DNA of 64,000 bases from assembly GCA_018062305.1 (NCBI GenBank), contig JAGOSK010000001.1, positions 19,005 through 83,004 on the forward strand, in the 5' to 3' direction. How positions within the stretch are numbered: position 1 is the stretch's first letter; every line of letters starts with the position of its first letter. The notes below the pieces were generated by a model. The model ran no database searches. It saw only the letters and a list, made by a program, of their open reading frames with translations, and had not been told where the DNA came from. Below are positions 1-64,000 of the stretch, piece by piece. Origin of the DNA: Minisyncoccota bacterium (lineage in GTDB: Bacteria; Patescibacteriota; Minisyncoccia; Phycocordibacterales; CAIZLB01). The position numbers were made by a program, and so were the translations under genes.

Positions 1-848
1 GACCCATCAGAAAGTGGTCCACCAACAATCACATCATCAGGAATAATCAGTTTTGGATTTGAGACAATAGGAGTAAAGTCTATTTTCGCACCAGATGCAT
101 CGATACCACTTGAAACGAGAGACTTGCCGACATTGTATCCCTTGGCTTTTAGAATATCGTTAAGCAACGCACCGCCGAGCAAAATAGAATCAGCCTGTGC
201 AAATTTCTGGATGAGAGGAAGTTTTGTTTCAAACTTTGCACCGCCGAGAATAAATACAAATGGATGAGGTGCATTAAAGGCGACCTTGAGATGATCTAAT
301 TCGTTCATCAATTGAATCCCTGCATATCGAGCATTTGGGAATAGTGCAGGTAGACCAACCACTGAAGCATGCGCTCTATGTGATACAGCAAAAGCATCGT
401 TTACATACACTTCGGCATATGATGCGAGAAGTTTTGCAAACTCCGGGTCATTTGATTTTTCTCGCGAGTCGATGCGTAGATTTTCAAACAGAACGACATC
501 TCCATCTTTCATTTTAGCTATAATAATAGGCGTATTTTCTAATCGAAAATCTTCGACAAAGGCAACCAATCCACACTCCGCACTATATGTTTGGTTTATA
601 TATTCGCATACAGGACGAAGACCTGTGCCATCTTTACTCTCTATGTGTGAAATGAGAACGACTTTTGCACCGGCTGCACGCAAAAAAGAAATAGTCGGTA
701 AAGTTTTTCTCACTCGCAAATCATCCATAATCTTTCCTTCAAACACCTGTACATTAAAATCGCACCTTACAATTACTCTTTTTCCCTTCAACTCCGATGT
801 AGGTACACTTGTGATTGATTTGATTTCGCCAGTATTTTTTTCGTCCAT
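1..848 (-). CDS. pgk: Phosphoglycerate kinase, N-terminal ~280 aa; runs off the window edge
   Basis: Manual reverse-strand translation from the ATG at 848-846 gives MDEKNTGEIKSITS...VRCDFNV...YVNDAFAVSHRAHAS...ILGGAKFETKL, the PGK hallmark motifs. Not in the ORF track because there is no stop within the window. Confidence 0.85.
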   Translation of the reverse strand, partial: MDEKNTGEIKSITSVPTSELKGKRVIVRCDFNVQVFEGKIMDDLRVRKTLPTISFLRAAGAKVVLISHIESKDGTGLRPVCEYINQTYSAECGLVAFVEDFRLENTPIIIAKMKDGDVVLFENLRIDSREKSNDPEFAKLLASYAEVYVNDAFAVSHRAHASVVGLPALFPNARYAGIQLMNELDHLKVAFNAPHPFVFILGGAKFETKLPLIQKFAQADSILLGGALLNDILKAKGYNVGKSLVSSGIDASGAKIDFTPIVSNPKLIIPDDVIVGGPLSDG

Positions 849-852
849 ATAT

Positions 853-1785
853 TTATTTTCCTCGAATAGTTCGAGTGTTCTTACTTTCTTTAGCTTTTTT
901 TAATGTTTTCTTGAGCTCCTTTGTGTTATGTGTCTTCTCTGCTTTATCGATAGCATAGAAAATATCTTTGAAGGTTGAAGCTTCCCAACTAGCTCTGCCT
1001 ATAAGTAGGCCATCTACTTGCCCATTTATCAAAATATCCTCAGCGTTTTCGCTTGTAACAGATCCTCCGTACAATACCTTTGTCATAGAAGAAATAGTAT
1101 CGCCCCAAGTTTCTTTTAGAAACTTCTTTATATACACAACCATTTGATGTAAGTCATGTGAAGTAATAGCGATATTATTCTTATTTCCAATTGCCCATAC
1201 TGGTTCATAGGCAATAATAACCTTATGAAAATCTGATCTAGAAACGTGGACGAGGGCTTCTTTGAGCTGTGCCTTTATGATTTCGAGATATCCCGCATCA
1301 TCGTCTCTCTCTTTTTCACCTATACATACAATAACCTGAGCATGTGTTTTCAAGACTTGCTGAATCTTTTGAGCAATAGTCTGTCCTGTATCCCCGAGGG
1401 CTCTTCTCTCAGAATGCCCCACAATGATGTACTCAGCCCCACAACTCCCAAGCATTTTTGCTCCTACTTCACCGGTTTTTGATCCACCTTCTTCATATAC
1501 TGAGACATCTTGTGCCCCAACACTAACTAATCCTGCTTTTTTTGGCTTCTGCCCTGCAGTGAGAGAAAGCGCGCCCATCGCTCGTGCACCTGTAAGAAAT
1601 GATTTTCCAAAGGCAATCTCCGCGAGTGGAGCAATAAATGGAAATGGGGGACAAACAACAACATCCAAATCCTTATATGCAAAAGCAGCTTTTTTGATTT
1701 CTGAAAACTTTTTTCGTGCTTCCCCTAGCGTGCCGGGTGTCATCTTCCAATTTCCAACGAGCAACGGTTTTTTATTTTTCTTCAT
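853..1785 (-). CDS. tpiA: Triosephosphate isomerase with a lysine-rich C-terminal tail
   Basis: GNWKM, IAYEPVWAIG and YGGSV motifs. The likely start is the internal Met (MKKNKKPLLVGNWKM) at 1785, not the track start at 1827. It lies 4 nt upstream of pgk. Confidence 0.85.
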   Translation of the reverse strand: MKKNKKPLLVGNWKMTPGTLGEARKKFSEIKKAAFAYKDLDVVVCPPFPFIAPLAEIAFGKSFLTGARAMGALSLTAGQKPKKAGLVSVGAQDVSVYEEGGSKTGEVGAKMLGSCGAEYIIVGHSERRALGDTGQTIAQKIQQVLKTHAQVIVCIGEKERDDDAGYLEIIKAQLKEALVHVSRSDFHKVIIAYEPVWAIGNKNNIAITSHDLHQMVVYIKKFLKETWGDTISSMTKVLYGGSVTSENAEDILINGQVDGLLIGRASWEASTFKDIFYAIDKAEKTHNTKELKKTLKKAKESKNTRTIRGK

Positions 1786-1876
1786 ATGATTGAGTATATC
1801 AAAAATCACACAAACGCACCCATTCACAAACTGAAAAACATATTCTTAAAATCGTTGTTTTCAAACCTACGTCGGC

Positions 1877-3634
1877 CTACTGATATATTTCCTTCCAGGA
1901 ATCAGTTACCCATGAACCCGATGGTCCACTGTTAAATTCTATGTCAGCCAGTCCACTTTCATAGTTTAGTCTTGTAGCACCCACTAAAGACATCTTATAG
2001 GCTACTACCGCTTTGGCAGAAGCACTACCAGTGAATGCTACTTGGCCATTTGGTGCAAGCAAAACCACAGCTCCAGCAGCACCCCCAAGCGATACAGCTG
2101 ATGTACCCGAACACGAAGTTAAACCTCCACAACTACTTGTAGTTACTATCATCATATAGCTCCCAGCGGTACCACTTCCACTTACATTTGCAGCATTACC
2201 TATATTCACTGTTCCATCTACCACTATTACAACAGAATTTGCTCCAACAGAAGAATTCAAAACAAGATCGGTATCCCCTTGAACACTTAGGTTTCCAGTA
2301 ATATACAATGTCCCACTAATAGTCATACGGGCAGCATCAGTTATAGTTAGATTTCCATTGATTTTGAGAGCGCCTGTTGATGTCGCATCAATATTATCCA
2401 AAGTAATGTTTCCAGTATATACACCCCCTGCAGTAGCATCAGCTTTCCATTCGGCAATATTACTTTCTGAAAAAGGAAATGTTGTGGTTGTTGGTGTTGA
2501 AGATGATGTGTTACACACTTTATTGTTACCAGTACCACTTTGACATGAGAGAGTTCCTGAGACAGTTGAATTATTAACTGTATATGCTGTAGCGTTGCCA
2601 TTCACTACCATACCACTGATACTACTCACACCTCCTAGATAGAGCTGAAAAAAAGCATCATTGTTTGCAGAAGCTGCTGTCCAACTACTACCGTTACTAT
2701 ATCTTCCTGTTTTTACAGACCCAGCCGTATACGAGTTTGTGTTACTCACTCCCATGACATAGGTGTTTGTGGTTGAGTTTGAAGAAACATCTACCATAAG
2801 CCAGTATGTTGTACCAGGGACGAGGGCTACATTTGATGTAAAGTTTACAGGAACCCATCCATAAGAAGTTGTTACTTGAGTAGCACTGAGTGTACCTGAC
2901 ATAAGTGTTGTGTTTGTTGGATTTCCACCTGAAGTTGTTGTAATTCTCACAGTCGCATTCGCAGGTGTACCGGTCTTTTTTATATACAACATCACTCGCG
3001 CTACTGGTGTAGTAGTCGATACAGTAAAACTCTGAGCAAAATCTTGAGTTGCATTAGCATTACCAAATGTAGTGTTTACTGCTGGAACTCCAGAACCATT
3101 TGATTGATCTGTTGTCTGAACTGATGCGGTTGATGCAATAGCAGATCCAGTGATAGTAGAAACTCCTGAACCGCTGATATTACCATTTGAGATAACGTTT
3201 CCTGTGATTGTTGGACTTCCAGACATTGTTAGCCCACCATCACCGACTTGTAAACCATAGTTTATAGAAATACCCTCACCCTGACTGAATATACTTTTTG
3301 AAAGTCTTGTAAACGCCCCTGAAATACCCGTTGCAATGACTTGTTTTGCACCGCCGACGTCAGTAATCAAGGCGGTTGACGTTGCATCATTAAAAGATAG
3401 GACTAGCGTACTTGGCAATGTTCGCCCCTGATTTAATCTATATAAAGCCTCTTCATTAAGCACATCTGCTGAAATGTAGCCCTGCTTTGATTGAAGAAAA
3501 TCTGCTGCTGTTCGCACTTGTATAGCAACCGGAGTCGCTATACCTACGAGTACCGTAATTGAAATAGTCAAAAAGAGAAGCAGTGCACCAATTATGACTT
3601 GTCCGTTTTGAGAATTTTTTGATGGAGATTTCAT
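1877..3634 (-). CDS. Large N-terminally membrane-anchored Thr/Ser/Gly/Asn-rich surface protein at the end of the pilus operon; putative pilus-associated or tip protein
   Basis: 585 aa. One N-terminal hydrophobic helix (VIIGALLLFLTISITVLVGIA) is followed by a long low-complexity beta-rich region. The position directly after three pseudopilin genes suggests a pilus-associated role. Confidence 0.55.
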   Translation of the reverse strand: MKSPSKNSQNGQVIIGALLLFLTISITVLVGIATPVAIQVRTAADFLQSKQGYISADVLNEEALYRLNQGRTLPSTLVLSFNDATSTALITDVGGAKQVIATGISGAFTRLSKSIFSQGEGISINYGLQVGDGGLTMSGSPTITGNVISNGNISGSGVSTITGSAIASTASVQTTDQSNGSGVPAVNTTFGNANATQDFAQSFTVSTTTPVARVMLYIKKTGTPANATVRITTTSGGNPTNTTLMSGTLSATQVTTSYGWVPVNFTSNVALVPGTTYWLMVDVSSNSTTNTYVMGVSNTNSYTAGSVKTGRYSNGSSWTAASANNDAFFQLYLGGVSSISGMVVNGNATAYTVNNSTVSGTLSCQSGTGNNKVCNTSSSTPTTTTFPFSESNIAEWKADATAGGVYTGNITLDNIDATSTGALKINGNLTITDAARMTISGTLYITGNLSVQGDTDLVLNSSVGANSVVIVVDGTVNIGNAANVSGSGTAGSYMMIVTTSSCGGLTSCSGTSAVSLGGAAGAVVLLAPNGQVAFTGSASAKAVVAYKMSLVGATRLNYESGLADIEFNSGPSGSWVTDSWKEIYQ

Positions 3635-3688
3635 ATGTATAATTTTTTATGTTTTAAAATCGAAACGGCACTAAAACTACTATTATTG

Positions 3689-4276
3689 CTATGGTCGGAA
3701 ATCATATGATCCGCGTAAAATCGCTGAACCATAAAAGTTTCGTGATGTGATCGCATGTGAACTTGATCCACTAGTGAGTGTAAAATCAACTTTGAGTAGC
3801 ACAGAACTTGTGGCAAATTGCACATTATATAAAGGGTATCTGCTGAAGACCATTGACTCGACTACAACATCAGAATCAGTCAACGGCGAAGTATCCCCAT
3901 CTTCTGTAACCATTGCTCTGCCATTTACCAATGCAAACGTAATGTACGGCGAAGTTGAACTTCCCGCTTCGAGCGTCACACTTCCTGCTGGGACATCAAA
4001 TGATCCAGCGTTGATACCAGGAGATCTTCTTGCTTCACGCATAATTCTATCCATCAAAGTTATGGCTGATCGTTCTATCTTACGAGCACTACTTACAGTT
4101 CTATATGCGTCTGTCAAAATAAGCATTGAGTTTACTATTCCTACAAGTAAAAAAGCGCAGAGGCCGACATATACAAGTAACTCGACCAAAGTAAAACCTT
4201 TCGTGTGAATATTCACGGAACCCCTCACTCGAATATTTTTTTGTTTACTGTTTGTTAATGAATTTTTCATATACAT
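3689..4276 (-). CDS. Type IV pilin-like protein (minor pilin/pseudopilin)
   Basis: Class III signal peptide ...HTKG|FTLVELLVYVGL with Glu at +5 and a hydrophobic N-terminal helix. Confidence 0.7.
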   Translation of the reverse strand: MYMKNSLTNSKQKNIRVRGSVNIHTKGFTLVELLVYVGLCAFLLVGIVNSMLILTDAYRTVSSARKIERSAITLMDRIMREARRSPGINAGSFDVPAGSVTLEAGSSTSPYITFALVNGRAMVTEDGDTSPLTDSDVVVESMVFSRYPLYNVQFATSSVLLKVDFTLTSGSSSHAITSRNFYGSAILRGSYDFRP

Positions 4277-4306
4277 TTTATTTGTGTGTGCGTCTTATGC
4301 TAGGTC

Positions 4307-4825
4307 TTACCTATTATACGTATTATACAAATACATGATTATTGATTTTGAAGTTGTAGCTACTCCGTCGTACCAACTTACTGTCACCGTCGCTTTTCTA
4401 GTACCCGTATCAAGAGTTCCACCAGTATTCACAATATCGTAACTCGTCGCATCTCTATTTACCGCTGACAATACAAACGTCCTATCAAACTGATCATCAA
4501 TAAGGTCACGAGTCGTCGTAGCTTTCCACCCATAGTTTGCAACACTATAGTCCCAGTACAATGTATAGGTAGTTCCGTTCACGAGCGGGTTAATATTTGA
4601 AGCCCAGCTAACATCTCTCATAAAACGTAACGCCTCGGCGCCTTCATCAAGCAACATCCCAGCTTGAACTTTTGCAGTGTTTCGTATAGCCATAGAAGTA
4701 AGCCCACTATACACGCCCATGATAGCAACGACTGAAGTCATAATGATGGCAGACGCAATCAAAACCTCCACAATACTCACTCCCCGATTTTTGATATCTT
4801 TATTCATAGTTGAAAAGATTTTCAC
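4307..4825 (-). CDS. Type IV pilin-like protein (minor pilin/pseudopilin)
   Basis: MNKDIKNRG|VSIVEVLIASAIIM prepilin motif with Glu at +5. The likely start is the internal Met at about 4807. Confidence 0.7.
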   Translation of the reverse strand: MKIFSTMNKDIKNRGVSIVEVLIASAIIMTSVVAIMGVYSGLTSMAIRNTAKVQAGMLLDEGAEALRFMRDVSWASNINPLVNGTTYTLYWDYSVANYGWKATTTRDLIDDQFDRTFVLSAVNRDATSYDIVNTGGTLDTGTRKATVTVSWYDGVATTSKSIIMYLYNTYNR

Positions 4826-4845
4826 AGATGTAATTGTACACCGAA

Positions 4846-5331
4846 CTACTGTGTTTCAACTAGACCAGTTTTGTACAAGATGACTGTAGTAGATGCATTT
4901 GTATTTGTTTTTAATCTAAATTTAATCGTACCTGTTGCATTCGATTTGCCTGTAATCTTTTCGAATGAAACACTTTGGCTATTTCCCGTAAGATTGATGG
5001 ATGAAATTTCTACTTTAGGTGAAAAAGTAAACGTAGTATTTGTTGGCGAACTCGTACTGTATGTTGCCCCTTGGTATAGCACCACTGATGAGGAAGCGAA
5101 CCTAACACTAAACTGTGCGTTTTCCTTTGCATTTACCGTTTGCAGACGTGCTTTCTCGACGAGAGCAATGGCGTAGTTTACATCCTTTTCTAATGACTGA
5201 TTTTCTGAAACACTAAAAAATGTAGTCAATGAGATCGCCCCTAAAATCATAGCAATACTTATAACAATGATGAGTTCTAGGAGGCTAAAACCTTTGCATT
5301 GAATAAATCTGTCGGAGTTAGATACGTTCAT
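4846..5331 (-). CDS. Type IV pilin-like protein (GspH/FimT-like pseudopilin)
   Basis: Leader ...QCKG|FSLLELIIVISIAMILGAI, the canonical prepilin peptidase site and N-terminal helix. Confidence 0.75.
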   Translation of the reverse strand: MNVSNSDRFIQCKGFSLLELIIVISIAMILGAISLTTFFSVSENQSLEKDVNYAIALVEKARLQTVNAKENAQFSVRFASSSVVLYQGATYSTSSPTNTTFTFSPKVEISSINLTGNSQSVSFEKITGKSNATGTIKFRLKTNTNASTTVILYKTGLVETQ

Positions 5332-5343
5332 AATGTGCCAATA

Positions 5344-6555
5344 TTATACATTATTCATAATCGAATAAATCGGCTTGATCATCGAAATAGCAAAGAAACC
5401 TACAGATGCACCAATAAATACCATGAGCACAGGCTCAATAATAGTCGAGAGGTCTTTTGTCTTTTGTTCGACTTCATTTTCATAAAATGTTGCAACTCCA
5501 GCAAGCATTGGTGCCATTCGTCCAGTTTCTTCCCCTACACTCATCATTTCACCTACAAACAGCGGAAAGAGTTTTTCTTCTTTAACAAAAACTGTTGATA
5601 GTGGTTCTCCTTTTTCTATAATTGACTGACTGTGTTGCATTACCTCTTTATAGTATGAATTTTGAAGCACATCACTTGTTATTTTCACAGCGAGCAAGAG
5701 GTCTACACCAGATGTAAGTAGTGATGAAAGGGTTCGAGCCATTTGTGCAGAGTTACCTTCTTTTACGATAGTGCCGATTACAGGCAGATGCAGTGATATA
5801 AAATCAAATATTCGTGAGCCAATCTTTGTTTTGCCAGCCATAAGTAGACCTATAACAGTAGCAACAAATCCCCCGAGTGTAATAATATAATGTGCAGAAA
5901 CAAAATCACTTATAGCAATAATGACTTTAGTAGAGGTTGGTAGAGGCACTTTCAATTCTTTAAATGTATTAGTTAGACCTGGCACCACATAAATCATCAT
6001 CAAAATTGCTATCGTAATCATCACAAATATAATAATGGATGGATACATCATGGCACCCTTAATCTTTTTAGTGAGCATGTAGCTTTTTTCCATCTGAGTT
6101 CCAACCTGTCGCAGTGTCTCTGCCAAGTTTCCACCCTCTTCCCCTACTTTTACCATTGCCACAAATAGGGGTGGAAATATTTTGGGATACAGCATGAGTG
6201 CTTCGTGAAAGCTTTTTCCTGATGAAATTGCATCATTCAAACCTTTGTATGCACTTTTTAGTTTGATTCCCTTCGTCTGTCTTTCCATTACACTAATAGC
6301 TCGAGAAAGCGACAGTCCAGCTTCAAGCATATTTCCCAAGTTTCGGGCAAAAATAATCTTGTCCATTATCTTTATACGTTCTAAAAATGTGATATTTGTA
6401 TTGATGCTCAATTTCCTTCCACTCTGTTCTTTTACGGTTACAAGCGTGTCCCCTGTTTTTTTAAATTCATTATAAAAATCAGCCTTGTTTTGTGACTCAA
6501 GGTTTCCTGTATATTTTTGTCCATCTTTATTTATAGCTGTGTATGAAAATTTCAT
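5344..6555 (-). CDS. pilC: Type IV pilus assembly platform protein PilC/GspF
   Basis: 403 aa polytopic protein with the duplicated GspF domains typical of PilC. Confidence 0.9.
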   Translation of the reverse strand: MKFSYTAINKDGQKYTGNLESQNKADFYNEFKKTGDTLVTVKEQSGRKLSINTNITFLERIKIMDKIIFARNLGNMLEAGLSLSRAISVMERQTKGIKLKSAYKGLNDAISSGKSFHEALMLYPKIFPPLFVAMVKVGEEGGNLAETLRQVGTQMEKSYMLTKKIKGAMMYPSIIIFVMITIAILMMIYVVPGLTNTFKELKVPLPTSTKVIIAISDFVSAHYIITLGGFVATVIGLLMAGKTKIGSRIFDFISLHLPVIGTIVKEGNSAQMARTLSSLLTSGVDLLLAVKITSDVLQNSYYKEVMQHSQSIIEKGEPLSTVFVKEEKLFPLFVGEMMSVGEETGRMAPMLAGVATFYENEVEQKTKDLSTIIEPVLMVFIGASVGFFAISMIKPIYSIMNNV

Positions 6556-6665
6556 ATTTTTTTGATGGCGATCTTATGCGTCGAAAGTTTCGAAAAATTT
6601 CAGCGTGTGTATCATGTATCTAAAGTGTATACTTTGGATACATGATACACAGCGTTTCCAGCTTC

Positions 6666-8441
6666 CTATTCCGAAACTACTCGCAGGATTTCCTCAACAC
6701 TAGTCAAACCTTGTACCGCTTTAAAAATCCCATCTTCGATCATGGTCATCATCCCCTCTTTTCGAGCTTGTATTTCTATAGCATCACTCGTGGCATCTTT
6801 CATAACCAAATCTTTGATAGTCGGCGAAAACCGGAGCACTTCGTGAATACCAACTCGTCCATGATATCCATCGTCTGTTTCAGAAGTTTCCTTTGGCTTA
6901 TAAAAAGGGATCTTTGACCAATCATCTTTTGGGCCGACTATTTTTTCTTCTTTGAGAATTCGAAGTACATTTTCCATATCTATTTTTTTGGAAATAGAAG
7001 CAAGCTCCTCTTTAGTGAGAATATATTTTTCTTTTGATTCGGCCAGTCTTCGCACAAGTCTTTGAGCGATAATAATTTTCAACGTCGAAACAAGAAGGAA
7101 CGGCTCACATTTCATATCAATAAGTCGTGGAATAGCGCCCGCTGCTGAATTGGTGTGTAGTGTTGAAAATACCAAGTGACCAGTAAGTGCGGCATTGATA
7201 CCGAGTGACGCTGTCTCATTATCTCGGATTTCTCCCACCATAATGATGTCTGGGTCTTGTCGAAGAAGCGAACGAAGACCAGAAGCAAACGTTAGCCCAA
7301 TTTCAGATTTAATCTGAGTTTGATTTACGCGCTTCATTTGATATTCCACAGGATCTTCTACGGTTGAAATATTCACATCGGGCTGATTCACAATGTCCAA
7401 AAGTGTATACAAAGTCGTCGTCTTTCCAGAACCAGTAGGCCCTGTTGTGAGCACGAGGCCCTCTGACATTTTTGTAGCTTCGTGCAGTATTTCGAGGTCG
7501 CGTCCGTGAAAACCAAGTTTTTCCAAAGTAAATCCAGAAACCGTTTCCCGCAAGAGTCGCATCACAATCTTTTCACCAAAGTACGTTGGCAAAATAGAAA
7601 CACGAAATGAAATCTTTTCACCATTGAGTTCAATACGAAATCGTCCGTCTTGTGGCAGACGTTTTTCATCAAGTTTCAAGTTAGACAACACTTTGAGACG
7701 CGCGATGATACTTGCGCCAGCAGATTTTGGAAGGATCATGGCATCGTGCAACATACCGTCGATTCGATATCGTACTATCACTTCAAACTCTGTTTGCTCA
7801 ATATGAATATCAGAAGCATCTTGAATCGCAGCATGTTTCAAAAGTGTGTCGACAATACGCACCACCGGTAGATCTTCAGCAAGTTTTTTGAGATCGTCAC
7901 CTGACACTTCCCCATTCTCACCATTCTCTGTTGTTACTTTGAGTGATGCAGCTTCTTGCTGAATAATATCTCCAAAATCTGCTTGCAAACTTTTTTGATA
8001 TTGAATAAGCGCAGACTTCATCGACTCAGTATTTGTAAGTCGTGGAAGAATTTTGAAACCAGTTTTCTTTTTTATAAAATCAATAGCACCGAGATCATCA
8101 GTATCGAGCATCGCCACTTCGAGTGATGCCTCTTCCCCTTGATTATTTCCCATCACTTTATTGAACGCAATAATATTATGATTTCGAGCAATAGGTTCTG
8201 GAATAAGTGAAAGAACTGCAAACTCAAGTTTTTGTTTTTTGAGATCCACGAAGGGAATACCAAGTATGTGAGCCTGCATTCTTCGGAAATCATCTTCTGA
8301 AATCTTACCTTCCGAAACCAACACATCACCAATATCTTTTTTAGTTTTCTCTGCTTCTTTTTCAGCTGACTGAAGATCAGCAAGAGAAAGGAGCTTGGCA
8401 TCAAGAATATATTTTTTTAATTGGTCCGGTGCAATGTACAT
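6666..8441 (-). CDS. pilB: Type IV pilus assembly ATPase PilB/GspE
   Basis: Walker A TGPTGSGKTTTLY, Asp box, Walker B DPDIIMVGEIRD and the His box STLHTNSAAG. An N-terminal GspE_N-like domain is present. Confidence 0.9.
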   Translation of the reverse strand: MYIAPDQLKKYILDAKLLSLADLQSAEKEAEKTKKDIGDVLVSEGKISEDDFRRMQAHILGIPFVDLKKQKLEFAVLSLIPEPIARNHNIIAFNKVMGNNQGEEASLEVAMLDTDDLGAIDFIKKKTGFKILPRLTNTESMKSALIQYQKSLQADFGDIIQQEAASLKVTTENGENGEVSGDDLKKLAEDLPVVRIVDTLLKHAAIQDASDIHIEQTEFEVIVRYRIDGMLHDAMILPKSAGASIIARLKVLSNLKLDEKRLPQDGRFRIELNGEKISFRVSILPTYFGEKIVMRLLRETVSGFTLEKLGFHGRDLEILHEATKMSEGLVLTTGPTGSGKTTTLYTLLDIVNQPDVNISTVEDPVEYQMKRVNQTQIKSEIGLTFASGLRSLLRQDPDIIMVGEIRDNETASLGINAALTGHLVFSTLHTNSAAGAIPRLIDMKCEPFLLVSTLKIIIAQRLVRRLAESKEKYILTKEELASISKKIDMENVLRILKEEKIVGPKDDWSKIPFYKPKETSETDDGYHGRVGIHEVLRFSPTIKDLVMKDATSDAIEIQARKEGMMTMIEDGIFKAVQGLTSVEEILRVVSE

Positions 8442-8578
8442 AGATATGTAAAAACATGTAGTGCGCGTTTGTGCATGCGCAATATTTTGTACGTAAATTA
8501 TATCATGTATTTATTTAAAAAATATATTTTATACATCGAGAATTGTGCACAGAAAAATATATTAAAGGTAAATATGTT

Positions 8579-8594
8579 TTGCAATGCATTGCAA
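8579..8594. promoter_or_regulatory. Perfect 16-bp palindrome TTGCAATGCATTGCAA in the pilus operon upstream region; candidate operator
   Basis: Read directly. It lies in the AT-rich region upstream of pilB. The TGTGCACA palindrome is nearby. Confidence 0.3.
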
Positions 8595-8628
8595 TATAAA
8601 AACCGGCGACCCAACAAGGGGCCACCGG
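8592..8628 (-). terminator. Intrinsic terminator after the small membrane protein gene
   Basis: The minus-strand RNA folds as CCGGUGGCCC/GGGUCGCCGG (10 bp with two G-U pairs) followed by UUUUUUAUAUU. Confidence 0.5.
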
Positions 8629-8664
8629 TGTGTTTTTGAGATTGAAGTGAAGCAGCCAATCGGG

Positions 8665-9051
8665 TTAATTTGAAGACCCAATAAGAATGTTCCATCGCCA
8701 CTCTCGAAAAACCTCTTTTCTCAACCTGCGTACCTTTACTGTCAGCCGTTTGGTGACAGTTTCAGCACGAACAGATTGAACAAAGAGAACAAAAAGCATG
8801 AAGTACTTTCTTGCGACGTATTTGATGTCAGGTGTGAGCCTAACCAAAATCACCAGAGCAGGAAGACTGAAAGCCAAGGTTCCAGCTCCAGTATGGAGCC
8901 CGCCGAGACACAAGCTGATTGTCCAGAAGACAATCGTCATGATTAATACCACGACTGCCAACCACCAGAGGTAGTCGGCTTTCTTGAAGTTTGGGAGAGT
9001 AGATCCTCCCACATGCACCAGTTGTGCACGTGTATTTTTTTTAGATGTCAT
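8665..9051 (-). CDS. Small hypothetical membrane protein (two predicted TM helices) in a GC-rich islet
   Basis: 128-aa ORF with two hydrophobic helices and its own downstream terminator. Local GC is about 47% against about 38% around it. Confidence 0.45.
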   Translation of the reverse strand: MTSKKNTRAQLVHVGGSTLPNFKKADYLWWLAVVVLIMTIVFWTISLCLGGLHTGAGTLAFSLPALVILVRLTPDIKYVARKYFMLFVLFVQSVRAETVTKRLTVKVRRLRKEVFREWRWNILIGSSN

Positions 9052-9225
9052 AGGACGTATAGGTTTCTGAGTTGTTGGTTGCCTGAATATAGGAGAAAGG
9101 ATTGATGTTTTTTGATCACCCTTTTAACCCCTAACTACGACAGTTTACAACATATATAGTATATGTCAATGGTTTGCCTAGGGAATTCCATTACAAGACC
9201 TCTATTCGGGTCAGAAGTCAATGAG

Positions 9226-9253
9226 TTGCCAATACCCTATATATATGTATAAT
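9226..9253 (+). promoter_or_regulatory. Sigma70-like promoter (TTGCCA-16-TATAAT) for the nusA leader
   Basis: Hexamers read directly. The leader carries a short GC hairpin plus a T-run at about 9270-9300 before nusA. Confidence 0.3.
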
Positions 9254-9391
9254 ATGACCATCTGAAACAGCGCGCCCACAAGGCGGGCTTGTTTTATTGA
9301 TAAGATGCACATTTTTGACTCAAATTACGGTATAAAAACCTTAATTTAAGCCATTTTGTGCTAAATCTAACAATTTAATACAAAAATCAAT

Positions 9392-10633
9392 ATGTTTGAC
9401 CTAAAAGTAATTCACTCAGTATTAGACCAACTCGAAGAAGAGCGTGGTATTCCGAAAGCAAAAATTATAGAAGCCATTGAAATGGCTCTTGCAACAGCGT
9501 ACAAGAAAGAATTTGGCCGAAAAGACCAATTCATCCGTGCGCATTTTGACATTGCAACAGGAAAAACTGAATTTTCTCAAATAAAAGTAGTAGTCGGTCC
9601 TGACCAAATCGTTCTCACAAAGGAAGAACTCCCTGAAAACCCAGTAGAAGGTGAAGAAAAAGTCCTATTTAATGATGAACGACATATCCTTATCGATACA
9701 GCTCGACTTATCAAGAAAGGCGTGCAAGTAGGAGAAGAAGTAGTATTTGACCTTGAATATAAAGACGATTTCGGACGAATTGCTGCGCAGACTGCTAAAC
9801 AAGTTATTATCCAGAAGATCCGAGAAGCTGAAAAAACATCAGTACTTGCAGAATATGGAAAGAAAGAAGGAGAAATTATCTCTGGAACTGTTCAGCGAAC
9901 AGAAAGAGGAAATGTATTCATCGATATGGGGCGAGCTGTTGGTATGCTTCCATATGAAGAGCAGATCCCTGGTGAACACTACAAGCAAGGTGAACGACTT
10001 CGAATGGTACTTCTCCGAGTTGAAGAAACTCCACGAGGTATTTTTGTTCGGCTTTCACGATCACACCCACGATTCCTTTCAGAACTTTTCAAAGTTGAAG
10101 TGCCTGAAATAGTTGCAGGTACAGTTGAAATCAAAGCAATTGCACGAGAAGCGGGTCAGCGATCAAAGGTTGCCGTTCATTCAACGGATTCACACATCGA
10201 TCCAATCGGTTCAATGGTAGGTCAGCGTGGAGTTCGAGTTATGACTGTTATGAGTGAACTAGGAGGAAATGAAAAAATAGATATCATCGAATGGTCAGAG
10301 AATCCTGCTGATTTTATCAAAGACTCTCTATCCCCTGCTGAAGTTGCAAGTGTAACTGTTGACGAAGTAAACAAAACTGCAAAAGTAATGGTTACAGAAG
10401 ATCAGCAATCACTCGCTATTGGTAAAGGAGGACAAAACGTTCGACTTGCTGCAAAACTTACTGGTTGGAGAATTGATATTCAATCAACTGGAACAAAAAG
10501 TGCTGATGAGAATGCCGTTTCAAGTGATGGTGAAAAACTAGAAGGAAACACATCAAAAGGAAAGGAAGCAGAAACTATGGCTGGTATTACTGAACCAACT
10601 ATTGCAGACGCAACAGATATTACTAACGCTTAA
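9392..10633 (+). CDS. nusA: Transcription termination/antitermination factor NusA
   Basis: N-terminal domain plus S1 and two KH regions (GQRGVRV..., IGKGGQNVRLAAKLTGWRIDI). Confidence 0.9.
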   Translation: MFDLKVIHSVLDQLEEERGIPKAKIIEAIEMALATAYKKEFGRKDQFIRAHFDIATGKTEFSQIKVVVGPDQIVLTKEELPENPVEGEEKVLFNDERHILIDTARLIKKGVQVGEEVVFDLEYKDDFGRIAAQTAKQVIIQKIREAEKTSVLAEYGKKEGEIISGTVQRTERGNVFIDMGRAVGMLPYEEQIPGEHYKQGERLRMVLLRVEETPRGIFVRLSRSHPRFLSELFKVEVPEIVAGTVEIKAIAREAGQRSKVAVHSTDSHIDPIGSMVGQRGVRVMTVMSELGGNEKIDIIEWSENPADFIKDSLSPAEVASVTVDEVNKTAKVMVTEDQQSLAIGKGGQNVRLAAKLTGWRIDIQSTGTKSADENAVSSDGEKLEGNTSKGKEAETMAGITEPTIADATDITNA

Positions 10634-10647
10634 TTTCACTAAATCGC

Positions 10648-11712
10648 ATGCCATTTAAAATCATAAAACAAGCAACGCTTCCAGATAGTGAATATGAAAT
10701 AGAAGGAGAAATTCATGCAAATGTTGTAAAGGAGTTTCGAGATAAAGCGGTAAAAGAACTTTCTCTTGAAACTCGAGTAGCAGGATTTCGACCAGGACAC
10801 GCCCCAGAAAAATTTGTTGTGGAACGATTCGGTGAAGTTGCTATTACTGAAGAAGCTGGACGAATGGCACTCGAAAAACATTATGGAGAAATAGTTAAAA
10901 AAGCTATTGATGATAAAAAAATAAAAGTTCTTGGTTCTCCTGCTGTAACAATTACTAAAGTTGCACCTGGTGAAGCTTTTGGTTTTAAAATCAAGACTGC
11001 ACTTATGCCTGAAGTAAAAGTGAAAGGATACAAGGCTACTGCTAAAAAGGTAATGTCGGAAAAGGCTGAAGTAAAGGTTACTGACAAAGAAATTGACGAT
11101 GCAATTGTAGATTTGCAAAAGCAAGTTGCTCACACCGATCATCATAAAAATAATCCTGATGATCACGGACATGATCATGGTGACCTAGCTCTTCCGGAAG
11201 TGGACGCAGAATTTATTAAAAAGTTCGGTCCGTTTGAAACAGTAGAGACTTTCAAAGGAAAGGTAAAGGAAGGAATTACTGTTGAGAAAAATCGAAAAGA
11301 GAAAGACAAAAAACGACTTTCTCTTATGGATACTCTTATTGAGGACTCTGAAATTACAATGCCAAAAATGCTTGTAGAGTCAGAACTCAGTAGAATGGTT
11401 CATGAACTTGGTGCAAATATTTCTCAAATGGGACTCAATGTTGAAACATACTTGAAACACATTGGAAAAACTATTGATGAACTCAAGAAAGAATGGGTTC
11501 CAGATGCAGAGAAACGAGCAAAAACTCAGCTTATCCTAAATCAAATTGCACTTGATGAAAAAATCACAGTAAGTGAAGACGATATTAAGAAAGAAGTTGA
11601 ACAGATCATGCAGGTATACAAAGATGCAGACAAGACACGTGCTGAAATCTACGTAGAAACCGTACTGATTAACGAAAAGGTTTGGGCTTGGTTGGAGGAA
11701 CAGGGGAAGTAA
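10648..11712 (+). CDS. tig: Trigger factor; short form that appears to lack the FKBP PPIase domain and carries a His/Asp-rich linker
   Basis: The GFRPGHAPEK ribosome-binding signature is present, as is a C-terminal chaperone arm. At 354 aa it is short. An HTDHHKNNPDDHGHDHGD linker sits where the PPIase domain normally is. Confidence 0.8.
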   Translation: MPFKIIKQATLPDSEYEIEGEIHANVVKEFRDKAVKELSLETRVAGFRPGHAPEKFVVERFGEVAITEEAGRMALEKHYGEIVKKAIDDKKIKVLGSPAVTITKVAPGEAFGFKIKTALMPEVKVKGYKATAKKVMSEKAEVKVTDKEIDDAIVDLQKQVAHTDHHKNNPDDHGHDHGDLALPEVDAEFIKKFGPFETVETFKGKVKEGITVEKNRKEKDKKRLSLMDTLIEDSEITMPKMLVESELSRMVHELGANISQMGLNVETYLKHIGKTIDELKKEWVPDAEKRAKTQLILNQIALDEKITVSEDDIKKEVEQIMQVYKDADKTRAEIYVETVLINEKVWAWLEEQGK

Positions 11713-11731
11713 AAATAAAAACTCTTACAAT

Positions 11732-11813
11732 AAAAAGCGTATGTATCCGGGATTCGATTCAGCAGAATCGGGTCGAGCCAATCATCTTTAGGCTCAATAT
11801 ACATACGCTTTTT
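11732..11813. terminator. Bidirectional terminator between the convergent tig and rsmE genes
   Basis: Perfect 12-bp arms AAGCGTATGTAT/ATACATACGCTT with flanking A/T runs. An inner CGATTC-AGCA-GAATCG hairpin sits in the loop. Confidence 0.5.
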
Positions 11814-11844
11814 ATGTACTCGATTTTAAATAATTTCATTCACT

Positions 11845-12654
11845 CTACCCAACCTTCACCAACGTCACCACTCCAATCGCAGCGGTCTCCGCACGTAATA
11901 CATTTTCTGAAAATTTAATTTTTCGGAGCGCCATCTTTTCAAAATAATTTTCTTCTTTTTCCGACCATCCCCCTTCAGGACCAACAAGAAATCCTAGTGG
12001 GTATTTTTTCAAAAGCTTTTTCCCCTCTTCCCATAAATCTCCTCTTTGATGACAAATCACCATGTCTCCGTCCATTGCAAGGAAATCTTCAATAGCCTTT
12101 TTCAAAATCACAGGTTCATGGACCTTCAATACCGAAGTTCTACCGGACTGTTCGGAAGCTTCTATTGCAATCTTTTCTGCTCGTTTCTGATTAATATTTT
12201 TCTTAATAGTTCTATCGCAAAGCACAGGAATAACATGATCCGCCCCGAGTTCTGTCACTTTCTGCACAACGAGGTCAAAATTCTCGCCCTTGAGAATTGA
12301 AACAAAAAGCCAAATTTCATCTTTTTTGGCAGATTTGAGGTGCGCCGTAGTACCCCCTCCTTTGTCTTCACTTTTATCTTCGCCCTTGTTTTCATCTTTT
12401 TCTAAAATAATCAGTTCCGTCTTAAAAGACCCTGGCGCGCCGTAGGATTCAATCATACACAGACATTCAGTCTTTGAATCATCAAAAAGCACCACCCTGC
12501 TCCCTGGCATGTATCGAAACACATCCTTCCACTGATGAACCAAACCGGCAAAGTTCTCATTCTGCATAGAGTCTAAAATAAACCGATTTCCAATAGATAA
12601 ATCAGCCAAATTCACCCCGTTTGTACCGCCAATATAAAATCTGTGCAATCTCAT
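11845..12654 (-). CDS. rsmE: 16S rRNA (uracil1498-N3)-methyltransferase RsmE with a lysine/glutamate-rich insertion
   Basis: C-terminal GPEGGWSEKE...LRAETAA motif of the RsmE/SPOUT family. Confidence 0.8.
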   Translation of the reverse strand: MRLHRFYIGGTNGVNLADLSIGNRFILDSMQNENFAGLVHQWKDVFRYMPGSRVVLFDDSKTECLCMIESYGAPGSFKTELIILEKDENKGEDKSEDKGGGTTAHLKSAKKDEIWLFVSILKGENFDLVVQKVTELGADHVIPVLCDRTIKKNINQKRAEKIAIEASEQSGRTSVLKVHEPVILKKAIEDFLAMDGDMVICHQRGDLWEEGKKLLKKYPLGFLVGPEGGWSEKEENYFEKMALRKIKFSENVLRAETAAIGVVTLVKVG

Positions 12655-12795
12655 AAAATATGTAGTATAGTGTGCTTGAAAGGCTACCAGAATCAGAGCA
12701 AAATCACAATACGATTACCAGCATCCAGGAGAGTTTCCCGCACCAAACTGACAGACCCGCACTAAGCTACATTACACATTTTAAATTTTGAAATT

Positions 12796-13365
12796 ATGTT
12801 AATTCCAACAGTTATCGAAAAATCACAATTTGGCGAGAGGGCATATGACATTTATTCACGACTTCTGAAAGAAAACATTATTTTTCTAGGTGGTCCTATT
12901 GATGACAATATCGCAAACATAGTCATTGCTCAAATGCTCTTTCTAGAGTCTGAAAATCCTAAAAAGGATATTGTTCTCTATGTAAATTCCCCTGGTGGTC
13001 ACGTAAAGGATGGTCTAGCGATTATAGACACGATGAATCATATTAAAAATGATGTTTCTACTGTGTGTGTAGGTATGGCAGCTTCAATGGGAGCAATGAT
13101 TCTTTCAGCTGGAGCAAAAGGTAAAAGATATATTTTACCAAACGCAGAAGTAATGATTCACCAGCCATTAGGAGGCGCGGAAGGACAAGCTACAGATATC
13201 GAGATCACTGCCCGACATATCCTAAAGACAAAAGAGAATTTAGCCAAAATGCTTGCTAAAAACTGTGCTCAACCACTTACTAAAATAGAAAAAGATATGG
13301 ATCGAGATTTCTACATGTCAGCCGATGAAGCTAAAAAGTACGGAATTGTTGATAAAGTACTCTAA
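12796..13365 (+). CDS. clpP: ATP-dependent Clp protease proteolytic subunit
   Basis: [14 protein letters not shown], catalytic Ser in MAASMGA and His in MIHQPLGG. Confidence 0.9.
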
Positions 13366-13370
13366 AAAAT

Positions 13371-14903
13371 ATGATTACGTTACAAACCGCCATTCTCCTC
13401 ACCATTCTCGGTGTGGGTATTGGCTTCTCGGTTGGATATCTCATTCGTATCCTCGTAGCACTCAGTAAAAAGAATTCGATTGAGTTGGATATAAAAAAGA
13501 TGATGATAGACGCTCGTGAGAGAGCAGAAAAAGTAACGCTTGATGCTGAGAAGAAGGCGTCCGAAACATTGAAGTCTGCTCGTGAACAAGTGCGTGAGCG
13601 TGAGGACAATATCATCAAAGGTGAAGAACGTCTTGCAAAAAAGGATGAGCTTTTGGAAATGAAAGAAGTTGAACTACAAAGCGAGGCTGAGGCTCTCAAA
13701 ATACGTGTTACTGAAATAAAAGCCATAAAAGATAGAGTTGACAGCAGCAAAGCTGAAATAGAAGCAGAAATACAAAAAGTTGCAGGGCTTTCAAAGGAGC
13801 AAGCTGAACAAAAACTACTGCAGCAAATTGAAGCTGAAGCGGAAAAAACACTTTCTTCCCGTCTATATAAATTAGAAAACTTTGCAACAGAATCTTTAGA
13901 ACAAAAAGCTAAAGAAATTCTCGCAGTATCGATTCAAAGACTTGCCGTGTCTGTTCCAGCAGATCTTTTCTCTACATGTGTACCTATAGTTTCAGAAGAC
14001 GATAAAGGTAAAATTATTGGTAAAGAAGGTAGAAACATCAAAGCGTTTGAGAAAGCAACAGGTGTTGAAGTCTTGGTTGATGATCAACCTGATGCAATCA
14101 TGCTTTCATCTTTTGATCCGATACGGAGACAGATTGCGCGAATTGCACTCGAGAGACTACTACAAGACGGAAGAATTCAACCAGCAAAAATAGAAAAAGA
14201 AGTTGAGCTCGCGCAAGAAGCAATAAATAAAGTAATAAAAGATGAGGGAGAACGAGCAATTTACGAAACAGGTATCACCCCTCTCGATCCGAGAATCACA
14301 GCGATACTCGGACGACTACATTTTCGAACTAGTTATGGACAAAATGTTCTCCAACATTCTATTGAATGTGCTCACATTGCAGGAATGATTGCTGAAGAAC
14401 TTGGTGCAAATGTAAATACTGCAAAAACAGGAGCGCTTGTTCATGATATTGGAAAAGCTCTTGATCATGAAGTACAAGGAACGCATGTAGAAATTGGTAG
14501 AAAAATTTTACAGAAGTTTGGAGCGAGCGAAGAAATTGTAAAATCAATGGAAGCTCACCATGAAGAATATCCGTATGAGACCGTAGAATCACGCATTGTA
14601 CAGACAGCTGATGCAATTTCAGGAGGACGACCAGGAGCACGAAAAGACAATGCTGAAAATTATATAAAACGCCTCACAGAGCTCGAACAAATTGCCAAAA
14701 AAGAGAAAGGGGTTGAAAAAGTATATGCATTACAGGCAGGGCGTGAAATCAGAGTATTTGTACACCCTGATGTTGTCTCAGATATGGATGCTAAAAATAT
14801 GGCTATAAATATAGCTAAAAACATTGAGGAGGAACTCAAGTACCCTGGTGAAATAAAGGTTCATATCATTCGTGAGACTCGAGTTGTGGAGTATGCGAGA
14901 TAG
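13371..14903 (+). CDS. rny: Ribonuclease Y
   Basis: N-terminal TM helix, coiled coil, KH domain (GKIIGKEGRNIKAFE) and HD domain (HSIECAHIAG...VHDIGK). Confidence 0.9.
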   Translation: MITLQTAILLTILGVGIGFSVGYLIRILVALSKKNSIELDIKKMMIDARERAEKVTLDAEKKASETLKSAREQVREREDNIIKGEERLAKKDELLEMKEVELQSEAEALKIRVTEIKAIKDRVDSSKAEIEAEIQKVAGLSKEQAEQKLLQQIEAEAEKTLSSRLYKLENFATESLEQKAKEILAVSIQRLAVSVPADLFSTCVPIVSEDDKGKIIGKEGRNIKAFEKATGVEVLVDDQPDAIMLSSFDPIRRQIARIALERLLQDGRIQPAKIEKEVELAQEAINKVIKDEGERAIYETGITPLDPRITAILGRLHFRTSYGQNVLQHSIECAHIAGMIAEELGANVNTAKTGALVHDIGKALDHEVQGTHVEIGRKILQKFGASEEIVKSMEAHHEEYPYETVESRIVQTADAISGGRPGARKDNAENYIKRLTELEQIAKKEKGVEKVYALQAGREIRVFVHPDVVSDMDAKNMAINIAKNIEEELKYPGEIKVHIIRETRVVEYAR

Positions 14904-15038
14904 TCTAAACAGACGCACACTAGTCTCATGTATGACGAACGGGTACGACCCCTTGCCCAAAATATGGCTTGATATATAATTGGAATCACGGAACCAGACA
15001 AGGTCGACTAATTAATAGTATATAAAAGCAAAATCAAA

Positions 15039-15314
15039 ATGAACAAAGCCGCATTAGTTGAAAAAGTTCACGGAGTTCTCGGAAGTACAAAAGTACAAGC
15101 TGAGCAAATCGTAGATACAGTTTTCGACAACATCGTCGCAACTTTAAAGAAAGGAGACGAAGTTTCAGTAGCAGGATTTGGTATCTTTTCTGCAAAGACT
15201 CGAGCAGCACGAACAGCGCGAAACCCACGAACAGGTGAAATGGTAAAGGTTGCCGCTATGAAAGTTGCAAAGTTCCGAGCAGCGAAAGCACTCAAAGAAG
15301 CAATCAATAAGTAA
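15039..15314 (+). CDS. hup: DNA-binding protein HU
   Basis: 91 aa with GFGIFSAKTRAARTARNPRTGEMVKV, the HU/IHF arm. Confidence 0.9.
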   Translation: MNKAALVEKVHGVLGSTKVQAEQIVDTVFDNIVATLKKGDEVSVAGFGIFSAKTRAARTARNPRTGEMVKVAAMKVAKFRAAKALKEAINK

Positions 15315-15403
15315 TTTGTTGATACGCTGTTGCGACGCACCATTGCAGTGCGAAGCAAAAAAGTTAATTAGATTCATGACCAATCAATTTGGTCCCACTT
15401 ATT

Positions 15404-15438
15404 AAAATCCCCTCTCAGAAATGAGAGGGGATTTTAAT
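15404..15438. terminator. Bidirectional intrinsic terminator
   Basis: Perfect hairpin AAAATCCCCTCTCA-gaaa-TGAGAGGGGATTTT between the convergent hup and 15468..15797 genes. Confidence 0.7.
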
Positions 15439-15467
15439 TTGGGAATTTATCTTGGATATGACGTATA

Positions 15468-15797
15468 TTAATTGGGTTTAAATTCAGTCCCAGCTCTCTC
15501 AATCACCACACGATCCATTTTCCTATCTTGTATTACTTTGTCTATATTATCAGAATGCGAATTCTTTAACTCGCGATATCTCTCTCCTGCTTTCTCAATT
15601 CTCAAAAGGAGATCGTTAAGTTCAGGAGAATCAACTTTCCCTTCATGGTACAAATCCTGATACAAACCCATGGCCTTATACTGCAAATTCATAACGGTCT
15701 CACTCACATCATTCATTTGCATTTCCAGAAGTGATGACTCAAATTTTAGGAAGTCTTCATCTGCTTGGTTTCTTGGTTTAATAAGTTCGTAATTCAT
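15468..15797 (-). CDS. Hypothetical protein
   Basis: 109-aa ORF with a terminator downstream. No recognisable motif. Confidence 0.4.
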   Translation of the reverse strand: MNYELIKPRNQADEDFLKFESSLLEMQMNDVSETVMNLQYKAMGLYQDLYHEGKVDSPELNDLLLRIEKAGERYRELKNSHSDNIDKVIQDRKMDRVVIERAGTEFKPN

Positions 15798-15827
15798 ATT
15801 TTATTTTATTTTTTATTTGCTAAATGT

Positions 15828-16337
15828 TTATATTAAATCCTTCTCCATAACTATTACGTCTATCTTGGTACCATCATTTTTCTGAGAGTTTCCTTTTAAA
15901 GTTTCCACGATGTAATAGCCATTCTTTTTTGAAAATTCTATTGTCTTCTCTCTGTCCACCACTACATAAAGTCTGATTTTCTTTGCACCTTCTGATACGG
16001 CCCATTTCTCTCTTGCCTCAACGAGCTTTCTTGCAATACCTTTTCCCCTGTATTCTGGTAAAACGCCAAGCTTATGAAGTACTGGAACGCCTGGAAGCTC
16101 ATCATAGAAATTAATGCGGCCCATACCAACAAACCTTTCACCTTCGACAGCGACAAAAGTCTTTCCTTTTTTCTGTAAGCTCTTTCTCCACTCCTCTTCA
16201 GTTCTGGATACTATTTCTGAATATTCATCTACAAACGCTCCAGGATCAGTCTTCAAGAGACTGAGATATAGTTCACGAAGCTCTCTCCATTCTTCCTGTT
16301 TTATCTCTTTAATTTCCATAGAAAAATTATAGCTCAC
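15828..16337 (-). CDS. GNAT-family N-acetyltransferase
   Basis: Acetyl-CoA binding motif LGVLPEYRGKGIARKLV. The start is possibly the internal MEIKEIK. Confidence 0.75.
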   Translation of the reverse strand: MSYNFSMEIKEIKQEEWRELRELYLSLLKTDPGAFVDEYSEIVSRTEEEWRKSLQKKGKTFVAVEGERFVGMGRINFYDELPGVPVLHKLGVLPEYRGKGIARKLVEAREKWAVSEGAKKIRLYVVVDREKTIEFSKKNGYYIVETLKGNSQKNDGTKIDVIVMEKDLI

Positions 16338-16394
16338 TTACAAACTTTGATGCAATGATATAGATAAGGGAATAAGGAGAGTTTATAAAGGGAA

Positions 16395-16440
16395 GGTAAA
16401 GTAAAGTAAAAACACCCAGAGCTCCGAGGAGATGGGTGTT
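16395..16440 (-). terminator. Intrinsic terminator after the 16531..16983 gene
   Basis: Minus-strand hairpin AACACCCA-14nt-TGGGTGTT followed by UUUUACUUUACUUUAC. Confidence 0.5.
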
Positions 16441-16530
16441 GGTTGATTTGCTACACTTTTTACGAACAGTAGCCCTGTTCGGTTTTTGATTCTGTTGACA
16501 AGATGGTTTACTCCACCTCCGTAGCCAATG

Positions 16531-16983
16531 CTACAGTTCGATCAAGACTCGGTCGTCGCTTACCCATACGTAAACTTTTGGATCAGTGAGAGGTCTGCCG
16601 ACTTTGGGGTCGACATCAACAACCATGCAATCCATAACGTTTATGTCGCCTTTGGGAACCGCCCTTCCATGTCTTTCAAGCTTCCAGCTGTCATCCAGAG
16701 CTCCGCGCTTTGGGAGCCATAGAAAACCGAGGAAGTCCTGACGATCAAAGAGGGGTGATTCGCCGCGTGCAATAAGTGAGTAGCATACAAGAGCTCCACT
16801 TTTGCTTTCACGGGGTTCCCAATGGGCTGGAGCGGTGAAGTTCCCATCAGGCCGATCAAACGACCTGATGTATTCCACCACTTCAGGGCCAGCAAGCTTC
16901 ACGCCTTCCAATTGCTCGCCAACCGTCTTACCAGCGACCAGCTTGAGAAGTCCAACACGATTCAGATCAATGTTTGTGCTCAT
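16531..16983 (-). CDS. Hypothetical protein in a GC-rich islet
   Basis: 150-aa ORF at about 50% GC with a terminator downstream. No recognisable family. Confidence 0.45.
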   Translation of the reverse strand: MSTNIDLNRVGLLKLVAGKTVGEQLEGVKLAGPEVVEYIRSFDRPDGNFTAPAHWEPRESKSGALVCYSLIARGESPLFDRQDFLGFLWLPKRGALDDSWKLERHGRAVPKGDINVMDCMVVDVDPKVGRPLTDPKVYVWVSDDRVLIEL

Positions 16984-17040
16984 AGTAAAGATTCCTCACC
17001 TTGGCATACAGTGTCTCCCGAATGGGAGCTTATCAGTTGC

Positions 17041-17091
17041 GTTGGTTGTGGAAATAGAGAAATGGTTAACGTCCCTATTTCCACAACCAAC
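17041..17091. repeat. Perfect 17-bp inverted repeat (hairpin) with a 17-nt loop
   Basis: GTTGGTTGTGGAAATAG ... CTATTTCCACAACCAAC read directly. It is followed by ATTTTATTTT on the plus strand. Confidence 0.5.
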
Positions 17092-17198
17092 ATTTTATTT
17101 TAAAGATCTTCTGTTTCGTCCTTTTGGACTCATCAGTCGGAATTACATTCCGAGACAGAGAGATTTTACGGGTAATCTCGAACCGAGTGGGTTTACCA

Positions 17199-17471
17199 CT
17201 ATTTTGAGGTTTTAGTCTCAAATCCAATTCTCTGCATCCATCGCAGAAGTGCCAAAACCTTGACACGTCCAGCGAAACCTAAGTCGCGGTCTGAGATTCG
17301 GTAAATTTTTCCCGTATCATCGATTTGAAGCTGCCTATCACAAATTGAATCAATGAAATACATACCCTCTTCGCCCAGTCCTTCACGGAGAACTCTTTCA
17401 TAGACGCAACGGCCGCCTTCTGGTATATCCAATCCTTCGATTTCGGAAATGATTTCTGCGATTTTTTTCAT
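17199..17471 (-). CDS. Hypothetical small protein in a GC-rich islet
   Basis: 90-aa ORF. No recognisable motif. Confidence 0.4.
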   Translation of the reverse strand: MKKIAEIISEIEGLDIPEGGRCVYERVLREGLGEEGMYFIDSICDRQLQIDDTGKIYRISDRDLGFAGRVKVLALLRWMQRIGFETKTSK

Positions 17472-17706
17472 AGTATTTGATAGTTGAGTTTGGTTTGTGA
17501 TCCCGCAATCCGCATGACGATATGTCAGCAGGTCAATTGTGGTCTCACTTCCAGACTCAACCCCATACTCTCGATGGCTCGATTTTGAATGAACTCAATC
17601 TGGCAATAGTATAGTGACTATGTCAATACTAGTCCAATCTTAATCAAATATTGTTATTTATTATGATATGTATATCTTTATTTGAAGCCATATTTCTACT
17701 ATTTAT

Positions 17707-17734
17707 ATATTGTTGTCACAAATATTGACAATAT
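17707..17734. promoter_or_regulatory. Palindrome ATATTGTTGTCA-N7-TGACAATAT about 30 bp upstream of the TrmB-family regulator gene; candidate autoregulatory operator
   Basis: The TTGTCA...TGACAA inverted repeat is read directly. Confidence 0.35.
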
Positions 17735-17759
17735 TAGCTATAAGCCGTAGACTACAGTT

Positions 17760-18524
17760 ATGAATGAAATCATCGCCTCTTTAGGTCATATAGGTCTTTC
17801 TGATAAGGAAGCTAAGATATATCTGGCTCTCCTTAAGTTTGGTGAGGCTTCTGTTAGTGATATTGCCGATGAAGCGGGTATAAAGCGCCCTACTGCATAC
17901 ATCATTTTGGATGAGCTGCGTAAAAAAGGCCTCGTGATGAAAATTCCACATGCCAAAAAAGCCCTTTTCCAAGCAAAGACACCAGACGAACTCTATGAGC
18001 AGACAGTCTCCAATATCAATCGCTTTGAGAAAGTTCTACCAAAGCTTCGATCAATGAACCCATCTAAGAAAAATATTAAAACTCTTTATTATGAAGGACT
18101 GGACGGTATGAAAGAAGCCCTATACTACAGACTTGATGATCTCAAAGGTACAACCGATGATGGCTTCTGGGCAAAGGACGATGGCACAGTAACTAAGCCA
18201 GTGATGGACCTCTTCCACAAATGGAATGCTTCTCGGGAGAAAAACAACATACTTATAAGTGGTGTTACACCAGAACATGATTCCACCTTGGAGTTTTTTG
18301 AGAAATATAAGCAATCGCATCAAATCATGAGAGTTCCCCAGACAGACTACAACTCTGATATCTCGATTGAAGTGACAGACAAGTTTGTTAGAATCATCGA
18401 TCCGCACGAATTGAAAGCAATCATCATTGAAAACGATCGTCTTTCAGAAGCACTGAAACAAATATTTAGTTTAGCTAAACGAAACTTTATTAAAAAAGAA
18501 AAAGTAGAAGATCTTTTAGGGTAA
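17760..18524 (+). CDS. TrmB-family transcriptional regulator
   Basis: N-terminal winged helix IGLSDKEAKIYLALLKFGEASVSDIADEAGIKRPTAYIILDELRKKGLV. Confidence 0.75.
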   Translation: MNEIIASLGHIGLSDKEAKIYLALLKFGEASVSDIADEAGIKRPTAYIILDELRKKGLVMKIPHAKKALFQAKTPDELYEQTVSNINRFEKVLPKLRSMNPSKKNIKTLYYEGLDGMKEALYYRLDDLKGTTDDGFWAKDDGTVTKPVMDLFHKWNASREKNNILISGVTPEHDSTLEFFEKYKQSHQIMRVPQTDYNSDISIEVTDKFVRIIDPHELKAIIIENDRLSEALKQIFSLAKRNFIKKEKVEDLLG

Positions 18525-18680
18525 GAGAATCGGTCACGCGTTAAAATTGCGGCACAATTTTCCGCGCGACCCCGCCTCCCTCGTTGCGCTTCGCCGATTA
18601 ACCCTTTATGAGATGCGTAAAAGTACCGACTCACTGCGCAACTTCAGTCCGGCTTTCGATTCTCGCTTATCCAATAGCAA
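18524..18680 (+). repeat. Copy A of a conserved structured ~155-nt element (candidate ncRNA) adjacent to tRNA-Gly
   Basis: Two conserved blocks are shared with copy B at 21606..21760: a block of about 75 nt beginning GAGAATCGGTCACGCG and a block of about 44 nt ending CCGGCTTTCGATTC. It starts on the trmB stop codon and is followed by a terminator. Confidence 0.6.
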
Positions 18681-18691
18681 TAAAAACAAAA

Positions 18692-18719
18692 CACCGCTTA
18701 CGCGGTGCCCTGTTTTTAT
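18692..18719. terminator. Bidirectional intrinsic terminator (CACCGC-TTAC-GCGGTG + T-run)
   Basis: Hairpin with CCCTGTTTTTATT on the plus strand and an A-run on the other side. It separates element A from tRNA-Gly. Confidence 0.65.
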
Positions 18720-18721
18720 TG

Positions 18722-18792
18722 TGCGGGGTAAGAGAATCGAACTCTTGCCAACAGTTTGGAAAACTGTAGTTCTACCATTAAACTAACCCCGC
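18722..18792 (-). tRNA. tRNA-Gly (anticodon UCC); no encoded CCA
   Basis: Cloverleaf folded by hand: acceptor GCGGGGT/ACCCCGC, anticodon arm ACAGT-TTTCCAA-ACTGT, T arm AAGAG-TTCGATT-CTCTT. Confidence 0.8.
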
Positions 18793-18813
18793 GTTGTTTC
18801 ATCCGCTATCCGG

Positions 18814-20160
18814 ATGAATATTGAGTACTATACCAAAGCATTCATTCTAAAACAACTTCCTGCTATACTTACCCCAATCAAACTTCAATCAAACATGAAA
18901 GACTACATACAAAAGGGTTCCATCGTATTTTTAGTAATCGCAACTGGACTAGCTTCGTTTTATGTTCCCCTCAAGACAAACTCGATCAATCCTAGTGTAG
19001 CCATCAATTCAGCTATTGAACAATCGCTTGAACTCTCCAGCGAATTTATGACCGCAGCAGTGGGGGGAGCAGTTGCCTCACTCAAAAAGAACCCTTTAAA
19101 CGTTTTTAACCTCAAACCCCTGCAATACTTGCACATTACTGCACCTTTTTTTAAGATTATCCCTACTACCCCACCAACATCATCAGTAAAACCCACAATA
19201 GACAACAGCAGTCCCAGCATCATTTCCCCAGCAAATCCTAAGAGTTCGAGTTCCGATTTAAAAAATTCTCTCGACCAGACAAGTACCCCTTCCCCGACTA
19301 TACTTCCTACAATATTAAAGACTGCGTCTATTCCAGAACAAGCCCTCGTCAATATTTTTTGTTCTCAAAAAATTGTAGTAAATGGAAAAGTAACCAACCA
19401 AAGAAGAATCATCACAGGAAGTGGCATTCTTATAAACCAAGACGGAACAGTATTGACGAATGCACACGTTGGGCAATTCCCTCTTTTATCTGAAAAGAAT
19501 CCCAACATTGTTTGCCTTGCCCGACATGGAAATCCTGCGAGCGGTGCTACTGGTATGAAAGTAGCCTTTATCTCTCCAGAATGGGTAAAAGATTATGGAA
19601 AATATATAAACACTGAAGGGGCGGCTCAAACAGGAAAGTCTGATTTTGCATTGCTCAAATTGAATTTGGATAATCTCACCAAATCACAAAAAGCCCTTCT
19701 TTCCTCTATTACAATTCAAAGAAACCTGCCAAGTCTAGGTGAGACTATCTATTCACTTTCCTATCCCGCAGATATTTTAGGTACAAAGGGTGTAAATTCA
19801 GCTTTATCACAACAAAAAGAAACTTTGAACGTTAATAGACTCTACTCTGTAGATGTGACACCAAACGACGTCATTGAGACGACAGCGAGTACGGCAGGAC
19901 AAAGGGGTTCCTCAGGAGGGGGTATTCTCAATAAGGATGGGCATCTCATCGGGACTATCACAACCATCGTAAACAGCAACATTCCATCTAAGACACTTAT
20001 CCGCGCTATGACCCTTGATCATACCGACTTCGAGCTAACAAGACTTAGCAATGTCAGCCTCGCAAAAGTAGTGACCTACGGAAGTACTGAGGTCACCCAA
20101 GTATTTGACACAAAGTACAGAGAATACCTTACTTCCCTTTTGAATAACTATTTAAAGTAG
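18814..20160 (+). CDS. Membrane-anchored trypsin-like (S1 family) serine protease
   Basis: Catalytic triad contexts TNAHV, DFALLKL and GQRGSSGGG. N-terminal TM helix. The real start is probably the internal MKDYIQKG at about 18895. Confidence 0.7.
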   Translation: MNIEYYTKAFILKQLPAILTPIKLQSNMKDYIQKGSIVFLVIATGLASFYVPLKTNSINPSVAINSAIEQSLELSSEFMTAAVGGAVASLKKNPLNVFNLKPLQYLHITAPFFKIIPTTPPTSSVKPTIDNSSPSIISPANPKSSSSDLKNSLDQTSTPSPTILPTILKTASIPEQALVNIFCSQKIVVNGKVTNQRRIITGSGILINQDGTVLTNAHVGQFPLLSEKNPNIVCLARHGNPASGATGMKVAFISPEWVKDYGKYINTEGAAQTGKSDFALLKLNLDNLTKSQKALLSSITIQRNLPSLGETIYSLSYPADILGTKGVNSALSQQKETLNVNRLYSVDVTPNDVIETTASTAGQRGSSGGGILNKDGHLIGTITTIVNSNIPSKTLIRAMTLDHTDFELTRLSNVSLAKVVTYGSTEVTQVFDTKYREYLTSLLNNYLK

Positions 20161-20557
20161 TTGCTGAATTCTCTTTAATTATAGCGACAAGTGCCTCTAT
20201 ACTGTCTTCAGGGGCTACTTTATTTATCTTCTCGTATCTACAAGCCATGCATCTATGAATCACTCTGTATTCCTTTTCTGTGCCTTCGACTCGAATTGGT
20301 TTCATGAGTCCGCCACAGTTCGCTAGACGGTCACCAGGTTTGACATCTACGTGCTTGCTAAACAAACAATATGGACAATGATTAGTAAATCCACTCCCCT
20401 TTACGGCAGAACCGCATTTTTCACAGACAAAATCTTCTTTCTTTTTAGTAAATCTTTTGCTGAATGGTTTCAGACGCTTATTTTCTGCGCTTATGGCAGC
20501 TTTCTCTTTAGAATACTCTGTTATTGCAGATATACCTGACTTTTTTGTATCTGTCAT
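20129..20557 (-). CDS. RNHCP-domain zinc-ribbon protein
   Basis: CEKCG...FTNHCPYCL...CMAC cysteine pattern matching the RNHCP domain. Its 3' end overlaps the 3' end of the convergent protease gene by 32 nt. Confidence 0.55.
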   Translation of the reverse strand: MTDTKKSGISAITEYSKEKAAISAENKRLKPFSKRFTKKKEDFVCEKCGSAVKGSGFTNHCPYCLFSKHVDVKPGDRLANCGGLMKPIRVEGTEKEYRVIHRCMACRYEKINKVAPEDSIEALVAIIKENSATTLNSYSKGK

Positions 20558-20593
20558 AGCTTAATATACTTATATAATTTGGCTTAATCTTTG

Positions 20594-20666
20594 TCGGAGC
20601 GCCGGGATTCGAACCCGGAGTCACCTGTTCCCAAAACAGGAATGTTAACCGTTACACCACGCTCCG
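20594..20666 (-). tRNA. tRNA-Pro (anticodon UGG); no encoded CCA
   Basis: C1-G72 acceptor CGGAGCG/CGCTCCG, anticodon arm CCTGT-TTTGGGA-ACAGG, T arm CCGGG-TTCGAAT-CCCGG. Confidence 0.85.
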
Positions 20667-20705
20667 AATGAGAAGCAATATAGCATAGAACTTACCCAAC
20701 AACAA

Positions 20706-21233
20706 TCATAAATATGGAAAATATTTCACTTTTATGGCTTTTATATCAGTTTTTGTACTCGCTGAGGGACATTTTTCTACCCCTTCGAGGTAAGGCTCAG
20801 AATTGTTATGCTCATTCCCATGTAGGTAAACCACAACTCCCCCAATCTCAATATCCATTTCAGACACACTAAGATCAGGACGCAGATTCAAACCAAGATC
20901 CAAAATTCCCCTATCGAGTCCAATACCCATTTCTAGCCTATTCATCAATTCCTCACGAAGCCTATATAGTTTCCGTAGCTTAGTGGAAGAGAGGTTGTCC
21001 TCAGGAAGAAAGATATCGGATTCTGCCAAAGAGCTAAAGGACGTTGCAAAATAGGTAGTCTTAACCTCTATAATATGGATCACGCCGTTCTTGTACGTAA
21101 GTATGTCTATCTCCCCTTGCTTGAGTCGTAGGTTCTTGGCTAATACCCTGTGACCTTTTAAAGTCAGAAAATGGGCAGCGACTCTCTCTCCATACGTACC
21201 TATGTCCTTTTTGTTTTTGAATATGTATTCCAT
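20706..21233 (-). CDS. YraN/UPF0102-family predicted endonuclease with a C-terminal extension
   Basis: N-terminal GERVAAHFLTLKGHRVLAKNLR...GEIDILTY...IHIIEVKT, a PD-(D/E)xK-like YraN signature. Confidence 0.65.
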   Translation of the reverse strand: MEYIFKNKKDIGTYGERVAAHFLTLKGHRVLAKNLRLKQGEIDILTYKNGVIHIIEVKTTYFATSFSSLAESDIFLPEDNLSSTKLRKLYRLREELMNRLEMGIGLDRGILDLGLNLRPDLSVSEMDIEIGGVVVYLHGNEHNNSEPYLEGVEKCPSASTKTDIKAIKVKYFPYL

Positions 21234-21556
21234 TTGAATGTTTCAAGTGTAACAATTACTGTTAAAATCCCGCTCAAAAAGATATGAAGACCTCTCCAAA
21301 AGGGCTTTCTGTTACATGTGTAACCTAAATTAGATATTTTAGGGGAGTTTTTTGATATTTATAGCTGTAAAGTTGAAATATCAATATGTGGCACGTGAAA
21401 CATATACTGAACATTATAAAGACATAAAAGCCATGGCTTTGTGTAGCTAAAATGCTATTACAACCTTATAATAAGCCATATTCTGTCGTGAATAGCCTAA
21501 AATATGATTATTTTATAAGACAGCAATAAATGTCTTTTATACACATATCCACCTAG

Positions 21557-21565
21557 TTATCCACA
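21557..21565 (+). promoter_or_regulatory. Perfect DnaA box TTATCCACA (an 8/9 box TATCCACC sits 7 bp upstream)
   Basis: Read directly. It lies in the AT-rich region upstream of element copy B. Confidence 0.4.
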
Positions 21566-21605
21566 GTTTTGTCGATATCTGTACACAGTGGGTGGGGTAG
21601 TAAGG

Positions 21606-21760
21606 GGAGAGAATCGGTCACGCGTTAAAATTGCTCCACAATTTTCCGCGCGACCCCGCCTCCCTCGTTGCACTTCGCCGATTGGGACACCGCAATAAAA
21701 TACAAAAGTACCGGCTCACTGCGCAACTTCAGTCCGGCTTTCGATTCCTACTTGTCCCAC
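21606..21760 (+). repeat. Copy B of the conserved structured ~155-nt element (candidate ncRNA) adjacent to tRNA-Gly
   Basis: Block 1 and block 2 are near-identical to copy A, with different intervening segments. It is followed by a perfect hairpin terminator. Confidence 0.6.
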
Positions 21761-21769
21761 TGTAAATAC

Positions 21770-21806
21770 AAAAGAGCGCATGTAATATGCGCTCTTTTGT
21801 ATTTAT
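21770..21806. terminator. Bidirectional intrinsic terminator (AAAAGAGCGCAT-gtaata-ATGCGCTCTTTT)
   Basis: Perfect 12-bp stem flanked by A and T runs. Confidence 0.7.
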
Positions 21807-21807
21807 G

Positions 21808-21878
21808 TGCGGGGTAAGAGAATCGAACTCTTGTCCCGTCCTTGGCAAGGACGTATTCTACCACTAAACCAACCCCGC
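21808..21878 (-). tRNA. tRNA-Gly (anticodon GCC); no encoded CCA
   Basis: Same body as the UCC isoacceptor. Anticodon arm CGTCC-TTGCCAA-GGACG. Confidence 0.9.
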
Positions 21879-21901
21879 ATTTATATTATCCACTAACCGT
21901 G

Positions 21902-21973
21902 TGCACCCACCAGGATTCGAACCTAGAATAACGGTTCCGAAGACCGTTGTGATATCCATTTCACCATAGGTGC
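21902..21973 (-). tRNA. tRNA-Arg (anticodon UCG, tentative); no encoded CCA
   Basis: Acceptor GCACCTA/TGGGTGC, anticodon arm ACGGT-CTTCGGA-ACCGT, T arm CTAGG-TTCGAAT-CCTGG. Confidence 0.7.
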
Positions 21974-22066
21974 ATATGTATTTTCAAAATACATGACAAT
22001 ACTACATGAAAATAGCAAAAAATCAAAGGTTGTATTACTATTTAAAGCACCATAAGGGCATTTTAA

Positions 22067-23617
22067 ATGAAACAGACTTCAAACAACTCAAATACGGCTA
22101 TGGATATGAAGATTTCAGATATTAATGCTGACGCTCTTACTGTTGTGCAAAAACTCCAAGAAGCAGGATATCAAGCATATCTTGTAGGGGGTTGTGTGCG
22201 AGACCTAATCATGCGAAGGACACCGAAAGATTGGGATGTCACGACTGATGCAACTCCAGATCAGATTATAGCTACATTTGAAAAGACTTTTTATGAAAAT
22301 ACGTTCGGGACGGTTGGTGTGGTTATATTAAACTCTACTGCACCAGATAGTCTAATCGACAATGGTAAAGACAGTAGGGAATCGGTCTCTAATCAGGTCA
22401 TTGAGGTTACTCCATTTAGAATTGAGTCAGAATATAAAGATGGCAGACATCCAGAGAAGGTGTCCTTTAGTACAAAACTTGAAGATGACCTTAAAAGACG
22501 GGACTTTACTATCAACGCACTTGCGTACGATCCTATAAAAGACAATTTGGTAGATCTTTTTGGTGGTATAAAAGACATTCAAGACAAAGTTATACGAGCA
22601 GTAGGGGATCCAACAGAGAGATTCAATGAAGACGGTTTGCGAGTGCTTCGAGCAGTCCGCTTCAGTGCTGAATTAGGTTTCACGATTAACAAAGAGACTC
22701 AAACAGCCCTACATGATTCATGTGAAACACTTGGAAAGATAGCCAAGGAGCGTATTCGGGATGAATTTGTAAAAATAATAATGTCAGACAGCCCAATGGT
22801 TAGTATTTTTATGTGTCAAAAGCTAGGTATACTCAAATATATAGTGCCCGAGCTCGAAGAAGGGGTGAGTACTGAGCAAAACCAGGCTCATTCATATACT
22901 GTCTTTGAACATCTCCTTCGAAGCCTACAATGTGCTGCTGATAAGAAATACCCGTTTGAAATACGAATCTCGGCATTGTTACACGATATTGGTAAGCCAG
23001 CTTCAAGACGATTTTCTACAGAGAAAAAGGACTATACCTTCTATGGTCACGAGGTGATGGGAGCAAATATGGCTAAGAAGATACTCGAACGTCTGAATTT
23101 TCCAAGAAAAACTATAGATCTAGTATACAAATTTGTCAGATGGCATATGTTTTTCTCAGATACTGAGCAAATAAGCCTCTCTGCTGTAAGAAGAATGATA
23201 GCTAATGTCGGAAGGGAAAACATCTGGGACCTTATGAATCTCCGGATTTGTGACCGTGTTGGTACAGGCAGACCAAAGGAAAACCCTTATCGACTTCGTA
23301 AGTACACGGCCATGATAGATCAGGTATTGATGGATCCAATATCAGTTTCAATGCTTAAAATTGATGGTAAACAACTTATGGAAGTGTTACACGTGGAACC
23401 TGGACCTAAAATAGGGCTTATTTTGAATGCTATTTTAGAGGAAGTGATCGAGGATCCAACCAAAAACAATACCGAAACACTAAGCATAATGGCTAAAGAG
23501 CTTTATTCTTTGGATATAGTTGAACTTAAAAACAGGGCTGACCAAGGAAAGAAACTTAGAGATAGCAAGGAAAAAGAGGTCTTGGATAGTATATTAAAGA
23601 AACATCACGTTTCATAA
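22067..23617 (+). CDS. cca: CCA-adding tRNA nucleotidyltransferase with an HD domain
   Basis: LVGGCVRDLIM...DWDV...RDFTINALAY polymerase-beta-like head, plus LLHDIGKP in the HD domain. Confidence 0.85.
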   Translation: MKQTSNNSNTAMDMKISDINADALTVVQKLQEAGYQAYLVGGCVRDLIMRRTPKDWDVTTDATPDQIIATFEKTFYENTFGTVGVVILNSTAPDSLIDNGKDSRESVSNQVIEVTPFRIESEYKDGRHPEKVSFSTKLEDDLKRRDFTINALAYDPIKDNLVDLFGGIKDIQDKVIRAVGDPTERFNEDGLRVLRAVRFSAELGFTINKETQTALHDSCETLGKIAKERIRDEFVKIIMSDSPMVSIFMCQKLGILKYIVPELEEGVSTEQNQAHSYTVFEHLLRSLQCAADKKYPFEIRISALLHDIGKPASRRFSTEKKDYTFYGHEVMGANMAKKILERLNFPRKTIDLVYKFVRWHMFFSDTEQISLSAVRRMIANVGRENIWDLMNLRICDRVGTGRPKENPYRLRKYTAMIDQVLMDPISVSMLKIDGKQLMEVLHVEPGPKIGLILNAILEEVIEDPTKNNTETLSIMAKELYSLDIVELKNRADQGKKLRDSKEKEVLDSILKKHHVS

Positions 23618-24290
23618 GAAACATAGACAGGTTGTTATAAATTTGGAGTAAAAGTACTTTTGAGTATCGATTGATGTTATTCATGAAACAGTTCCACGTG
23701 AAACAAAAAATTTTGTAACAAAAAAGACCGGCTAGATGACGACGGAACTAACAAATAGAGGAACAAGAAACCAAAGAACAATTAACATACTTAACAATTT
23801 AAAAAATTTAGCGTCAGCTAAGCCGATCTTTATGACCGGAAACCTTTTTGACAACTTATAGCTATGATTAAGGGAATAGTGGGAAGTCGAAATTCAGGCG
23901 AATTTCAAAAAAATATAAGTAGATTGGGAAATTTCCCTTCATTCTACTTCTTACTAAACCTTATCAACCTATACTGTGTCGATGTAACGAACTGGTGCCA
24001 TATCCTGCAATGCCCTGACCTGTCCTTTATTATATGTCCTTTACAATAAATGTAAATACTCTGATGTCTTTTTTATTTTGATATCATCATTTATAAAAGA
24101 CATTATCCTCGTTTTGTTTTTATGTTGAATATAAAGGACATAATGCATAAAACTCGATTGTCTTTTACAAAAAATAAATTCATAAGATTTTGAGTTATCC
24201 ACAGGCTAAAAGATTTTATTCAAAAATTGCGAAAATTGAGAGTCCATCAACATACATATGCATGCACACGCATGACCTTTATACTTATTT
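23618..24290. promoter_or_regulatory. Unusually long (673 bp) AT-rich convergent intergenic region with iterated TGTCYTTTA 9-mers and a perfect DnaA box at 24195..24203
   Basis: Read directly: at least six copies of TGTCCTTTA/TGTCTTTTA or their reverse complement, plus TTATCCACA. Confidence 0.3.
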
Positions 24291-25124
24291 TTAGATATTT
24301 ATCTCGAGCGAAATAGGGCAATGGTCTGAACCATATATCTCATGGTGTATTTGAGCATTCAAAATATTTGTCTCTTGAGTTTGATCAACAAGAAAATAAT
24401 CGATTCTCCACCCAATGTTCCTATCTCGAGCTCTACTTTTTACATCCCACCAACTATATACATCTCGGGCGTCAGGATTTTTGAATCTAAATGTATCTAT
24501 AAACCCCTCTTCGATTACACCAGTAAGCCAAGCTCTCTCTACAGGTAAAAAACCTACGTGGTTGGCATTTTCTTTAGGACGTGCGATATCAATTTCTGTA
24601 TGAGCTACATTCAAATCACCACAAAATATGACTTTTTTACCCTCGTCTTTGAGTTTTGTTACATATTTTTGAAACGCTTTATAGAACCTGAGCTTATATT
24701 CAAGGCGACTAACATCTCCTCCTCCGTTAGGAAAGTAGCAGTTTATAAGAACAAAATCCTTGAAATATAGGGCTATAAATCTACCTTCTTGGTCAATCTG
24801 TTTCGTTGTAGCCTGTTTCGTAGCAACTTGTGCTGCATCACCCTCTGCAGTTTCTGCCATTTCCACCCATAAATCAGTATCTACACGTAATGGCTGTTCT
24901 TTTGTATATACAGCAACGCCACTATATCCTTTTTTGAGTTTTGAATGGTCAAAATAACTTGTGTAACCCTCAATATTGAGCAACGCCGAATCCAATTGCT
25001 CTCTGTGGGCTTTTGTCTCTTGAAAGCAAAATATATCTGGATTTTGTGATAAAACCCAGTCGAGGCAACCCTTTTTACTCCAAGCTCTGATACCGTTTAC
25101 GTTCCAACAGATGATTTTCTTCAT
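24291..25124 (-). CDS. xth: Exodeoxyribonuclease III
   Basis: MKKIICWNVNGIRA...FCFQETK...GDLNVAH...SDHCPI, the EEP-family motifs. Confidence 0.9.
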   Translation of the reverse strand: MKKIICWNVNGIRAWSKKGCLDWVLSQNPDIFCFQETKAHREQLDSALLNIEGYTSYFDHSKLKKGYSGVAVYTKEQPLRVDTDLWVEMAETAEGDAAQVATKQATTKQIDQEGRFIALYFKDFVLINCYFPNGGGDVSRLEYKLRFYKAFQKYVTKLKDEGKKVIFCGDLNVAHTEIDIARPKENANHVGFLPVERAWLTGVIEEGFIDTFRFKNPDARDVYSWWDVKSRARDRNIGWRIDYFLVDQTQETNILNAQIHHEIYGSDHCPISLEINI

Positions 25125-25180
25125 AATTTGATTTATATTTTATACTAAATTGTATACCCTTATTTCCAGCGCACTATCTA

Positions 25181-26242
25181 TTACTTATTTCCACCACTCT
25201 GTCTACTATGAAAAGCCTTGTGGATCTCCTTGAGGTGCTTATCGGTGACATGTGTATAGATTTGGGTGGTAGAGATGTTGGCATGACCGAGAAGTGCCTG
25301 TACAGATCGGAGGTCAGCACCGTTTTGTAGTAGGTCTGTAGCAAAACTGTGTCGGATAACGTGCGGAGTTACTTTTTTAGAAATTCCCGCCTTAATTGCA
25401 TAGTATTTTACCAACCGCTCTATAGTCCTAGGGGTCAAATCAAACAATCTAGAGCTCGTCAAACTCTTATTTTTAGCCAGATATTCTTTTATACTTTCTT
25501 TAGCCATGTCAGTTAAAAACACAACACGCACTTTTTCACCTTTTCCTCTCACTGAAAACTCATTTTTCGACATATCGAGGTCGCGAGGTAGGGAACACAA
25601 CTCAGAAACACGAAGACCTGTTGAGTAGAAAAGCTCTAAAATGGCCTTATCTCTAAGTTTCTTTTGCTCATCCTTCTCTTGGCTTGGACCGCTAAGGAAA
25701 CGCTCGAGCTCTTCAGAACTGATCAAATCAAGTGATCTCTCAGGGACTTTGGCAAGCTCTATATTGTCTGCGGGAAGTGATTTTATAGAACGTCTAGTCA
25801 GGTATTTGAGAAAAGACCGTAAGGCAATCAGATAGTAATTTTGCGTTCTTTTCTTGAGAGTTTCACCATTTATGCTTGTTTTCGACTTTCGACTATGGCT
25901 TATTTCCGAGGTATTTGAAGTTATTCCTAGAGGTTTTCTATTTAGCCAAAGGCGATATTCTCGAAGTAGATCAGGGTTTAATTCTTCAGGATAGACCTCC
26001 GGAACACCCTTATTTTTTGATACAAAGTCTAGAAAAGTGCTCAAATACCTGTCGTAGTTTTCAACAGTCTTAAGCGAACGGCCCTTCTCGATTTCGATAT
26101 ATTCGAGAAAGTGACGCTTGAGCACAAGGAGAGTAAGATTTAAAGTAGAAGAAGGTGCTGAGGTTGATGCCGATGGTGTTGAAGTAGGAAGTTTGTTTTG
26201 CGACATATCGATATAAGTATACCAGACCTCTTGAACAAGCAA
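25181..26242 (-). CDS. Tyrosine recombinase, XerC/XerD family
   Basis: C-terminal HVIRHSFATDLL...LLGHANISTTQIYTHV catalytic region (R-H-R-Y). The N-terminal ~40 aa are low complexity and the start may be internal. Confidence 0.8.
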   Translation of the reverse strand: MLVQEVWYTYIDMSQNKLPTSTPSASTSAPSSTLNLTLLVLKRHFLEYIEIEKGRSLKTVENYDRYLSTFLDFVSKNKGVPEVYPEELNPDLLREYRLWLNRKPLGITSNTSEISHSRKSKTSINGETLKKRTQNYYLIALRSFLKYLTRRSIKSLPADNIELAKVPERSLDLISSEELERFLSGPSQEKDEQKKLRDKAILELFYSTGLRVSELCSLPRDLDMSKNEFSVRGKGEKVRVVFLTDMAKESIKEYLAKNKSLTSSRLFDLTPRTIERLVKYYAIKAGISKKVTPHVIRHSFATDLLQNGADLRSVQALLGHANISTTQIYTHVTDKHLKEIHKAFHSRQSGGNK

Positions 26243-26298
26243 ATAGGCAGTATTTAGGGGTTGTTTTGTTTGGACTTGTGTGCTAGTATCTTGCCATC

Positions 26299-26577
26299 AT
26301 GCTTACAAAGTCAAAGAAGCAAAAAGTTATCAAAGACACAGCAATTCACAAGGAGGACACAGGTTCTGCTGCTGTTCAGATAGGTTTGCTTAGTAAAAAA
26401 ATCGAGGAACTTGCAAAACACCTCAAAAAACACGCCAAAGACAATCACTCTCGACGTGGATTACTACAGATGGTTGCCGACAGACAAAAACATATGAAGT
26501 ATCTTTCAAAGAAGGATCCAAAAACATATGATTCTGTTATGAAGAAGCTCGACCTCAAAAAGAAGCTATCCAATTAA
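26299..26577 (+). CDS. rpsO: 30S ribosomal protein S15
   Basis: HLKKHAKDNHSRRGLLQMV motif. Confidence 0.9.
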   Translation: MLTKSKKQKVIKDTAIHKEDTGSAAVQIGLLSKKIEELAKHLKKHAKDNHSRRGLLQMVADRQKHMKYLSKKDPKTYDSVMKKLDLKKKLSN

Positions 26578-26611
26578 AGAGACCAAAGTATCCAGCATTG
26601 GGTATTAAAAG

Positions 26612-26644
26612 AAAATCCGCCATCGAAGCGGATTTTCTTTTAAT
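26612..26644 (+). terminator. Intrinsic terminator after rpsO
   Basis: GAAAATCCGC-catcgaa-GCGGATTTTC followed by TTTTAAT. Confidence 0.7.
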
Positions 26645-26763
26645 CTGATATAATATATTGGACGAATATCGTGGCAACTTACATGAATACTCGAGCTACT
26701 TGAGTGTTCACCTCCACGATATGGTCACAATTTTCATAATTTAGTTATTTAACTTTTATATAT

Positions 26764-27429
26764 ATGACAGTAATAAAACATAGTGAACAGCGAGTTGGAG
26801 TTTTTATAGATACACAGAACCTCTACCACAGCGCAAAAAACCTTTACAATGGTGCGCGAGTGAATTTTGGAGCTATTATGAAAGAGGCAATTGGTAATCG
26901 AGCCCTTATTCGAGCAATTGCATACGTGATTAGCACTGAGAGTGGGGAAGAAAAAAACTTTTTTGATGCATTAGAAAAATTGGGAATAGAGGCCAAAACA
27001 AAAAACATACAAATTTTTAGTAGTGGCGCAAAGAAAGCGGACTGGGATGTAGGGCTTGCAGTAGATGCAATCAAAATGGCACCAAAGCTTGATACTATCA
27101 TCATAGTATCTGGAGACGGTGACTTTGCTCCACTTGTCGAATATCTACAAGTGAACGAAGGTTGTCAGGTTGAAGTTATTGCTTTCGGAAAATCTTCATC
27201 AAGCATGTTGCGGGAAATGGCAGATGACTTTATCGACATGTGTCTGAATCCAAAAAAATATGTAATCCAAGGGAACGCTCCGATGAATTTTGGATCACGA
27301 CAAATAGGAAACAGAATTCCTCAAGGTAGAATTGCCCGAAAAAGGGGACCATTGCACAAAGAGTTACCTCCATTGAATTCAGATCATACTCATGCCTTTG
27401 ATGATGTTGCACCTGAAGATTTGGAATAA
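26764..27429 (+). CDS. NYN-domain (LabA-like, PIN-related) protein
   Basis: VGVFIDTQNLY...DWDVGLAVDAI...IIVSGDGDFAPLV. Confidence 0.75.
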   Translation: MTVIKHSEQRVGVFIDTQNLYHSAKNLYNGARVNFGAIMKEAIGNRALIRAIAYVISTESGEEKNFFDALEKLGIEAKTKNIQIFSSGAKKADWDVGLAVDAIKMAPKLDTIIIVSGDGDFAPLVEYLQVNEGCQVEVIAFGKSSSSMLREMADDFIDMCLNPKKYVIQGNAPMNFGSRQIGNRIPQGRIARKRGPLHKELPPLNSDHTHAFDDVAPEDLE

Positions 27430-27437
27430 TATTTATT

Positions 27438-28523
27438 GTGTATAATAGTAGGAACGTGGATCCTAAACTAAAAAAAACATTTTCATTTCCGAATTCTGAT
27501 CAATATACTGAGCAGGCTATTTCGGAGCAATCTACTGAGTCGTCTACTGCAAACAATTTCTCCGAGATTAATCCAAAGAAAACAGTGTCACTCATGGATG
27601 CATTGGCTATGGAGAGAAAGAACGAAGGGGAAGTACACAATATCCGAACATATCAATCTGACATCGCTGATACAATCAGAAACGACAATGTTTCGATGAT
27701 AAAAGTTGCACTTTCTGAAAAGAAGCGACAAGAACGACAGGGAACACTAGACACTGCACTTGAGGATAGTAAAAAAAACTTATACATAGTGATTGGTGCT
27801 ATTGTTGGTTTTGTAGTCATTGCAGGGTTTGTTGCAGGATATATCTTTTTACAATCACAAAATGTGGAGCCCATAGAAGGTGAGGTCCAACAAAAAGTAC
27901 AACCACTTCTGTATACAGAGACCACTTCTGTTTTGAACATTGATCAAATCAATATAAGCGATTTATCTAGAATAATAGAAAAAGACAAAGAGGCAGTAAT
28001 GGAATTAGGAGATATGAAAGCCATAGTACTTACGACAGGGAGCAGTACCCAAGAAAGACAACTAACAAGTACTGAGTTCTTTCAAGCATTAAACGCTCGA
28101 ATCCCCGACAGTCTAGGACGTGCTTTTGGATCAAATTTTTTACTTGGAGTATATGCTTTCACTCCGAGAGAAATGTTTGCTGTATTTCAGATAAGTTCTT
28201 ACGATGCTGCCTTTGCTGGAATGCTCGAGTGGGAACCAAATATTGAATCTGATATAGGAGATATTTTTATGAATAAAAAAGACAGAATCAAAAGGGATTT
28301 AAACACTATTTCACAAGAAAACAGTCCTTTTGGAATATTGAGCCAAAGAAAATTTGTCGACAGACTACTAAGCAACAAAGACGCTCGAGTTTTGATTGAT
28401 GCAGACAATAAGGACTTTATGCTGTATACCTTTCTGGATAAGGAGACATTGGTTATAGCCACTTCAGAGAAATCACTCAAGGAGGTTATTTTTAGACTTA
28501 CAACAGGTAGAATTGTCCGATAA
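27438..28523 (+). CDS. Hypothetical single-pass membrane protein
   Basis: 361 aa with one central TM helix (LYIVIGAIVGFVVIAGFVAGYIFL). Confidence 0.5.
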   Translation: MYNSRNVDPKLKKTFSFPNSDQYTEQAISEQSTESSTANNFSEINPKKTVSLMDALAMERKNEGEVHNIRTYQSDIADTIRNDNVSMIKVALSEKKRQERQGTLDTALEDSKKNLYIVIGAIVGFVVIAGFVAGYIFLQSQNVEPIEGEVQQKVQPLLYTETTSVLNIDQINISDLSRIIEKDKEAVMELGDMKAIVLTTGSSTQERQLTSTEFFQALNARIPDSLGRAFGSNFLLGVYAFTPREMFAVFQISSYDAAFAGMLEWEPNIESDIGDIFMNKKDRIKRDLNTISQENSPFGILSQRKFVDRLLSNKDARVLIDADNKDFMLYTFLDKETLVIATSEKSLKEVIFRLTTGRIVR

Positions 28524-28584
28524 ATCCATTAAATTTGATTATTTTTTGATTTGAACTTCAGTATCACTCTGATACAATACCTAT

Positions 28585-28938
28585 ATGAACTTAGATATCC
28601 AACACTTTAAAACCTTATTAGAAAATGAAAAAGTAACCCTCGAAAAAGACCTTCGCAGTCTTGGGAGAAAGATCGATACATCAGGTGTAGTATGGGAAGC
28701 TGTATCTCATGAAGATGAAGACACGGCAGATCGTGAAGACGTAGCTAGTGCTATAGAGTCTTTTGACAATGATGAAAGTTCTATTCTCGTCCTCGAAACA
28801 CAACTCCATGAGGTACAACATGCTCTCGACAAGATAGAGCGGGGCACATACGGTATTTGTGAAGTTTCAGGTGAAGAGATCGAGCTGGACCGACTCGAAG
28901 CAAATCCGTCAGCACGTACATCCAAAAAACATCTTTAG
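28585..28938 (+). CDS. DksA/TraR-family protein lacking the full Cys4 zinc finger
   Basis: Coiled-coil N-terminus and C-terminal GTYGICEVSGEEIELDRLEANPSARTS resembling the DksA C-terminus. Only one Cys is present. Confidence 0.55.
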   Translation: MNLDIQHFKTLLENEKVTLEKDLRSLGRKIDTSGVVWEAVSHEDEDTADREDVASAIESFDNDESSILVLETQLHEVQHALDKIERGTYGICEVSGEEIELDRLEANPSARTSKKHL

Positions 28939-29003
28939 TTTTGATTTTTCGTAATGGATTAGATACAGGATATTAGAGGGTTACAACAGAATAGAAAAAG
29001 AGA

Positions 29004-30761
29004 ATGGAAAAAGAAAATATTGTACTAACAGTTGGATATCAAAATCCAAATGCTTTTATAGTGTCAGTAGAAACAGTAGTTCGTAGAGGTATCTTTCAAT
29101 TTGATATTATCGGCTTAGCAAACAAGACGATATCAGAATCAAAACAACGAATACTTTCAGCTATTACTTCCGCACGGAATGAGAGACGACATTACATAAA
29201 TAAAAAAATTACCACGCTTCTCAGTCCGGCAGATTCAAAAAAGGAAGGGTCTCACTTCGATTTACCGATAGCGATTTCATACCTTATCTCGAGCAATGCA
29301 TTAAGTGATATATCTACTGGTGGGTCGACGAGTAGACGAACTAATGGACTAGTTGATAAAACAGTTGGCAAAAACTTATTCTCCAGAATTATCATACTTG
29401 GTGAACTTACACTGACTGGGTCTGTTCTCCCTATCAAACACATCTCTGTTCTCATACGCACTGGTCTACAAAATGGAATATCCCACTTCGTGATACCAGA
29501 AGGTAATAGAATCGAAGCAACTCAGGTTGATGGTATTTCAATTTGGTCAGTTACTCACATCTCTGAAATAATTGACGTATTACACGCGACGAGTTCGACC
29601 GAAAGAGTCTTTGATAAATTTATAAAGACATCTATAAACGGTGATGAAAGTGTCTACAAAGATGCAGATACACGCAAAGCGGACGAATGTGGTGTGTCCG
29701 AGAAAACATATAGTATTGATTCGATACAAGGAAACGAAACAGCCAAAAGAGCCCTAGAAATATCATTGGCAGGGGAACACCATCTATTACTCATAGGAAC
29801 GCCCGGCAGTGGAAAAAGTCTTTTAGCTAAAGCCGCGAGAGAGCTACTACCTGAGATGACGAGTGAGTCTGGCAATATATTTCAATTACAAAATTTTGCA
29901 GTGAATAATAATGGGCAGAATGATTCACTAAGAAGACCATTTAGAGAACCTCATCACACCGCAAGTTATTCTGAAATTATAGGAGGAGGGATACATCCAG
30001 GGGAGATAGTGCTTGCACATGGCGGTATACTTTTTTTGGATGAATTAGCAGAATTTAATAGGAGAGTTTTGGAAAGTCTTAGACAGCCACTTGAAAATAA
30101 ATACATTCAAAGAGGACTTGGTGATCCTATACCTGCGAACTTTATACTCATTGCATGCATGAATCCCTGTGACTGCGGATTTTATCGGTTGCAAGGTTCA
30201 AGAGAATCAAAAGGTAAACAGTGTCTTTGCGTGAGAAGTCAGATAGATAAGTATCAAAGAAAAATGCGTAGCCCACTTTTTCAGCGTTTTGAATTGTGTA
30301 TATATTTTCGAGGTACAGTTGGGAGTGGTGACTCCAGTGCCAAGACAGAAAATAATGAACGTATCATGGGTAAAACCATTGCAAAAAATGTATTGGGTGT
30401 GCGAGTAATCAGACGCAAAAGAATGCGACAGCTTACAGAAAAACAATATGGTAAAAATCACAGTGCTTCTGAACATCAACTCAGCATGAAAGCTATTACT
30501 CTACTTATGGATTTGCAAAACCTAAAGAGTCTTCGCAAAAAAGAAAAGGAAACTTTTGATGAAATGTGTATACGATTTGGTTTCTCAAAAAGGGAAGAGA
30601 TGTCGCTCCTAAGGGTTGCAAGGACAATTGCAGATTTAGAATCATTAAAAGATTCGACGGAAAAAGATCAGTGCGATGTAAAGATTGATATTGCTATTAA
30701 TAAACCTATTTTAGAGAAACATCTGTTTGAAGCCTGCTCATATCGGAGTAGAAACAATTAA
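29004..30761 (+). CDS. comM: YifB/ComM-family Mg-chelatase-like AAA+ ATPase with a C-terminal extension
   Basis: N-terminal Lon-like domain; Walker A LLLIGTPGSGKS; Walker B ILFLDELAEF; the CMNPCDCG motif. Confidence 0.8.
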   Translation: MEKENIVLTVGYQNPNAFIVSVETVVRRGIFQFDIIGLANKTISESKQRILSAITSARNERRHYINKKITTLLSPADSKKEGSHFDLPIAISYLISSNALSDISTGGSTSRRTNGLVDKTVGKNLFSRIIILGELTLTGSVLPIKHISVLIRTGLQNGISHFVIPEGNRIEATQVDGISIWSVTHISEIIDVLHATSSTERVFDKFIKTSINGDESVYKDADTRKADECGVSEKTYSIDSIQGNETAKRALEISLAGEHHLLLIGTPGSGKSLLAKAARELLPEMTSESGNIFQLQNFAVNNNGQNDSLRRPFREPHHTASYSEIIGGGIHPGEIVLAHGGILFLDELAEFNRRVLESLRQPLENKYIQRGLGDPIPANFILIACMNPCDCGFYRLQGSRESKGKQCLCVRSQIDKYQRKMRSPLFQRFELCIYFRGTVGSGDSSAKTENNERIMGKTIAKNVLGVRVIRRKRMRQLTEKQYGKNHSASEHQLSMKAITLLMDLQNLKSLRKKEKETFDEMCIRFGFSKREEMSLLRVARTIADLESLKDSTEKDQCDVKIDIAINKPILEKHLFEACSYRSRNN

Positions 30762-30802
30762 ATTAGGAAATTAGTCCGCGGTGATAGGTCACTAAGTTTA
30801 AA

Positions 30803-31918
30803 TTAGAATGGATTTTTACCTCCTCGAACTTCGAAATGCAAGTGAACACCTGATGACTGACCTGTATTACCCATCTTTCCGATTTGCTGACCCTTAGTTA
30901 CTGATTGACCTGCGGACACCGAAGTCTGACTCATGTGTCCATACAATGTTTGTGTACCGTTTGGATGTTTGATAACTACATAAGTACCGTATCCTCCACC
31001 CCAACCACCAGAACGACTGATAAGCACCTGACCAGAAGCGGCAGCGAGAATCGGTGTACCGTGCGATGCGGCGATATCAATTCCATTGTGACCATGGAGA
31101 CCTTGCGTTCGAGTACCTCCAATAACAGGTCTTGCAAAGTAACCAGTCGTGTCGGTACGTGATGATCCCGCACCTATATTTGCTGAACCTTTCTTATTTG
31201 TTTTTTTCTTCTTTTCATTATCCTCTGCTTTCTTATTCTCCGCAGCAAGCAATGCTCCATCAGCATCAGGAATCATGATTTCAGAGCCAACCTCAAGCTT
31301 CTCACCTTCTTCTAGGTTGTTAAATTGGGCTATTTCGCCTGCATCACCATTAAACTTCTTTGCCAGACTCTGTAATGTATCTCCTTTCTGCACGGCATAT
31401 TTGATACTCGAGATAGGGAGGATTACCAACACCTGATCAGGCTGTAGAGCAGTACCCTTTTTGAGATCGTTGGCCCAGAGGATAGTGTTTGGAGTTACTC
31501 CATACATCCGTGCAATCTGTTCTAGAGTGTCGTTTTTACGTACTGTATATAGACTAATACGGTCACCATTGCCGTGTATGTCTTTAGGGTATCCAACAAA
31601 AGAACCCTCAGAAACTGAACTATTCTCATTTGTAAAAGCTTTACCCTCTACGACGGAGGCGTTTGTCTTGAGCTCCTTAATTATCTCAATAGTTGAGGTT
31701 CCTTCTAGTGGGTTTGCTGTCGCTGTCAAAATAGGCATAGTCTGAAGGTTTTTAACCTGAATCTGTTGTATTTCTTGTAATTCGCCGACACTTGCATTAC
31801 GAAAAACCGAAGAAAGGATAGAAACAACATCCGCAGAGGAAGAGGAAGGGGCAAAAGCGACACCTAAAGTCGCCACAGCCAATAGACTAAAGTAAAAGGA
31901 AGAGGGGTTAATACGCAC
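30803..31918 (-). CDS. Secreted M23 family metallopeptidase with two LysM domains
   Basis: Signal peptide; LysM repeats (YTVRKNDTLEQIARMYGV, YAVQKGDTLQSLAKKF); M23 HxxxD and HLH motifs (GIDIAASHGTP...GVHLHFEV). Confidence 0.85.
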   Translation of the reverse strand: MRINPSSFYFSLLAVATLGVAFAPSSSSADVVSILSSVFRNASVGELQEIQQIQVKNLQTMPILTATANPLEGTSTIEIIKELKTNASVVEGKAFTNENSSVSEGSFVGYPKDIHGNGDRISLYTVRKNDTLEQIARMYGVTPNTILWANDLKKGTALQPDQVLVILPISSIKYAVQKGDTLQSLAKKFNGDAGEIAQFNNLEEGEKLEVGSEIMIPDADGALLAAENKKAEDNEKKKKTNKKGSANIGAGSSRTDTTGYFARPVIGGTRTQGLHGHNGIDIAASHGTPILAAASGQVLISRSGGWGGGYGTYVVIKHPNGTQTLYGHMSQTSVSAGQSVTKGQQIGKMGNTGQSSGVHLHFEVRGGKNPF

Positions 31919-32032
31919 TGGTTAAATTGTAGCAAGTAGGGCTTTTACGTCAATATACACCCCCTAGGGGAAAAATAGGGCAACAAAAATAGCTGAAAGT
32001 AAAATTTTGGAGTTTTGTGTTATATTTTTTGA

Positions 32033-34123
32033 ATGTTAGACCAAAACCTTGAGGAATTTAATACACCACTGAGCAAGCCGACATCTGAAGCTCCGCAAAA
32101 AGCAGACTTTTCAGCAATTTCTCACGGTCGACCTGAATATCTCAAAGACCTCAATCCTCCTCAACTTGAAGCTGCTCTCCATACCGAAGGTCCTCTACTT
32201 ATTTTGGCTGGGGCTGGGGCGGGCAAGACAAAGACCGTCACTTTTAGAATCCTCCACCTCATAAAGACGGGCGTTTTACCTCGAAACATTCTAGCTATCA
32301 CTTTTACAAACAAAGCTGCCAGAGAAATGCGTGAGCGAGTGATGCATTTACTCAACTCAGACTCAAATTTCAATTTACCAATACACGCTTCACACGACGC
32401 GTCGGACAGGCCGTTCGTTTCAACCTTTCACTCACTCGGCGTAAGCATTCTCAAAGAAAGTGGGCACAAACTTGGAATTCCAAGACATTTTGTTATATAC
32501 GACAGAGGGGATTCAAAGAGTACAGTGAAAGATGCTCTCGTCGAACTCGGGCACGATCCGAAACAAATCGACCCAAACAAGATTCTTGGAATAATTTCAC
32601 GAGAAAAAGGCAACTTCACTTCAAGAGAAGAGTTTGAAGCTAAAAGTGGAGATGACTATATGGGAAGCATTGCAGCTGAGGTGTGGAGAAAATACGATGC
32701 AAAGCTCGATAAAGATAAAGCACTCGACTTCGATGATTTACTTTTTAAAACAGCTCATCTACTTTCTACACATGAAGATATTCGTGAGTACTATCAAAAT
32801 AAATGGAAGTATGTGCACGTAGATGAATATCAAGATACAAACCAAGTGCAATATCGAATTGTCCAACTGCTTGTTCATAAACACAGAAACTTGGCGGTTG
32901 TGGGGGATGGGGATCAATCAATTTATGGTTTTCGTGGGGCAGACATAAAAAATATTCTAAAATTTGAAGAAGATTATTCTGACGCAAAAATTGTACTCCT
33001 CGAACAAAACTATCGCTCAACACAAACTATCCTTACTGCAGCAAATAAGGTTATTGAAAAAAACATTTATAGAAAGAAGAAAAATCTTTTTACAAAAAAT
33101 GAAGAAGGAGAGAAAATAAAAATATATACAGCATACGACGAAACCGATGAAGCAAATTTCATCGCGAATACTGTGCGTGAGATGCTTGATAAGGGAGAAC
33201 TCGGAGTAGACGGAGTTAGAAAACAAATAAAACCAGATGACATCGCAGTACTCTATCGTGCAAACTTTCAATCCCGTGCAATGGAAGATTCATTTCTACG
33301 AAAAAATATTGCTTACACACTTTTGGGCACAAAATTCTTCGAAAGAAAAGAAGTTAAAGATGTCATTTCATATATACGATTAGCCCTCAATCCAGATTCT
33401 ATGGTTGATGTAAAACGTGTAATCAACTCGCCAGTTCGAGGTATAGGGAAGACAACATTGCTAAAAGTTTTGGAAGGAAAAGAAGATGAGCTACCAAATG
33501 CAGCTCGTGAAAAAGTCCGATCATTTAGATCTCTTCTTGCGGCTATTGAACAAAAAACAAGAACCGACAAAGCTTCAGAGGTAATAAAATATGTGATCAC
33601 TATGTCGGGAATGGAAAAATCTTTTAAAGAAGAAGACGAGCAAGAAAGACTTGAGAACGTACGAGAGCTTGTAACGCTTGGACTCAAATACGATTCATAT
33701 ATTCAACCTGAAGGTATTGAAAAACTCCTCGAAGAAGCAGCACTTGCGAGCGATCAGGATACGCTTGATGAAGAAAAAGACAAAGATAAAAAACCTGGGG
33801 TGAAACTTATGACAGTTCACTCATCAAAAGGTCTTGAGTTTGATCATGTATTTATTACAGGTCTTGAACAAGGTTTATTTCCACACGAGAGAATGGGGGA
33901 GTCTAATGGCAGTCCGGAATCGAGTGAGGAAGAACGACGACTTTTTTATGTTGCGCTTACTCGAGCTCGAAAAAGATTGTTTCTATCACATGCAAACGTG
34001 CGAACTATTTTTGGAAATAAACAAGTAACACTTCCATCAGAATTTTTAGCAGATATTGATGATGATTTGATTGAGGAAGAAAAACCAGTCACTGGAATTA
34101 AATCTATTTTTATTGATTTTTAA
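32033..34123 (+). CDS. uvrD: ATP-dependent DNA helicase UvrD/PcrA family
   Basis: AGAGAGKT (motif I), the DEYQDTN box, VGDGDQSIYGFRGA, and the C-terminal TVHSSKGLEFDHVFI... Confidence 0.9.
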   Translation: MLDQNLEEFNTPLSKPTSEAPQKADFSAISHGRPEYLKDLNPPQLEAALHTEGPLLILAGAGAGKTKTVTFRILHLIKTGVLPRNILAITFTNKAAREMRERVMHLLNSDSNFNLPIHASHDASDRPFVSTFHSLGVSILKESGHKLGIPRHFVIYDRGDSKSTVKDALVELGHDPKQIDPNKILGIISREKGNFTSREEFEAKSGDDYMGSIAAEVWRKYDAKLDKDKALDFDDLLFKTAHLLSTHEDIREYYQNKWKYVHVDEYQDTNQVQYRIVQLLVHKHRNLAVVGDGDQSIYGFRGADIKNILKFEEDYSDAKIVLLEQNYRSTQTILTAANKVIEKNIYRKKKNLFTKNEEGEKIKIYTAYDETDEANFIANTVREMLDKGELGVDGVRKQIKPDDIAVLYRANFQSRAMEDSFLRKNIAYTLLGTKFFERKEVKDVISYIRLALNPDSMVDVKRVINSPVRGIGKTTLLKVLEGKEDELPNAAREKVRSFRSLLAAIEQKTRTDKASEVIKYVITMSGMEKSFKEEDEQERLENVRELVTLGLKYDSYIQPEGIEKLLEEAALASDQDTLDEEKDKDKKPGVKLMTVHSSKGLEFDHVFITGLEQGLFPHERMGESNGSPESSEEERRLFYVALTRARKRLFLSHANVRTIFGNKQVTLPSEFLADIDDDLIEEEKPVTGIKSIFIDF

Positions 34124-34217
34124 TTGAGCGAGTGGTGCAGAGTATAAATCTATTGGTTGGTGAGAGTTCGACAGATAATAGATTGCTCTATCTATGCTGG
34201 TGGTATAAGATTCGCAT

Positions 34218-35237
34218 ATGTTACACGACGCGTCGAATTCACTTCAACAAGAAGGTTCACAACCACTAACTCATTTTGCCAAAAAGTCTCTGGGTCAGAA
34301 TTTTCTGAAATCAGAACGTGCACTGTCAGATATGGTAGAAGCGGGGGATATTCAGGCGGGCGAGACTATTATTGAAATTGGACCAGGGAAAGGGGCACTT
34401 ACGACAAAGCTACTAGCAAAAATCAGTGAAATTAACGAAATAGACTCAAAAAGTAAGTCGCCGAGCGGAACCAAGCTAGTTTGCATTGAAAAGGATGACA
34501 GGCTTATTCCATTTCTTGAAGAAGAGTACAAAGATGCCATAGATAAAGGGGTTTTAGAGATAATTCACGGAGATATTATAGAAATTCTCAATAATAAGGA
34601 GCAGATCGGGGGTATTATTGCGGGCGCCGGGGTCACCAGGAAATCTGCTGAGAAGCAAAATAAGCCTTATAAAATTATTGCGAACATCCCGTATTACATA
34701 ACCGGCCTTATTTTTAGGGGTATTTTTGAGCTTGAGCATCTTCCAAGTAAAATCGTCATGCTTGTACAAAAGGAAGTGGCAAATCGAATCATGGCTTATG
34801 GTGATAACGGGGAACAGAGCGGAAAAGAAAGCATTCTTTCAATAAGCATCAAATTGTATGGCGAACCTCGACGAGTTTCCATTGTTCCGCGTGGTGCTTT
34901 TGTACCAATGCCAGCAGTGGACTCCGCTATTATCGCTGTTGAAAATATTCAACGTAAGATTCCAAAAGCTCAAGATTCTCTATTTTTTGACATGATTCAC
35001 AACGCTTTTTCACATAAACGAAAACGATTAGCTAAAAATCTTGAGAGCTTCCTAGTAAAATCTTCGACCGACAATTCAGGTGACAATTTGAGCGACAATA
35101 TAGGTAAAAAACAAATCAAAAATCGCACCTCTGCAGACTATGAGAAAGTATTTACTGAGCTCGGTCTAGATAAAAATGTAAGAGCTGAAGATATTTCAAT
35201 AGAAACATATATACAACTATTTAAACGATTGATATAA
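34218..35237 (+). CDS. rsmA: 16S rRNA adenine dimethyltransferase RsmA/KsgA with insertions
   Basis: LGQNFL, IIEIGPGKGALT and ANIPYYIT motifs. Confidence 0.8.
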   Translation: MLHDASNSLQQEGSQPLTHFAKKSLGQNFLKSERALSDMVEAGDIQAGETIIEIGPGKGALTTKLLAKISEINEIDSKSKSPSGTKLVCIEKDDRLIPFLEEEYKDAIDKGVLEIIHGDIIEILNNKEQIGGIIAGAGVTRKSAEKQNKPYKIIANIPYYITGLIFRGIFELEHLPSKIVMLVQKEVANRIMAYGDNGEQSGKESILSISIKLYGEPRRVSIVPRGAFVPMPAVDSAIIAVENIQRKIPKAQDSLFFDMIHNAFSHKRKRLAKNLESFLVKSSTDNSGDNLSDNIGKKQIKNRTSADYEKVFTELGLDKNVRAEDISIETYIQLFKRLI

Positions 35238-35265
35238 TAGGTGGAGCATCTTTATATATCACTCT

Positions 35266-36141
35266 ATGTATCCTGAATCAAAAAATCGTAACATCCTTCC
35301 TCATACAAAAATTTTAGCACTGGGTGCGATATGTATTTCTATCATTGGTATTATACTAACATCCAAAATTTCTACAGAGCGAAGATTGCTTTTGGAAAAT
35401 CAATCAAACCTATCTGTGACAGCAGGAAAATCTGAAGAACAAATATTGGCAGACAAGAAGGTAATTGAGGCTCTAAATAAGGCTAAAGTAGATAGTTTGG
35501 GAGCGCTTGCTAGTTCTACAAACCCGTTTGATCCATCACCAAAAGATAGTGTGAGTGATAGATTTACCAAAGATATATTTTCAGCGTATTTAAAATATGA
35601 GAAGGATGGTGTTTTACCTGACGGTGATTCATTGATTCAAAATTTAGAATATCTTGATGTGAATGATATTACTAAAAATAAATATAGTTTGTCATACTTA
35701 AATATTTTTGCACCAACAAACAAAGAGCAAGTGAAAGCGTATGGAAACGAATATGCTCGTGTGTTTTTACAAATAGTTGATCCAGTGGCAAAAAACACAT
35801 TCAAATATCAAAGCGATATAAACAATATGGTGCCAATATACAGAAGTTTGGGTGAAAATCTTCTCAAAATAAAAGTTCCAAGTGCTGTTGCAAATGAACA
35901 CCTCGAGCTGGTAAATCAATATCTCAAACAAGCAGATGCATTCATCCTCGTCGGTGGGGAAGTAAAAGATCCTGTCAAAGCATTGCTTGGGCTTCAGGTT
36001 ATCCGAGAGGGAATGCCAACACAGGTGCAGATGTATACAAGGATTAAAACCTATTTTAGCCAAAATGATATACTATTTGAGAAAACAGAACCTGGCTTTT
36101 TTTGGAATGTAGGAACAACAACAGTTTCACTTATACAATAA
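35266..36141 (+). CDS. Hypothetical N-terminally anchored protein; first gene of the T4SS-like cluster
   Basis: One N-terminal TM helix (ILALGAICISIIGIILT). Confidence 0.45.
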   Translation: MYPESKNRNILPHTKILALGAICISIIGIILTSKISTERRLLLENQSNLSVTAGKSEEQILADKKVIEALNKAKVDSLGALASSTNPFDPSPKDSVSDRFTKDIFSAYLKYEKDGVLPDGDSLIQNLEYLDVNDITKNKYSLSYLNIFAPTNKEQVKAYGNEYARVFLQIVDPVAKNTFKYQSDINNMVPIYRSLGENLLKIKVPSAVANEHLELVNQYLKQADAFILVGGEVKDPVKALLGLQVIREGMPTQVQMYTRIKTYFSQNDILFEKTEPGFFWNVGTTTVSLIQ

Positions 36142-36145
36142 TTTT

Positions 36146-37330
36146 ATGAACAAACGCTTCTTTAAAATAAACCAATTCGTCACAGTTTTAGTGTCTATCA
36201 GTGTTTTTATGTTTAGTGTCCCTAGTATTTCTAATGCTCAAGTACAGGCTATCCCATTAAATGAGCAGGGATACGTGCAAGCCGTAGCGGTACCCGACGG
36301 ACAAGCGGACGCATACAACTCTGACACATCAAATGCAACTGGAGCATCAGGATCTGCAAGTGGGGCAGTATCAGACGCTCTTGGGTGTTCTGCATCTGGA
36401 CTTCTTGGACAAGCAGTTTCTATGGGTCTCAAGTCGATGGTGGGAAGTGCAGCAACAGGTGCCCTCTCGTCTGTAACTAGTGATGCTGTTCCTATTACAT
36501 CCAATTCTTCAATGGATAACCTCGCAAACATAAAATCTTCTTCCGACGCAAACGCCTCAGTGAATGCCATCCAACAGATTTTTGGGGTCTCATTTGGGGC
36601 AAGTTTTAACGGTATTGCATTCTGTATTGTAAATGGACTCATAACATACATCGCAAACTCCACTATCGCATGGGCAAACTCTGGTTTCCAGGGAAATCCT
36701 GCTTTTCTCGAGAACCCTGAGAACTTTTTTCAAACTCTAGCTGACAGAACCGCCAGTGGATTCATCTCAAATCTCGCCTACAACACTACAGGTATCAACG
36801 TCTGTGAACCATTTCGAGTAGACTTAGCCATAGCCCTTTCAGAATCATATGCTGGCGGACAAGGCACAGCTGGTCAAAATCGACTTAGTTGTAGTATGGA
36901 CCAAATGGGATCAAACTTTCAAAACTTTGCAAACGGAGGGGGTATAGGGGGTGGAAATGTCCAAGGATACTGGAGTAATTGGAATCAGCTTCGACAAGAT
37001 GAAAATAATCCAGCGGGTAACTATCTAAAAGCAGGCGAGTACCTCCGTGCTCAAATAGCTGTAAAGGAAAATACTGCCAAGTTCGAGCTAGGGCTCAACA
37101 ACGGCTTCCTCAACTTCAAAAAGTGTGAGGATCCTGTAGCGGCTAAAAAAGGAGACTTGAGTAGTTGTAAATCAACAACTCCCGGCTCTATTATCCAATC
37201 TTCTCTCCAAGACACCCTCAATCTTGGCAAACAAAGACTTGTTTCAGCTGACAAGATTGACCAGGTTATCACCGCACTCGCAAACGCTCTTATAAAGAAG
37301 GCTTTGAACAAAGTACTCGAGCAAAACTAG
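36146..37330 (+). CDS. Hypothetical secreted Gly/Ser/Ala-rich protein
   Basis: Signal peptide ...FMFSVPSISNA|QVQA. Confidence 0.5.
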   Translation: MNKRFFKINQFVTVLVSISVFMFSVPSISNAQVQAIPLNEQGYVQAVAVPDGQADAYNSDTSNATGASGSASGAVSDALGCSASGLLGQAVSMGLKSMVGSAATGALSSVTSDAVPITSNSSMDNLANIKSSSDANASVNAIQQIFGVSFGASFNGIAFCIVNGLITYIANSTIAWANSGFQGNPAFLENPENFFQTLADRTASGFISNLAYNTTGINVCEPFRVDLAIALSESYAGGQGTAGQNRLSCSMDQMGSNFQNFANGGGIGGGNVQGYWSNWNQLRQDENNPAGNYLKAGEYLRAQIAVKENTAKFELGLNNGFLNFKKCEDPVAAKKGDLSSCKSTTPGSIIQSSLQDTLNLGKQRLVSADKIDQVITALANALIKKALNKVLEQN

Positions 37331-37393
37331 AGAAAAATAAGTGGAGAATAAGTGGAGATTTTTTACTTTCTTTTTTAAAATGATGTATAATTC

Positions 37394-39460
37394 ATGAGTA
37401 TATACATGACTGGAAGTTATTTTCACAAAAAAATAATTCTTATTGTTGCACTTGCGTCTTTTTTGATTGTTGGGTTTTTTCCATCAACCACACAAAGCGC
37501 CGTTACTGCGACAGACCTTTTAAAATTAACTAATCCTACTACAGCTGCCATCGGAGCTGTAAATATAGCCACGGATACATTCGGTAATGGTAAGGCTACA
37601 CAAAATGACCAAATTTACTGCCTTAAAACAACCGGAGTCACTGATGGTTATGTACCCGATATTAGTATCCCCGGCTGTGCTGCCTATGTTTCTTTTACTA
37701 TCCTCCAGGTCGCTTCTTGGGTACTTTGGGTAGCAGCCATTCTTTTCAACAAAACCCTTGGCTACACACTGAACATGGCAGGGTTCATAAAAGATATACC
37801 AATAGTCGCAGTTGGTTGGACAACCTTCAGAGATGTAACCAACTTGATGTTTGTCTTTATTATCCTCTATATTGCGATCAATACTATTATAGGAAACGAA
37901 GGTTATGGTATTAAAAAACTTCTTGGAAAAGTAATTGTAGGAGCGATGCTTATAAATTTCAGTTTGTTTTTTACCCAAATAGCGATTGATGCTTCAAATA
38001 TATTTGCATTACAGTTTTACAACAAAATAACAGTATCGGCTCAAGGTCAAAATATATCTTCAGGAAAAGATGGGAGTAACACCGACTGGGATGCGGGTAT
38101 TTCTGCGGCATTTGTAAATGCTATGGGTCTCCAACAGATCTATTTCTGGGGGAAGGGGGCACAGTCTTCTGGAACTGGAGAGGGTGCAGACTTGAACGAC
38201 GTAAATGGTTCGACCAAACTTGGCCTAAATCCAGGAAACATGATACTTGTAGGATTAGGAGGAACCGTACTTGTACTCATCACTGCATTTGTATTTTTTG
38301 CGGCAACATTTATGTTTTTTATGCGAACTATTACATTAATGTTTTTGATGATTTTATCACCAGTAGCATTTATGGGAAACATTCTCCCTGCTCTAGGAAA
38401 GCACACAGGAAAATGGTGGAGTAAACTCACAGATAATCTATTATTTGCTCCTACATACATGATGCTTTTGTATCTCGTAATGAGCATGCTCACCAGTGGT
38501 GCTTTCAAAGGAATAAACGGTAAGGGGAGTAATTTTGCAGATATGTTCGCAGGTGGTACAAGTTGGACTGGTGCAGTGATGACTTTCATTGTATTAGTTT
38601 CACTCATGTTTGGTTGTCTAATCATTGCGGTCTCGTTTGGTGCTAGTGGTGCAAAATGGGCTGAGAAATTTGCTAAAGACGGGTCACTTTCTTTTGGAAA
38701 GTGGGCTGGAGGGGGTATTGCAAGAGGTGGAGCTGGTCGGCTGGGAGACTTTGCATCAAGTAGTAAATATTTGGCGAATATTAGTGCGAGGAGCCCGAAC
38801 TCCTTTGTTGGTAGATCTGCTGCTGCACTTATGCAGAGGGGTGACAAGCTAAAAGATGTAAAGATTGCAGGTAAAAGCTTTAATGAACGAGTGAAAGAAA
38901 AGCAAAAAGATTATACAAAGAGAGGAAATCTAATTGAGAAGGCATTACTTGATGTTGGTGATGCACCAATAAACCCTGGGGCAGGTGCTTCTCTGGCAGC
39001 ACAAACAGCATATAACACAGAAAAGACTGCATATGACACAAGAGTGGCACAAGCAAAAACAGCTGCGGCAAAAGCAGAAAAAGACTATCTTGGAGGAAAA
39101 AGATTTTCATATGCGAGTACAGCAGCTATGAAAAAGGCAGCAAAAGCAGCACAGGGTACAGATAACAAAGAGGCTTTGGAAAACCTCATATCCAAAACAG
39201 GTAAGTGGTCTCAAGATGAACATAATAGAGCCAAGGATACAATCGAAAAAGATGAAGTTGATGCAAATGGTAATGTAATAACCCAGTCTTTGAATAATCA
39301 AATTAAGGAATTAAGACTCCAATCTAAAATACCTGGAGCAGACCTTGGAAGAATAAACCAACAATTATCTATTATAATGGGAGAAAAGAAGGAACTAGAA
39401 GTTATTATCAAGGGCCACCTTGATACAGTTGGTAAATTAAGTAACCTCGAATCAAAATAA
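37394..39460 (+). CDS. Polytopic membrane protein, VirB6/TrbL-like candidate, with a C-terminal Lys/Ala-rich coiled-coil tail
   Basis: At least six hydrophobic helices after a signal sequence, then a hydrophilic tail of about 270 aa. The position and topology match the VirB6 class. Confidence 0.5.
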   Translation: MSIYMTGSYFHKKIILIVALASFLIVGFFPSTTQSAVTATDLLKLTNPTTAAIGAVNIATDTFGNGKATQNDQIYCLKTTGVTDGYVPDISIPGCAAYVSFTILQVASWVLWVAAILFNKTLGYTLNMAGFIKDIPIVAVGWTTFRDVTNLMFVFIILYIAINTIIGNEGYGIKKLLGKVIVGAMLINFSLFFTQIAIDASNIFALQFYNKITVSAQGQNISSGKDGSNTDWDAGISAAFVNAMGLQQIYFWGKGAQSSGTGEGADLNDVNGSTKLGLNPGNMILVGLGGTVLVLITAFVFFAATFMFFMRTITLMFLMILSPVAFMGNILPALGKHTGKWWSKLTDNLLFAPTYMMLLYLVMSMLTSGAFKGINGKGSNFADMFAGGTSWTGAVMTFIVLVSLMFGCLIIAVSFGASGAKWAEKFAKDGSLSFGKWAGGGIARGGAGRLGDFASSSKYLANISARSPNSFVGRSAAALMQRGDKLKDVKIAGKSFNERVKEKQKDYTKRGNLIEKALLDVGDAPINPGAGASLAAQTAYNTEKTAYDTRVAQAKTAAAKAEKDYLGGKRFSYASTAAMKKAAKAAQGTDNKEALENLISKTGKWSQDEHNRAKDTIEKDEVDANGNVITQSLNNQIKELRLQSKIPGADLGRINQQLSIIMGEKKELEVIIKGHLDTVGKLSNLESK

Positions 39461-39461
39461 T

Positions 39462-40145
39462 ATGAGCAATATAAACCAAAAAATTTATTTGCAAAAGATG
39501 GAAGATAGTCCAGAAGCTATCAAAAAATATGTTTCGGGTATATTTTTAGATAATTCTTATTTAACTTTTTTGGAAAAATATCGAAACACACTACCAAATA
39601 AACAAGATGTGGCTGACATATTACAAAATGAGGTTTTACTTTTTCTTATAAAAATAAATAGTATTGAAGCTTTTATTGAAAACTTTGTTGAAATATTGGA
39701 TGTCAAACCATTAGATGCCGAAAAAATCCTGGAAGATTTTTTTACTATTTGTATTCCTAAAGAAGTTCAGAATTTAATAAAAGAACTCAATCCGATGCAG
39801 AATGGAGGAAACAAAATCGAAGAAGCAAAACTCACCGATCCAGAACACATCTCACACCACGATCTCCTTAGTGAAATAGAGAATCCAACTCCATCAATCA
39901 GCACGACGACCGATTTTCAAAATCAAAACTTTGTTAAAAGTTCTCAACCGCAAGCAAATACTCCAGTAGTAAAAACATCAGCAAACAAAGGGATAAATAC
40001 AGCCACTACAAACACATATACAAATCCAGCCTTAAACATAGCCACAAAATTAGATCAGAAACTCTCAACACCCTCTGCTTCCATTCCAAAAGATATATAT
40101 GTATCGAAGAAACCAGATCCATATCACGAACCGGTAGACTTATAG
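39462..40145 (+). CDS. Hypothetical protein
   Basis: 227-aa ORF coupled to the upstream stop codon. No motif recognised. Confidence 0.45.
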   Translation: MSNINQKIYLQKMEDSPEAIKKYVSGIFLDNSYLTFLEKYRNTLPNKQDVADILQNEVLLFLIKINSIEAFIENFVEILDVKPLDAEKILEDFFTICIPKEVQNLIKELNPMQNGGNKIEEAKLTDPEHISHHDLLSEIENPTPSISTTTDFQNQNFVKSSQPQANTPVVKTSANKGINTATTNTYTNPALNIATKLDQKLSTPSASIPKDIYVSKKPDPYHEPVDL

Positions 40146-40188
40146 TAGACCTATAGACCAGCCCTGCAATTAATGTAAAATACAAGAA

Positions 40189-40524
40189 ATGACCAACCCC
40201 CAGCAAAACTCCATAGAACTCGCAAAAGAAAAATTTGAACTACTACCAGAGGACGCTCAGTCTGCAATCAGAGATTTTGAGTACGACAAAGCACTCAGAG
40301 AGATTCACGAAATGTACAAACTACATATCGACCAAGCTTCATCACTCGAAAAAGCTGTGGCTGATGTTATTTTTGGTGAAATAGAAACAACACAACTCAT
40401 TCCTATCTTGCAAAACGAATTGCGGATAAGCCCTGAGATGGCACTCAAACTCAGTATCGATGTTGATGCAAAAATACTTCGACCACTCCAAGAAAAAATG
40501 AAAGTGATTCAAGCGCAGGTATAA
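40189..40524 (+). CDS. Hypothetical small protein
   Basis: 111-aa ORF. Confidence 0.4.
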   Translation: MTNPQQNSIELAKEKFELLPEDAQSAIRDFEYDKALREIHEMYKLHIDQASSLEKAVADVIFGEIETTQLIPILQNELRISPEMALKLSIDVDAKILRPLQEKMKVIQAQV

Positions 40525-40628
40525 ACATCAGCGGAGGCACAAACACATCACGCGCGCATAGTAATAAGCGCAAGAAATATTATCAAAATATCAATGGTGA
40601 TATATTTTAGTGATATACTTGTAACATA

Positions 40629-41096
40629 ATGCGTTATCAGGTACCACAATTTATTGAGGTAGAAGACAAAATATTCGGGCCTTTTACATTCAAACAATTC
40701 GTATACATGGCAGGAGGGGCTGGTATTTGTTTTATCGCCTACCGAGCAGTCCCACTTTTTTGGGCAATTCTCATTATGCTACCAGCCGGGGGTTTTGCTG
40801 CGGCATTGGCATTCTACAGACCGAACAATAGACCGTTTATCAACACCATAGAATCTGCGTTCAACTATCTCATTACCCAAAAACTCTATATATGGAGGAA
40901 AATAGATAAAAAAGTAGAACAAAAAAGCGCCGTAGAAATACTCGAGGCGGTCAAATCTTCTATCTCAGTTCCAAAACTCTCAGAAAGTAGACTCAAAGAT
41001 CTCGCATGGAGTCTCGACATCAACGAAACGGTGTATTCAAGACAATCCGGTAAACTTCAAGGGAGAACTGATGCGCAAAGTAAAAAGACATTTTAA
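40629..41096 (+). CDS. Small two-TM membrane protein, VirB3/PrgI-like candidate
   Basis: Two adjacent hydrophobic helices (FVYMAGGAGICFIAYRAVPLFWAILIMLPAGGFAAALAF). It sits upstream of the VirB4-like ATPase, as in Gram-positive T4SS loci. Confidence 0.4.
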   Translation: MRYQVPQFIEVEDKIFGPFTFKQFVYMAGGAGICFIAYRAVPLFWAILIMLPAGGFAAALAFYRPNNRPFINTIESAFNYLITQKLYIWRKIDKKVEQKSAVEILEAVKSSISVPKLSESRLKDLAWSLDINETVYSRQSGKLQGRTDAQSKKTF

Positions 41097-41157
41097 AACA
41101 GTCTAAAGAAATATCTTATAGTTTCCAAAACAACACTTCTTACTATATAATTGCACT

Positions 41158-41808
41158 ATGGCTACAGAAGCAAACAATGCAAAACCAACACAGTCATTTG
41201 TTCCTATAAAAGAGATTCGCGATGGTATCATTGTGCTCAAAGATGGTTCACTTCGTTCTATTCTCCTTGCTTCTTCACTCAACTTTGCTCTCAAATCTTC
41301 TGAAGAACAACAATCAATTATTTTTCAATTTCAAAACTTTCTAAACTCAATTAACTTTTCCATTCAGATTTACACTCAGTCTCGAAGGCTCGATATACGC
41401 CCATACATAGCCCTCCTAGAGGAACGACTTAAGGAGCAGGTAGGGGATTTGATGAAAATGCAAACTCGAGAATATATAGAGTTTATCAAAAGTTTCACCG
41501 AGTCTACCAGTATTATGACCAAAAGCTTTTTTATAGTTGTTTCGTACTCTGCCCCAGCACTCGGAGGTACGACAGCTATAAAAAAGTCATTTTTTGGAGG
41601 GGGTGGTACAAAGAAAGAACAGGAAAAAACAACATTTGAAGAAAGTAGGAGTCAGCTCCAACAGCGAGTCGAGGTAGTGGAGCAAGGGCTCGTTCGATGT
41701 GGTATCCGTATTGCAAGCCTTGGAACAGAGGAGCTTATTGAATTGTTTTACAAAACATTCAATCCAGGGGATATAGAAAAGCCAATTCACTTAACGCAAA
41801 ATAAATAA
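41158..41808 (+). CDS. Hypothetical protein immediately upstream of the VirB4-like ATPase
   Basis: 216-aa ORF. Its stop lies 5 nt before the next start. Confidence 0.45.
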   Translation: MATEANNAKPTQSFVPIKEIRDGIIVLKDGSLRSILLASSLNFALKSSEEQQSIIFQFQNFLNSINFSIQIYTQSRRLDIRPYIALLEERLKEQVGDLMKMQTREYIEFIKSFTESTSIMTKSFFIVVSYSAPALGGTTAIKKSFFGGGGTKKEQEKTTFEESRSQLQQRVEVVEQGLVRCGIRIASLGTEELIELFYKTFNPGDIEKPIHLTQNK

Positions 41809-41813
41809 CATAT

Positions 41814-43742
41814 ATGGCATTCCTCGATTTTTTAAAACCTAAACAAACAAAGAGCAATCCTATTGCGTCAGTTCTTCCACAAGAAATCTACCAAAGTGGT
41901 GTATTGGAACTTCAAGACATCATCGCTCCATCTGCTCTAAAGGTTACACCGCGTGCTCTAAACCTCGGCGACAAGCTCGTGCGAACATTCTTTGTTATTT
42001 CATATCCTCGATTTCTTTCAGAGAGTTGGTTTGCTCCGGTTATCAACCTCGACAAGATTTTTGATATTTCTATTTTCATTCATCCTATCGACACAGCTTC
42101 AGTACTACGAACATTCCAGAAAAAAGTAGCTGAAGTACAAAGTCAGATACACATGAGAGAGGAGAAAGGGCTCGTGCGTGATCCAATGCTCGACACTGCC
42201 TACCAAGACCTCGAATCACTTCGAGACAATCTTCAGCAAGCTCAGGAAAAAATCTTTGATGTAGGGCTCTACATATCAATCTACGGAGACAGTGAGCAAG
42301 ACCTAGACAAAATCGAGTCAGAAGTGAAGTCTATTCTTGAATCAAGTCTCGTATACCTCAAGCCTGCTCTTTTCCAACAGGAACAAGGTTTCAAAAGTGT
42401 GCTTCCGATCGCTGACGACCAGCTCAACATTCACTCAAAACTTAATTCTGCGCCACTTTCGAGTGTGTTTCCATTTATTTCATTCGACCTTACTTCAGAC
42501 AAGGGTATTTTGTATGGTATCAACAGACACAACTCTTCACTTATCCTCTTTGATCGATTCTCACTTGAAAACTACAACTCTATTACTTTTGCTAAGTCTG
42601 GTTCTGGAAAATCATATACAACCAAGCTCGAAATCCTTCGATCTATGATGTTTGATACAGACGTGATAGTACTCGACCCTGAGCGAGAATATGAATATCT
42701 TGCTGAAGCTACAGGAGGACGATTCTTCAACATCTCTTTGAGTTCTGAGCACCACATCAACCCCTTTGACCTTCCTACTCCACGTGAAGACGAGGCAAGT
42801 GCCGACGTACTTCGATCAAACATTATCAACCTTGTAGGACTTTTCCGAATCATGCTTGGAGGACTTACACCTGAAGAAGATGCTATCGTAGACCGAGCTA
42901 TTACAGAAACATATGCCCTCAAAGATATCACTCCTGAGTCCAACTTTGCAGCGGTAGAACCACCACTTATGTCAGACTTCGAACTCGTACTCGCAGGTAT
43001 GGAAGGAGGGGAATCACTCGTACAACGACTCACAAAGTATACAAAGGGTACTTGGGCAGGATTTATCAACCGTCCTTCAAACGTAGACATCAACAAGAAG
43101 TTCGTGGTGTTCTCAATGCGAGACATGGAAGACGAACTCAAGCCAGTAGCGATGTATATCGTAATGCACTTCATTTGGAACCAGATTCGAAAAGAGCTCA
43201 AGCGACGACTTATGGTTATTGATGAGGCATGGTGGATGATGAAATCAGAAGATACCGCTTCTTTCCTCTATGGACTTGCAAAACGAGGACGAAAATACTA
43301 TCTAGGACTCGCTACAATCACTCAGGACGTGGAGGACTTCCTCAAGTCACCTTATGGACTACCTATTATTACAAACTCGTCTATTCAGCTTCTACTCAAG
43401 CAGTCGCCATCATCTATTGATATTGTGCAAAAGACTTTTAACCTTACCGACGAAGAAAAGTATCTACTCCTCGAGTCTGATGTGGGAGAGGGAATCTTCT
43501 TTGCTGGACTTAAACACGTTGCTATCAAGGTTATTTCTTCATATACAGAAGATCAAATCATCACATCTTCTCCATCACAGGTTTTGGATATGAAAAAGGC
43601 TAGAGCGGACCTCGCAACGAAAGGACTGGTAACAGAAGATCAGGTGAGTGGAAATATCAGCGCAAGTAATACATTTATGGATAATATGGAAGCTGAAGGA
43701 AAGAGAAACATAGCAGATATAAAAGCGGAGCAAAATCTGTAA
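41814..43742 (+). CDS. VirB4/TrbE/PrgJ-family type IV secretion ATPase
   Basis: Walker A FAKSGSGKSYT, the VirB4-typical Walker B LMVIDEAWWMM and the LGLATITQ motif. The N-terminal region resembles the Gram-positive VirB4 N-domain. Confidence 0.75.
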   Translation: MAFLDFLKPKQTKSNPIASVLPQEIYQSGVLELQDIIAPSALKVTPRALNLGDKLVRTFFVISYPRFLSESWFAPVINLDKIFDISIFIHPIDTASVLRTFQKKVAEVQSQIHMREEKGLVRDPMLDTAYQDLESLRDNLQQAQEKIFDVGLYISIYGDSEQDLDKIESEVKSILESSLVYLKPALFQQEQGFKSVLPIADDQLNIHSKLNSAPLSSVFPFISFDLTSDKGILYGINRHNSSLILFDRFSLENYNSITFAKSGSGKSYTTKLEILRSMMFDTDVIVLDPEREYEYLAEATGGRFFNISLSSEHHINPFDLPTPREDEASADVLRSNIINLVGLFRIMLGGLTPEEDAIVDRAITETYALKDITPESNFAAVEPPLMSDFELVLAGMEGGESLVQRLTKYTKGTWAGFINRPSNVDINKKFVVFSMRDMEDELKPVAMYIVMHFIWNQIRKELKRRLMVIDEAWWMMKSEDTASFLYGLAKRGRKYYLGLATITQDVEDFLKSPYGLPIITNSSIQLLLKQSPSSIDIVQKTFNLTDEEKYLLLESDVGEGIFFAGLKHVAIKVISSYTEDQIITSSPSQVLDMKKARADLATKGLVTEDQVSGNISASNTFMDNMEAEGKRNIADIKAEQNL

Positions 43743-43845
43743 AATTTATAATCTGCAAAAACTATAAAATCCCGAGTGTGTGCTCGGGATTTTATGTTAA
43801 TTAATCACACATTTGCAGGTGGGGTAATAAAATGATGTACAATAA

Positions 43846-44475
43846 GTGCATATGATAGTATTCGATCCAGATAGTCCTAGTAATTTACAATCAGATAACC
43901 TACGCACAGGCAGTAGGACTGGTTCTGCTTCAGGAGATATGCTTGCAGAGCAAGGCGATCAAGCTGAAAACGAGCTCGCGGGGCGAGGTGAACGTGGTGA
44001 ACAGTACAAACAACAAACTCGTCAGCAACGATTCATGACACAGAGAATGCGAGAGTTATCTGAAAAGGACACAACAAACGGAAACTCACAAGTTCGAAGA
44101 CCACGAAACGAGAGATTTAAAAACCAAAAGGAAGACCAGCCAACCAAATTTGGTAGATCAGATGTTGTGATCATGTCGGTTGTGGCACTTATGTTTGACG
44201 GAGTAGGGGGAATCATCAGTCTGCTTGATTTTATTATTCCTCCAACTGGTGAGTTTATAAACAGTGTCACCGTTTTTCCTTTAGCTACACTTACCTTGTA
44301 TACGATGTATAAACATCGGGGGGTTGAATTTAAAGATACAAAGGTACTTGTTCGATTTTGGGGAAGTCTATTGATCGGCTTTATACCTATAGTGGCAATA
44401 CTTCCTGAATATTTTTTAAATGTAATCTTGGTTTCAACAGTAATGAAAGCTGAGGAAAAGATAAAGAATTTATAA
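43846..44475 (+). CDS. Hypothetical membrane protein (charged N-terminus, three C-terminal TM helices)
   Basis: ORF with hydrophobic helices in the C-terminal half. Confidence 0.4.
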   Translation: MHMIVFDPDSPSNLQSDNLRTGSRTGSASGDMLAEQGDQAENELAGRGERGEQYKQQTRQQRFMTQRMRELSEKDTTNGNSQVRRPRNERFKNQKEDQPTKFGRSDVVIMSVVALMFDGVGGIISLLDFIIPPTGEFINSVTVFPLATLTLYTMYKHRGVEFKDTKVLVRFWGSLLIGFIPIVAILPEYFLNVILVSTVMKAEEKIKNL

Positions 44476-44509
44476 TTGTTTGATATAATAAGAAAGATCA
44501 CCTTACTAT

Positions 44510-45694
44510 ATGAATAAGAATTTTACTGAATTAAACAAATCAAATATTAGAAAAGGTCATGCAGCCCAGGTTGGCATAGCTTTTGTTCTCATTATATTTT
44601 CTTTATCATTTTTTAATATTCACTCTGATACTCAAAAAGCGCAAGCTCAGGAAACGCCAAATTTCGGTAGTTCTAATTTTATGGAATCTAATCTAGCACA
44701 GACAACAGGTGAACCAGGCACAGGCGACCCAAGTATCCCATTTACATCAAAATTTCCTCAAATAAAAGAGCAATTAGTCGTTGAAGTTAGCCCTGAAATA
44801 CCGAAACCTGGCGACACTGTGACTATTTCAGCAGAACTGTATGGAGATATTGATTTAAATTCAACCCTCATATCATGGAAAAAAAATGGGGTTGTAGAAC
44901 TCAAAGGAATTGGTAAGAAAGAATTCAGTTTTGTAATGGATGCTACTGGAAAACTCACAACGATAGATTTTGAGGCAACTCCAACAAATGCGCCAGCTAT
45001 TACAAAAACCTGGAGCTTTGCACCCGTAGATGTAGACATACTCTGGCAAGCAAACACATACACACCACCTTTCTACAAAGGTAAGGCTCTTTTTACACCC
45101 GAATCAAATGTCACTTTTATAGCCCTACCAAACATACTCATAGGAGGAAAGCGTGTGGACTCATCAGATGTAGTATACAAATGGAAAGTAGACAGAACTG
45201 TAGATGGAGCAAACTCTGGTTTTGGAAAAAGTTCGTATGACTTTACTGGCTCTATTATTCTAAAGCCGACTCTCATACAAGCTGAGGTCTATGCCGCGGC
45301 AAACAGTGCCTACAAAGGTATAAATGGATTTCAAATTTCCCATGTGTTTCCACAAGCACTTGTTTATGAAGATAGTCCACTATATGGCATCTTATTCAAT
45401 AAAGCTCTTCGTAATCAATATACTATCAAGAGTGATGAGGTTGAATTGTCAGTAATTCCATATTTCTTTAGTACAGAAGGAAAAAACAGTGCGGTCACAT
45501 ACAAGTGGGACCTCAACACTTCATCACTCTCTCTACCAGAATTTCAAAATTCTGCAGTATTTCGAAGAAAGGACAACAAAAAAGGTTCTGCAAATGTGTC
45601 TATCACAATCGGCAATCCTTCAAAAATATTGCAAAAATCAAGCGCTGTCTTGGGTTTAATTTTCAATGAAAAGAATAGTGGTTTTGGGCAGTAG
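44510..45694 (+). CDS. Hypothetical secreted protein
   Basis: N-terminal signal/anchor (VGIAFVLIIFSLSFF) followed by a beta-rich domain. Confidence 0.5.
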   Translation: MNKNFTELNKSNIRKGHAAQVGIAFVLIIFSLSFFNIHSDTQKAQAQETPNFGSSNFMESNLAQTTGEPGTGDPSIPFTSKFPQIKEQLVVEVSPEIPKPGDTVTISAELYGDIDLNSTLISWKKNGVVELKGIGKKEFSFVMDATGKLTTIDFEATPTNAPAITKTWSFAPVDVDILWQANTYTPPFYKGKALFTPESNVTFIALPNILIGGKRVDSSDVVYKWKVDRTVDGANSGFGKSSYDFTGSIILKPTLIQAEVYAAANSAYKGINGFQISHVFPQALVYEDSPLYGILFNKALRNQYTIKSDEVELSVIPYFFSTEGKNSAVTYKWDLNTSSLSLPEFQNSAVFRRKDNKKGSANVSITIGNPSKILQKSSAVLGLIFNEKNSGFGQ

Positions 45695-45787
45695 TATACG
45701 GGTTAAATAAGAGTATAAATAGGCAAACAAACTTTTTTGCTTATTTATAACTTATAGAGATTAACTTATTTTGATATACTTATCTTT

Positions 45788-47152
45788 GTGAAGCACAAAC
45801 TAATCCATAAAATAGCTTATATATTTTTTATATTGGTTTGCTTTTTAAATTCATTCCTGACTGTTTTTGCAGCAGGGGCTTATTCCGATCTTGAAGCAGG
45901 GACATATACAGCAACTATCGAAAACTTTGCAAACAGCGGAAAAACGCAAACCTTCCAGATGGTTCTTATTCCTGATATAAACGGATATCTATATTTAGAT
46001 CGTGAAAAAACCAACATTCCAATCAAAGACTATTCGGGGGATAAGGATTACTTACCCGACGAACTTACCTATAAAAACGCAAACGGAAAAGAGGTTACAT
46101 TTGATCTCAGATCCACATCAAGAATCGATAATACGAGTGGGGCTATAAAAGTTGATGGTAAAGGAAATCTCACTTCACCAACAATTACTCAGACCGAAAC
46201 AAAACCAGTGGTGACTCTCGGAGCCACCACCCCTCCCCCAAACTCAAACGCTGGCTCATACACATTCCTTGCACCACTACCGTTCTTTGGGGGTCCATCA
46301 ATAAATATTGCAGAGGGAGGACTTGCTGGGTATTTAGATGGATTGTACAAAGCCGGTATTGCTGTAGCTACCGGGTTAGCACTCATTATGATTGTTGCAG
46401 GAGGTCTTGAGTATGCATCAGCTGGTTCTGTAGGAGGGAAAGATGGGGGAAAGAGTAAGATTAAAAATGCACTCATTGGATTACTACTTGCTTTGACTTC
46501 ATTCATCATATTGCAACAGATTAATCCTGGTCTCATTCGAAATGATTTGGCAGTAGATGCCACCAAGGCAGTAGGGGGTATTACCGGGCAGACGGTGGAT
46601 TTGGTTGATTATACCAACACAACATTAGGAAATCTGTATACACAGGGTATAATTGATGGATCGTTAGGAAACAATCCTGGGTCATTTCCAGGAAGTGGCG
46701 TCTTATCTACATCTGCGGTCGCGGCACGAATAGTGCAATCTGCTAGAGCAAATCTAAATGAATCAACTTGTTTCCCTGTTACAGAATACGGAAGAAGAGG
46801 CTGTGGCTATGCTTTTGGAAAGATAATGAGCGACGCTGGTGTTAATTTTACTAACCTAAACTCAAGTTCGGTCTTATCTACATCAAACATATATAGTGTT
46901 TTAGCAACCGACCAAAGGTTTACACTTGTTTCTATAAACGATACACGAAACGCCCTTCCGGGAGATATTATTATTTCACCAACAACATCTGTGGCAACTG
47001 GTCACGTAGGAATTATTGAACAAGCTGGTGCTGGAAAAATAATATCAAACAGTAGTAATGCTGGTTCAATTCAAGATTATTTTACTGGTCAAAAATGGTT
47101 AAATTATTACGGAGGAAAAGGATTAAAAACTTATATTTTTAGATATCGATAA
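45788..47152 (+). CDS. Secreted protein with a VirB2/pilin-like double-helix segment and a C-terminal CHAP/NlpC-P60-like hydrolase domain
   Basis: Signal peptide. Central segment AGIAVATGLALIMIVAGGLEYASAG...ALIGLLLALTSFIILQQ, two hydrophobic helices split by a charged loop. C-terminus has Cys in RRGCGYAF and His in TGHVGII. Confidence 0.5.
   Translation: MKHKLIHKIAYIFFILVCFLNSFLTVFAAGAYSDLEAGTYTATIENFANSGKTQTFQMVLIPDINGYLYLDREKTNIPIKDYSGDKDYLPDELTYKNANGKEVTFDLRSTSRIDNTSGAIKVDGKGNLTSPTITQTETKPVVTLGATTPPPNSNAGSYTFLAPLPFFGGPSINIAEGGLAGYLDGLYKAGIAVATGLALIMIVAGGLEYASAGSVGGKDGGKSKIKNALIGLLLALTSFIILQQINPGLIRNDLAVDATKAVGGITGQTVDLVDYTNTTLGNLYTQGIIDGSLGNNPGSFPGSGVLSTSAVAARIVQSARANLNESTCFPVTEYGRRGCGYAFGKIMSDAGVNFTNLNSSSVLSTSNIYSVLATDQRFTLVSINDTRNALPGDIIISPTTSVATGHVGIIEQAGAGKIISNSSNAGSIQDYFTGQKWLNYYGGKGLKTYIFRYR
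46225..46607. repeat. 383-bp segment 100% identical to 47720..48102 (copy 1)
   Basis: Compared base by base. It encodes the pilin-like segment in both genes. Confidence 0.9.
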
Positions 47153-47174
47153 AAAGAATGTATAATATATTGGT

Positions 47175-48617
47175 ATGTATATACGAAATCTACTTTTAGT
47201 TTTTATACTAGTATTTAATTTTTTATTGCCTTCTTTTACGTATTCTGCAGTAGCAGTAGGAAATCTGGTTAAATTGCAAAGTGCGAACGAGGTGTCTGAG
47301 GTTTCTATTGAAAAAAGCTACTACACCCCCGGGGCAGACCAGAGCAAAGCTACAAACTTCCAATTTATATATCAAAAGACTGCAGCTGATAACTATCAAC
47401 TTTCACAGGTCTTCGTACAAGATAGTAAGACTGGAGCGTTTGTAGACTCGACGTCTAAGTTCACAGAACAAATTCAGCGACAACCTCAATTTGAAGTTGT
47501 ATCAAAACAGGATATGTATCAGTACAAAATAGGTGCTCGAGATTTTCAGGAGGAAATTGCCCAAAAACAACTAAACACAACAGCATCTGTTAATAGTAAT
47601 ACAAACCCCGAGTTAGGTTTTAGGGATGGAACGAACCCAGATGATATTTTTAGAACCACAATGAATAATCTTCCGGGTAATACAGTAGGAAACCCTGTAG
47701 CAGTAGTACCTTCAACAAGCACCACCCCTCCCCCAAACTCAAACGCTGGCTCATACACATTCCTTGCACCACTACCGTTCTTTGGGGGTCCATCAATAAA
47801 TATTGCAGAGGGAGGACTTGCTGGGTATTTAGATGGATTGTACAAAGCCGGTATTGCTGTAGCTACCGGGTTAGCACTCATTATGATTGTTGCAGGAGGT
47901 CTTGAGTATGCATCAGCTGGTTCTGTAGGAGGGAAAGATGGGGGAAAGAGTAAGATTAAAAATGCACTCATTGGATTACTACTTGCTTTGACTTCATTCA
48001 TCATATTGCAACAGATTAATCCTGGTCTCATTCGAAATGATTTGGCAGTAGATGCCACCAAGGCAGTAGGGGGTATTACCGGGCAGACGGTGGATTTGGT
48101 TGCTGGAGGGGGTACAATAAATCAAATAATCCCTCCGGGACAACCAGGTAGTTATGTCTTAGCAAACAATGAAAACCCTTCAACAGGAACAGTTTTTAGT
48201 AATTATTCAAGTTTAAAACAATTATTAAATAGCCTTCCAAGTGGACCGAGATCTACAGATGGAAGTCTTATTTTTACAAATTATTGGAACGGAGATACAA
48301 ATACAAATCAACAGCGAGGAAACAACTGCAACCTTTTGGTATCTGGCTCAGTAGCACTCTCACCAGACCTTATATCTAGATATAATCCAAAAAAAGGGGC
48401 AGCAGTATATGTAAATGGTTTATTGGTTGGCTACTTTGACGACACAACAGGTGCAACAACACTGGGATATGTTGGAGGAACTCTTATTAGAAATACTATA
48501 GATATATATGATCCCAACCGAACTCTTGGATCAGTTCTTAAAAAAATGCCTCCAAATAGTTGGTATTTAGTATTTGGAACACAAAGAGCTCAAACACCAA
48601 ACCCTTGTCCTCGATAA
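47175..48617 (+). CDS. Secreted protein with the same VirB2/pilin-like segment and unrelated N- and C-terminal domains
   Basis: Signal peptide and the identical 127-aa cassette. The C-terminal domain is of unknown function. Confidence 0.5.
   Translation: MYIRNLLLVFILVFNFLLPSFTYSAVAVGNLVKLQSANEVSEVSIEKSYYTPGADQSKATNFQFIYQKTAADNYQLSQVFVQDSKTGAFVDSTSKFTEQIQRQPQFEVVSKQDMYQYKIGARDFQEEIAQKQLNTTASVNSNTNPELGFRDGTNPDDIFRTTMNNLPGNTVGNPVAVVPSTSTTPPPNSNAGSYTFLAPLPFFGGPSINIAEGGLAGYLDGLYKAGIAVATGLALIMIVAGGLEYASAGSVGGKDGGKSKIKNALIGLLLALTSFIILQQINPGLIRNDLAVDATKAVGGITGQTVDLVAGGGTINQIIPPGQPGSYVLANNENPSTGTVFSNYSSLKQLLNSLPSGPRSTDGSLIFTNYWNGDTNTNQQRGNNCNLLVSGSVALSPDLISRYNPKKGAAVYVNGLLVGYFDDTTGATTLGYVGGTLIRNTIDIYDPNRTLGSVLKKMPPNSWYLVFGTQRAQTPNPCPR
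47720..48102. repeat. 383-bp segment 100% identical to 46225..46607 (copy 2)
   Basis: Compared base by base. Confidence 0.9.
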
Positions 48618-48722
48618 GCTCTCACACCTACAAATTCCAACAAAACGATTTTTTGTATTCACACATGTAATACAAAACAATCACTAGCTCTCAATTATAT
48701 ATAACTGTATAATTAAACAAAC

Positions 48723-50180
48723 ATGATATCGAGAAGAACTTCTTTTATAATAATTATTGTAGTTTTAAGTTTGCTTGTGGGTGGGCTCATTGGTTTCTAT
48801 TTTTATACAAAGAATAAAAATCCCGGATCAACTATTTTAGGTAATCGAATAGGGGGGAGAACTAATTTTGGAGGATATGACCCGGACAATCAAACTGCGA
48901 CATCGAGTACAAATACCAATACGAGCACCACAACACCTATCACTAACGACATTGTGCCAGTCAATACAAAAGTTCCGAAGCTTCGTAAAATAAGTGACGT
49001 TCCTACTGCTGGTGTAGATTTTGTCACGATACCCATATATGAAGACACAAATAAGAATGTCGAACCAGCTGACCTTTCTGTTTCAAAAACAAAAGTTCCA
49101 GTAAAAAAACCGCTTAAATTTATTGGAAACAAAACGGTAGTTCGATATATAGAAAGAGCGACAGGACATATCTATGAAACAGCAACTAGCTCACTCGAAA
49201 AAGTTAGAATTTCCAATACAACGGAACCAAAAATATATGAAGCTTATTTTACCAATAGAGGAGATAACCTTATTTTAAGGGGTCTCATTGGTAGTTCGGA
49301 TATTATCAGTACACGATATGCATCACTAGTGCTCGCATCCACAACTGATACAGAGAGTGAATTTTCTAAAATATTAACAACCAAAGATCTGCCAATCCAG
49401 ATTTCACAGGTTGCCATTTCACCTAGTAAAACTCAGCTATTTTCGATTTCACCATCAGGAGTCAGAGGAATATTATCAAAAATTGATGGCGGTTCTACTG
49501 TTGGTATCTTTGATACACCATACAGAGAATGGATTCCATCATGGCCAGAAGAAAAAAACATTGTTCTCACCACTAGAGCATCTGGATTTGCGCCTGGTTT
49601 TGCATATATATTAAATACACCAACAAGACAAATCACTCGAATCCTCGGAAATATCTATGGACTAACAACTCTCACTTCACCAGATCTATCAAAAGTACTA
49701 TTTAGTTCAAGTGAACGAGGTACTTTTACTCTCAATTATTTAAATAGAAAAGACTCATCTATCTCAAACCTCTCATTTAAAACTCTTCCTGAAAAATGTA
49801 TCTGGTCTAAAAAAGATAGGAATGTTCTGTTTTGTGCTGTTCCAGAAAACATCGCATTTAGTACATATCCTGATGTTTGGTACCAGGGTCTTATAAACTT
49901 CTCAGACTCTATTTGGAGAATAGATATAAACACAGGTGAAACAAGACTTATTATGAACATCCAGAACGAATCTGGTGAAGTTATAGACGCTACAAACCTT
50001 TATGTGAGTGCCGGTGACGACTATCTCGTCTTTACAAACAAAGTAGACCTCACACTTTGGGGACTACAACTCGTTCCACCCGTCGAAGACACCACCGCCA
50101 ACCCACTAGATACTATCAACTCAATAAATAAAGCCTCAACAACATCTTCTTCGACAGCCCCAACAACACCTACAAACTAG
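48723..50180 (+). CDS. Hypothetical N-terminally anchored protein with a probable beta-propeller-like ectodomain
   Basis: N-terminal TM helix (FIIIIVVLSLLVGGLIGFYFY), a Thr/Ser-rich linker, then a long beta-rich domain. Confidence 0.45.
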   Translation: MISRRTSFIIIIVVLSLLVGGLIGFYFYTKNKNPGSTILGNRIGGRTNFGGYDPDNQTATSSTNTNTSTTTPITNDIVPVNTKVPKLRKISDVPTAGVDFVTIPIYEDTNKNVEPADLSVSKTKVPVKKPLKFIGNKTVVRYIERATGHIYETATSSLEKVRISNTTEPKIYEAYFTNRGDNLILRGLIGSSDIISTRYASLVLASTTDTESEFSKILTTKDLPIQISQVAISPSKTQLFSISPSGVRGILSKIDGGSTVGIFDTPYREWIPSWPEEKNIVLTTRASGFAPGFAYILNTPTRQITRILGNIYGLTTLTSPDLSKVLFSSSERGTFTLNYLNRKDSSISNLSFKTLPEKCIWSKKDRNVLFCAVPENIAFSTYPDVWYQGLINFSDSIWRIDINTGETRLIMNIQNESGEVIDATNLYVSAGDDYLVFTNKVDLTLWGLQLVPPVEDTTANPLDTINSINKASTTSSSTAPTTPTN

Positions 50181-50920
50181 GCTTTCTTCTCTTCTTTCTT
50201 AATATTTTTTCTAAAATAAAGTTCCTGACCAATTGTAAATATACTTCCAGTAATCCAATAGAGAGCAACGGCACCCGAAACAGACAAACACACAAAGAAC
50301 ATAATCACAGGCATTACATATCTCATCTGAACATTCATACTTTTTGCTAAATCATCACTAAAAGAAGGGTTTTTTGAGGGGTTAGCTGGGGGAGTATAAG
50401 CAGGAACAGACAATCGAATCTGTACAAACTGGGCGAGACCGGCAAAAATACTCAAAATAATACTTCTACCACCAACATCCACCAAACCAAGAAACAAGGT
50501 TGTAACAACAGCTGGTATCTGCACAAATGAGTACAATAAATCAGTCTTGATAGTTGGCAAACCTCCACTTATAAAGATATATGCCAAAGCAATGATAACA
50601 GGGAGTTGGAGGAGTATGAGGAAAAAACTAGCAAACGGGTTTAGGTTGTTTTTTCTATAAAACTCGAGGGTTTTTCGTCCAAATTCCTCTCTATTACTTC
50701 CATATTGCTCCTTTATCTTAGCCAATTCAGGCTCTAACACTTTCATTTTTAACTGTGTTTTTGTTGCCTGTTTTGATAATGGAAAAAGTACCAACTTTAC
50801 CAAACAAGTAACAATAATAGTCGCTAAACCAACATCTCCACCAGGAACGTGATTAATAACAAAAACCAAGAGGTTATATAAAGGATCATAAAAAGCACTG
50901 TGAAATAGTGATGAAATCAT
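50177..50920 (-). CDS. yidC: Membrane protein insertase YidC (short form)
   Basis: Five TM helices with the conserved YidC/Oxa1 core. It lies in the rpmH-rnpA-yidC context. Confidence 0.85.
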   Translation of the reverse strand: MISSLFHSAFYDPLYNLLVFVINHVPGGDVGLATIIVTCLVKLVLFPLSKQATKTQLKMKVLEPELAKIKEQYGSNREEFGRKTLEFYRKNNLNPFASFFLILLQLPVIIALAYIFISGGLPTIKTDLLYSFVQIPAVVTTLFLGLVDVGGRSIILSIFAGLAQFVQIRLSVPAYTPPANPSKNPSFSDDLAKSMNVQMRYVMPVIMFFVCLSVSGAVALYWITGSIFTIGQELYFRKNIKKEEKKA

Positions 50921-50923
50921 GCT

Positions 50924-51292
50924 TTATATAATACCATTTTTAAGCAAACTTTGTTCAATCTCAGCTACCAAACTACTAAATAATACACTATCTACACCCT
51001 TTTTAAGGCTAAAAATAAGGTTATATTCATTATTTTTTTTTCTCAAAGGCATACCTTCACCACCTCTATCTAAAATAACCTTTTGTATAGCACCTCTAAT
51101 ACGTCTTCGAACCTTATTTCGAAGTACCGCTGTCTTAAAATTCTTCTTTGAAGCTAAAATAGCTATATTATTAGGCTTTTTAATAGAATCTTGGTCTTTT
51201 AAGGCTCCATTCTTAGAGGAACGCAACAAAAAAGAGCTTGAATTATAAGCTCTTCCTTGACCAATAAGTACACTTATCTCTTGGTTTTTCAT
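50924..51292 (-). CDS. rnpA: RNase P protein component
   Basis: Basic motif FKTAVLRNKVRRRIRGAIQ. It lies immediately downstream of rpmH. Confidence 0.75.
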   Translation of the reverse strand: MKNQEISVLIGQGRAYNSSSFLLRSSKNGALKDQDSIKKPNNIAILASKKNFKTAVLRNKVRRRIRGAIQKVILDRGGEGMPLRKKNNEYNLIFSLKKGVDSVLFSSLVAEIEQSLLKNGII

Positions 51293-51347
51293 TTTAATCT
51301 TAAAATAAAAGTCTATAGGAAAGTAAAAGGTTCTAAACAGAGACTAC

Positions 51348-51490
51348 TTAGCCTTTTTGACAGTAAGCTGGGCTCGGCCTTTTCGTCGTCGAGCTTGGAG
51401 AGTTCTCTTTCCACCATGTGTTTTTGATCTAACCAAAAAACCATGTGTTTTTGCTCTTTTTCTTTTTTTAGGTTGGTATGTTCGTGACAT
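51348..51490 (-). CDS. rpmH: 50S ribosomal protein L34
   Basis: Manual translation gives [47 protein letters not shown]. It is below the track threshold. Coordinates are within ±2 nt. Confidence 0.85.
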
Positions 51491-51646
51491 AGAGGAGATA
51501 TTATACTATTTATTGACTTATTTCAAGTTTTTTACCTATTTGACTATGTGTTTTTACTAGAACATAAGTTGTGAAGATATCCACACCTTATCAACATAAC
51601 AATCAAAATAATTCAAGTTCTCTTAAAAAAAGTTACCTATATAATA

Positions 51647-52993
51647 TTGTTCATTATGGATAGCAAAACTTTATGGGATTCTGTTTTAGTAAAGATTGAG
51701 ATTGATGTTACTAAAGCTACGTTTTCTACTTGGTTTAAAGATATCTACATCTCTAAGATTGATTCAGGTACAGTATATCTCGCTGTTCCAAACACTTTCG
51801 TCAAAGACTGGCTTACAAAAAGATTTCACAAGCAGATTCTAGAGAATCTAAGGACACTCCTTGAGTCTGTTCGATCTATTGAATATATTATTGCCCCTAT
51901 CAACAAAAAGAAAGAGGATTTTGTGACAGAAATACCTAGTCCAAACAAAGAATTACCACTAAATTCACTTTATATTGATCCAAGTGACAACCTTAACCCT
52001 CGATATACATTCGAAACTTTTGTTGTAGGACCCTTCAACGAGCTTGCATACGCTGCTTCACAAGCAATTATTAAAAAACCTGTTGCTTACAACCCACTTT
52101 TCTTTTATGGAAACACAGGACTCGGTAAAACACACCTCATGCAAGCAGTAGGAAACCACATTAAAAATCACCACAAAGAGAAGCGTATTCATTATGTAAC
52201 TTCTGAGCGTTTTACTATCGACTACATCAACTCAGTTCAATCAAACAAGGTAAATAATTTCAAAGAGAAGTACCGTAAGTATGATGTGTTTATTATGGAC
52301 GACATACAATTTCTTTCAAACAAGGAGAAGACGCAGGAGGAACTTTTTCACCTCTTCAACTACATGTACGACAGCAACAAGCAGATTATCTTTTCATCAG
52401 ATGTACACCCAAACTATCTGCAAAACCTAGAAGATCGCCTAAAATCAAGGTTTTTAGCGGGTATGATCATTGATATTTCACCACTTGATACCGAATCAAA
52501 GATTGCTATCCTCCAGACAAAATCTCAGATGAACAACTTCAACCTCCTACCAGAGGCGGCTTACTATATAGCTTCTATCGTCCATGGGAGTATCAGAGAA
52601 CTTGAAGGAACTCTCAATGCTGTTATTTGCCAATCACAACTCAAAGGGAGAGATCTTTCATTAAATGAAATCAAACAACTAACAAAAGATTCTACCAAAC
52701 CGCAAAAAACAATCTCAGTAAAAGATGTTGTGAAAGCTGTATCAGCTTTTTATAATATTGAAGAAGACAGTATCTACAATAAAACAAGGAGGCAAGAGGT
52801 TGTGAAGCCAAGACAACTCACGATGTATATATTAAGAGAGGATTATAATATTTCTTTTCCCTCTATAGGACAAAAACTTGGTAATAGAGATCACACAACA
52901 GTAATGCACTCATGCGATAAAATTAAAAACGAAATAAAAACAAACCCAGAACTTATAAATGAAATAAATCAAATAAGAGCCCTTATACAATAA
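51647..52993 (+). CDS. dnaA: Chromosomal replication initiator protein DnaA
   Basis: AAA+ Walker A GNTGLGKTHL, Walker B IMDDIQF, and the C-terminal DNA-binding domain (GQKLGNRDHTTVMHSC). Confidence 0.9.
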   Translation: MFIMDSKTLWDSVLVKIEIDVTKATFSTWFKDIYISKIDSGTVYLAVPNTFVKDWLTKRFHKQILENLRTLLESVRSIEYIIAPINKKKEDFVTEIPSPNKELPLNSLYIDPSDNLNPRYTFETFVVGPFNELAYAASQAIIKKPVAYNPLFFYGNTGLGKTHLMQAVGNHIKNHHKEKRIHYVTSERFTIDYINSVQSNKVNNFKEKYRKYDVFIMDDIQFLSNKEKTQEELFHLFNYMYDSNKQIIFSSDVHPNYLQNLEDRLKSRFLAGMIIDISPLDTESKIAILQTKSQMNNFNLLPEAAYYIASIVHGSIRELEGTLNAVICQSQLKGRDLSLNEIKQLTKDSTKPQKTISVKDVVKAVSAFYNIEEDSIYNKTRRQEVVKPRQLTMYILREDYNISFPSIGQKLGNRDHTTVMHSCDKIKNEIKTNPELINEINQIRALIQ

Positions 52994-53274
52994 AGGACAT
53001 TTTTATTTGTGGATAAGTCTGTGGATAGTGTGTATATATCGTTAAAATTTCTGTGAATAAGTCTGTTTATAAAAATGTATAATTTGGGAATAAAAGGTGT
53101 AAAAATCACTTATTCAAAAAGTTATTAAAAGTTATTAAAAAACAATCCACAATTTAACTTCAAAAAATATTTTATTTTGAGTCTATTTTTATCCAAATTT
53201 TAGAGTTATCCACTTTTCCACCACCCTAATAGTAGTAATAGTTTTTAATTTAAAAATAAGATAAGATACATACA
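52994..53274. promoter_or_regulatory. oriC-type region between dnaA and dnaN
   Basis: DnaA boxes TGTGGATAA (53029), TGTGGATAG (53041), TGTGAATAA (53074) and TTATCCAC (53226). The AAGTTATTAAA 11-mer occurs twice in tandem. Very AT-rich. Confidence 0.6.
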
Positions 53275-54381
53275 ATGAAACTAGAAACAATCAGAGAACG
53301 TCTAGTCGACGCAATACAGAAAGCTGAAAAGGTCACTAGTAAGAACGCAACCTTACCTGTCCTTAAGTGTGTCCTTTTGGAAGCAAAGGACAATAGTCTA
53401 CTAATAAGGTCAACAAACCTCGATATAGGACTAGAGATAAAAATACCCGTGAAGGTTCAAGAAGAGGGGTCTACGGCTATACCTGGAAATATCCTTTCAA
53501 ACTTCATTTCCCAGTTGGGTGGAGAAAAGTCTATTACCCTTGAGTCAAAGGATGGTACCTTATCTGTAAATTCATCTAAAAACAGTACAACTATTAAATC
53601 CTTTGCTACTGACGATTATCCGACTATTCCAAAAGTTAATGAAGATACCTCTAAAAGCTTCAAAATTAGCGCTACAAGCTTGATTTCTGGTTTAAAGGCG
53701 GTTTGGTACAGTTCAGCTACTTCGACTATTAAACCGGAGCTTTCTAGTGTTCGGATGTATCCTCTTGATGGAAACCTAGTTTTTGTAGCAACTGATGGTT
53801 TTCGTCTTGCTGAAAAGCAGATCCCGGCTAAAAACCTCCCTGATTTTGTTCATGTCTTGATTCCAGTTCGTAATGCTGCTGAGATAATACGTATTTTTGA
53901 TGGAATTGATGAGGAAATCACTGTTTTTATTGATGATAATCAAATTGCTGTGGTTTCAAGTGATATTTATCTCATTTCTCGTACTATAGAGGGTAATTTT
54001 CCTGATTATAAGGCGATTATTCCTAAAGAGTTTGTGACAGAAGCAGTGATACTAAAGCAAGATCTCTCAAATGCACTTAAAATAAGTACTATTTTTAGTG
54101 ATGCATTCTTCCATGTGAAGTTTTTGGTTAATCCTGGTGAAAAAAAACTGCAAATTACTACTAAAAACAATGAGATTGGAGAGAGTTCAACAAGTATAGT
54201 AGCAACTCTTTCTGGTCAAGATATAGATATTAACTTCAATTATCGATATATAAACGATGCTATGGTTACCTTGAACTCAGATAGTCTTAGTTTTTCATTT
54301 AGTGGAAGTAATAAACCTCTCGTTATAAAATCAGTAGGAGATTCTAGTTTTACATATCTTGTGATGCCTATGAATCGATAA
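53275..54381 (+). CDS. dnaN: DNA polymerase III beta sliding clamp
   Basis: 368 aa. The N-terminus MKLETIRERLVDAIQKAEKV...LPVLKCVLLEA is typical of DnaN. Confidence 0.9.
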   Translation: MKLETIRERLVDAIQKAEKVTSKNATLPVLKCVLLEAKDNSLLIRSTNLDIGLEIKIPVKVQEEGSTAIPGNILSNFISQLGGEKSITLESKDGTLSVNSSKNSTTIKSFATDDYPTIPKVNEDTSKSFKISATSLISGLKAVWYSSATSTIKPELSSVRMYPLDGNLVFVATDGFRLAEKQIPAKNLPDFVHVLIPVRNAAEIIRIFDGIDEEITVFIDDNQIAVVSSDIYLISRTIEGNFPDYKAIIPKEFVTEAVILKQDLSNALKISTIFSDAFFHVKFLVNPGEKKLQITTKNNEIGESSTSIVATLSGQDIDINFNYRYINDAMVTLNSDSLSFSFSGSNKPLVIKSVGDSSFTYLVMPMNR

Positions 54382-54443
54382 TTGGAATCGTTAGTTGAAA
54401 TAAAGGAGAACAGATTAAGGTGGATAATTTATTTATATAATAT

Positions 54444-54701
54444 ATGAAAGGAATATCTGATTTTTTAGCTAAATTTAAAGTTATACCTGACCCAAGGAAT
54501 GAAAAAAAGATTATTATTGAAATTATTAGTACTGAGATTAAACAAGAATTACCTGAAAGTTGTGTAGAAGTTAAAGGTTCTATTATTCAAATAGATGTTC
54601 ATCCAGCTATAAAAAACCTTATTTTTCAACGTAGAATAGAAATTTTAGAAAAACTCAATAAAAGATTTAATGGAGAAAAAACCTTCAGTCATATTTATTG
54701 A
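54444..54701 (+). CDS. DUF721/DciA-like small protein
   Basis: About 85 aa with the MKxISDxL...IVxV.sS.W..EL pattern. It lies downstream of dnaN. Confidence 0.5.
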   Translation: MKGISDFLAKFKVIPDPRNEKKIIIEIISTEIKQELPESCVEVKGSIIQIDVHPAIKNLIFQRRIEILEKLNKRFNGEKTFSHIY

Positions 54702-54729
54702 CTCCTTTTATTGAGTTAATTTAGAACTA

Positions 54730-57210
54730 CTAATTTATAGTAAAAATACTTTGAGCCTCAAGGAATTTACCTAAACGCTCTGTTGCTATAGCTTTAATTT
54801 CATTTTCTGGTTCGATGTTTGATATTGAAGAGGGTATAAAAGAGAAACTATAAGGAGATTCTGTTGATTTACCTATTATTTTTCCATTTATATAATATTC
54901 AACTTGTGTTGTTTGATCTCCAAAGCCACTAACTTGTATTGTTACTCGAGCATCTTTACTGAAACTACTTCCGTTTATTGGAGAATTTATATTAAACCCT
55001 GCAATACCATTTGTTGTGCTTGATGAAATAGGATTCAGTACAAAAGAATTTTGACTGAGTGACCAATTTGTAACACCTATTTCAAATAAACTAAACAAAG
55101 AATCTCGTGAACCATACCCAGGTGCAGCACCTTGTATATCATTTTTATTAAGCCAATACAATTCAGAGTGAATTTCATTTTGAGGACCTCTCCATACACC
55201 CGCGAGAAATGGCTTTGTACTACTTGAGATAGGTTCAGGTTCTTCAAAGACTTCATCAGGTACTTTTGTAAGTACATAATCCATGAATTCCTTCCACATA
55301 GGACCAATAATACGAGCAGAAGCTTGTTGAACCATTGGTGTATTGTTGTTGTTACCCATCCATGAACCCACAGATATGCTTGGTGTATAACCTAAAACCC
55401 ACGCATCACGAGAGCTGTTTGTTGTACCTGATTTTATGGCAACCTGTCTTTCTCCAAAATATCTAGATCCGAAAATAGATGCTCGAGCATATGGGTCAGA
55501 AAGGATATCGTTCATAAGTAATGCACTCTGTCTTGGAATAACTTGTATAGTTGAGGTTGAAAATTCTTCCACTACTACCTGATCGTTTGTTTCAATTTTG
55601 AGAATAGGGGTTGTTTTAGCTTTTTCACCACCGTTTGCAAATACTCCATATGCGCTGGTCATATCGAGTACAGAAACCTCACCACCTCCAAGAGCGAGTG
55701 AGAGACCGTATTGAGATGCGGATGCTAGGTTTTGTATCCCCATAGCTTCTGCTGTTTTGATCGCGTCGTTTACACCTACTATGTGGAGTGTTCGCACGGC
55801 AGGGACGTTTCTAGACTCTGCTAGTGCTGTTCTGATACTCATTAAACCTTTAAATCCACCCTCATAGTTTTGAGGATTGTAACAATCAGCTCCAGATGAA
55901 ATGGGAATATTTTGTGCATTACACGAAGCATTAAACTGAGTAGGAACATCATATACTGGTGTACTTGGTGTCATACCTTTATTGAATCCTGTGGCGTAGA
56001 CAAAGGGTTTAAAAGCAGATCCTGGTTGTCGGCGTGCTATAGCTACATTAAAATTACCCTCTATTTCCTTATCAAAATAATCTCGTGAACCAACCATAAC
56101 AAGTATTTGCCCAGTTCTAGGGTCAGTTGCTACAAGTGAACCATTTGATGCTTTGAATTTACTTTCGTTCGTTTTAACATATCGGCTGACGATTTCCTCA
56201 GCTTTTTGCTGTAAGGTCCAATCTAAACTTGTTATGATTTTGAAACCTCCTTTTTCAAGCATTTCAACCCCGTATTTTTGCTCCAAATACTCTTTAACAA
56301 ACATTACAAAGTGAGGGGCTTTTATACCACCTACAGTTTTTGGTTGGAATACCACCTCCTCTTTGAGAGCGTTTGTGTATTGTTCTTCTGTAATAAAGTT
56401 ATTTTCATACATTTTTTTAAGAACAAGATTTTTTCGTTCTACTAGTAGATTTTTATTTTGACCATATGGGGAATATAAAGAAGGTGCCTGTGGAAGGGCG
56501 GCTATATATGCTGACTCAGCAAGAGTAAGATCGCTGGCTTTTTTATTAAAATAAGCTTGCGTAGCCTCTTCAACACCATAAATGTTACCACCATATGGTG
56601 TTTCATTAAGATATAAATTGAGAATAGTATCTTTGTCCGTTGTTCTTTCGAGTTTTATAGCCAACACCCACTCTTTCATTTTTCTAGAAATATCCTTGTT
56701 TTTAGTAAGAAGTGAGTTTTTTACTACCTGCTGAGTTATAGTTGATCCACCTTGGCTGTATTCGAGAGCAAAAATATTTGCAAGTACTGCTCTTAATATG
56801 GATGTAGCCTTTATTCCACCATGATTGTAGAAGTCTATATCTTCAATAGCTATAGTTGCTTGTTTGATATATGGAGAAATTGAGTTAAAAGGAACCACTG
56901 TCCTTCGAACTTTTTGACTTAGGTCATATAAAAGTACTTCTCCAGTACGATCATAAATTTTTGCAGATTGACCAAGTAGTCGGTCGTCAAAAGTACTCAA
57001 ATCAGGAGTTCTAAGACTAGAAGCCCAAAGGAGGAAGACTGTCGCTGATAATACACCAAGGATGAGTAAGACGAGGATAATATCCCGTACTAGGTAGCTT
57101 ATTTTTTTAGGGCCGTGACCTTTTTTATAGAAAAGCCGCTGAAATCTCCATTGAATAATTGATATAACTCGGTCAACCATGCTTATTATGGCTTTTATTG
57201 TTTTTTTCAT
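54730..57210 (-). CDS. Class A penicillin-binding protein (PBP1A; transglycosylase and transpeptidase)
   Basis: GT51 motifs EDIDFYNHGGI and GGSTITQQVVKN. Transpeptidase SxxK, SxN and KTGT-like (KSGTT) motifs. N-terminal TM anchor. Confidence 0.9.
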   Translation of the reverse strand: MKKTIKAIISMVDRVISIIQWRFQRLFYKKGHGPKKISYLVRDIILVLLILGVLSATVFLLWASSLRTPDLSTFDDRLLGQSAKIYDRTGEVLLYDLSQKVRRTVVPFNSISPYIKQATIAIEDIDFYNHGGIKATSILRAVLANIFALEYSQGGSTITQQVVKNSLLTKNKDISRKMKEWVLAIKLERTTDKDTILNLYLNETPYGGNIYGVEEATQAYFNKKASDLTLAESAYIAALPQAPSLYSPYGQNKNLLVERKNLVLKKMYENNFITEEQYTNALKEEVVFQPKTVGGIKAPHFVMFVKEYLEQKYGVEMLEKGGFKIITSLDWTLQQKAEEIVSRYVKTNESKFKASNGSLVATDPRTGQILVMVGSRDYFDKEIEGNFNVAIARRQPGSAFKPFVYATGFNKGMTPSTPVYDVPTQFNASCNAQNIPISSGADCYNPQNYEGGFKGLMSIRTALAESRNVPAVRTLHIVGVNDAIKTAEAMGIQNLASASQYGLSLALGGGEVSVLDMTSAYGVFANGGEKAKTTPILKIETNDQVVVEEFSTSTIQVIPRQSALLMNDILSDPYARASIFGSRYFGERQVAIKSGTTNSSRDAWVLGYTPSISVGSWMGNNNNTPMVQQASARIIGPMWKEFMDYVLTKVPDEVFEEPEPISSSTKPFLAGVWRGPQNEIHSELYWLNKNDIQGAAPGYGSRDSLFSLFEIGVTNWSLSQNSFVLNPISSSTTNGIAGFNINSPINGSSFSKDARVTIQVSGFGDQTTQVEYYINGKIIGKSTESPYSFSFIPSSISNIEPENEIKAIATERLGKFLEAQSIFTIN

Positions 57211-57259
57211 GCTGTTTGTACTAAAATTGGGTTAAATTTCATTATAAGGATACCAAAGG

Positions 57260-58528
57260 TTGTTAAAATATGCTAGATTATTTGAGATGAAAAATATTTT
57301 CTCAGGTAGTCAAAAACCTCTTATTTTAGAAGAATCTAAGAAAGAAGAATTGTATAGGGGTGTTCAAGAATTTTTACCCTCAAAAGATTTTCTATTTAAA
57401 CAATTAAGTGAAGGAAAAAGACTCAGGGTATATACTGGTATTGATCCAACAGGACCCACTCTACATCTCGGTCATATGATCGTCTTAAAGAAATTGAAGG
57501 AGTTTCAGGAAATGGGACACGAGGTTATATTGCTAATGGGTGATTTTACAGCGATGATAGGTGACCCAACAGACAAAATGGCAGTACGAAAAGTACTCAC
57601 AGAAAAAGAAATTAAAAATAATCTCAAATTATATAAAAAACAAGCTGAATTTTTTTTAAAGTTTAATGGTAAGAATCCTGCAAAATTTTTATATAACTCT
57701 AGTTGGCTAAAAAAATTAAATCTAAAAGATATTCTCGATATAACTTCGCTCATGACAGTTGATCAGATGTTGAAGAGAGATATGTTTTCTCGACGTATCG
57801 ATGAAAACAAACCTATTTATATGCATGAATTTATGTACCCCTTACTACAAGGGTATGACAGTGTTGCTATGGATGTTGATATTGAAATTGGTGGTAACGA
57901 TCAGATGTTTAACATGATGGTAGGTAGAGATTTCCAAAAAAAGTTGAAAAATAAGGAAAAAACATGCATCACAATGAAACTGTTAGCTGATACTTCTGGT
58001 AAAAAAATGGGCAAAACAGAGGGGAATATGGTTTCTCTACTTGATTCAAATATAGATATGTTTGGAAAAATAATGAGTTGGACTGATGATATGATTTTAA
58101 ATGGTTTTGAATTGTGTACAAATATTAGTGAATTAAGATTATTAGAAATAAAAAAACAGTTTAATGAGGGATTAGTAAATGTTAATCCGCGAGATTTTAA
58201 ATTAATGCTTGCAAAAGAAATCGTAAAGATATATCACGGTGAAGAAAAGGCTCAACTCGCTGAAGAAAACTTTATAAATACTTTTTCAAAAGGGGAGATA
58301 CCAGAAAATATCCAGGAAATTGGTGTGCCTGCTGGAACTCCACTCGGTCTCATTCTCCAAAATGAAAAAATGGTTGCATCTGCAGGAGAGTTTAAGAGAC
58401 TTGTAAAAGAAGGGGCAGTCAATACAACTGAAGGTGAGGAGATAACAGATTTTAATTATGTTGTTTCAAAACCTATTATTGTAAAAGTTGGTAAGCGACG
58501 ATTTTTGGATATTAAGGTTATTGGTTAA
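57260..58528 (+). CDS. tyrS: Tyrosyl-tRNA synthetase
   Basis: HIGH-type motif TLHLGHM, KMSKS-type KMGKT, and a C-terminal S4-like domain. Confidence 0.9.
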   Translation: MLKYARLFEMKNIFSGSQKPLILEESKKEELYRGVQEFLPSKDFLFKQLSEGKRLRVYTGIDPTGPTLHLGHMIVLKKLKEFQEMGHEVILLMGDFTAMIGDPTDKMAVRKVLTEKEIKNNLKLYKKQAEFFLKFNGKNPAKFLYNSSWLKKLNLKDILDITSLMTVDQMLKRDMFSRRIDENKPIYMHEFMYPLLQGYDSVAMDVDIEIGGNDQMFNMMVGRDFQKKLKNKEKTCITMKLLADTSGKKMGKTEGNMVSLLDSNIDMFGKIMSWTDDMILNGFELCTNISELRLLEIKKQFNEGLVNVNPRDFKLMLAKEIVKIYHGEEKAQLAEENFINTFSKGEIPENIQEIGVPAGTPLGLILQNEKMVASAGEFKRLVKEGAVNTTEGEEITDFNYVVSKPIIVKVGKRRFLDIKVIG

Positions 58529-58587
58529 ATTAAAATATTGTGCCCTTTTGTGGTGGTGTGTATTCTCTGGGTAAATAAACATATAAA

Positions 58588-58636
58588 ATAAAATCAGTGT
58601 GTATGGATGTAATCCCGGATACACACTGATTTTATT
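58588..58636. terminator. Bidirectional terminator
   Basis: AAAATCAGTGTGTAT-14nt-ATACACACTGATTTT, 15-bp perfect arms with flanking A and T runs. Confidence 0.7.
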
Positions 58637-58651
58637 TTATATGTTTATATC

Positions 58652-58969
58652 TTAGTAGGAATTAGAATCACCATCGTAACTATCCTCCTCATCTTCTTCG
58701 TCATCATCTTCACCTGGAACACCGCCGTCACCATAAATATCTATACCATGTGGATCTTCTGCTTCCACAGGAGTATCAAACGCTGAATGTGGGTCTGCTT
58801 CAAGATCATCCTCTTCATCTACTGCTGGAGCTGCGGTAGTGGGTGCAAAGTCAGGCTCTTCACTCCCTGCTTCGAGGTCAATTTCTGGGTTTTCAATATC
58901 AATTTCTTTTTCATCACCAATATCACCTTTGTTTTTTGTTTTAATTTTATCGTCTTTAGCGTCTGACAT
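58652..58969 (-). CDS. Highly acidic, predicted disordered small protein
   Basis: 105-aa ORF with over 40% Asp/Glu. A terminator lies downstream. Confidence 0.4.
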   Translation of the reverse strand: MSDAKDDKIKTKNKGDIGDEKEIDIENPEIDLEAGSEEPDFAPTTAAPAVDEEDDLEADPHSAFDTPVEAEDPHGIDIYGDGGVPGEDDDEEDEEDSYDGDSNSY

Positions 58970-59080
58970 ATGTTGTGTATATTCAATTAATAACTTAACG
59001 TATCTATGGACATATATGTAACATACATAAAAAAATATGCAACCTCTCTCAAAAACGGTGGGTGTTGATAAGTTGTTAAA

Positions 59081-59557
59081 TTATACAAACCTAGAGTATG
59101 CAAAATAAGCAAGTCCTACTGCAACAGCATCATACTCATCATCCAAAGCTTTCGCCTTTACATTTTTTACCAAAAGTTTAACCATTTTAATAACCTGATC
59201 TTTGGAACTTTTTCCGTCTCCAGTAACCGATAGTTTTACTTGTAATGGTGTAAATTCCTTAATTGAAAGTTTGTTTTTTCTACAAATATATATAAGCATT
59301 CCTCGAACTTCCGCGACTCGCATAGCTGTCTTTTGATTGTTTGAAATAAAAAGATTCTCAATAGAAAGGGCCTCGGGTTTATATTCATCAATCAAATTCT
59401 CAACCTGTATACCAATAGTTGTGAGTCTGTCTTCAAAAAGTTCTTTTGCATCAGTTTTGAAACAATCAGAAAAAATCAGAGTTTCTTTTTGACCCTTTTC
59501 CTTATCTAGTATTGCTACACCAAGTCTTTCATATCCAGGATCGATTGCTAAAATTCT
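59081..59557 (-). CDS. ruvC: Holliday junction resolvase RuvC
   Basis: MRILAIDPGYERLGVAIL, with catalytic Asp/Glu residues and the DAVAVGLAY motif. The start is taken at the internal Met and overlaps the ruvB stop. Confidence 0.85.
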   Translation of the reverse strand, partial: RILAIDPGYERLGVAILDKEKGQKETLIFSDCFKTDAKELFEDRLTTIGIQVENLIDEYKPEALSIENLFISNNQKTAMRVAEVRGMLIYICRKNKLSIKEFTPLQVKLSVTGDGKSSKDQVIKMVKLLVKNVKAKALDDEYDAVAVGLAYFAYSRFV

Positions 59558-59564
59558 CATAAGA

Positions 59565-60599
59565 TTAGTTAAACAACATCTTTTTCTCATCAGGGTATTG
59601 GAGTTCGAGATGTTTGTATCCGAGTTCTGTAACTGTTCTACCTCTAGGTGTTCGCTCTATAAACCCAAGTTGTATGAGGTATGGTTCATTAAACTCTTCG
59701 ATGGTTGCCTGGTCTTCAGATAATGAGGCTGCTATGGTGTTTAGACCAACGGGTCCACCGTTGTATTTATTTATAATAGTCTCGAGAATGGTTCTATCAG
59801 AATGAGTTAATCCTTTTTGATCAATACCTATTAAAACCAAAGCTTCGTCCACAACTTTTTTTGAAAGAATCATATTTTTTACTTGTGCAAAATCACGACA
59901 CCGTTTGAGAAGGTAGTTGGCTGTTCTCGGAGTACTTCTACTCCGGACAGCTATTTCCTGTATTGCTGAATCTTCAGTTTCAATTGATAAAATTTTTGCA
60001 GATCTTTGAACTATTTTTTCTATTTCTTGATGAGTGTAAAATTCGAGTCGGAACACACCACCTGAAAATCTAGAGCGAAGAGGTGAGGAAACCATAGCTA
60101 TACGGGTCGTGGCGGCTATAAGGGTGAATGGAGGTAAATCCAATTGAATACTACGAGCAGAAGGTCCTTTGCCTATAATAATATCTATTTGGCCTGACTC
60201 CATCGCAGGATATAAAACCTCTTCTACAGTTTTGTTCAGTCGGTGAATTTCATCTATAAACAAAATATCTCCTGGCGAAAGGTTTGTAAGTACCGATGCG
60301 AGGTCTCCTACACGCTCTATGGCGGGCCCTGAGGTTATTTTCATCTGTACACCTATCTCTTTAGCGATAAGGTGGGCAAGGGTGGTTTTACCGAGTCCTG
60401 GAGGTCCATAAAAAAGAAGGTGTTCTGGTGGGTGATTTCGCTGTTTTGCTGCCTCGAGTAGGATTTTGAGGTTATCTTTGATATTTTGTTGTCCAATATA
60501 ATCATCAAAACGGCTAGGTCGCAGAGTTTGGTCTAAAACACCATCTTCAATAGTCATTGGTTCTTCTATTTGTGAGTTTTCGATAGGGTGGTCTGTCAT
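59565..60599 (-). CDS. ruvB: Holliday junction branch-migration helicase RuvB
   Basis: Walker A GPPGLGKTTLA, Walker B LFIDEIHRL, sensor motifs. Confidence 0.9.
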   Translation of the reverse strand: MTDHPIENSQIEEPMTIEDGVLDQTLRPSRFDDYIGQQNIKDNLKILLEAAKQRNHPPEHLLFYGPPGLGKTTLAHLIAKEIGVQMKITSGPAIERVGDLASVLTNLSPGDILFIDEIHRLNKTVEEVLYPAMESGQIDIIIGKGPSARSIQLDLPPFTLIAATTRIAMVSSPLRSRFSGGVFRLEFYTHQEIEKIVQRSAKILSIETEDSAIQEIAVRSRSTPRTANYLLKRCRDFAQVKNMILSKKVVDEALVLIGIDQKGLTHSDRTILETIINKYNGGPVGLNTIAASLSEDQATIEEFNEPYLIQLGFIERTPRGRTVTELGYKHLELQYPDEKKMLFN

Positions 60600-60622
60600 A
60601 AAAGTGAGTCATGCCGAAAAGC

Positions 60623-60650
60623 TTGACAAGGAATTAAAGTATGCTATGAT
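60623..60650 (+). promoter_or_regulatory. Sigma70-like promoter TTGACA-16-TATGAT
   Basis: The -35 hexamer is a perfect consensus and the -10 is 5/6 consensus. It would drive the candidate ncRNA. Confidence 0.45.
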
Positions 60651-60656
60651 GTTTGC

Positions 60657-60897
60657 AGAGTCGCTGACCTTAAAAAGGTCGCGATTATCTCTTTTAAAAG
60701 AGAGATAAACAAGGGAATAAACAGCTTCTTAAATCTCTAAGCAATAGAAACCTCGTAGTTTCAATCGGTTTTTCTTAAAGGACGGTCTGGTGCAAGTCTT
60801 CGCGGGCGAGTTCCTGGACCTATCCTCAAAGGACTATCGGGCTTCTGATCTCCGGATTGAAAGCATTGCTTAGAGATTTAAACAGCTGTTTTTTTAT
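60657..60897 (+). ncRNA. Candidate structured small RNA of about 240 nt; family not identified
   Basis: Nested perfect stems TTAAATCTCTAAGCAAT/ATTGCTTAGAGATTTAA (17 bp), TTTCAATCGG/CCGGATTGAAA and TATCTCTTTT/AAAAGAGAGATA. It ends in CAGCTG-TTTTTTT. No ORF. Confidence 0.4.
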
Positions 60898-60986
60898 TAC
60901 CTATTTTTACCAATAATCTGGTATACAGGTGGACGAAAGAACTTCCTAATAAGAGTATATTTATCAGCTATAAAGTCAATCTAGTT

Positions 60987-62795
60987 TTACACTGATTTTG
61001 TGTCAAAAGTTTCACTTGAAAAAGTGTCGGTTGTGTCTAAGGGAATGTCTGTGTTGGATGTTATTTCAGGTTGAATATTAGAATTTATTTCAGGCTTAAT
61101 AGCTATGAGCTCCTCTGCCATATCTACCACTCTTTCAAGTTCGTCAAAAGATGTTACACCTTTGAGTATTTTTATAAGACCATCTTGTTTCATGTTGAGA
61201 ATTTTCTGAGGAAGAGCTGCTGTTTTGATTTCTCGTTCAGATGGGTTTTCTCGAACGATGTTTTCAATATTTTTATCCGCAAGGATAGCTTCATATACAC
61301 CGATTCGTCCTTTGTATCCTGTCTTGTTACAAAGATCACACCCAACAGCTTCATATACTTCATTTGGAATGGTAGGGAATTCTGCCATTTCCTCATATCC
61401 AACAATAGAGGCAAAGAGCTCGTCGATATATGGTTGTTTTTCTTTTGAAATAGGTACTTTCTTTTTACATTCTTTACAAAGAGTACGAATAAGTCGCTGT
61501 GCCATAGCTACTCGAATAGATGAGGTGAGTACTTTTGGATCGACACCAAGGTCTACAAGACGAGTGAATGTACCTGCGGCGTTGTTGGTGTGCAGTGTTG
61601 AGAATACAAGGTGACCAGTAAGGGCCGCTTGAATAGCAGTGGTAGCAGTTTCTCCGTCTCGAATTTCTCCAACCATAATAATGTCAGGGTCTTGTCGAAG
61701 AGCTGCTCGAAGTCCTGATTCAAATGTATAGCCCTTCTTTTCTTCTACTTGTGTTTGAACTACTCCCTCAAGGTGGTATTCAATAGGATCTTCGATTGTG
61801 ATAATCTTCATTTCAGGACTCTGAGTTTTTCGAAGAAACGAATAGAGGGTTGTTGTTTTACCAGAACCAGTTGGACCTGTTGTGAGAATGAGTCCGTTTG
61901 GTCGAGCGATTTCAGTCATGAGAATCTTGAGAAGGCGAGGTGGAAAGCCGAGATCTTCGATAGGAACAGAAATGCTTTTTGGATTCAAAATACGCATTAC
62001 AACCGCTTCTCCATATGAGCCAGGTACTGTTGAAGTACGAATTTCAATGTCGTTCATATAAATTTTTACAGTAAAACGTCCGTCCTGGGCAGATTCTTTT
62101 AGGTTGAGTTTTAGACCAGAGAGAAGCTTAAGTCGAGAAAGCATAAGTCTGAATGTTTCAATATCAAATTTTACAACCTCAACAAGTACACCATCGAGTC
62201 GATATCGAAGTCGTGCGTATTCTGCTTCAGGCTCAATGTGAATATCGGAAGACTTTGTCGCAAGTCCTCCGGCCATGATAATAGCCATCAATCGAGAAAC
62301 TTTATGACTCTTTTTAATAGTAAGAGCTTCGTTTATAAGAACTGAAATATCAGGGAGCTTTTTTGCTTTATCAATAAGGGTTTCAATTTCTTCATTTGAA
62401 ATATCAAGGGACCCTGCTTCTGTTTCAAAGGCGAAAGAAAGATCTTTGTATCGATCCCATGCTTTCTCAATACTGTGCATTGAAGCCATATATATAATTG
62501 TTTCATAGCCTTTTGCTTGAAGAGCTCGAATTGATGCAATAGTATTTTGATCTTGAGGAGAGTGTATAGCAATAGAAATCCTCTTTCCTAGAATATCAAA
62601 CACTGCAACTTTGTTTTGTCTCGCTTCAGCTTCGACAATCAGTCGAAGTCCATCAGTATTAATAGGCACCCGAGTGAGGTCAATATATGAAAGACCATAT
62701 TTTTCAGAAAGCATTTGCACAGCTTTTTCCTCTTCGTCGCTGAGAAGAGTTTTTATTCGCTGATTTTGTTTGTCTTCGTCAAAGTGTATGGTCAT
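60987..62795 (-). CDS. Second GspE/PilB-family secretion/pilus ATPase with a tetracysteine motif
   Basis: Walker A TGPTGSGKTTTLY, Walker B DPDIIMVGEIRD, His box, and CKEC...CDLC. Confidence 0.85.
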   Translation of the reverse strand: MTIHFDEDKQNQRIKTLLSDEEEKAVQMLSEKYGLSYIDLTRVPINTDGLRLIVEAEARQNKVAVFDILGKRISIAIHSPQDQNTIASIRALQAKGYETIIYMASMHSIEKAWDRYKDLSFAFETEAGSLDISNEEIETLIDKAKKLPDISVLINEALTIKKSHKVSRLMAIIMAGGLATKSSDIHIEPEAEYARLRYRLDGVLVEVVKFDIETFRLMLSRLKLLSGLKLNLKESAQDGRFTVKIYMNDIEIRTSTVPGSYGEAVVMRILNPKSISVPIEDLGFPPRLLKILMTEIARPNGLILTTGPTGSGKTTTLYSFLRKTQSPEMKIITIEDPIEYHLEGVVQTQVEEKKGYTFESGLRAALRQDPDIIMVGEIRDGETATTAIQAALTGHLVFSTLHTNNAAGTFTRLVDLGVDPKVLTSSIRVAMAQRLIRTLCKECKKKVPISKEKQPYIDELFASIVGYEEMAEFPTIPNEVYEAVGCDLCNKTGYKGRIGVYEAILADKNIENIVRENPSEREIKTAALPQKILNMKQDGLIKILKGVTSFDELERVVDMAEELIAIKPEINSNIQPEITSNTDIPLDTTDTFSSETFDTKSV

Positions 62796-62935
62796 AAGGT
62801 GTAGGTATTTTCTACGAGTATTTATGTAAATGCGCGCGTTAATACTATTTTATACTTTTTTTTAATCTATTGCACGAGGTGTTGGAATATTGTGTTTAAT
62901 ATTGTATAAAAATTAAAGTTAAATTGTTTTTGTGT

Positions 62936-62979
62936 CTCTATCAACTATCTAAGGTATATACTTTAGATAGTTGATAGAG
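62936..62979. promoter_or_regulatory. 44-bp near-perfect palindrome in a divergent promoter region; candidate operator
   Basis: CTCTATCAACTATCTAAGGTATATACTTTAGATAGTTGATAGAG, with 19-bp arms and one G-T position. Confidence 0.45.
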
Positions 62980-63025
62980 TAAGAGGGTTGCGAGGATCTC
63001 TCTGTTTATATATAGTTCAGGTATT

Positions 63026-63514
63026 GTGAACGAATCTAAGAATATTTTCAAAGAAGGTGTGACTGTAAAAAACCTAGACGAGTTGGGTGTTTTTGCTGGG
63101 ATTTTTCTAAAAAAACTAGAAGATTTGGTACTGAGTGCGGATGATTCGTCTAGGTCTAAGTTGGTAGGTCTTTCAGGAGATCTGGGTGCGGGTAAGACTA
63201 CTTTTTCAAAGGCTGTGGCTAAGGAACTTGGTATACAAGAAGTTGTGACCAGCCCTACTTTTGGTATTCAAAAGCAATACAAGGTTTTAAGTCCTAAATA
63301 TTCTGAAATTTTCAATGAATTTGTGCACATAGACGCATATAGAATAGAAGATATTAAAGAGACAGAGAGTCTGCGTTTTTCTGAATTATTCCAAAAACCC
63401 AACACCCTTATCTTCATAGAATGGCCAGAGAAAATAGCTGAAATATTGCCAAAGGATACTATTGTGTTGTCTTTTGAATCTATTGATGAGAACACAAGAA
63501 AAATATCGTATTAG
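63026..63514 (+). CDS. tsaE: tRNA threonylcarbamoyladenosine biosynthesis ATPase TsaE
   Basis: P-loop GDLGAGKTTFSKAV and the conserved SPTF motif. Confidence 0.8.
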   Translation: MNESKNIFKEGVTVKNLDELGVFAGIFLKKLEDLVLSADDSSRSKLVGLSGDLGAGKTTFSKAVAKELGIQEVVTSPTFGIQKQYKVLSPKYSEIFNEFVHIDAYRIEDIKETESLRFSELFQKPNTLIFIEWPEKIAEILPKDTIVLSFESIDENTRKISY

Positions 63515-63532
63515 GGTGTAATATAGTGGTGT

Positions 63533-64000
63533 ATGAGGGAATCTAAAGAAACACCTAAAACAGACCCTGTGAATAAGTCTGTGGATAAACTGGGTAAAAA
63601 AGGAGACAAGGGTGATATCAAGAAAGGGGACAAAAAAACCCTTGTTTTACTTGATTCCCACGCTATTATTCACCGCGCATATCACGCTCTACCTGACTTT
63701 GCTTCTAGTACGGGTGCCCCAACGGGAGCTTTGTATGGGCTTTCAACTATGTTGATGGGAATTTTAGAAAAATTTAAGCCAAATTATATAGTTGCATGTT
63801 ATGACCTACCTCAGCCTACCTATCGGCACGAAGCATATAAGGACTATAAAGGTGGCAGAAAAAAGACTGATGATGCTCTTGTTGAACAATTGAAATCTTC
63901 ACGAAAGATATTTGAAGCTTTTAATATTCCAATGGTTGATAGGGTTGGCTTTGAAGCTGACGACATGCTTGGAACTATTGTCCATGAGGTCTTGGATAGA
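63533..64000 (+). CDS. polA: DNA polymerase I, 5'-3' exonuclease domain; N-terminal part, runs off the window
   Basis: Manual translation gives ...KKTLVLLDSHAIIHRAYHALPDF...GAPTGALYGL...EADDMLGT, the FEN-like 5'-nuclease motifs. The start may be a downstream in-frame GTG. Confidence 0.7.
   Translation, partial: MRESKETPKTDPVNKSVDKLGKKGDKGDIKKGDKKTLVLLDSHAIIHRAYHALPDFASSTGAPTGALYGLSTMLMGILEKFKPNYIVACYDLPQPTYRHEAYKDYKGGRKKTDDALVEQLKSSRKIFEAFNIPMVDRVGFEADDMLGTIVHEVLDR

Follow-up and report, generated by a model that had tools for sequence, protein, structure and literature searches.

Gene content and setting of the cluster

The window, as we call the whole 64-kb stretch of DNA analysed here, belongs to an ultrasmall member of the Paceibacteria (CPR/Patescibacteria) and not to the Saccharibacteria. 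ORF calls on this window revealed thirteen genes, g1 to g13, that fill one interval end to end (Table 1), and a Pfam scan identified RsmA on one side of them and YidC, RnpA and DnaA on the other. The ORFs, the flanks and the DnaA boxes all agree with an earlier sequence-only reading, which had described thirteen co-oriented genes between rsmA and the yidC-rnpA-rpmH/dnaA block and a GC content equal to that of its surroundings (38.8% within the cluster vs 38.2% in the remaining window).

Table 1. Coordinates of the cluster, its genes and neighbouring features in the window.
Feature	Position	Strand	Description
Cluster	35266-50180	+	13-gene T4SS cluster; all genes co-oriented; intergenic gaps 1-105 nt
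g1	35266-36141	+	bitopic membrane protein; conserved first gene
g2	36146-37330	+	Sec-signal protein, mostly helical, conserved cysteines; directly upstream of VirB6
g3	37394-39460	+	extended VirB6/TrbL-like polytopic membrane protein with long C-terminal coiled-coil domain
g4	39462-40145	+	soluble protein with low-complexity C-terminus; poorly conserved
g5	40189-40524	+	small soluble protein, probably helical
g6	40629-41096	+	PrgI/VirB3-like membrane hairpin protein; two genes upstream of virB4
g7	41158-41808	+	TrsD-like, VirB4 N-terminal domain as its own gene; directly upstream of virB4
g8	41814-43742	+	VirB4-family ATPase (NCBIfam/Pfam), central and C-terminal domains; motor
Hairpin	43764-43795		G+C-cored palindrome just past the virB4 stop codon
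g9	43846-44475	+	membrane protein; variable; public gene calls start at 43852 (207 aa)
g10	44510-45694	+	signal-anchored all-beta protein; conserved surface component
g11	45788-47152	+	signal peptide, orphan N-domain, VirB2-like pilin hairpin, putative C-terminal NlpC/P60-CHAP-type peptidase domain
Pilin cassette, copy 1	46225-46607	+	inside g11
g12	47175-48617	+	signal peptide, orphan N-domain, pilin hairpin identical to that of g11, orphan C-domain
Pilin cassette, copy 2	47720-48102	+	inside g12
g13	48723-50180	+	bitopic membrane protein with TolB/DPP-IV-type beta-propeller-like ectodomain; conserved last gene
Xer-like tyrosine recombinase	25181-26242	-	9 kb upstream of the cluster
rpmH	51344-51490	-	flank block beside yidC-rnpA
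DnaA-box cluster	53008-53214		origin region

The 64-kb window, in which ten large or unknown ORFs were scanned against Pfam and the others were read as translations, showed no recognisable relaxase or VirD4/TcpA-type coupling ATPase; their absence from the cluster and its surroundings was called correctly. The only large P-loop proteins in the window besides VirB4 are two PilB/GspE proteins, ComM, UvrD and RuvB; no oriT was recognised there, nor does it hold a replication gene of the conjugative-element type. This absence holds for the window, and a coupling protein may be encoded elsewhere in the genome; in the survey of Quinonero-Coronel et al. (2025, Microb Genom, PMC12102498), most Patescibacteria genomes have VirD4-like genes at a great distance from virB4. 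The further claim that no integrase lies in or beside the cluster is true of the adjoining DNA and has to be qualified for the window as a whole, which encodes an Xer-like recombinase as its sole integrase-family gene, with housekeeping genes standing between it and the cluster. A check for flanking att sites found no direct repeats bracketing the cluster and no tRNA gene beside it. Elsewhere the window encodes type IV pilus genes (PilB, PilC and pseudopilins).

The VirB4 core and its conservation

The membrane core of the cluster consists of VirB6 (g3), VirB3/PrgI (g6) and a VirB4 that is split into an N-terminal domain (g7) and a motor (g8). The earlier assignment of g8 to the VirB4 family passed an HMM search with 366.6 bits against NF045971 ('VirB4-like conjugal transfer ATPase, CD1110 family'; curated NCBIfam cut-off 325), a Firmicutes MPF_FATA model and the best curated family for this protein. 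Pfam matches were to P-loop_TraG (92 bits) and also to AAA_10 and DUF87, and the nucleotide-binding motifs are intact (Walker A AKSGSGKS, Walker B LMVIDE). With pairwise identity taken as a proxy for a tree, g8 is 76-97% identical to the VirB4 proteins of 80 Patescibacteria MAG loci, mostly labelled Paceibacteria or Parcubacteria; the nearest plasmid VirB4s, from Bacillota and Actinomycetota, reach at most 36%. In a published survey the VirB4s of Patescibacteria form a monophyletic clade nested in MPF_FATA (PMC12102498). The palindrome that follows the virB4 stop codon is predicted to be a possible terminator or attenuator.

The view that components beyond VirB4 are mostly unrecognisable must be amended for g7, which had been missed. 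This protein maps to positions 2-122 of CD1110 VirB4, scores 30.7 bits against TrsD (NCBIfam), aligns with residues 23-198 of the pCDC3875 VirB4 (hhalign, P 87%, E 3.9e-6) and carries a precomputed Pfam match to TraC-like. Almost all of the 79 other loci likewise encode the counterpart of g7 by an ORF of its own, about 210-220 aa long; in one of them (L018) a single predicted ORF of 817 aa covers both the g7 and the VirB4 regions. The calls of g6 as a VirB3/PrgI-type protein and of g3 as VirB6/TrbL were both upheld: g6 matches Pfam PrgI with 39 bits (gathering score 27) and has two neighbouring hydrophobic segments that form a hairpin (TM scan), and g3 is the VirB6/TrbL-like polytopic membrane protein that marks a T4SS. 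Found in 78 other loci with a median identity of 52%, g6 likely anchors VirB4 to the membrane.

The comparison set comprised loci from about 80 Paceibacteria species (Patescibacteria MAGs). The order uvrD-rsmA-[cluster]-yidC-dnaA was the same in every one of 47 comparable loci, as was the upstream side in 41 of 41, and median identities across species were 80% for VirB4 (79 species), 58% for DnaA, 53% for UvrD and 48% for DnaN. The identical gene order and the conservation of VirB4 above that of DnaA argue for a core locus passed on vertically and against a mobile element. A conjugative element would be recognised by an integrase with att repeats at its borders and by patchy presence, whereas this locus is in place in every comparable genome. 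The ATPase core is more constrained than DnaA, and the exposed parts diverge fast.

Pilin-module proteins and remaining components

That two proteins of the cluster carry a VirB2/pilin-like hairpin was confirmed at the level of the family: 38 of 43 members of the pilin-module family match PF18895 (T4SS_pilin; best E 4.7e-10), while g11 and g12 alone score 15-16 bits, under the Pfam gathering score. The CHAP/NlpC-P60 domain noted earlier is supported in part. The CHAP score of g11 itself is sub-threshold (17.4 bits, Pfam), but homologues of its C-domain in two other loci (L002 and L067), with 33-38% identity across that domain, exceed the NlpC_P60 gathering score. On the basis of these homologues and of catalytic-type motifs read by eye, the C-domain of g11 is a putative VirB1-like wall hydrolase. 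The domains around the hairpins are nearly orphans: the N-domain of g11 has no relative among the 80 loci, and a search of 5.8 billion proteins yielded just two true relatives of the C-domain of g12, which also matches no PDB sequence.

Although g11 and g12 are 49% identical overall, their pilin hairpins lie within an exact direct repeat of 383 nt that is 100% identical between the two genes, with flanks at random similarity. Independent short-read contigs stop at 46254 or 46607, at the first copy of this cassette. Paired cassettes are 90-100% identical inside each of six genomes, whereas the cassettes of other genomes share only about 36-55% protein identity with those of the window. In these comparisons the pilin hairpin behaves like a homogenised cassette in mosaic proteins. 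Neither a pilin-hydrolase fusion nor within-genome homogenisation of the module was found in the papers searched, and the exact pilin cassette between unrelated, nearly orphan domains is what this locus adds to the published accounts found. With domains of 150-180 aa on each side, the pilin modules may perhaps be unable to polymerise unless processed, and their role could be no more than that of two-helix membrane anchors.

Our assignments of roles to g1, g2, g4, g5, g9, g10 and g13 are guesses from position; four of these proteins (g1, g2, g10 and g13) make up the conserved set that is exported or anchored in the membrane. The first gene product, g1, has one TM segment (residues 14-32) and an extracytoplasmic domain of about 250 aa (TM scan); it occupies the same position in 30 other loci with a median identity of 25% and, at sequence level, matches nothing in Pfam, NCBIfam or the PDB. 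The g2 protein was found in 56 loci with six invariant residues (W176, G180, C220, C249, C327 and C341), and two of its homologues carry a fused SLT domain; its AF2 model is poor (pLDDT 57.6), so that a fold search was uninformative. Neither g4 nor g5 has a TM segment: g4 is detectable in only 4 loci and matches no Pfam or NCBIfam family, and larger relatives of g5 stand at the same position in 23 loci. The g9 protein, detectable in only 6 loci, has a charged and probably disordered N-terminus and two or three TM segments at its C-terminus (TM scan). Much more widespread is g10, found in 75 other loci, which probably has Ig-like domains, as suggested by its family: 10 of 41 members match BiPBP_C and others Ig_3 or PKD, and the family profile gives a weak hit to Hoc, an Ig-like protein of phage (E 0.005). 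The last protein, g13, is present in 66 loci with one TM segment (residues 7-25) and invariant C359 and C371; its family profile hits the propeller region of TolB (E 2e-4), and single members match DPPIV_N or PD40. When profiles of g1, g2, g3, g10 and g13 were compared with the structures of VirB8, TraM, PrgL and TcpC, none matched in sequence, and no VirB8-like component was identified among these five proteins; the bitopic arrangement expected of such a protein is seen in g1 and g13.

Function and comparison with known systems

Taken together, these data make it very probable that the cluster is a chromosomal, vertically inherited Paceibacteria T4SS that derives from monoderm MPF_FATA conjugation machinery and serves some purpose other than conjugation driven by a relaxase. 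The synteny, the missing relaxase and the lack of bracketing repeats or a tRNA gene all accord with the earlier suggestion of a resident host-contact apparatus. In the mechanism we propose, VirB3 and the TrsD-like domain would dock a VirB4 hexamer onto the VirB6 platform, and VirB4 would extract pilin hairpins from the membrane to form a short pilus or tube. Peptidoglycan, the cell's own or the host's, would be opened by the variable domains joined to the pilin hairpin, these domains including at least one wall hydrolase, and g10 and g13 might build or decorate a wall-spanning, host-facing part. Such an apparatus would work at the contact between epibiont and host and would use neither a relaxase nor, to judge from this locus, a dedicated coupling protein to move proteins or macromolecules derived from the host.

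What the apparatus does can be read in other ways. The one that survives best, which we consider somewhat unlikely, is that it is an exporter like Bordetella Ptl or Brucella VirB, in which Sec-exported proteins (among them the hydrolase-bearing pilin fusions and neighbours like g2, g10 and g13) are pushed out or displayed on the host without a coupling protein. Nine of the thirteen cluster proteins have a signal peptide or membrane anchor, T4SSs lacking a coupling protein are known in Ptl and Brucella VirB, and Wang et al. propose protein export or an alternative role (PMC10633639). The wall hydrolase apart, however, no gene of the cluster looks like that of an effector in having a toxin or enzyme domain that can be recognised, and in a monoderm Sec export alone already brings proteins outside the membrane, which makes the need for a T4SS less obvious.

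A mainly importing, Ced-like system that brings RNA, DNA or further cytoplasmic contents of the host into the epibiont is unlikely, though the absence of relaxase and coupling protein from the window and the tethering of a wall hydrolase to a pilin module are in keeping with it. The authors of a paper on host-RNA uptake tie VirB4 to macromolecule transfer, yet call the mechanism unresolved. A weak match of g8 to the CedB model (36 bits) is far under the cut-off (700, NCBIfam), and no Ced-specific component (CedA, CedA1/2) accompanies it. In Southlakia epibionticum, viability was unaffected by the loss of comEC-dependent DNA uptake, a result that has no bearing on RNA.

An adhesive pilus or host-anchoring structure without translocation would account for the pilin modules, the variable surface domains and the Ig-like and propeller-like surface proteins of the cluster; we judge it quite improbable, since it poorly explains the extreme conservation of the VirB4-VirB3-VirB6 translocon core and since the window has separate type IV pilus genes, the type IV pilus being the structure experimentally linked to adhesion in Saccharibacteria. 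An integrative conjugative element, intact or decayed, that lies near the origin by chance is hardly credible as an explanation of the locus: every recognisable part derives from conjugation machinery and a tyrosine recombinase is encoded upstream, but that recombinase is Xer-like in architecture and parted from the cluster by housekeeping genes, all comparable loci of other species keep the cluster in this place and order, VirB4 is conserved beyond DnaA, composition is like that of the surrounding genome, no bracketing repeats or adjacent tRNA gene occur, and the window is free of relaxase, coupling protein and replication genes.

Within the reading of the cluster as a Paceibacteria T4SS, a bolder idea, to which we assign a small chance, is that the VirB2-like hairpin is an interchangeable handle read by VirB4 and VirB6, and that the fused domains (the g11 wall peptidase and the orphan N-domains of g11 and g12 and C-domain of g12) are fast-evolving payloads at the host surface. 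Gene conversion would then hold all handles within a genome to a single sequence, which would let them co-assemble, and payloads would be exchanged to track host envelopes. If true, this idea together with the reported feeding on host RNA would amount to a wall-breaching feeding tube whose specificity is determined by cassette exchange. The cassette and the wall hydrolase lead to a testable idea, that pilus and wall opening are coupled in a monoderm T4SS.

The locus encodes no new kind of system but the Patescibacteria-clade T4SS that Wang et al. (2023) and Quinonero-Coronel et al. (2025) described. The missing relaxase, the MPF_FATA ancestry, TrsD, the pilins and the closeness to dnaA, rnpA, rpmH and ksgA are already published (PMC10633639, PMC12102498). 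Because both papers report the same system and features, the novelty of the locus is low, and its interest was set too high in the sequence-only reading. What the locus offers is a clean example from the Paceibacteria, contiguous throughout and with an assignment for each gene. These T4SSs are thought to be central to the epibiotic life of a very large, mostly uncultivated bacterial branch, and are essential in the one species tested genetically: epibiotic growth of S. epibionticum depends on its cluster SEML1_0006-0019, in which the pilins too are essential and neither a relaxase nor a coupling protein can be recognised (Wang et al., 2023, Cell, PMC10633639). A cultivated patescibacterium forms tubes reaching its host, which the authors suggest are possibly T4SS pili (bioRxiv 10.64898/2026.06.21.733656).

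Like the other systems of this clade, the one described here is chromosomal, relaxase-less and monoderm, with VirB4 and an adjacent TrsD-like gene, PrgI/VirB3, VirB6, VirB2-like pilins and wall hydrolases downstream of virB4, and like the Paceibacteria in the survey it lies near dnaA, dnaN, rnpA, rpmH and ksgA (PMC12102498). It has two pilin-module genes in place of the six-pilin array of S. epibionticum, and its modules sit in mosaic proteins of 454-480 aa with nucleotide identity over the whole cassette, whereas the survey gives at most 54% identity within pilin arrays, presumably for whole proteins (PMC12102498).

With the monoderm conjugation systems of pCDC3875 and pGO1 it shares a CD1110-model VirB4 and the lack of outer-membrane core components. 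The core order VirB6-PrgI-x-VirB4-x-hydrolase is that of pCDC3875, and TrsD precedes VirB4 as in pGO1. In contrast, pCDC3875 has VirD4 beside VirB6, while this locus is without a VirD4-type coupling protein or relaxase; VirB2-like pilins are absent from such systems and present here; their hydrolase is one large VirB1-like protein and not a domain fused to pilin modules; and they are mobile elements with VirB4 identity of at most 36%, not a fixed chromosomal locus.

Archaeal Ced (CedA/CedB), which takes up DNA and so provides a precedent for inward transport, likewise has a VirB4-like ATPase without a relaxase, but CedA-type partners are missing here and VirB3, VirB6 and the pilin modules are of bacterial type. 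Bordetella Ptl and Brucella VirB resemble this locus as T4SSs that function without a coupling protein, and differ from it as diderm MPF_T systems with outer-membrane cores of VirB7, VirB9 and VirB10, none of which the locus encodes.

A VirB4-containing gene cluster beside the probable origin

[quoted passage not shown] Its proximity to the origin, as claimed in the sequence-only reading, is reasonable since DnaA-box-like sites cluster around dnaA: five (at most one mismatch) fall in a stretch of about 200 nt between dnaA and dnaN and two more immediately upstream of dnaA, with rpmH and rnpA also among the neighbors. The GC content of the cluster (38.8%) is, as had been noted, the same as that of the remaining window (38.2%).

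Features of the cluster and its surroundings (window coordinates)
Feature	Coordinates	Strand	Remark
585-aa protein	1877-3634	-	no family match
Pseudopilin-like ORFs, several	3689-5331	-	
PilC-like platform protein	5344-6555	-	
PilB/GspE ATPase	6666-8441	-	
Hammerhead_3 match	17108-17161	-	
Xer-like recombinase	25181-26242		
ComM-like Mg-chelatase-family ATPase	29004-30761		
LysM + Peptidase_M23 wall hydrolase	30803-31918	-	
UvrD/PcrA helicase	32033-34123		
rsmA	34218-35237		RrnaAD; cluster begins 28 nt beyond
T4SS-like cluster	35266-50180	+	
16-mer, exact copy	37376-37391		
g6	40629-41096	+	
g7	41158-41808	+	
g8	41814-43742	+	
Palindromic hairpin	43764-43795		
16-mer, exact copy	43828-43843		
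g11	45788-47152	+	
383-nt repeat, first copy	46225-46607		in g11
16-mer, 3-mismatch copy	47151-47166		
g12	47175-48617	+	
383-nt repeat, second copy	47720-48102		in g12
yidC	50177-50920	-	convergent 4-nt overlap with cluster end
rnpA	50924-51292	-	beyond yidC
rpmH	51344-51490	-	beyond rnpA
dnaA	51647-52993		
DnaA-box-like sites, five	53008-53214		
dnaN	53275-54381		
Second PilB/GspE ATPase	60987-62795	-	

The VirB4-family ATPase proposed at g8 is borne out by a score of 366.6 bits against the NCBIfam profile 'VirB4-like conjugal transfer ATPase, CD1110 family' (curated cut-off 325). TraC and VirB4_CagE match more weakly; the Pfam families found are P-loop_TraG, AAA_10 and DUF87. The alignment spans only positions 178–733 of the 752 in the CD1110 model. 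The preceding gene g7, which had been read as unknown, instead matches both positions 2–122 of that model and TrsD/TraD, and has a 'TraC-like' hit in precomputed Pfam annotation; hhalign places its family profile on residues 23–198 of VirB4 from a clostridial plasmid (P 87%, E 3.9e-6). Judging from these alignments, g7 is the VirB4 N-terminus missing from g8. Because almost every one of the 79 further loci with g7 has it as a separate ORF of ~210–220 aa, the split is an established two-gene arrangement and not a sequencing error; in one species (locus L018, 9335–11788) a single 817-aa frame, obtained by ORF extension, runs across both the TrsD-like and VirB4 regions. The assignment of g6 to the PrgI/VirB3 type is likewise upheld (Pfam PrgI, 39 bits; gathering score 27). 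When the profile of every cluster family was aligned by hhalign with each single protein of the T4SS region of Clostridium botulinum pCDC3875, g7 versus the VirB4 N-terminus was the sole informative pair; this approach is too weak, since PrgI against PrgI reached just P 3%.

The ComM-like ATPase and UvrD/PcrA helicase genes lie immediately upstream of rsmA and the cluster. The wall hydrolase gene sits on the opposite strand 3.3 kb upstream of the cluster and has a relative nearby in 9 of 80 related loci; M23 and LysM domains have been reported on some VirB1-like proteins (2025 survey, PMC12102498). Type IV pilus genes (1877–8441 and 60987–62795) are also present in this origin-proximal region. 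An Rfam match to the type III hammerhead ribozyme (50.0 bits, gathering score 48.5) is intergenic, flanked by two small minus-strand ORFs.

Promoter and terminator scans returned counts equal to chance expectation. The 16-mer TAAAATGATGTAYAAT, which includes an extended −10-like TGTATAAT, occurs in exactly two exact copies, each ending 2 nt upstream of an annotated start (g3 and g9), and a copy with three mismatches is found 8 nt before g12. These copies may act as promoters inside the cluster, and the transcripts could then be leaderless or have short leaders. Directly 3' of the virB4 stop is a palindromic hairpin with a 13-bp stem (core CCCGAG...CTCGGG) and A/T runs on either side; it could serve as a bidirectional terminator, or as an attenuator separating virB4 from the downstream surface genes.

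Pilin cassettes, hydrolase domains and other exposed components

Each of g11 and g12 encodes one two-helix hydrophobic hairpin. Taken alone, these hairpins score only 15–16 bits against PF18895 (T4SS_pilin), and 38 of 43 family proteins from related loci match the same profile (best E 4.7e-10; one also matches TrbC/VirB2), in agreement with the VirB2/pilin-like character first proposed. The two genes have in common an exact 383-nt repeat comprising the linker and pilin hairpin, at whose flanks similarity falls immediately to random. An assembly artefact might be suspected here. However, the window is matched at 100% identity by NCBI contig JAGONH010000032.1 (GCA_017993115.1) and by four Logan contigs, each from a separate run, and these contigs end precisely at 46607 or, roughly one k-mer into the repeat, at 46254; since five independent assemblies match the window and end at the repeat edges, the repeat is not an artefact. 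The downstream halves may nonetheless be swapped in the real genes (N11-module-C12 and N12-module-C11).

High module identity recurs in all five other loci with at least two pilin-module genes, where module pairs within a locus share 94.3% (L002), 94.3% (L003), 99.7% (L007), 90–94% (L012) and 95.7% (L067) of nucleotides. Between the window module and those of other genomes protein identity is only ~36–55%. The comparison points to repeated gene conversion, or repeated recent duplication, limited to the pilin module. The 2025 survey gave identities of at most 54% within pilin arrays (PMC12102498); that figure fits a whole-protein comparison, by which g11 and g12 are 49% identical, and a module mosaic would therefore stay hidden. 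The pilin-protein mosaic and within-genome cassette homogenization, which we did not find in the literature searched, are the sole increment of this analysis.

What follows the pilin module differs among relatives: most have an unrecognizable domain, some an NlpC/P60 or CHAP domain, L007 a 3D domain and the second gene of L002 an SLT domain. A CHAP/NlpC-P60-like domain had been read in the cluster, and the g11 C-terminal domain is indeed predicted to be one: it scores 17 bits against CHAP, shares 33–38% identity with C-domains from L002 and L067, in proteins that score above the NlpC/P60 gathering threshold, and by eye carries a Cys...GHVGII pattern of the sort usual in papain-like amidases. 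The L002 tandem pair carries NlpC/P60 and SLT, the two activities joined in VirB1-like hydrolases of Gram-positive T4SSs (PMC12102498). A motif in the g12 C-domain suggested by eye a 3D/DPBB lytic transglycosylase; this idea gained no support, the domain having no Pfam or PDB match, no similarity to the L007 3D-domain protein and almost no homologs. Across the 80 related loci, neither this domain nor the N-terminal regions of g11 and g12 have a relative; the g12 C-domain has two true relatives only, among 5.8 billion proteins, and an exact-sequence look-up of g12 returned no record.

Among the remaining components, g10 is found in 75 other loci and its family matches the Ig-like families BiPBP_C (10 of 41 members), Ig_3 and PKD, with a Hoc-like PDB match (E 0.005). 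The bitopic g13 is found in 66 loci; its ectodomain profile matches a TolB beta-propeller (E 2e-4) and single members match DPPIV_N and PD40. Both g1 (bitopic) and g2 (helical, with a signal peptide and conserved cysteines) are conserved, with no Pfam, NCBIfam or PDB-sequence match. The AF2 model of g2 is of low confidence (pLDDT 57.6) and its Foldseek matches are meaningless; an SLT transglycosylase domain is fused to two g2 homologs. One distant g2 member matches DUF4141 (E 1.3e-5), a family of Bacteroidetes conjugative transposons; the match was not reproduced in 68 closer homologs or 10 other members and was not adopted. The genes g4, g5 and g9 are poorly conserved, and g4 and g5 as paralogous repeats are unsupported (BLASTP E 0.048). 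No VirB8-like protein was recognized in the cluster.

Chromosomal residence and divergence among related loci

VirB4 relatives were sampled at one genome per species and the best 80 loci used, all from Patescibacteria MAGs. Most are labeled Paceibacteria, Parcubacteria or a candidate phylum thereof; we suspect that the 'Saccharibacteria' label on many TPA records is a mislabel. The VirB4 of the closest locus is 97% identical to that of the window, and KBB54_01015, from a 'Candidatus Pacebacteria' MAG, has the same sequence (100% identity) as one window protein.

Gene order is g3-g6-g7-g8-g10-g13-yidC(−)-dnaA in 47 of 47 loci having all eight markers, and uvrD-rsmA-g3-g8 in 41 of 41. Were the cluster an integrative conjugative element, attachment sites and transfer genes would be expected; no direct repeats bracket it, no tRNA gene comes within 13 kb of it, and neither a relaxase nor a VirD4-type ATPase was found in the 64-kb window (ten candidate large or unknown ORFs by Pfam, the rest from translations), as first claimed. 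The further claim that no integrase lies in or beside the cluster stands in that none adjoins it, although a Xer-like recombinase, the sole integrase-family gene in the window, lies 9 kb off with housekeeping genes between. Taken with synteny and composition, these findings exclude such an element for practical purposes and sustain the interpretation of a resident apparatus.

Median identity to the window protein is 80% for VirB4, 63% for TrsD-like g7, 58% for DnaA, 53% for UvrD, 52% for PrgI, 48% for DnaN, 39% for RsmA and 29–33% for g3, g2, g10 and g13.

Divergence from the closest species (L001, JAIPIA010000002.1, compared with window 32406–45693) is very uneven. Protein identities are high for VirB4 (97%), TrsD (94%) and UvrD (91%) and low for VirB6 (52%), g4 (40%) and the pilin protein (56%); nucleotide identity is 87% in virB4 and drops to 66–70% in rsmA-g1 and virB6. 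The L001 contig terminates in the pilin region.

Proposed mechanism and relation to known systems

Beside the component identities, the fixed chromosomal position and the conservation gradient from cytoplasmic motor to exposed parts found here, established T4SS knowledge suggests how the parts would work together. VirB3 and the TrsD-like domain would tether VirB4 to the VirB6 platform, VirB4 would pull pilin hairpins from the membrane into a pilus or tube, a tethered hydrolase would open the peptidoglycan, and g10 and g13 would supply wall-spanning or host-facing parts. Protein export is a live option, as is the import of host macromolecules. The latter finds some support in a 2026 report of host-RNA uptake, in which tubes were seen that the authors suggest are possibly T4SS pili, the uptake mechanism being, according to them, not settled (bioRxiv 10.64898/2026.06.21.733656).

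The nearest plasmid VirB4s are those of Bacillota and Actinomycetota, at no more than 36% identity to the window VirB4. The order in C. botulinum pCDC3875, VirD4-x-VirB6-PrgI-x-VirB4-x-SLT hydrolase, is the ancestral one. Epibiotic growth of Southlakia epibionticum requires a T4SS cluster (SEML1_0006-0019) that resembles Gram-positive conjugative systems, with essential pilins and without recognizable coupling or relaxase proteins (Wang et al., 2023, PMC10633639). Surveying 3,035 genomes, Quinonero-Coronel et al. (2025, PMC12102498) found that the Patescibacteria VirB4s form one monophyletic clade inside MPF_FATA, that TrsD, PrgI, VirB6, VirB1 and VirB2-like genes lie close to virB4, that just 103 genomes have relaxases and that VirD4-like genes are mostly distant from virB4. 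They placed the Paceibacteria T4SS near dnaA, dnaN, rnpA, rpmH and ksgA and suggested a gene-dosage effect, and a 2025 review counts such systems as notable newcomers to the superfamily (PMC12857230). The cluster is real, and the sequence-only reading is correct in every element and already in print; systems of this kind have been described before.

What the first reader, a model, noticed from the sequence alone, without database searches (positions are those of the whole stretch)
46225..48102. Perfectly identical 383-bp cassette encoding a pilin-like hairpin shared by two adjacent, otherwise unrelated genes
Positions 46225-46607 and 47720-48102 are identical base for base over 383 nt. Both lie in the same reading frame inside two neighbouring genes (45788-47152 and 47175-48617). 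Their flanking N- and C-terminal domains are unrelated.

The cassette encodes a 127-aa segment (TTPPPNSNAGSYTFLAPLPFFGG...IAVATGLALIMIVAGGLEYASAG...ALIGLLLALTSFIILQQINPGLIRNDLAVDATKAVGGITGQTVDLV). It has two hydrophobic helices around a charged loop. This is the VirB2/TrbC pilin architecture embedded in larger proteins.

With no divergence at all over 383 nt while the flanks share nothing, recent gene conversion or cassette exchange is the likeliest cause. It may reflect concerted evolution that keeps one interacting pilin-like module in two different carrier proteins, or a diversification system that swaps the variable domains. An assembly artefact is the main alternative explanation.
Basis: seen in the sequence. 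Interest (0 to 1): 0.75.

Follow-up and report, generated by a model that had tools for sequence, protein, structure and literature searches.

The report
Shared pilin module kept identical by gene conversion
Two neighbouring secretion-system genes of an ultrasmall (Patescibacteria) bacterium share a membrane "pilin" segment that repeated DNA copying between the genes keeps letter-for-letter identical, while the parts on either side (one a cell-wall-cutting enzyme) differ and are swapped between related species.

Summary
Positions 46225-46607 and 47720-48102 are identical over exactly 383 nt, in the same codon phase, inside two adjacent genes whose flanks are unrelated.

It is not an assembly artefact. 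Independent assemblies of the same organism break exactly at the repeat ends. Nine other related genomes carry the same gene pair, with cassette copies 92-100% identical within a genome (a third, more divergent copy in L019 is 79-83%). Between genomes the cassettes are only 37-73% identical, with synonymous sites saturated. That is concerted evolution by recurrent gene conversion.

The cassette encodes a helical membrane hairpin of the VirB2/T4SS_pilin family. It lies in the conserved Patescibacteria type IV secretion operon (PrgI, split VirB4) next to dnaA.

Gene A ends in a CHAP/NlpC-P60-type cysteine peptidase. Gene B ends in an unassigned beta-rich domain; in relatives that position holds SLT or 3D lytic-transglycosylase domains.

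N- and C-terminal domains are reassorted around the cassette between species.

My best reading is pilin-anchored cell-wall hydrolases of the secretion system, with the shared module homogenised by recombination. Gene conversion among secretion-system pilin paralogues is known from Bartonella. The module-limited form and the pilin-hydrolase fusion appear undescribed in the literature I could search.

The parts
37394..39460 (+). 688-aa membrane protein upstream of the operon, a possible VirB6/TrbL-like channel subunit
   Evidence: The identical gene on NCBI contig L004 carries a precomputed weak PF19590 TrbL_3 hit. My own Pfam scan found nothing at E<=0.01. The assignment is tentative.
40629..41096 (+). 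PrgI / VirB3-like protein
   Evidence: PF12666 PrgI, E 1.2e-9, 39 bits against a cutoff of 27.
41158..41808 (+). Separate N-terminal VirB4-like (TrsD/TraC-like) protein
   Evidence: NCBIfam VirB4_plasma N-terminal region E 4.6e-12; TrsD E 2.5e-7. PF26593 TraC-like on the identical gene of L004.
41814..43742 (+). [quoted passage not shown]
   Evidence: NF045971 conju_CD1110, E 2.5e-109, 366.6 bits against a cutoff of 325. PF19044 P-loop_TraG E 3.3e-26.
43846..44475 (+). Conserved 209-aa membrane protein of the operon, function unknown
   Evidence: Two hydrophobic segments. Orthologues sit at the same position in relatives. No family hit.
44510..45694 (+). Conserved 394-aa protein with one N-terminal hydrophobic segment, function unknown
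   Evidence: An orthologue at the same position in every close relative examined (12 loci), 30-75% identical. N-terminal hydrophobic segment at residues 16-39.
45788..47152 (+). Gene A (454 aa): signal-like N-terminus, N-domain, pilin-like hairpin cassette, CHAP/NlpC-P60-like cysteine peptidase
46225..46607 (+). Cassette copy 1 (383 nt, 127 aa; helices at about 46340-46417 and 46457-46537)
   Evidence: Exact identity to copy 2. Weak PF18895 hit, E 0.02. Cassette HMM E 1.6e-45. Modelled as a helical hairpin.
46685..47149 (+). C-terminal papain-like cysteine peptidase domain of gene A (peptidoglycan hydrolase type)
   Evidence: Profile against PDB: CHAP endolysin Lys2972 (8tw1) E 2.9e-4; MepS/Spr, CwlO and C40 NlpC/P60 enzymes E 0.014-0.25. 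Cys and His are invariant in 8 orthologues. Pfam CHAP E 0.0064, below the cutoff. Best Foldseek hit is peptidoglycan hydrolase Cg1735, E 0.18.
47175..48617 (+). Gene B (480 aa): signal-like N-terminus, N-domain, the same hairpin cassette, beta-rich C-domain
47720..48102 (+). Cassette copy 2 (383 nt; helices at about 47835-47912 and 47952-48032)
   Evidence: Exact identity to copy 1. PF18895 E 0.01. Cassette HMM E 1.7e-45. Hairpin H210-247/H251-281 in the model.
48192..48614 (+). C-terminal conserved beta-rich domain of gene B, function unassigned (possibly a double-psi beta-barrel)
   Evidence: Conserved family with 29 invariant columns. No Pfam, PDB, PHROG or NCBIfam match. hhalign against a true 3D domain was negative. 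Weak double-psi beta-barrel fold hits, E 0.3-0.5, target-normalised TM 0.46-0.56. JGI names homologue P0035 a '3D domain-containing protein'.
48723..50180 (+). Conserved 485-aa protein that closes the operon, function unknown
   Evidence: An orthologue downstream of the cassette gene(s) in the relatives, 27-74% identical. N-terminal hydrophobic segment.
51647..52993 (+). dnaA, which marks the replication-origin context of the operon (yidC, rnpA and rpmH lie just upstream on the minus strand, dnaN downstream)
   Evidence: Pfam families on the identical NCBI contig L007. The same synteny holds in L090, L092 and L094.

Best explanation
**What it is.** The two copies are real. They are the central modules of two tandem paralogous genes in the chromosomal type IV secretion (T4SS) operon of a Paceibacteria-type Patescibacterium.

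**How the proteins are built.**
- Each protein appears to be Sec-exported.
- Each is held in the membrane by a VirB2/T4SS_pilin-type helical hairpin whose basic loop faces the cytoplasm.
- This places both its N-terminal domain and its C-terminal domain outside the cell.
- Gene A displays a CHAP/NlpC-P60-type cysteine peptidase.
- Gene B displays a second ectodomain that I could not assign. In relatives the same position holds an SLT or 3D lytic-transglycosylase domain.
- The pair therefore most likely supplies the peptidase and glycosidase activities that Gram-positive T4SSs combine in one VirB1-like protein. Here each would be tethered to, or built into, the machine through the same pilin module.

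**Why the DNA is identical.** The cassette is kept identical by frequent non-reciprocal homologous recombination (gene conversion) between the two direct copies. The tracts are confined to the homologous module. Over longer times the same homology serves as a crossover point at which N- and C-terminal domains are reassorted between genes and genomes.

**Shown versus inferred.**
- Shown: the repeat; its recurrence in relatives; the within-genome versus between-genome pattern; pilin-family membership at family level; the operon context; the peptidase assignment of gene A; the domain mosaicism.
- Inferred: membrane topology; attachment to the T4SS; enzymatic targets; RecA dependence; any selective benefit of identity.
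For: **The repeat**
- Exact 383-nt repeat, in phase, with chance-level flanks.

**Independent assemblies of the same organism**
- NCBI contig JAGONH010000032 ends exactly at window position 46607.
- NCBI contig JAGONH010000002 starts exactly at 47720.
- Two Logan contigs from different runs also end at 46607.
- This is what a real repeat with two contexts at each end produces in short-read assemblies.

**Same architecture elsewhere**
- The same gene pair, in the same codon phase, has exact cassettes of 418 nt (L001), 409 nt (L090), 505 nt (L092) and 508 nt (L094).
- L093, another assembly close to L092, shows 2 mismatches in 504 nt.
- L074, L010, L014, L019 and L009 are 92-100% identical within the genome over the cassette (L019's third copy 79-83%). 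L074, L010, L014 and L019 keep exact cores of 249-388 nt with graded edges; L009's differences are scattered and its longest exact run is 95 nt.

**Within versus between genomes**
- Cassettes from different genomes are only 37-73% nt identical.
- Window versus L001: dS 1.27 and dN 0.27 in the cassette.
- The flanks are orthologous between window and L001: A_N 54%, A_C 80%, B_N 77%.
- In all 10 multi-copy genomes the copies are each other's nearest neighbours: p-distance 0-0.08 for the closest copy (0.17 for the third L019 copy), against at least 0.24 to any other genome.

**Pilin family**
- PF18895 in 70 of 79 relatives, best E 2.4e-10.
- PF04956 TrbC in 4.
- Hits above the gathering score in L090 B and L019.
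- Hairpin in both models.

**Operon context**
- PrgI, split VirB4 and dnaA nearby.
- This matches the published description of the Patescibacteria T4SS (PMC12102498).

**Hydrolases**
- Gene A C-domain.
- SLT and 3D domains above gathering in the partner genes of relatives.

**Mosaicism**
-.
Against: - No reads were available. Bubble-popping by assemblers could turn roughly 99% identity into 100%.
- The junctions cassette-to-A C-domain and B N-domain-to-cassette of this particular organism are seen only in the window itself.
- The window's own cassette scores below Pfam's gathering threshold (15-16 bits against 26.6).
- The profile match to solved VirB2 is not significant (E 2.9).
- The C-domain of gene B has no significant match to anything, so the 'two hydrolases' reading is proven only for gene A here.
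- Nothing shows that the hairpin contacts the T4SS or polymerises.
- No test separates neutral homogenisation from selection for identity.
- The test for GC-biased gene conversion was negative.
Confidence: 0.8

Rival explanations
1. Assembly artefact: a single cassette was duplicated, or two diverged copies were collapsed to one consensus, by a short-read assembler.
For: - A 383-nt repeat is longer than typical k-mers, and several public assemblies fragment there.
- One JGI contig (L088) joins A' N-domain, cassette and B' C-domain directly, skipping the middle. This shows that assemblers take alternative paths here.
- Bubble-popping could erase a few real differences.
Against: - A direct repeat with unique segments before, between and after it has only one path through the assembly graph. 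The segment between the copies (46608-47719) carries the in-frame end of gene A and the start of gene B.
- Both ORFs stay open across all four junctions.
- The same two-gene layout is assembled in 9 other genomes from different projects, including 31-193 kb contigs.
- Some of those genomes have non-identical copies, which cannot be collapse products.
- Contig breaks lie exactly at the repeat ends, which implies branching at both ends in the reads.
Confidence: 0.04
2. A very recent one-off event rather than ongoing concerted evolution: either duplication of a pilin-hydrolase gene followed by replacement of its flanks, or a single recent insertion of the module into a neighbouring gene.
For: - Most relatives (65 of 70 GTDB loci with a cassette gene) have only one such gene, so copy number does change.
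- Multi-copy lineages are interspersed among single-copy ones.
Against: - The window and L001 share orthologous A and B flanks (54-80% aa, synonymous sites saturated). Both genes therefore predate their split.
- Yet each genome has its own cassette sequence in both genes: 66-68% nt between genomes, 100% within.
- The same holds for L090, L092 and L094.
- Exact cores with progressively diverged edges are what nested, repeated conversion tracts leave.
Confidence: 0.07
3. A selected, quasi-programmed diversification system. The identical cassette would be kept as a recombination hinge so that the cell or population can swap ectodomains (as with pilE/pilS or polymorphic-toxin orphan modules) and change host specificity.
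For: - Domain mosaicism around the cassette. B N-domain type 1 occurs with two C-domain types (window, L001). The window-type C-domain occurs with two N-domain types (window, L092). P0029-P0031 carry yet another N-domain.
- Chimeric contig L088 is 100% identical to its parental parts.
- Some proteins carry 2-4 tandem cassettes.
- The downstream genes evolve about ten times faster at non-synonymous sites than VirB4.
Against: - There are no silent or promoterless donor copies. Both copies sit in full-length genes with signal-like N-termini.
- No recombinase, invertase or reverse transcriptase was found in the operon or among the ten upstream ORFs (22.1-39.5 kb) that I scanned.
- There are only two copies.
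- The mosaicism is seen between species, not within a population.
- L088 may be an assembler shortcut.
Confidence: 0.08
4. Nucleotide-level purifying selection, for example an RNA element or regulatory site embedded in the cassette, keeps both copies identical.
For: The cassette is more GC-rich than its genes (46% against 40%).
Against: - Such a constraint would also conserve the sequence between species. Instead the cassettes are 55-73% identical among the five closest two-copy genomes (37-73% across all ten), with saturated synonymous sites.
- The GC3 excess of cassettes is no greater in multi-copy loci than in single-copy loci.
Confidence: 0.01

Closest known systems
Bartonella Trw type IV secretion system: tandemly amplified trwL (VirB2-type pilin) and trwJ genes evolving by diversifying selection and concerted evolution (Nystedt et al. 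2008, Mol Biol Evol 25:287; reference 82 in PMC12102498)
   Same: - Paralogous T4SS pilin genes arranged in tandem.
- Homogenised within a genome by recombination or gene conversion while diverging between species.
- Surface-exposed components thought to interact with the host.
   Different: - In Bartonella whole small pilin genes are amplified. Here only an internal module of about 130-170 aa is homogenised, inside two multidomain proteins whose other domains are unrelated.
- The host is a monoderm-type Patescibacterium with a chromosomal, relaxase-less T4SS.
- I know the Bartonella work only from the citation and from my own knowledge. I did not read the paper here.
VirB2-like pilin arrays of Patescibacteria T4SS (Quinonero-Coronel et al. 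2025, PMC12102498; Wang et al. 2023, PMC10633639)
   Same: - Same protein family (PF18895/PF04956).
- Same operon, with PrgI and VirB4, often next to dnaA.
- Several pilin-family genes in a row.
   Different: - The published arrays are 2-11 genes described as highly variable, averaging 25% and at most 54% amino-acid identity. Here the pilin modules are 100% identical in DNA.
- Whole-protein identity of this pair is only about a quarter to a third, so such pairs would pass unnoticed in that kind of survey.
- The published description treats VirB2 and VirB1 homologues separately and does not mention pilin-hydrolase fusions.
VirB1-like peptidoglycan hydrolases of Gram-positive conjugation systems (PrgK of pCF10, TraG of pIP501: membrane anchor + SLT + CHAP), as summarised in PMC12102498
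   Same: - Encoded in the T4SS operon.
- Membrane-anchored and extracytoplasmic.
- Combine a glycosidase with a CHAP-type peptidase.
- Gene A has the CHAP/NlpC-P60-type domain, and the partner genes in relatives have SLT or 3D domains.
   Different: - Here the activities are split over two genes.
- The anchor is a pilin-family hairpin in the middle of the protein rather than a single N-terminal helix.
- The second domain in this window is unassigned.
Classical bacterial gene conversion between paralogues, such as tufA/tufB in Salmonella or babA/babB in Helicobacter pylori (own knowledge, not checked here)
   Same: - Non-reciprocal homologous recombination keeps segments of paralogues identical.
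- Boundaries are set by the extent of homology.
- Can generate chimeric genes.
   Different: - Those cases involve whole genes or gene ends. Here a central module lies between unrelated domains.
- Here the copies are direct repeats only about 1.5 kb apart, which should also favour deletion.
Polymorphic toxin loci (CdiA-CT, Rhs) with a conserved region followed by exchangeable C-terminal domains (own knowledge; a functional analogy only)
   Same: A conserved segment serves as the recombination point for swapping variable C-terminal extracellular enzymatic domains.
   Different: - No immunity genes, no orphan modules and no delimiting peptide motif were identified here.
- Here the N-terminal domains vary as well.

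Membership tests
VirB2/TrbC/T4SS_pilin superfamily (PF18895, PF04956) | Significant match to the family profile | tested here: inconclusive
   - Window copies: PF18895 E 0.02 and 0.01, 15.4 and 16.3 bits, below the gathering score of 26.6. NF045849 pilin-like E 0.013 and 0.0056.
- At family level the feature is met. 70 of 79 position-equivalent homologues match PF18895 at E<=0.01 (best 2.4e-10), and 4 match PF04956 (best 8.3e-7).
- L090 B (27.2 bits) and L019 (39.8 bits) pass the gathering score.
VirB2/TrbC/T4SS_pilin superfamily (PF18895, PF04956) | Two hydrophobic helices joined by a short, positively charged loop, preceded by an export signal | tested here: met
   - Hydropathy segments and N-terminal hydrophobic stretches.
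- AlphaFold2 hairpins, pLDDT about 50-77.
- Loop GGKDGGKSKIKN, read directly from the sequence.
VirB2/TrbC/T4SS_pilin superfamily (PF18895, PF04956) | Encoded with VirB4 and VirB3-type genes | tested here: met
   PrgI, the VirB4 N-fragment and VirB4 lie 2-5 kb upstream on the same strand. The synteny is conserved in the roughly 16 loci inspected gene by gene. A cassette gene lies downstream of virB4 in 70 of the 80 GTDB loci.
VirB2/TrbC/T4SS_pilin superfamily (PF18895, PF04956) | Structural similarity to solved conjugative pilins | tested here: inconclusive
- Sequence profile against A. tumefaciens VirB2 (8exh, 8cue): E 2.9.
VirB2/TrbC/T4SS_pilin superfamily (PF18895, PF04956) | Small protein (mature form about 70-120 aa) that polymerises into a pilus | tested here: not met
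   - The proteins are 454 and 480 aa, with about 145-180 aa on each side of the module.
- Polymerisation cannot be tested with these tools.
- These are therefore pilin-module fusion proteins, not canonical pilins.
CHAP / NlpC-P60 cysteine peptidases (peptidoglycan hydrolases), for the C-domain of gene A | Profile similarity to the family | tested here: met
   - A profile of 8 orthologues against PDB: CHAP-type endolysin Lys2972 E 2.9e-4 over 121 residues.
- Then MepS/Spr, CwlO and C40 NlpC/P60 enzymes, E 0.014-0.25.
- Pfam CHAP for the single sequence is E 0.0064, 17.4 bits, below the cutoff of 26.
CHAP / NlpC-P60 cysteine peptidases (peptidoglycan hydrolases), for the C-domain of gene A | Conserved catalytic Cys and His | tested here: met
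   Invariant Cys (motif G/A-C-G/A) and invariant His (motif GH-x-G-I/V) in all 8 orthologues. They align with the corresponding region of Lys2972. An invariant Asn follows. Their catalytic role is inferred.
3D / double-psi beta-barrel lytic transglycosylase-like domains, for the C-domain of gene B | Profile or fold similarity to 3D/MltA/RlpA-type domains | tested here: inconclusive
   - No Pfam, PDB, PHROG or NCBIfam hit.
- hhalign against the bona fide 3D domain of L014 gave probability 0.4%.
- Foldseek double-psi beta-barrel hits at E 0.3-0.5, target-normalised TM 0.46-0.56.
- One homologue is named a '3D domain-containing protein' by JGI.
- I do not file it as a member.
VirB1-like T4SS cell-wall hydrolases (PrgK/TraG type) | T4SS-operon-encoded, membrane-anchored, extracytoplasmic SLT/lysozyme plus CHAP domains | tested here: inconclusive
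   - Operon location: met.
- CHAP-type domain: met for gene A.
- SLT domain: not found in the window, but present above gathering in the partner genes of L009 and L090 (and in P0010, P0012, P0036).
- Extracytoplasmic location is inferred from topology only.
Concerted evolution by interlocus gene conversion (a process) | Paralogous segments more alike within a genome than orthologous segments between genomes, while the flanks show normal orthology | tested here: met
   - 10 genomes: 92-100% within (a third L019 copy 79-83%), against 37-73% between.
- Nearest-neighbour test and NJ tree group the copies by genome.
- The A_N, A_C and B_N flanks are orthologous between window and L001, and A_C across five genomes.
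- dS 0 within, above 1 between.
Concerted evolution by interlocus gene conversion (a process) | Tract-like boundaries | tested here: met
   - Abrupt ends in the window.
- Tract length varies by lineage, 383-508 nt.
- Exact cores of 249-456 nt with graded edges in the partly diverged pairs.
Programmed variation systems (pilE/pilS-type cassettes, shufflons, diversity-generating retroelements) | Silent donor cassettes, or a dedicated recombinase or reverse transcriptase with its target repeats | tested here: not met
   - Both copies lie in complete ORFs with export signals.
- No recombinase or reverse-transcriptase family in the operon or among the ten upstream ORFs (22.1-39.5 kb) scanned.
- No inverted repeats of 40 nt or more in the window.
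Mobile repeat / generic DNA repeat | Many copies in unrelated contexts, or presence on mobile elements | tested here: not met
   - Only two copies in 64 kb.
- No DNA match in the phage or plasmid collections.
- The protein module is a widespread domain (11,013 cluster representatives at E<=1e-3), but as a diverged family, not as repeated DNA.

The most novel reading that the evidence does not exclude
In this Paceibacteria clade the only pilin-family proteins of the essential-type T4SS operon are enzyme-bearing fusions. The 'pilus' or channel collar may itself be built from, or decorated with, cell-wall-degrading ectodomains. In that case the shared hairpin would be the common assembly handle, and gene conversion would keep it compatible with a single machine. 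The same handle would double as a recombination hinge that lets lineages exchange N- and C-terminal ectodomains, acting as a modular effector-display system tuned to the host envelope.
Probability: 0.2. Interest if true: 0.85.

Novelty: new variant of a known kind. Interest (0 to 1): 0.6.

Why it matters
- The T4SS is the one Patescibacteria machine shown to be essential for epibiotic growth (PMC10633639, PMC12857230). What it does, and how it passes cell walls, is unknown.
- This locus suggests that in one large clade the VirB2-like module and the VirB1-like wall-cutting activities are physically fused. [quoted passage not shown] Fusions of this kind may bear on both observations, but I did not test that.
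- It gives a clean natural example of module-limited concerted evolution inside multidomain proteins. It also shows how such a module allows domain shuffling.
- Practical warning 1: identical cassettes break short-read assemblies exactly here, so these genes are systematically truncated or lost in genomes assembled from metagenomes.
- Practical warning 2: whole-protein identity measures hide the identical core.

Tried and rejected
1. Exact-protein look-ups of genes A and B found nothing. The organism is represented only by partial proteins cut at the repeat.
2. The metagenome scan with the cassette alignment failed for lack of conserved columns. The scan with the single cassette gave only one distant locus, L089, so no independent contig crosses both copies of this organism.
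3. GC-biased gene conversion: the GC3 excess of the cassette over the rest of the gene is not larger in multi-copy loci than in single-copy loci (0.043 against 0.074, p 0.14). Rejected as detectable.
4. My initial motif-based guess that the gene B C-domain is a 3D domain was not confirmed. hhalign was negative and no family or PDB hits were found. Only weak double-psi beta-barrel fold hits remain.
6. The sequence profile of the cassette against PDB placed VirB2 second to fourth of the four hits, at a non-significant E 2.9.
7. A mobile-element origin was checked against phages and plasmids, with no match.
8. P0044, a 95%-identical 'relative', is a chimeric short contig product (helicase-like N-terminus joined to the cassette) and was discarded.
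9. One dN/dS row (A_C) was computed in the wrong frame and is not used. BLASTP gives 80% identity for that domain.

Full report
**1. The observation**

The repeat is exactly as described. Positions 46225-46607 and 47720-48102 are identical over 383 nt, and the identity stops abruptly on both sides. The 30-300 nt flanks are 30-40% identical, which is chance level.

Both copies begin at the third position of a codon in two adjacent same-strand ORFs, 45788-47152 (454 aa) and 47175-48617 (480 aa). They encode the same 127 residues.

No other long exact repeat exists in the 64-kb window, and there are no Ns. The N-terminal parts of the two proteins show no similarity to each other, nor do the C-terminal parts.

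**2. Is it an artefact?**

The organism is also represented by an NCBI genome assembled from a metagenome, GCA_017993115.1 ('Candidatus Pacebacteria bacterium').

- Its contig JAGONH010000032 ends exactly at window position 46607, the last base of copy 1.
- Its contig JAGONH010000002 starts exactly at 47720, the first base of copy 2.
- Two Logan assemblies of different sequencing runs also end at 46607. All are 99.97-100% identical to the window.
- Breaks at both repeat ends mean that the reads branch there. The cassette therefore has at least two left contexts and two right contexts in independent data.

A caveat on the Logan contigs: they were retrieved through the truncated protein, so their end point is partly selected by the look-up.

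More important, the same architecture recurs in other genomes.

- L001 (JGI, 193-kb contig) has the orthologous gene pair with an exact 418-nt in-phase repeat.
- L090, L092 and L094 have exact repeats of 409, 505 and 508 nt.
- L093, another assembly close to L092, has 2 mismatches in 504 nt.
- L009, L010, L014, L019 (three copies) and L074 have copies 92-100% identical over the cassette (the third L019 copy 79-83%).
- L010, L014, L019 and L074 keep exact cores of 249-388 nt with progressively diverged edges; L009's differences are scattered, with a longest exact run of 95 nt.
- Non-identical copies cannot be collapse products.

What remains untestable without reads is whether identity is truly 100% or about 99%, because assemblers can pop small bubbles.

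**3. Concerted evolution**

Between genomes the cassettes are only 37-73% identical in DNA. For the window against L001:

| Segment | dS | dN |
|---|---|---|
| Cassette | 1.27 | 0.27 |
| B N-domain | saturated | 0.17 |
| 394-aa neighbour | saturated | 0.19 |
| 485-aa neighbour | saturated | 0.19 |
| VirB4 | 0.88 | 0.023 |

The cassette is therefore not slow-evolving.

The flanks are orthologous between window and L001: A N-domain 54%, A C-domain 80%, B N-domain 77% amino-acid identity. The A C-domain is recognisable in five genomes at 40-80%. Both genes, each with its cassette, thus predate these lineages. Yet each genome has its own cassette sequence in both genes.

In a nearest-neighbour test and a neighbour-joining tree, the copies of all ten multi-copy genomes pair by genome. 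The p-distance is 0-0.08 to the closest copy (0.17 for the third L019 copy), against at least 0.24 to the closest cassette of any other genome.

This is the defining pattern of concerted evolution by recurrent interlocus gene conversion. Nucleotide-level selection is excluded by the between-genome divergence. A one-off recent duplication is excluded by the orthology of the flanks.

Tract length differs by lineage (383-508 nt) and the edges are graded, as expected for homology-limited, repeated tracts. I found no signal of GC-biased conversion.

**4. What the cassette encodes, and where it sits**

Upstream on the same strand lie:
- PrgI/VirB3-like, 40629-41096 (PF12666, E 1.2e-9);
- a separate VirB4 N-terminal-like protein, 41158-41808;
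- the VirB4 ATPase, 41814-43742 (NF045971, E 2.5e-109);
- conserved proteins of 209 and 394 aa.

Downstream lie a conserved 485-aa protein, then yidC, rnpA, rpmH, dnaA and dnaN.

This is the chromosomal, origin-proximal Patescibacteria T4SS described by Quinonero-Coronel et al. 2025 (PMC12102498). Its Saccharibacteria counterpart is essential for epibiotic growth (PMC10633639, PMC12857230).

Evidence on family membership of the cassette:
- The window cassettes match PF18895 T4SS_pilin only weakly (E 0.01-0.02).
- Of 79 position-equivalent proteins from relatives, 70 match PF18895 (best 2.4e-10) and 4 match PF04956 TrbC/VirB2. Some pass the gathering score.
- Hydropathy and AlphaFold2 give a signal-like N-terminus and a two-helix hairpin with a lysine-rich loop.
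- The sequence profile against solved VirB2 is not significant (E 2.9).

The module is therefore a member of the VirB2/T4SS_pilin family by homology through its relatives. The proteins are not canonical pilins, because the module is embedded between about 145-180 aa on each side.

A six-frame HMM scan finds no other member of this cassette family in the window. In a library of 1.84 billion representative proteins the module has 11,013 relatives at E<=1e-3. Most of the best 150 are 200-650 aa long, and a few have 2-4 modules. So fusion of this module to large ectodomains is common. What is special here is the DNA identity.

**5. The flanking domains**

*Gene A, C-domain.*
- A profile of eight orthologues hits the CHAP-type endolysin Lys2972 (8tw1, E 2.9e-4, 121 residues), followed by NlpC/P60 peptidoglycan peptidases.
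- Cys and His are invariant.
- Pfam CHAP is sub-threshold.
- The best Foldseek hit is a peptidoglycan hydrolase (E 0.18).
- I assign it as a papain-like peptidoglycan peptidase or amidase.

*Gene B, C-domain.*
- It belongs to a well-conserved family with no significant match to any Pfam, NCBIfam, PHROG or PDB sequence.
- hhalign against a genuine 3D domain is negative.
- Only weak double-psi beta-barrel fold hits remain.
- I leave it unassigned.

*Relatives.* The gene paired with the CHAP-like gene carries SLT (L009, L090; also P0010, P0012, P0036) or 3D (L014) above Pfam gathering scores. Single-copy relatives include NlpC/P60, CHAP and even a subtilase. By analogy, the pair provides a peptidase and a glycosidase, as in the two-domain VirB1-like hydrolases PrgK and TraG of Gram-positive systems. 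That last step is inference.

**6. Domain reassortment**

- The window and L001 share the B N-domain (77%) but have unrelated B C-domains.
- The window and L092 share the B C-domain (68%) but have unrelated B N-domains.
- L090 and L094 share an SLT-type C-domain (72%).
- P0029-P0031 combine a further N-domain with the window-type C-domain.

The cassette is thus the constant hinge around which both ends have been exchanged.

One JGI contig (L088) is exactly L001's A N-domain plus cassette joined to cassette plus B C-domain. It is either a deletion variant produced by recombination between the direct repeats or an assembler shortcut. I cannot tell which.

There are no silent cassettes, and no recombinase or reverse transcriptase was found in the operon or among the upstream ORFs I scanned. 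I therefore regard the shuffling as a by-product of homology, or at most an exploited by-product, and not a programmed system.

**7. Distribution**

- Among 80 GTDB species representatives with VirB4 at least 76% identical, 70 have a cassette gene at the equivalent position.
- Five of these have two or three copies, and in every one of them the copies are near-identical.
- Three further contigs (L008, L037, L066) end inside or just after the cassette. Contigs L091 and L095 end near the start of, or just inside, the second copy.
- The multi-copy state is therefore under-counted.
- This census covers plus-strand ORFs of at least 80 aa matching my cassette HMM at E<=1e-3. More divergent small pilins would be missed.

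**8. Comparison with what is known, and verdict**

Concerted evolution of tandem T4SS pilin paralogues is known from the Bartonella Trw system (cited in PMC12102498). Pilin arrays in Patescibacteria are published, but are described as highly divergent (average 25%, maximum 54% identity).

I found no description, in the searchable library, of pilin-module/hydrolase fusions or of identical modules.

I rate this a new variant of a known kind. The finding is real, reproducible across a clade, and mechanistically interpretable. It is relevant to how the Patescibacteria T4SS deals with cell walls. The underlying evolutionary process is a familiar one.

Noticed in passing
window 17108-17161 (-): Rfam Hammerhead_3 (RF00008) match just above the gathering score (50.0 against 48.5 bits, E 4.9e-8, full-length model) in this Patescibacteria chromosome segment.
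   Followed up: no
window 18517-18672 and 21601-21757 (element read on the minus strand): A two-part GC-rich element of about 150 nt, 91-93% identical between its two copies. Each copy lies just 3' of a tRNA-Gly gene (anticodons tcc and gcc) after a hairpin. No Rfam family matches it: best hit FdoG1_thermometer, 13.7 bits, E 0.41. It may be an undescribed structured RNA or a tRNA-linked repeat.
   Followed up: partly
window 41814-43742 compared with 43846-50180; L001: Steep rate change inside one operon. VirB4 is 98% identical in protein between window and L001 (dN 0.023). The genes immediately downstream (394-aa, A, B, 485-aa) are only 54-80% identical (dN 0.17-0.37).
   Followed up: partly
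L088 (JGI 3300027913, 1786 nt) compared with L001 9737-10831 and 12024-13132: This contig encodes a 501-aa chimera (P0006) made of A' N-domain, cassette and B' C-domain, 100% identical to the parental segments. It is either a deletion variant from recombination between the cassette copies or an assembler shortcut.
   Followed up: partly
L019 13882-15306; proteins P0050, P0052, P0072, P0097, P0129: Some relatives carry two to four pilin-like hairpin modules in tandem within one protein. L019 has two modules 92% identical in DNA in one ORF, plus a third in the next gene.
   Followed up: no
L008 end, L037 end, L066 end, L091 end, L095 end: Public contigs of related genomes often terminate inside or right after the cassette. 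Identical modules therefore systematically break short-read assemblies and truncate these genes in genomes assembled from metagenomes.
   Followed up: partly
protein P0044 (204 aa): A database protein 95% identical to the cassette has a helicase-like N-terminus joined to the cassette in the middle of the module. It is most likely a chimeric short-read contig.
   Followed up: partly
window 7117-7292 and 61552-61727: A 176-nt direct repeat at 70% identity lies inside two long minus-strand ORFs (6666-8441 and 60987-62795). These are presumably diverged paralogues.
   Followed up: no
window 30803-31918 (-): A separate LysM + Peptidase_M23 cell-wall hydrolase is encoded about 9 kb upstream of the T4SS operon.
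   Followed up: no

Follow-up and report, generated by a model that had tools for sequence, protein, structure and literature searches.

A large part of bacterial diversity belongs to the CPR/Patescibacteria, which live attached to the cells of a host. Among described T4SS proteins, the VirB1-like hydrolases PrgK (pCF10), TraG (pIP501), TcpG, and CwlT are membrane-tethered extracytoplasmic enzymes encoded inside the T4SS operon; they share a cysteine peptidase domain of the CHAP/NlpC-P60 type and are presumed to open the wall locally (PMC12102498). Each has one N-terminal transmembrane anchor and usually an added SLT or lysozyme domain. Pilins of the VirB2/TrbC/PF18895 type, including the essential array of 'Ca. 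Southlakia epibionticum', share a signal peptide, two helices, and a basic loop. Classical pilins are small and undecorated, and the published pilin arrays of CPR bacteria are described as highly divergent, with a mean identity of 25% and a maximum of 54% (PMC12102498). According to the same 2025 survey, most CPR genomes with a VirB2 have no recognisable VirB1, so that a pilus may be built there without it (PMC12102498). In the sole cultivated system that has been genetically tested, neither the T4SS nor its pilins are dispensable (PMC10633639, PMC12857230).

The window (the whole stretch of 64,000 nucleotides analysed here) contains a gene, ORF1, whose product carries both modules in a single polypeptide, as the initial annotation had proposed: a VirB2/T4SS_pilin hairpin and an NlpC/P60-CHAP domain, encoded in a T4SS locus. 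The protein of 454 aa has five parts, namely a signal peptide, an N-domain, the hairpin, a linker, and a C-terminal papain-like domain (Table 1). A hydrophobicity scan identified hydrophobic segments at aa 9-27, 189-207, and 227-245, the first of which supports the signal peptide that had been claimed for this protein. The claim of a beta-rich N-terminal domain also held, as AF2 placed strands at approximately aa 30-145, though at low confidence (pLDDT 30-59). This domain had no Pfam match and no PHROG match, and a homologue at 44% identity is present on the other pilin gene of the related locus L005. The full-length AF2 model was poor (pLDDT 51.5) and was not used in fold searches with the N-domain or the pilin. 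A linker of ~60 aa, predicted to be disordered, leads from the hairpin to the enzyme domain. The analysis of ORF1 gave no sign of a glycosidase domain.

Table 1. Features of the pilin-hydrolase locus and its surroundings, in window positions.
Feature	Position (nt)	Strand	Basis or remark
Polytopic membrane protein, VirB6 candidate	37394..39460	+	8 hydrophobic segments; syntenic in L004, L005
PrgI/VirB3-like	40629..41096	+	Pfam PF12666 E=1.2e-9
TrsD/TraC-like, ~VirB4 N-terminal part as separate gene	41158..41808	+	NF041427, NF045975
VirB4-like ATPase, CD1110 family	41814..43742	+	NCBIfam NF045971 E=2.5e-109; Pfam P-loop_TraG
o209 and o394	43846..45694	+	o209, 2 hydrophobic segments; o394, N-terminal hydrophobic segment; syntenic in L003, L004, L005
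ORF1, pilin::hydrolase fusion	45788..47152	+	GTG start; stop codon within coordinates
Signal peptide, aa 1-29	45788..45874	+	hydrophobic core aa 9-27, then VFAAG; cleavage site after VFA, placed by eye
N-terminal extracellular domain (predicted), beta-rich, aa 30-145	45875..46222	+	AF2 strands, low pLDDT
Pilin core, aa 146-274	46225..46607	+	two-helix, VirB2/T4SS_pilin-like; copy 1 of 383-nt block
Disordered Gly/Thr-rich linker (predicted), aa ~246-308	46523..46711	+	pLDDT <50 at aa 241-308, full-length model
C-terminal NlpC/P60-CHAP-Amidase_5-superfamily domain, aa ~306-454	46703..47149	+	profiles and fold
Cys339 codon, putative nucleophile	46802..46804	+	helix N-terminus
His406 codon, putative general base	47003..47005	+	beta-strand start
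Asn421 codon, candidate third triad residue	47048..47050	+	at least 90% conserved; presumed role
ORF2, paralogous decorated pilin, 480 aa	47175..48617	+	core identical, N- and C-domains different
Second pilin-core copy, ORF2 aa 182-310	47720..48102	+	383-nt identical block
ORF2 C-terminal domain	48108..48614	+	conserved family, frequently joined to T4SS_pilin
o485, conserved last operon gene	48723..50180	+	N-terminal hydrophobic segment; no known family
M23+LysM wall enzyme	30803..31918
Class A PBP	54730..57210

The C-terminal domain of ORF1 is a member of the NlpC/P60-CHAP-Amidase_5 superfamily with a retained Cys and His, and the assignment is well beyond chance. Whole ORF1 matched Pfam CHAP at E=0.0064 (17.4 bits) and the domain alone at E=0.0011 (19.8 bits), against a cutoff of 26. 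None of CHAP (PF05257), NLPC_P60 (PF00877), and Amidase_5 (PF05382) scored above its curated gathering threshold, and the domain was therefore filed as a separate family within the superfamily. The CHAP/NlpC-P60-like identity that the initial annotation had suggested thus stayed below the gathering score in the direct Pfam comparison, whereas similarity to the superfamily was recovered with a profile of the family. Of its 137 sequences, 83 matched CHAP, 37 NLPC_P60, and 14 Amidase_5 (E<=0.01; best 4e-7), and their joint profile matched PDB 8tw1, the endolysin Lys2972 of Streptococcus phage 2972, at E=3.8e-10 over a region spanning both the Cys and the His. The large profile was required for this result: a 7-sequence profile gave only marginal NlpC/P60 matches in the PDB (E ~0.4), and a PDB search with whole ORF1 as a single sequence returned only noise. 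As a single sequence, the domain also matched PHROG 998 (endolysin) at E=4.4e-6.

The catalytic residues picked out by eye in the initial annotation correspond to Cys339, which sits in RRGCGYAF, and His406, which sits in GHVGIIE; their spacing is 67 aa and not the ~85 aa given there. In the profile alignment, the two residues pair with the DCSG Cys and the GHVG His of Lys2972. The CHAP dyad of that enzyme is C35 and H101 (PMC10980517); in our own count of the chain, the pair that aligns is C34 and H101. His406 is invariant in the 137-sequence family alignment, and Cys339, Ser420, Asn421, Ser423, and Trp437 are each at least 90% conserved. Asn421 lies on the next strand after the His and pairs with an Asp of Lys2972. 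An AF2 model of the domain (pLDDT 91.5) is consistent with this assignment, with Cys44 (=C339) predicted to open helix 43-54 and His111 (=H406) to open strand 111-115, the canonical positions. All of the top Foldseek matches of this model were CHAP, NlpC/P60, Tae1, or phage lysins; the PDB matches included the CHAP endolysin Ly7917, Tse1/Tae1, and NlpC/P60 enzymes, and the best BFVD matches included the phage 2972 lysin (TM 0.63, E=1.5e-6).

Two enzymes of known context help to place this domain. Lys2972 is its closest relative by sequence and fold, with a W..YY region in common, but identity is ~25% and Lys2972 is a soluble, two-domain protein with a cell-wall-binding domain and no hairpin or T4SS. 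Tse1/Tae1, the T6SS amidase of Pseudomonas aeruginosa, shares the compact NlpC/P60-superfamily fold (TM 0.5-0.56, probability 1.0) and cuts the cell wall after delivery by a secretion machine that depends on contact. Identity to the ORF1 domain is only 14-17%, however, and Tse1 is a free T6SS effector with a cognate immunity protein, whereas no immunity gene was recognised next to ORF1.

For the central part of ORF1, the hydrophobicity profile and the AF2 hairpin agreed with the VirB2-like double helix that had been claimed. Between the two internal hydrophobic segments runs a Lys-rich loop, SAGSVGGKDGGKSK, and AF2 predicted helices at 179-210 and 217-245, with a hairpin pLDDT of only 50-60. 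The match to Pfam T4SS_pilin (PF18895) covered aa 191-242 at E=0.02, its 15.4 bits being below the gathering score of 26.6, and the match to the NCBIfam Mbov_0395 pilin-like family (Mycoplasma ICE; E=0.013) was likewise below threshold for a single sequence. Homologues sharing the core were found with search E-values down to 1e-47, some of them with weak TrbC matches, and several passed the PF18895 gathering score of their own accord (P0026, 38.5 bits; P0016, 31.4; P0024 and P0025, 27.9; P0018, 27.2). The combination of a signal peptide, two hydrophobic helices, and a short basic loop is the T4SS_pilin/VirB2-TrbC layout, and the setting, a T4SS locus with virB4, is the VirB2-TrbC one; a virB4 neighbour and tandem paralogues are also features of the pilins of CPR T4SSs. 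Compared with the classical pilins, ORF1 adds ~115 aa at the N-terminal side and ~200 aa at the C-terminal side.

Directly downstream lies ORF2, which the initial annotation had described as a paralogue keeping only the pilin-like module. This description did not hold, as the core of ORF2 is flanked by an N-domain and a conserved C-domain that differ from those of ORF1. Over 383 nt, corresponding exactly to the pilin core, the two genes are 100% identical, and the edges of this block are sharp; only the flanks differ, in contrast to the divergence described for published CPR pilin arrays. The same pattern of identical core and different flanks was found in four related genomes, which points to gene conversion together with cassette shuffling. 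The ORF2 C-domain defines a 56-member family that is often fused to T4SS_pilin. No Pfam match was found for it alone or among 54 relatives, and its family profile had no PDB match. A resemblance to 3D/DPBB domains (MltA/YuiC-like) was noticed by eye in the pattern GSVALSPD...DDTT...NTIDIYD and is not claimed here.

The operon runs in the order PrgI, TrsD, VirB4, two unknowns, pilin::hydrolase (ORF1), pilin::X (ORF2), and one unknown, so that the VirB4 gene is two genes upstream of ORF1. The polytopic membrane protein encoded ahead of PrgI had no Pfam match, and its assignment as VirB6 is therefore only putative. The initial annotation had set the fusion against Gram-positive T4SS loci. This framing does not fit, as the organism is an ultra-small member of the CPR/Patescibacteria whose T4SS is chromosomal and lies beside oriC: the operon adjoins the yidC-rnpA-dnaA/oriC genes, with dnaN also nearby. 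An origin from a mobile element or a conjugative plasmid was considered and rejected because these housekeeping and oriC genes lie all around it. The ORFs scanned included neither a coupling protein nor a relaxase, and no small 'plain' pilin was found within the 64-kb window. The window also encodes an M23+LysM wall enzyme and a class A PBP, the latter indicating that the organism makes its own peptidoglycan.

The fusion is not confined to this genome. Full-length orthologues of the same architecture were found on independent contigs (P0002, with 64% identity at 99% coverage; P0003-5, P0007, and P0009), and 43 of the 148 cluster representatives carrying this hydrolase domain also contain the pilin core. 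The remaining ~70% of proteins with the hydrolase domain are without the core, which shows that the domain is not restricted to T4SSs; some of its carriers are secreted stand-alone proteins, and others are giants of 5786 and 6670 aa. Related loci were compared for seven loci taken from a 7-sequence alignment. Operon order is kept in L004 and L005, which come from related MAGs, and the arrangement of a pilin gene with virB4 is found in L004, L005, L008, and L010. In other CPR T4SS loci, the same core is joined to NlpC_P60 (L008), M23 (L010), or SLT (L011, P0012, P0024). With different hydrolases on one core, the conserved trait is best described as a pilin core plus some peptidoglycan hydrolase, a case of non-orthologous replacement. 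No description of a pilin-hydrolase fusion was found in the searchable literature, in keeping with the suggestion that the architecture is new; it is not a singular case, since the fusion recurs across CPR. Between the window and L005, identity is 91% for VirB4, 50% for the C-domain, and 44% for the N-domain, and the outer domains are swapped between pilin genes while the cores are identical within each genome. Outer domains that diverge and shuffle this fast are no less compatible with a role facing the host than with housekeeping in assembly.

We consider it reasonably probable that ORF1 is a T4SS subunit in which a pilin-type hairpin bears an active cysteine peptidoglycan amidase/endopeptidase on the ~60-residue linker, and its most likely role is that of a pilin-borne, VirB1-like wall hydrolase. 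The signal peptide would direct the export of ORF1, and the hairpin would insert with its Lys-rich loop on the cytoplasmic side, leaving the N-domain and the C-terminal enzyme outside the membrane. The VirB4 machinery would treat the hairpin as a pilin, and the tethered enzyme would cleave peptide stems or cross-links of peptidoglycan at the site of pilus or channel building; the wall in question could be the bacterium's own or that of its host. ORF1 would in this way supply the VirB1/PrgK-type wall opening that is provided by a separate protein in other T4SSs, and a hydrolase fused to the pilin would explain the VirB1 gap in CPR genomes. By analogy, ORF1 may work like the VirB1-like family, yet it stands outside that family by architecture: it is anchored by a pilin hairpin, which follows a cleavable signal peptide and an N-domain, and it has a single hydrolase domain that belongs to a separate family. 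With 454 aa and two globular domains, the protein may be too bulky for VirB2-like polymerisation.

ORF1 might instead be a weapon directed at the host. Decorated pilins would then polymerise through their identical cores and display the hydrolase and the ORF2 C-domain on a T4SS pilus, and the enzyme would attack the wall of the host bacterium that carries the epibiont to reach the host membrane; only the target distinguishes this from the wall-opening subunit described above. Such a role is possible but doubtful. The Tse1/Tae1-like fold of the domain, with Tse1 sequence matches at E ~0.3-0.5, agrees with it, as does the occurrence of the domain in secreted stand-alone and giant proteins. The outer domains have evolved far faster than the machinery and have been shuffled between pilin genes, and cores that are identical within a genome are expected of co-polymerising subunits. 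T4SS and pilin genes are also essential for epibiotic growth in a cultivated Saccharibacterium (PMC10633639). On the other hand, no immunity gene was identified beside the fusion, and gene conversion between tandem repeats is possible without selection for co-assembly. It is unlikely, in turn, that the hairpin has lost its pilin function and merely holds an autolysin of growth or division, with the position in the T4SS operon being historical. A plain membrane anchor is all that holds the hydrolases of Gram-positive T4SSs and many autolysins, no characterised VirB2 comes near ORF1 in size, and no plain pilin was found in the window, all of which would suit a simple anchor. However, the position downstream of VirB4 is kept across distant CPR lineages with varied hydrolases on the same core, the sharp-edged homogenisation of the core between paralogues is unexpected for an arbitrary anchor, and the window has other wall enzymes, such as the M23+LysM protein.

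Two further readings concern the enzyme and the gene model themselves. The C-domain could be a degenerate papain-like fold that binds peptidoglycan or the host surface, given that no curated family matches it above threshold and that its Cys context (GCGYAF/ACAYAV) is unlike the DCSG and QC motifs known from characterised enzymes. The invariant His and the Cys, Ser-Asn, and Trp conserved to at least 90% in 137 diverse sequences, with the conserved residues at canonical catalytic positions, make a non-catalytic module highly improbable. That the fusion or the tandem duplicate arose by mis-assembly or frameshift in a metagenome-assembled genome has very little in its favour beyond the NCBI versions of both genes, which are partial and end exactly at the 383-nt repeat, and the 1786-nt contig P0006, which resembles a chimera across the repeat. 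Such an artefact was rejected, being hard to reconcile with the orthologues of the same full-length architecture on independent contigs and with syntenic loci from other studies, and a collapse of the repeat would remove, not create, the region between the copies.

As a putative part of a wall-penetrating organelle, the fusion may explain how a CPR secretion pilus passes the cell wall. It offers an alternative to VirB1-free biogenesis (PMC12102498), with the hydrolase built into the pilin and with Amidase_5/CHAP-like, NlpC/P60, M23, and SLT domains interchanging on the core. More speculatively, the CPR T4SS pilus might be a modular decorated filament, with a core kept by conversion and with recombination at its edges swapping N-terminal (adhesin-like) and C-terminal (wall-degrading) cassettes. 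If so, a changeable set of enzymes on the pilus would drill through the wall of the host bacterium, the functions of VirB1 and VirB2 would be merged, and the shuffling of cassettes would set host range. Catalytic mutants at C339 and H406, domain swaps, and antibodies against the outer domains provide handles on these predictions, with the choice between own and host wall as the question. Apart from function, the identical core and variable flanks illustrate cleanly how concerted evolution and cassette shuffling can combine in a surface organelle.

The open reading frame call for ORF1, the gene proposed to join a pilin-like segment to a peptidoglycan hydrolase, agreed with the initial annotation. 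The protein begins with a signal peptide, indicated by a hydrophobicity scan with the cleavage site placed by eye between VFA and AG, and continues with an N-terminal domain for which AF2 predicted strands at low confidence (pLDDT 30–59) and searches of Pfam and PHROG gave no match. A two-helix, VirB2-like hairpin follows, whose Lys-rich inter-helix loop is SAGSVGGKDGGKSK, and a Gly/Thr-rich linker leads to a compact C-terminal domain. The positive-inside rule, if it applies here, puts the loop in the cytoplasm, which would place both the N- and C-terminal domains outside the membrane.

The whole ORF1 protein scored below threshold against Pfam CHAP (E = 0.0064; 17.4 bits, cutoff 26). Because ORF1 alone barely matches CHAP, the hydrolase family was built up stepwise. 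A profile (A2) made from six close homologues spanning the domain retrieved, from 1.84 billion proteins, 1100 cluster representatives with E ≤ 0.001. Across a 137-sequence alignment (A3), His406 was invariant, and Cys339, Ser420, Asn421, Ser423 and Trp437 were each at least 90% conserved. Scanned singly at E ≤ 0.01, the A3 members matched CHAP (83/137), NLPC_P60 (37/137) and Amidase_5 (14/137). The A3 profile matched the endolysin of Streptococcus phage 2972 (Lys2972, PDB 8tw1; E = 3.8e-10) in an alignment spanning ACAwaVN/DCSGAIS, GHVGI/GHVGV and then a common W..YY segment, and the single domain from the window matched PHROG 998 (endolysin; E = 4.4e-6). The CHAP dyad of Lys2972 has been assigned to C35 and H101, within an Amidase_5 domain (PMC10980517); the residues aligned to Cys339 and His406 are C34 and H101 by our own chain count. 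The initial annotation had named the right putative catalytic Cys and His, although they lie 67 residues apart rather than ~85.

An AF2 model of the domain, with A3 as input alignment, had a pLDDT of 91.5 and a pTM of 0.86. In this model a helix begins at Cys339, a strand begins at His406, and Asn421 sits on the next strand, a predicted papain-like layout. Foldseek searches of the PDB returned the CHAP endolysin Ly7917, the T6SS amidase Tse1/Tae1, NlpC/P60 endopeptidases and the LysGH15 CHAP domain (TM 0.45–0.56, probabilities near 1), while viral models yielded a cyanophage lysin, many CHAP proteins and the phage 2972 lysin (TM 0.63, 25% identity, E = 1.5e-6). The domain, lying below every single Pfam threshold, constitutes a family of its own. 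On sequence and model together, it is a predicted member of the NlpC/P60-CHAP-Amidase_5 superfamily with catalytic residues intact, and its nearest relatives are phage Amidase_5 lysins.

The hairpin was likewise sub-threshold against T4SS_pilin (PF18895; E = 0.02) and a Mycoplasma ICE "pilin-like conjugal transfer protein" model (E = 0.013). Relatives reached through the ORF1 core exceeded the PF18895 gathering score of 26.6 bits (P0026, 38.5; P0016, 31.4; P0024 and P0025, 27.9; P0018, 27.2), and some touched TrbC/VirB2 (PF04956). Transitive homology therefore suggests that ORF1 belongs to the T4SS_pilin family. To our knowledge, every characterised VirB2 is far smaller than the ORF1 protein. 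A core-profile scan of the 64-kb window in six frames detected exactly two copies, in ORF1 and its tandem paralogue ORF2.

The ORF1 fusion is real and conserved. Full-length orthologues were recovered (P0002, at 64% identity and 99% coverage; P0003–P0005, P0007 and P0009), and the pilin core lay upstream of the hydrolase domain in 43 of 148 cluster representatives, the others being secreted or lipoprotein-like stand-alone proteins, proteins with SLT plus the domain, and giants. In other CPR lineages, different wall hydrolases occupied the same position on the core, namely SLT (P0010, P0012), SLT_2 (P0021, P0024), canonical NlpC_P60 (P0023) and M23 (P0028, Campbellbacteria). The genes for P0023 and P0028 (loci L008 and L010) are downstream of PrgI, a TraC-like gene and VirB4, and those for P0028 and P0010 (loci L010 and L011) adjoin yidC-rnpA-dnaA. 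Such varied hydrolases on the same core indicate that what is conserved is the pairing of a pilin core with a peptidoglycan hydrolase of one kind or another, the enzyme itself having undergone non-orthologous replacement. On this we chiefly base the view that wall cutting and the pilin are functionally coupled.

Features of the window and of related loci (other CPR/Patescibacteria assemblies)
Feature	Position (nt)	Residues (aa)	Strand	Remarks
One PilC/T2SSF-like gene and two PilB/T2SSE-like ATPases	5344–6555, 6666–8441, 60987–62795		−	ATPases with MshEN domains
Tyrosine recombinase	25181–26242		−	Phage_integrase family, E = 3e-40; ~15 kb upstream of T4SS operon
LysM+M23 peptidase	30803–31918		−	Separate gene
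Membrane protein	37394–39460	688		8 hydrophobic segments; upstream of PrgI; syntenic in L004, L005
PrgI/VirB3-like	40629–41096		+	Upstream of ORF1
TrsD/TraC-like	41158–41808	216	+	Upstream of ORF1
VirB4 ATPase	41814–43742	642	+	Upstream of ORF1; NF045971, E = 2.5e-109
o209	43846–44475			Between VirB4 and ORF1; two hydrophobic segments; syntenic in related loci
o394	44510–45694			Between VirB4 and ORF1; N-terminal hydrophobic segment; syntenic in related loci
ORF1	45788–47152	454	+	GTG start
ORF1 signal peptide		9–27		Hydrophobic core
ORF1 N-terminal domain		~30–145		
ORF1 identical block	46225–46607	146–274		Pilin core
ORF1 hairpin		179–210, 217–245		AF2 helices; hydrophobic segments 189–207, 227–245
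ORF1 linker		241–308		~60 residues; predicted disordered (AF2 pLDDT <50 over this range)
ORF1 C-terminal domain		~306–454		Predicted hydrolase
ORF2	47175–48617	480		N-domain, pilin core, C-domain
ORF2 identical block	47720–48102	182–310		Pilin core
ORF2 C-domain	48108–48614	312–480		
o485	48723–50180			After ORF2; N-terminal hydrophobic segment; syntenic in related loci, 52% identical in L005
Class A PBP	54730–57210		−	C-terminal Big_7 domain
Core fused to NlpC_P60	L008 10001–11926			
Core fused to Peptidase_M23	L010 10001–11848			
Core fused to SLT	L011 676–2229			

VirB4 function is split in the window: the TrsD/TraC-like gene corresponds to the N-terminal portion of VirB4 models, and 5 nt separate it from the ATPase gene that follows. 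This split was also present in L004, L005, L008 and L010, and in L010 the ATPase itself was called as two genes. The membrane protein upstream of PrgI had no Pfam match and is a candidate VirB6 equivalent, and o209, o394 and o485 are conserved genes without a known family. Operon order was kept whole in the MAG loci L004 and L005, and over its tail end in L003. Downstream are yidC, rnpA, dnaA and dnaN, and the system is of the chromosomal, oriC-adjacent type recently surveyed across Patescibacteria (PMC12102498). Neither a coupling protein nor a relaxase was found among the window ORFs scanned. The organism, whose 100%-identity partial matches bear the name "Candidatus Pacebacteria", has a class A PBP and thus its own cell wall; with the LysM+M23 peptidase, it builds and remodels its own peptidoglycan. 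The PilC- and PilB-like genes indicate a T4P system besides the T4SS.

ORF2 had been described as keeping only the pilin-like module, but it also carries an N-domain unlike that of ORF1 and a C-domain of a conserved family (56 proteins, T4SS_pilin in 21/54) that had no match in Pfam or PDB. Conserved GSVALSPD, DDTT and NTIDIYD motifs in this C-domain resemble, by eye only, a 3D/DPBB lytic-transglycosylase signature. The two genes share a 383-nt block, 100% identical, whose extent matches that of the pilin core exactly; on either side of it, similarity drops off sharply. Within genomes, core identity was 100% over 401 nt (L005), 99.6% over 244 nt (L003) and 94.3% over 389 nt (L004), and P0002 and P0011, encoded on one 193-kb contig, shared 139 identical residues; between genomes it was only ~51–64% (protein). 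Identity between the window and L005 was 91% for VirB4, 72% for PrgI, 50% for the hydrolase domain and 44% for the N-domain.

The outer domains move between pilin genes. In L005 (10513–10950) it is the second pilin gene that carries an ORF1-type N-domain, and in P0011 an ORF2-type N-domain is paired with a C-domain of a third kind. P0006 (1786-nt contig) unites the N-terminal half of P0002 with the C-terminal half of P0011, through either recombination or chimeric assembly across the repeat. The pattern suggests gene conversion (concerted evolution) of the core with cassette shuffling at its borders. If the paralogues have to assemble together through a common core, one would expect that core to be homogenised; neutral homogenisation of a tandem repeat may also explain the pattern. 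In the public short-read NCBI MAG for this organism (KBB54_ locus tags; P0001, P0008), both pilin genes are "partial" and broken exactly at the repeat, covering ORF1 aa 1–273 and ORF2 aa 183–480, and ~1.1 kb between the repeats, including the hydrolase domain, may be missing. Since this assembly breaks at the repeat and independent MAGs share the structure, the repeat is genuine rather than an artefact.

ORF1 is probably a T4SS subunit in which a pilin-type hairpin tethers a putative cysteine peptidoglycan amidase/endopeptidase, supplying wall opening of the VirB1/PrgK type. Opening would then occur at the assembly site of the channel or pilus. VirB1 is reported to be scarce in CPR genomes having VirB2 (PMC12102498), and ORF1-type fusions, if they supply its function, would account for this. 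The main rival, compatible with this reading and only tentatively entertained, is that decorated pilins build a pilus whose enzyme attacks the host wall. Several observations favour it: the predicted fold resembles Tae1, the outer domains evolve fast and are shuffled, the cores are homogenised, and epibiotic growth requires the T4SS and pilins (PMC10633639). With different hydrolases recurring on one core, a hairpin serving as mere anchor for a housekeeping autolysin is less likely; so are a non-catalytic binding module, with Cys339 and His406 conserved, and an assembly artefact, with full-length orthologues at hand.

We found no description of pilin::hydrolase fusions in two recent T4SS and CPR papers, in the S. 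epibionticum Cell paper or in the one further publication that cites PF18895. Published CPR pilin arrays are described as highly divergent, with at most 54% identity (PMC12102498), which leaves out the combination of identical cores and variable flanks found here. The fusion bears on what the essential CPR T4SS does, through a function that we infer. ORF1 is proposed to work like PrgK, TraG_pIP501, TcpG and CwlT, whose anchor is a single TM segment, whereas that of ORF1 is a pilin hairpin; it has no glycosidase domain and so falls outside their architecture. In P0084, P0091 and P0122, the hydrolase domain is C-terminal to an SLT-like motif (...QIESG...FGPFQI...), a two-enzyme layout of the PrgK/TraG type, and it was also observed near the end of the giant proteins P0104 (5786 aa) and P0137 (6670 aa).
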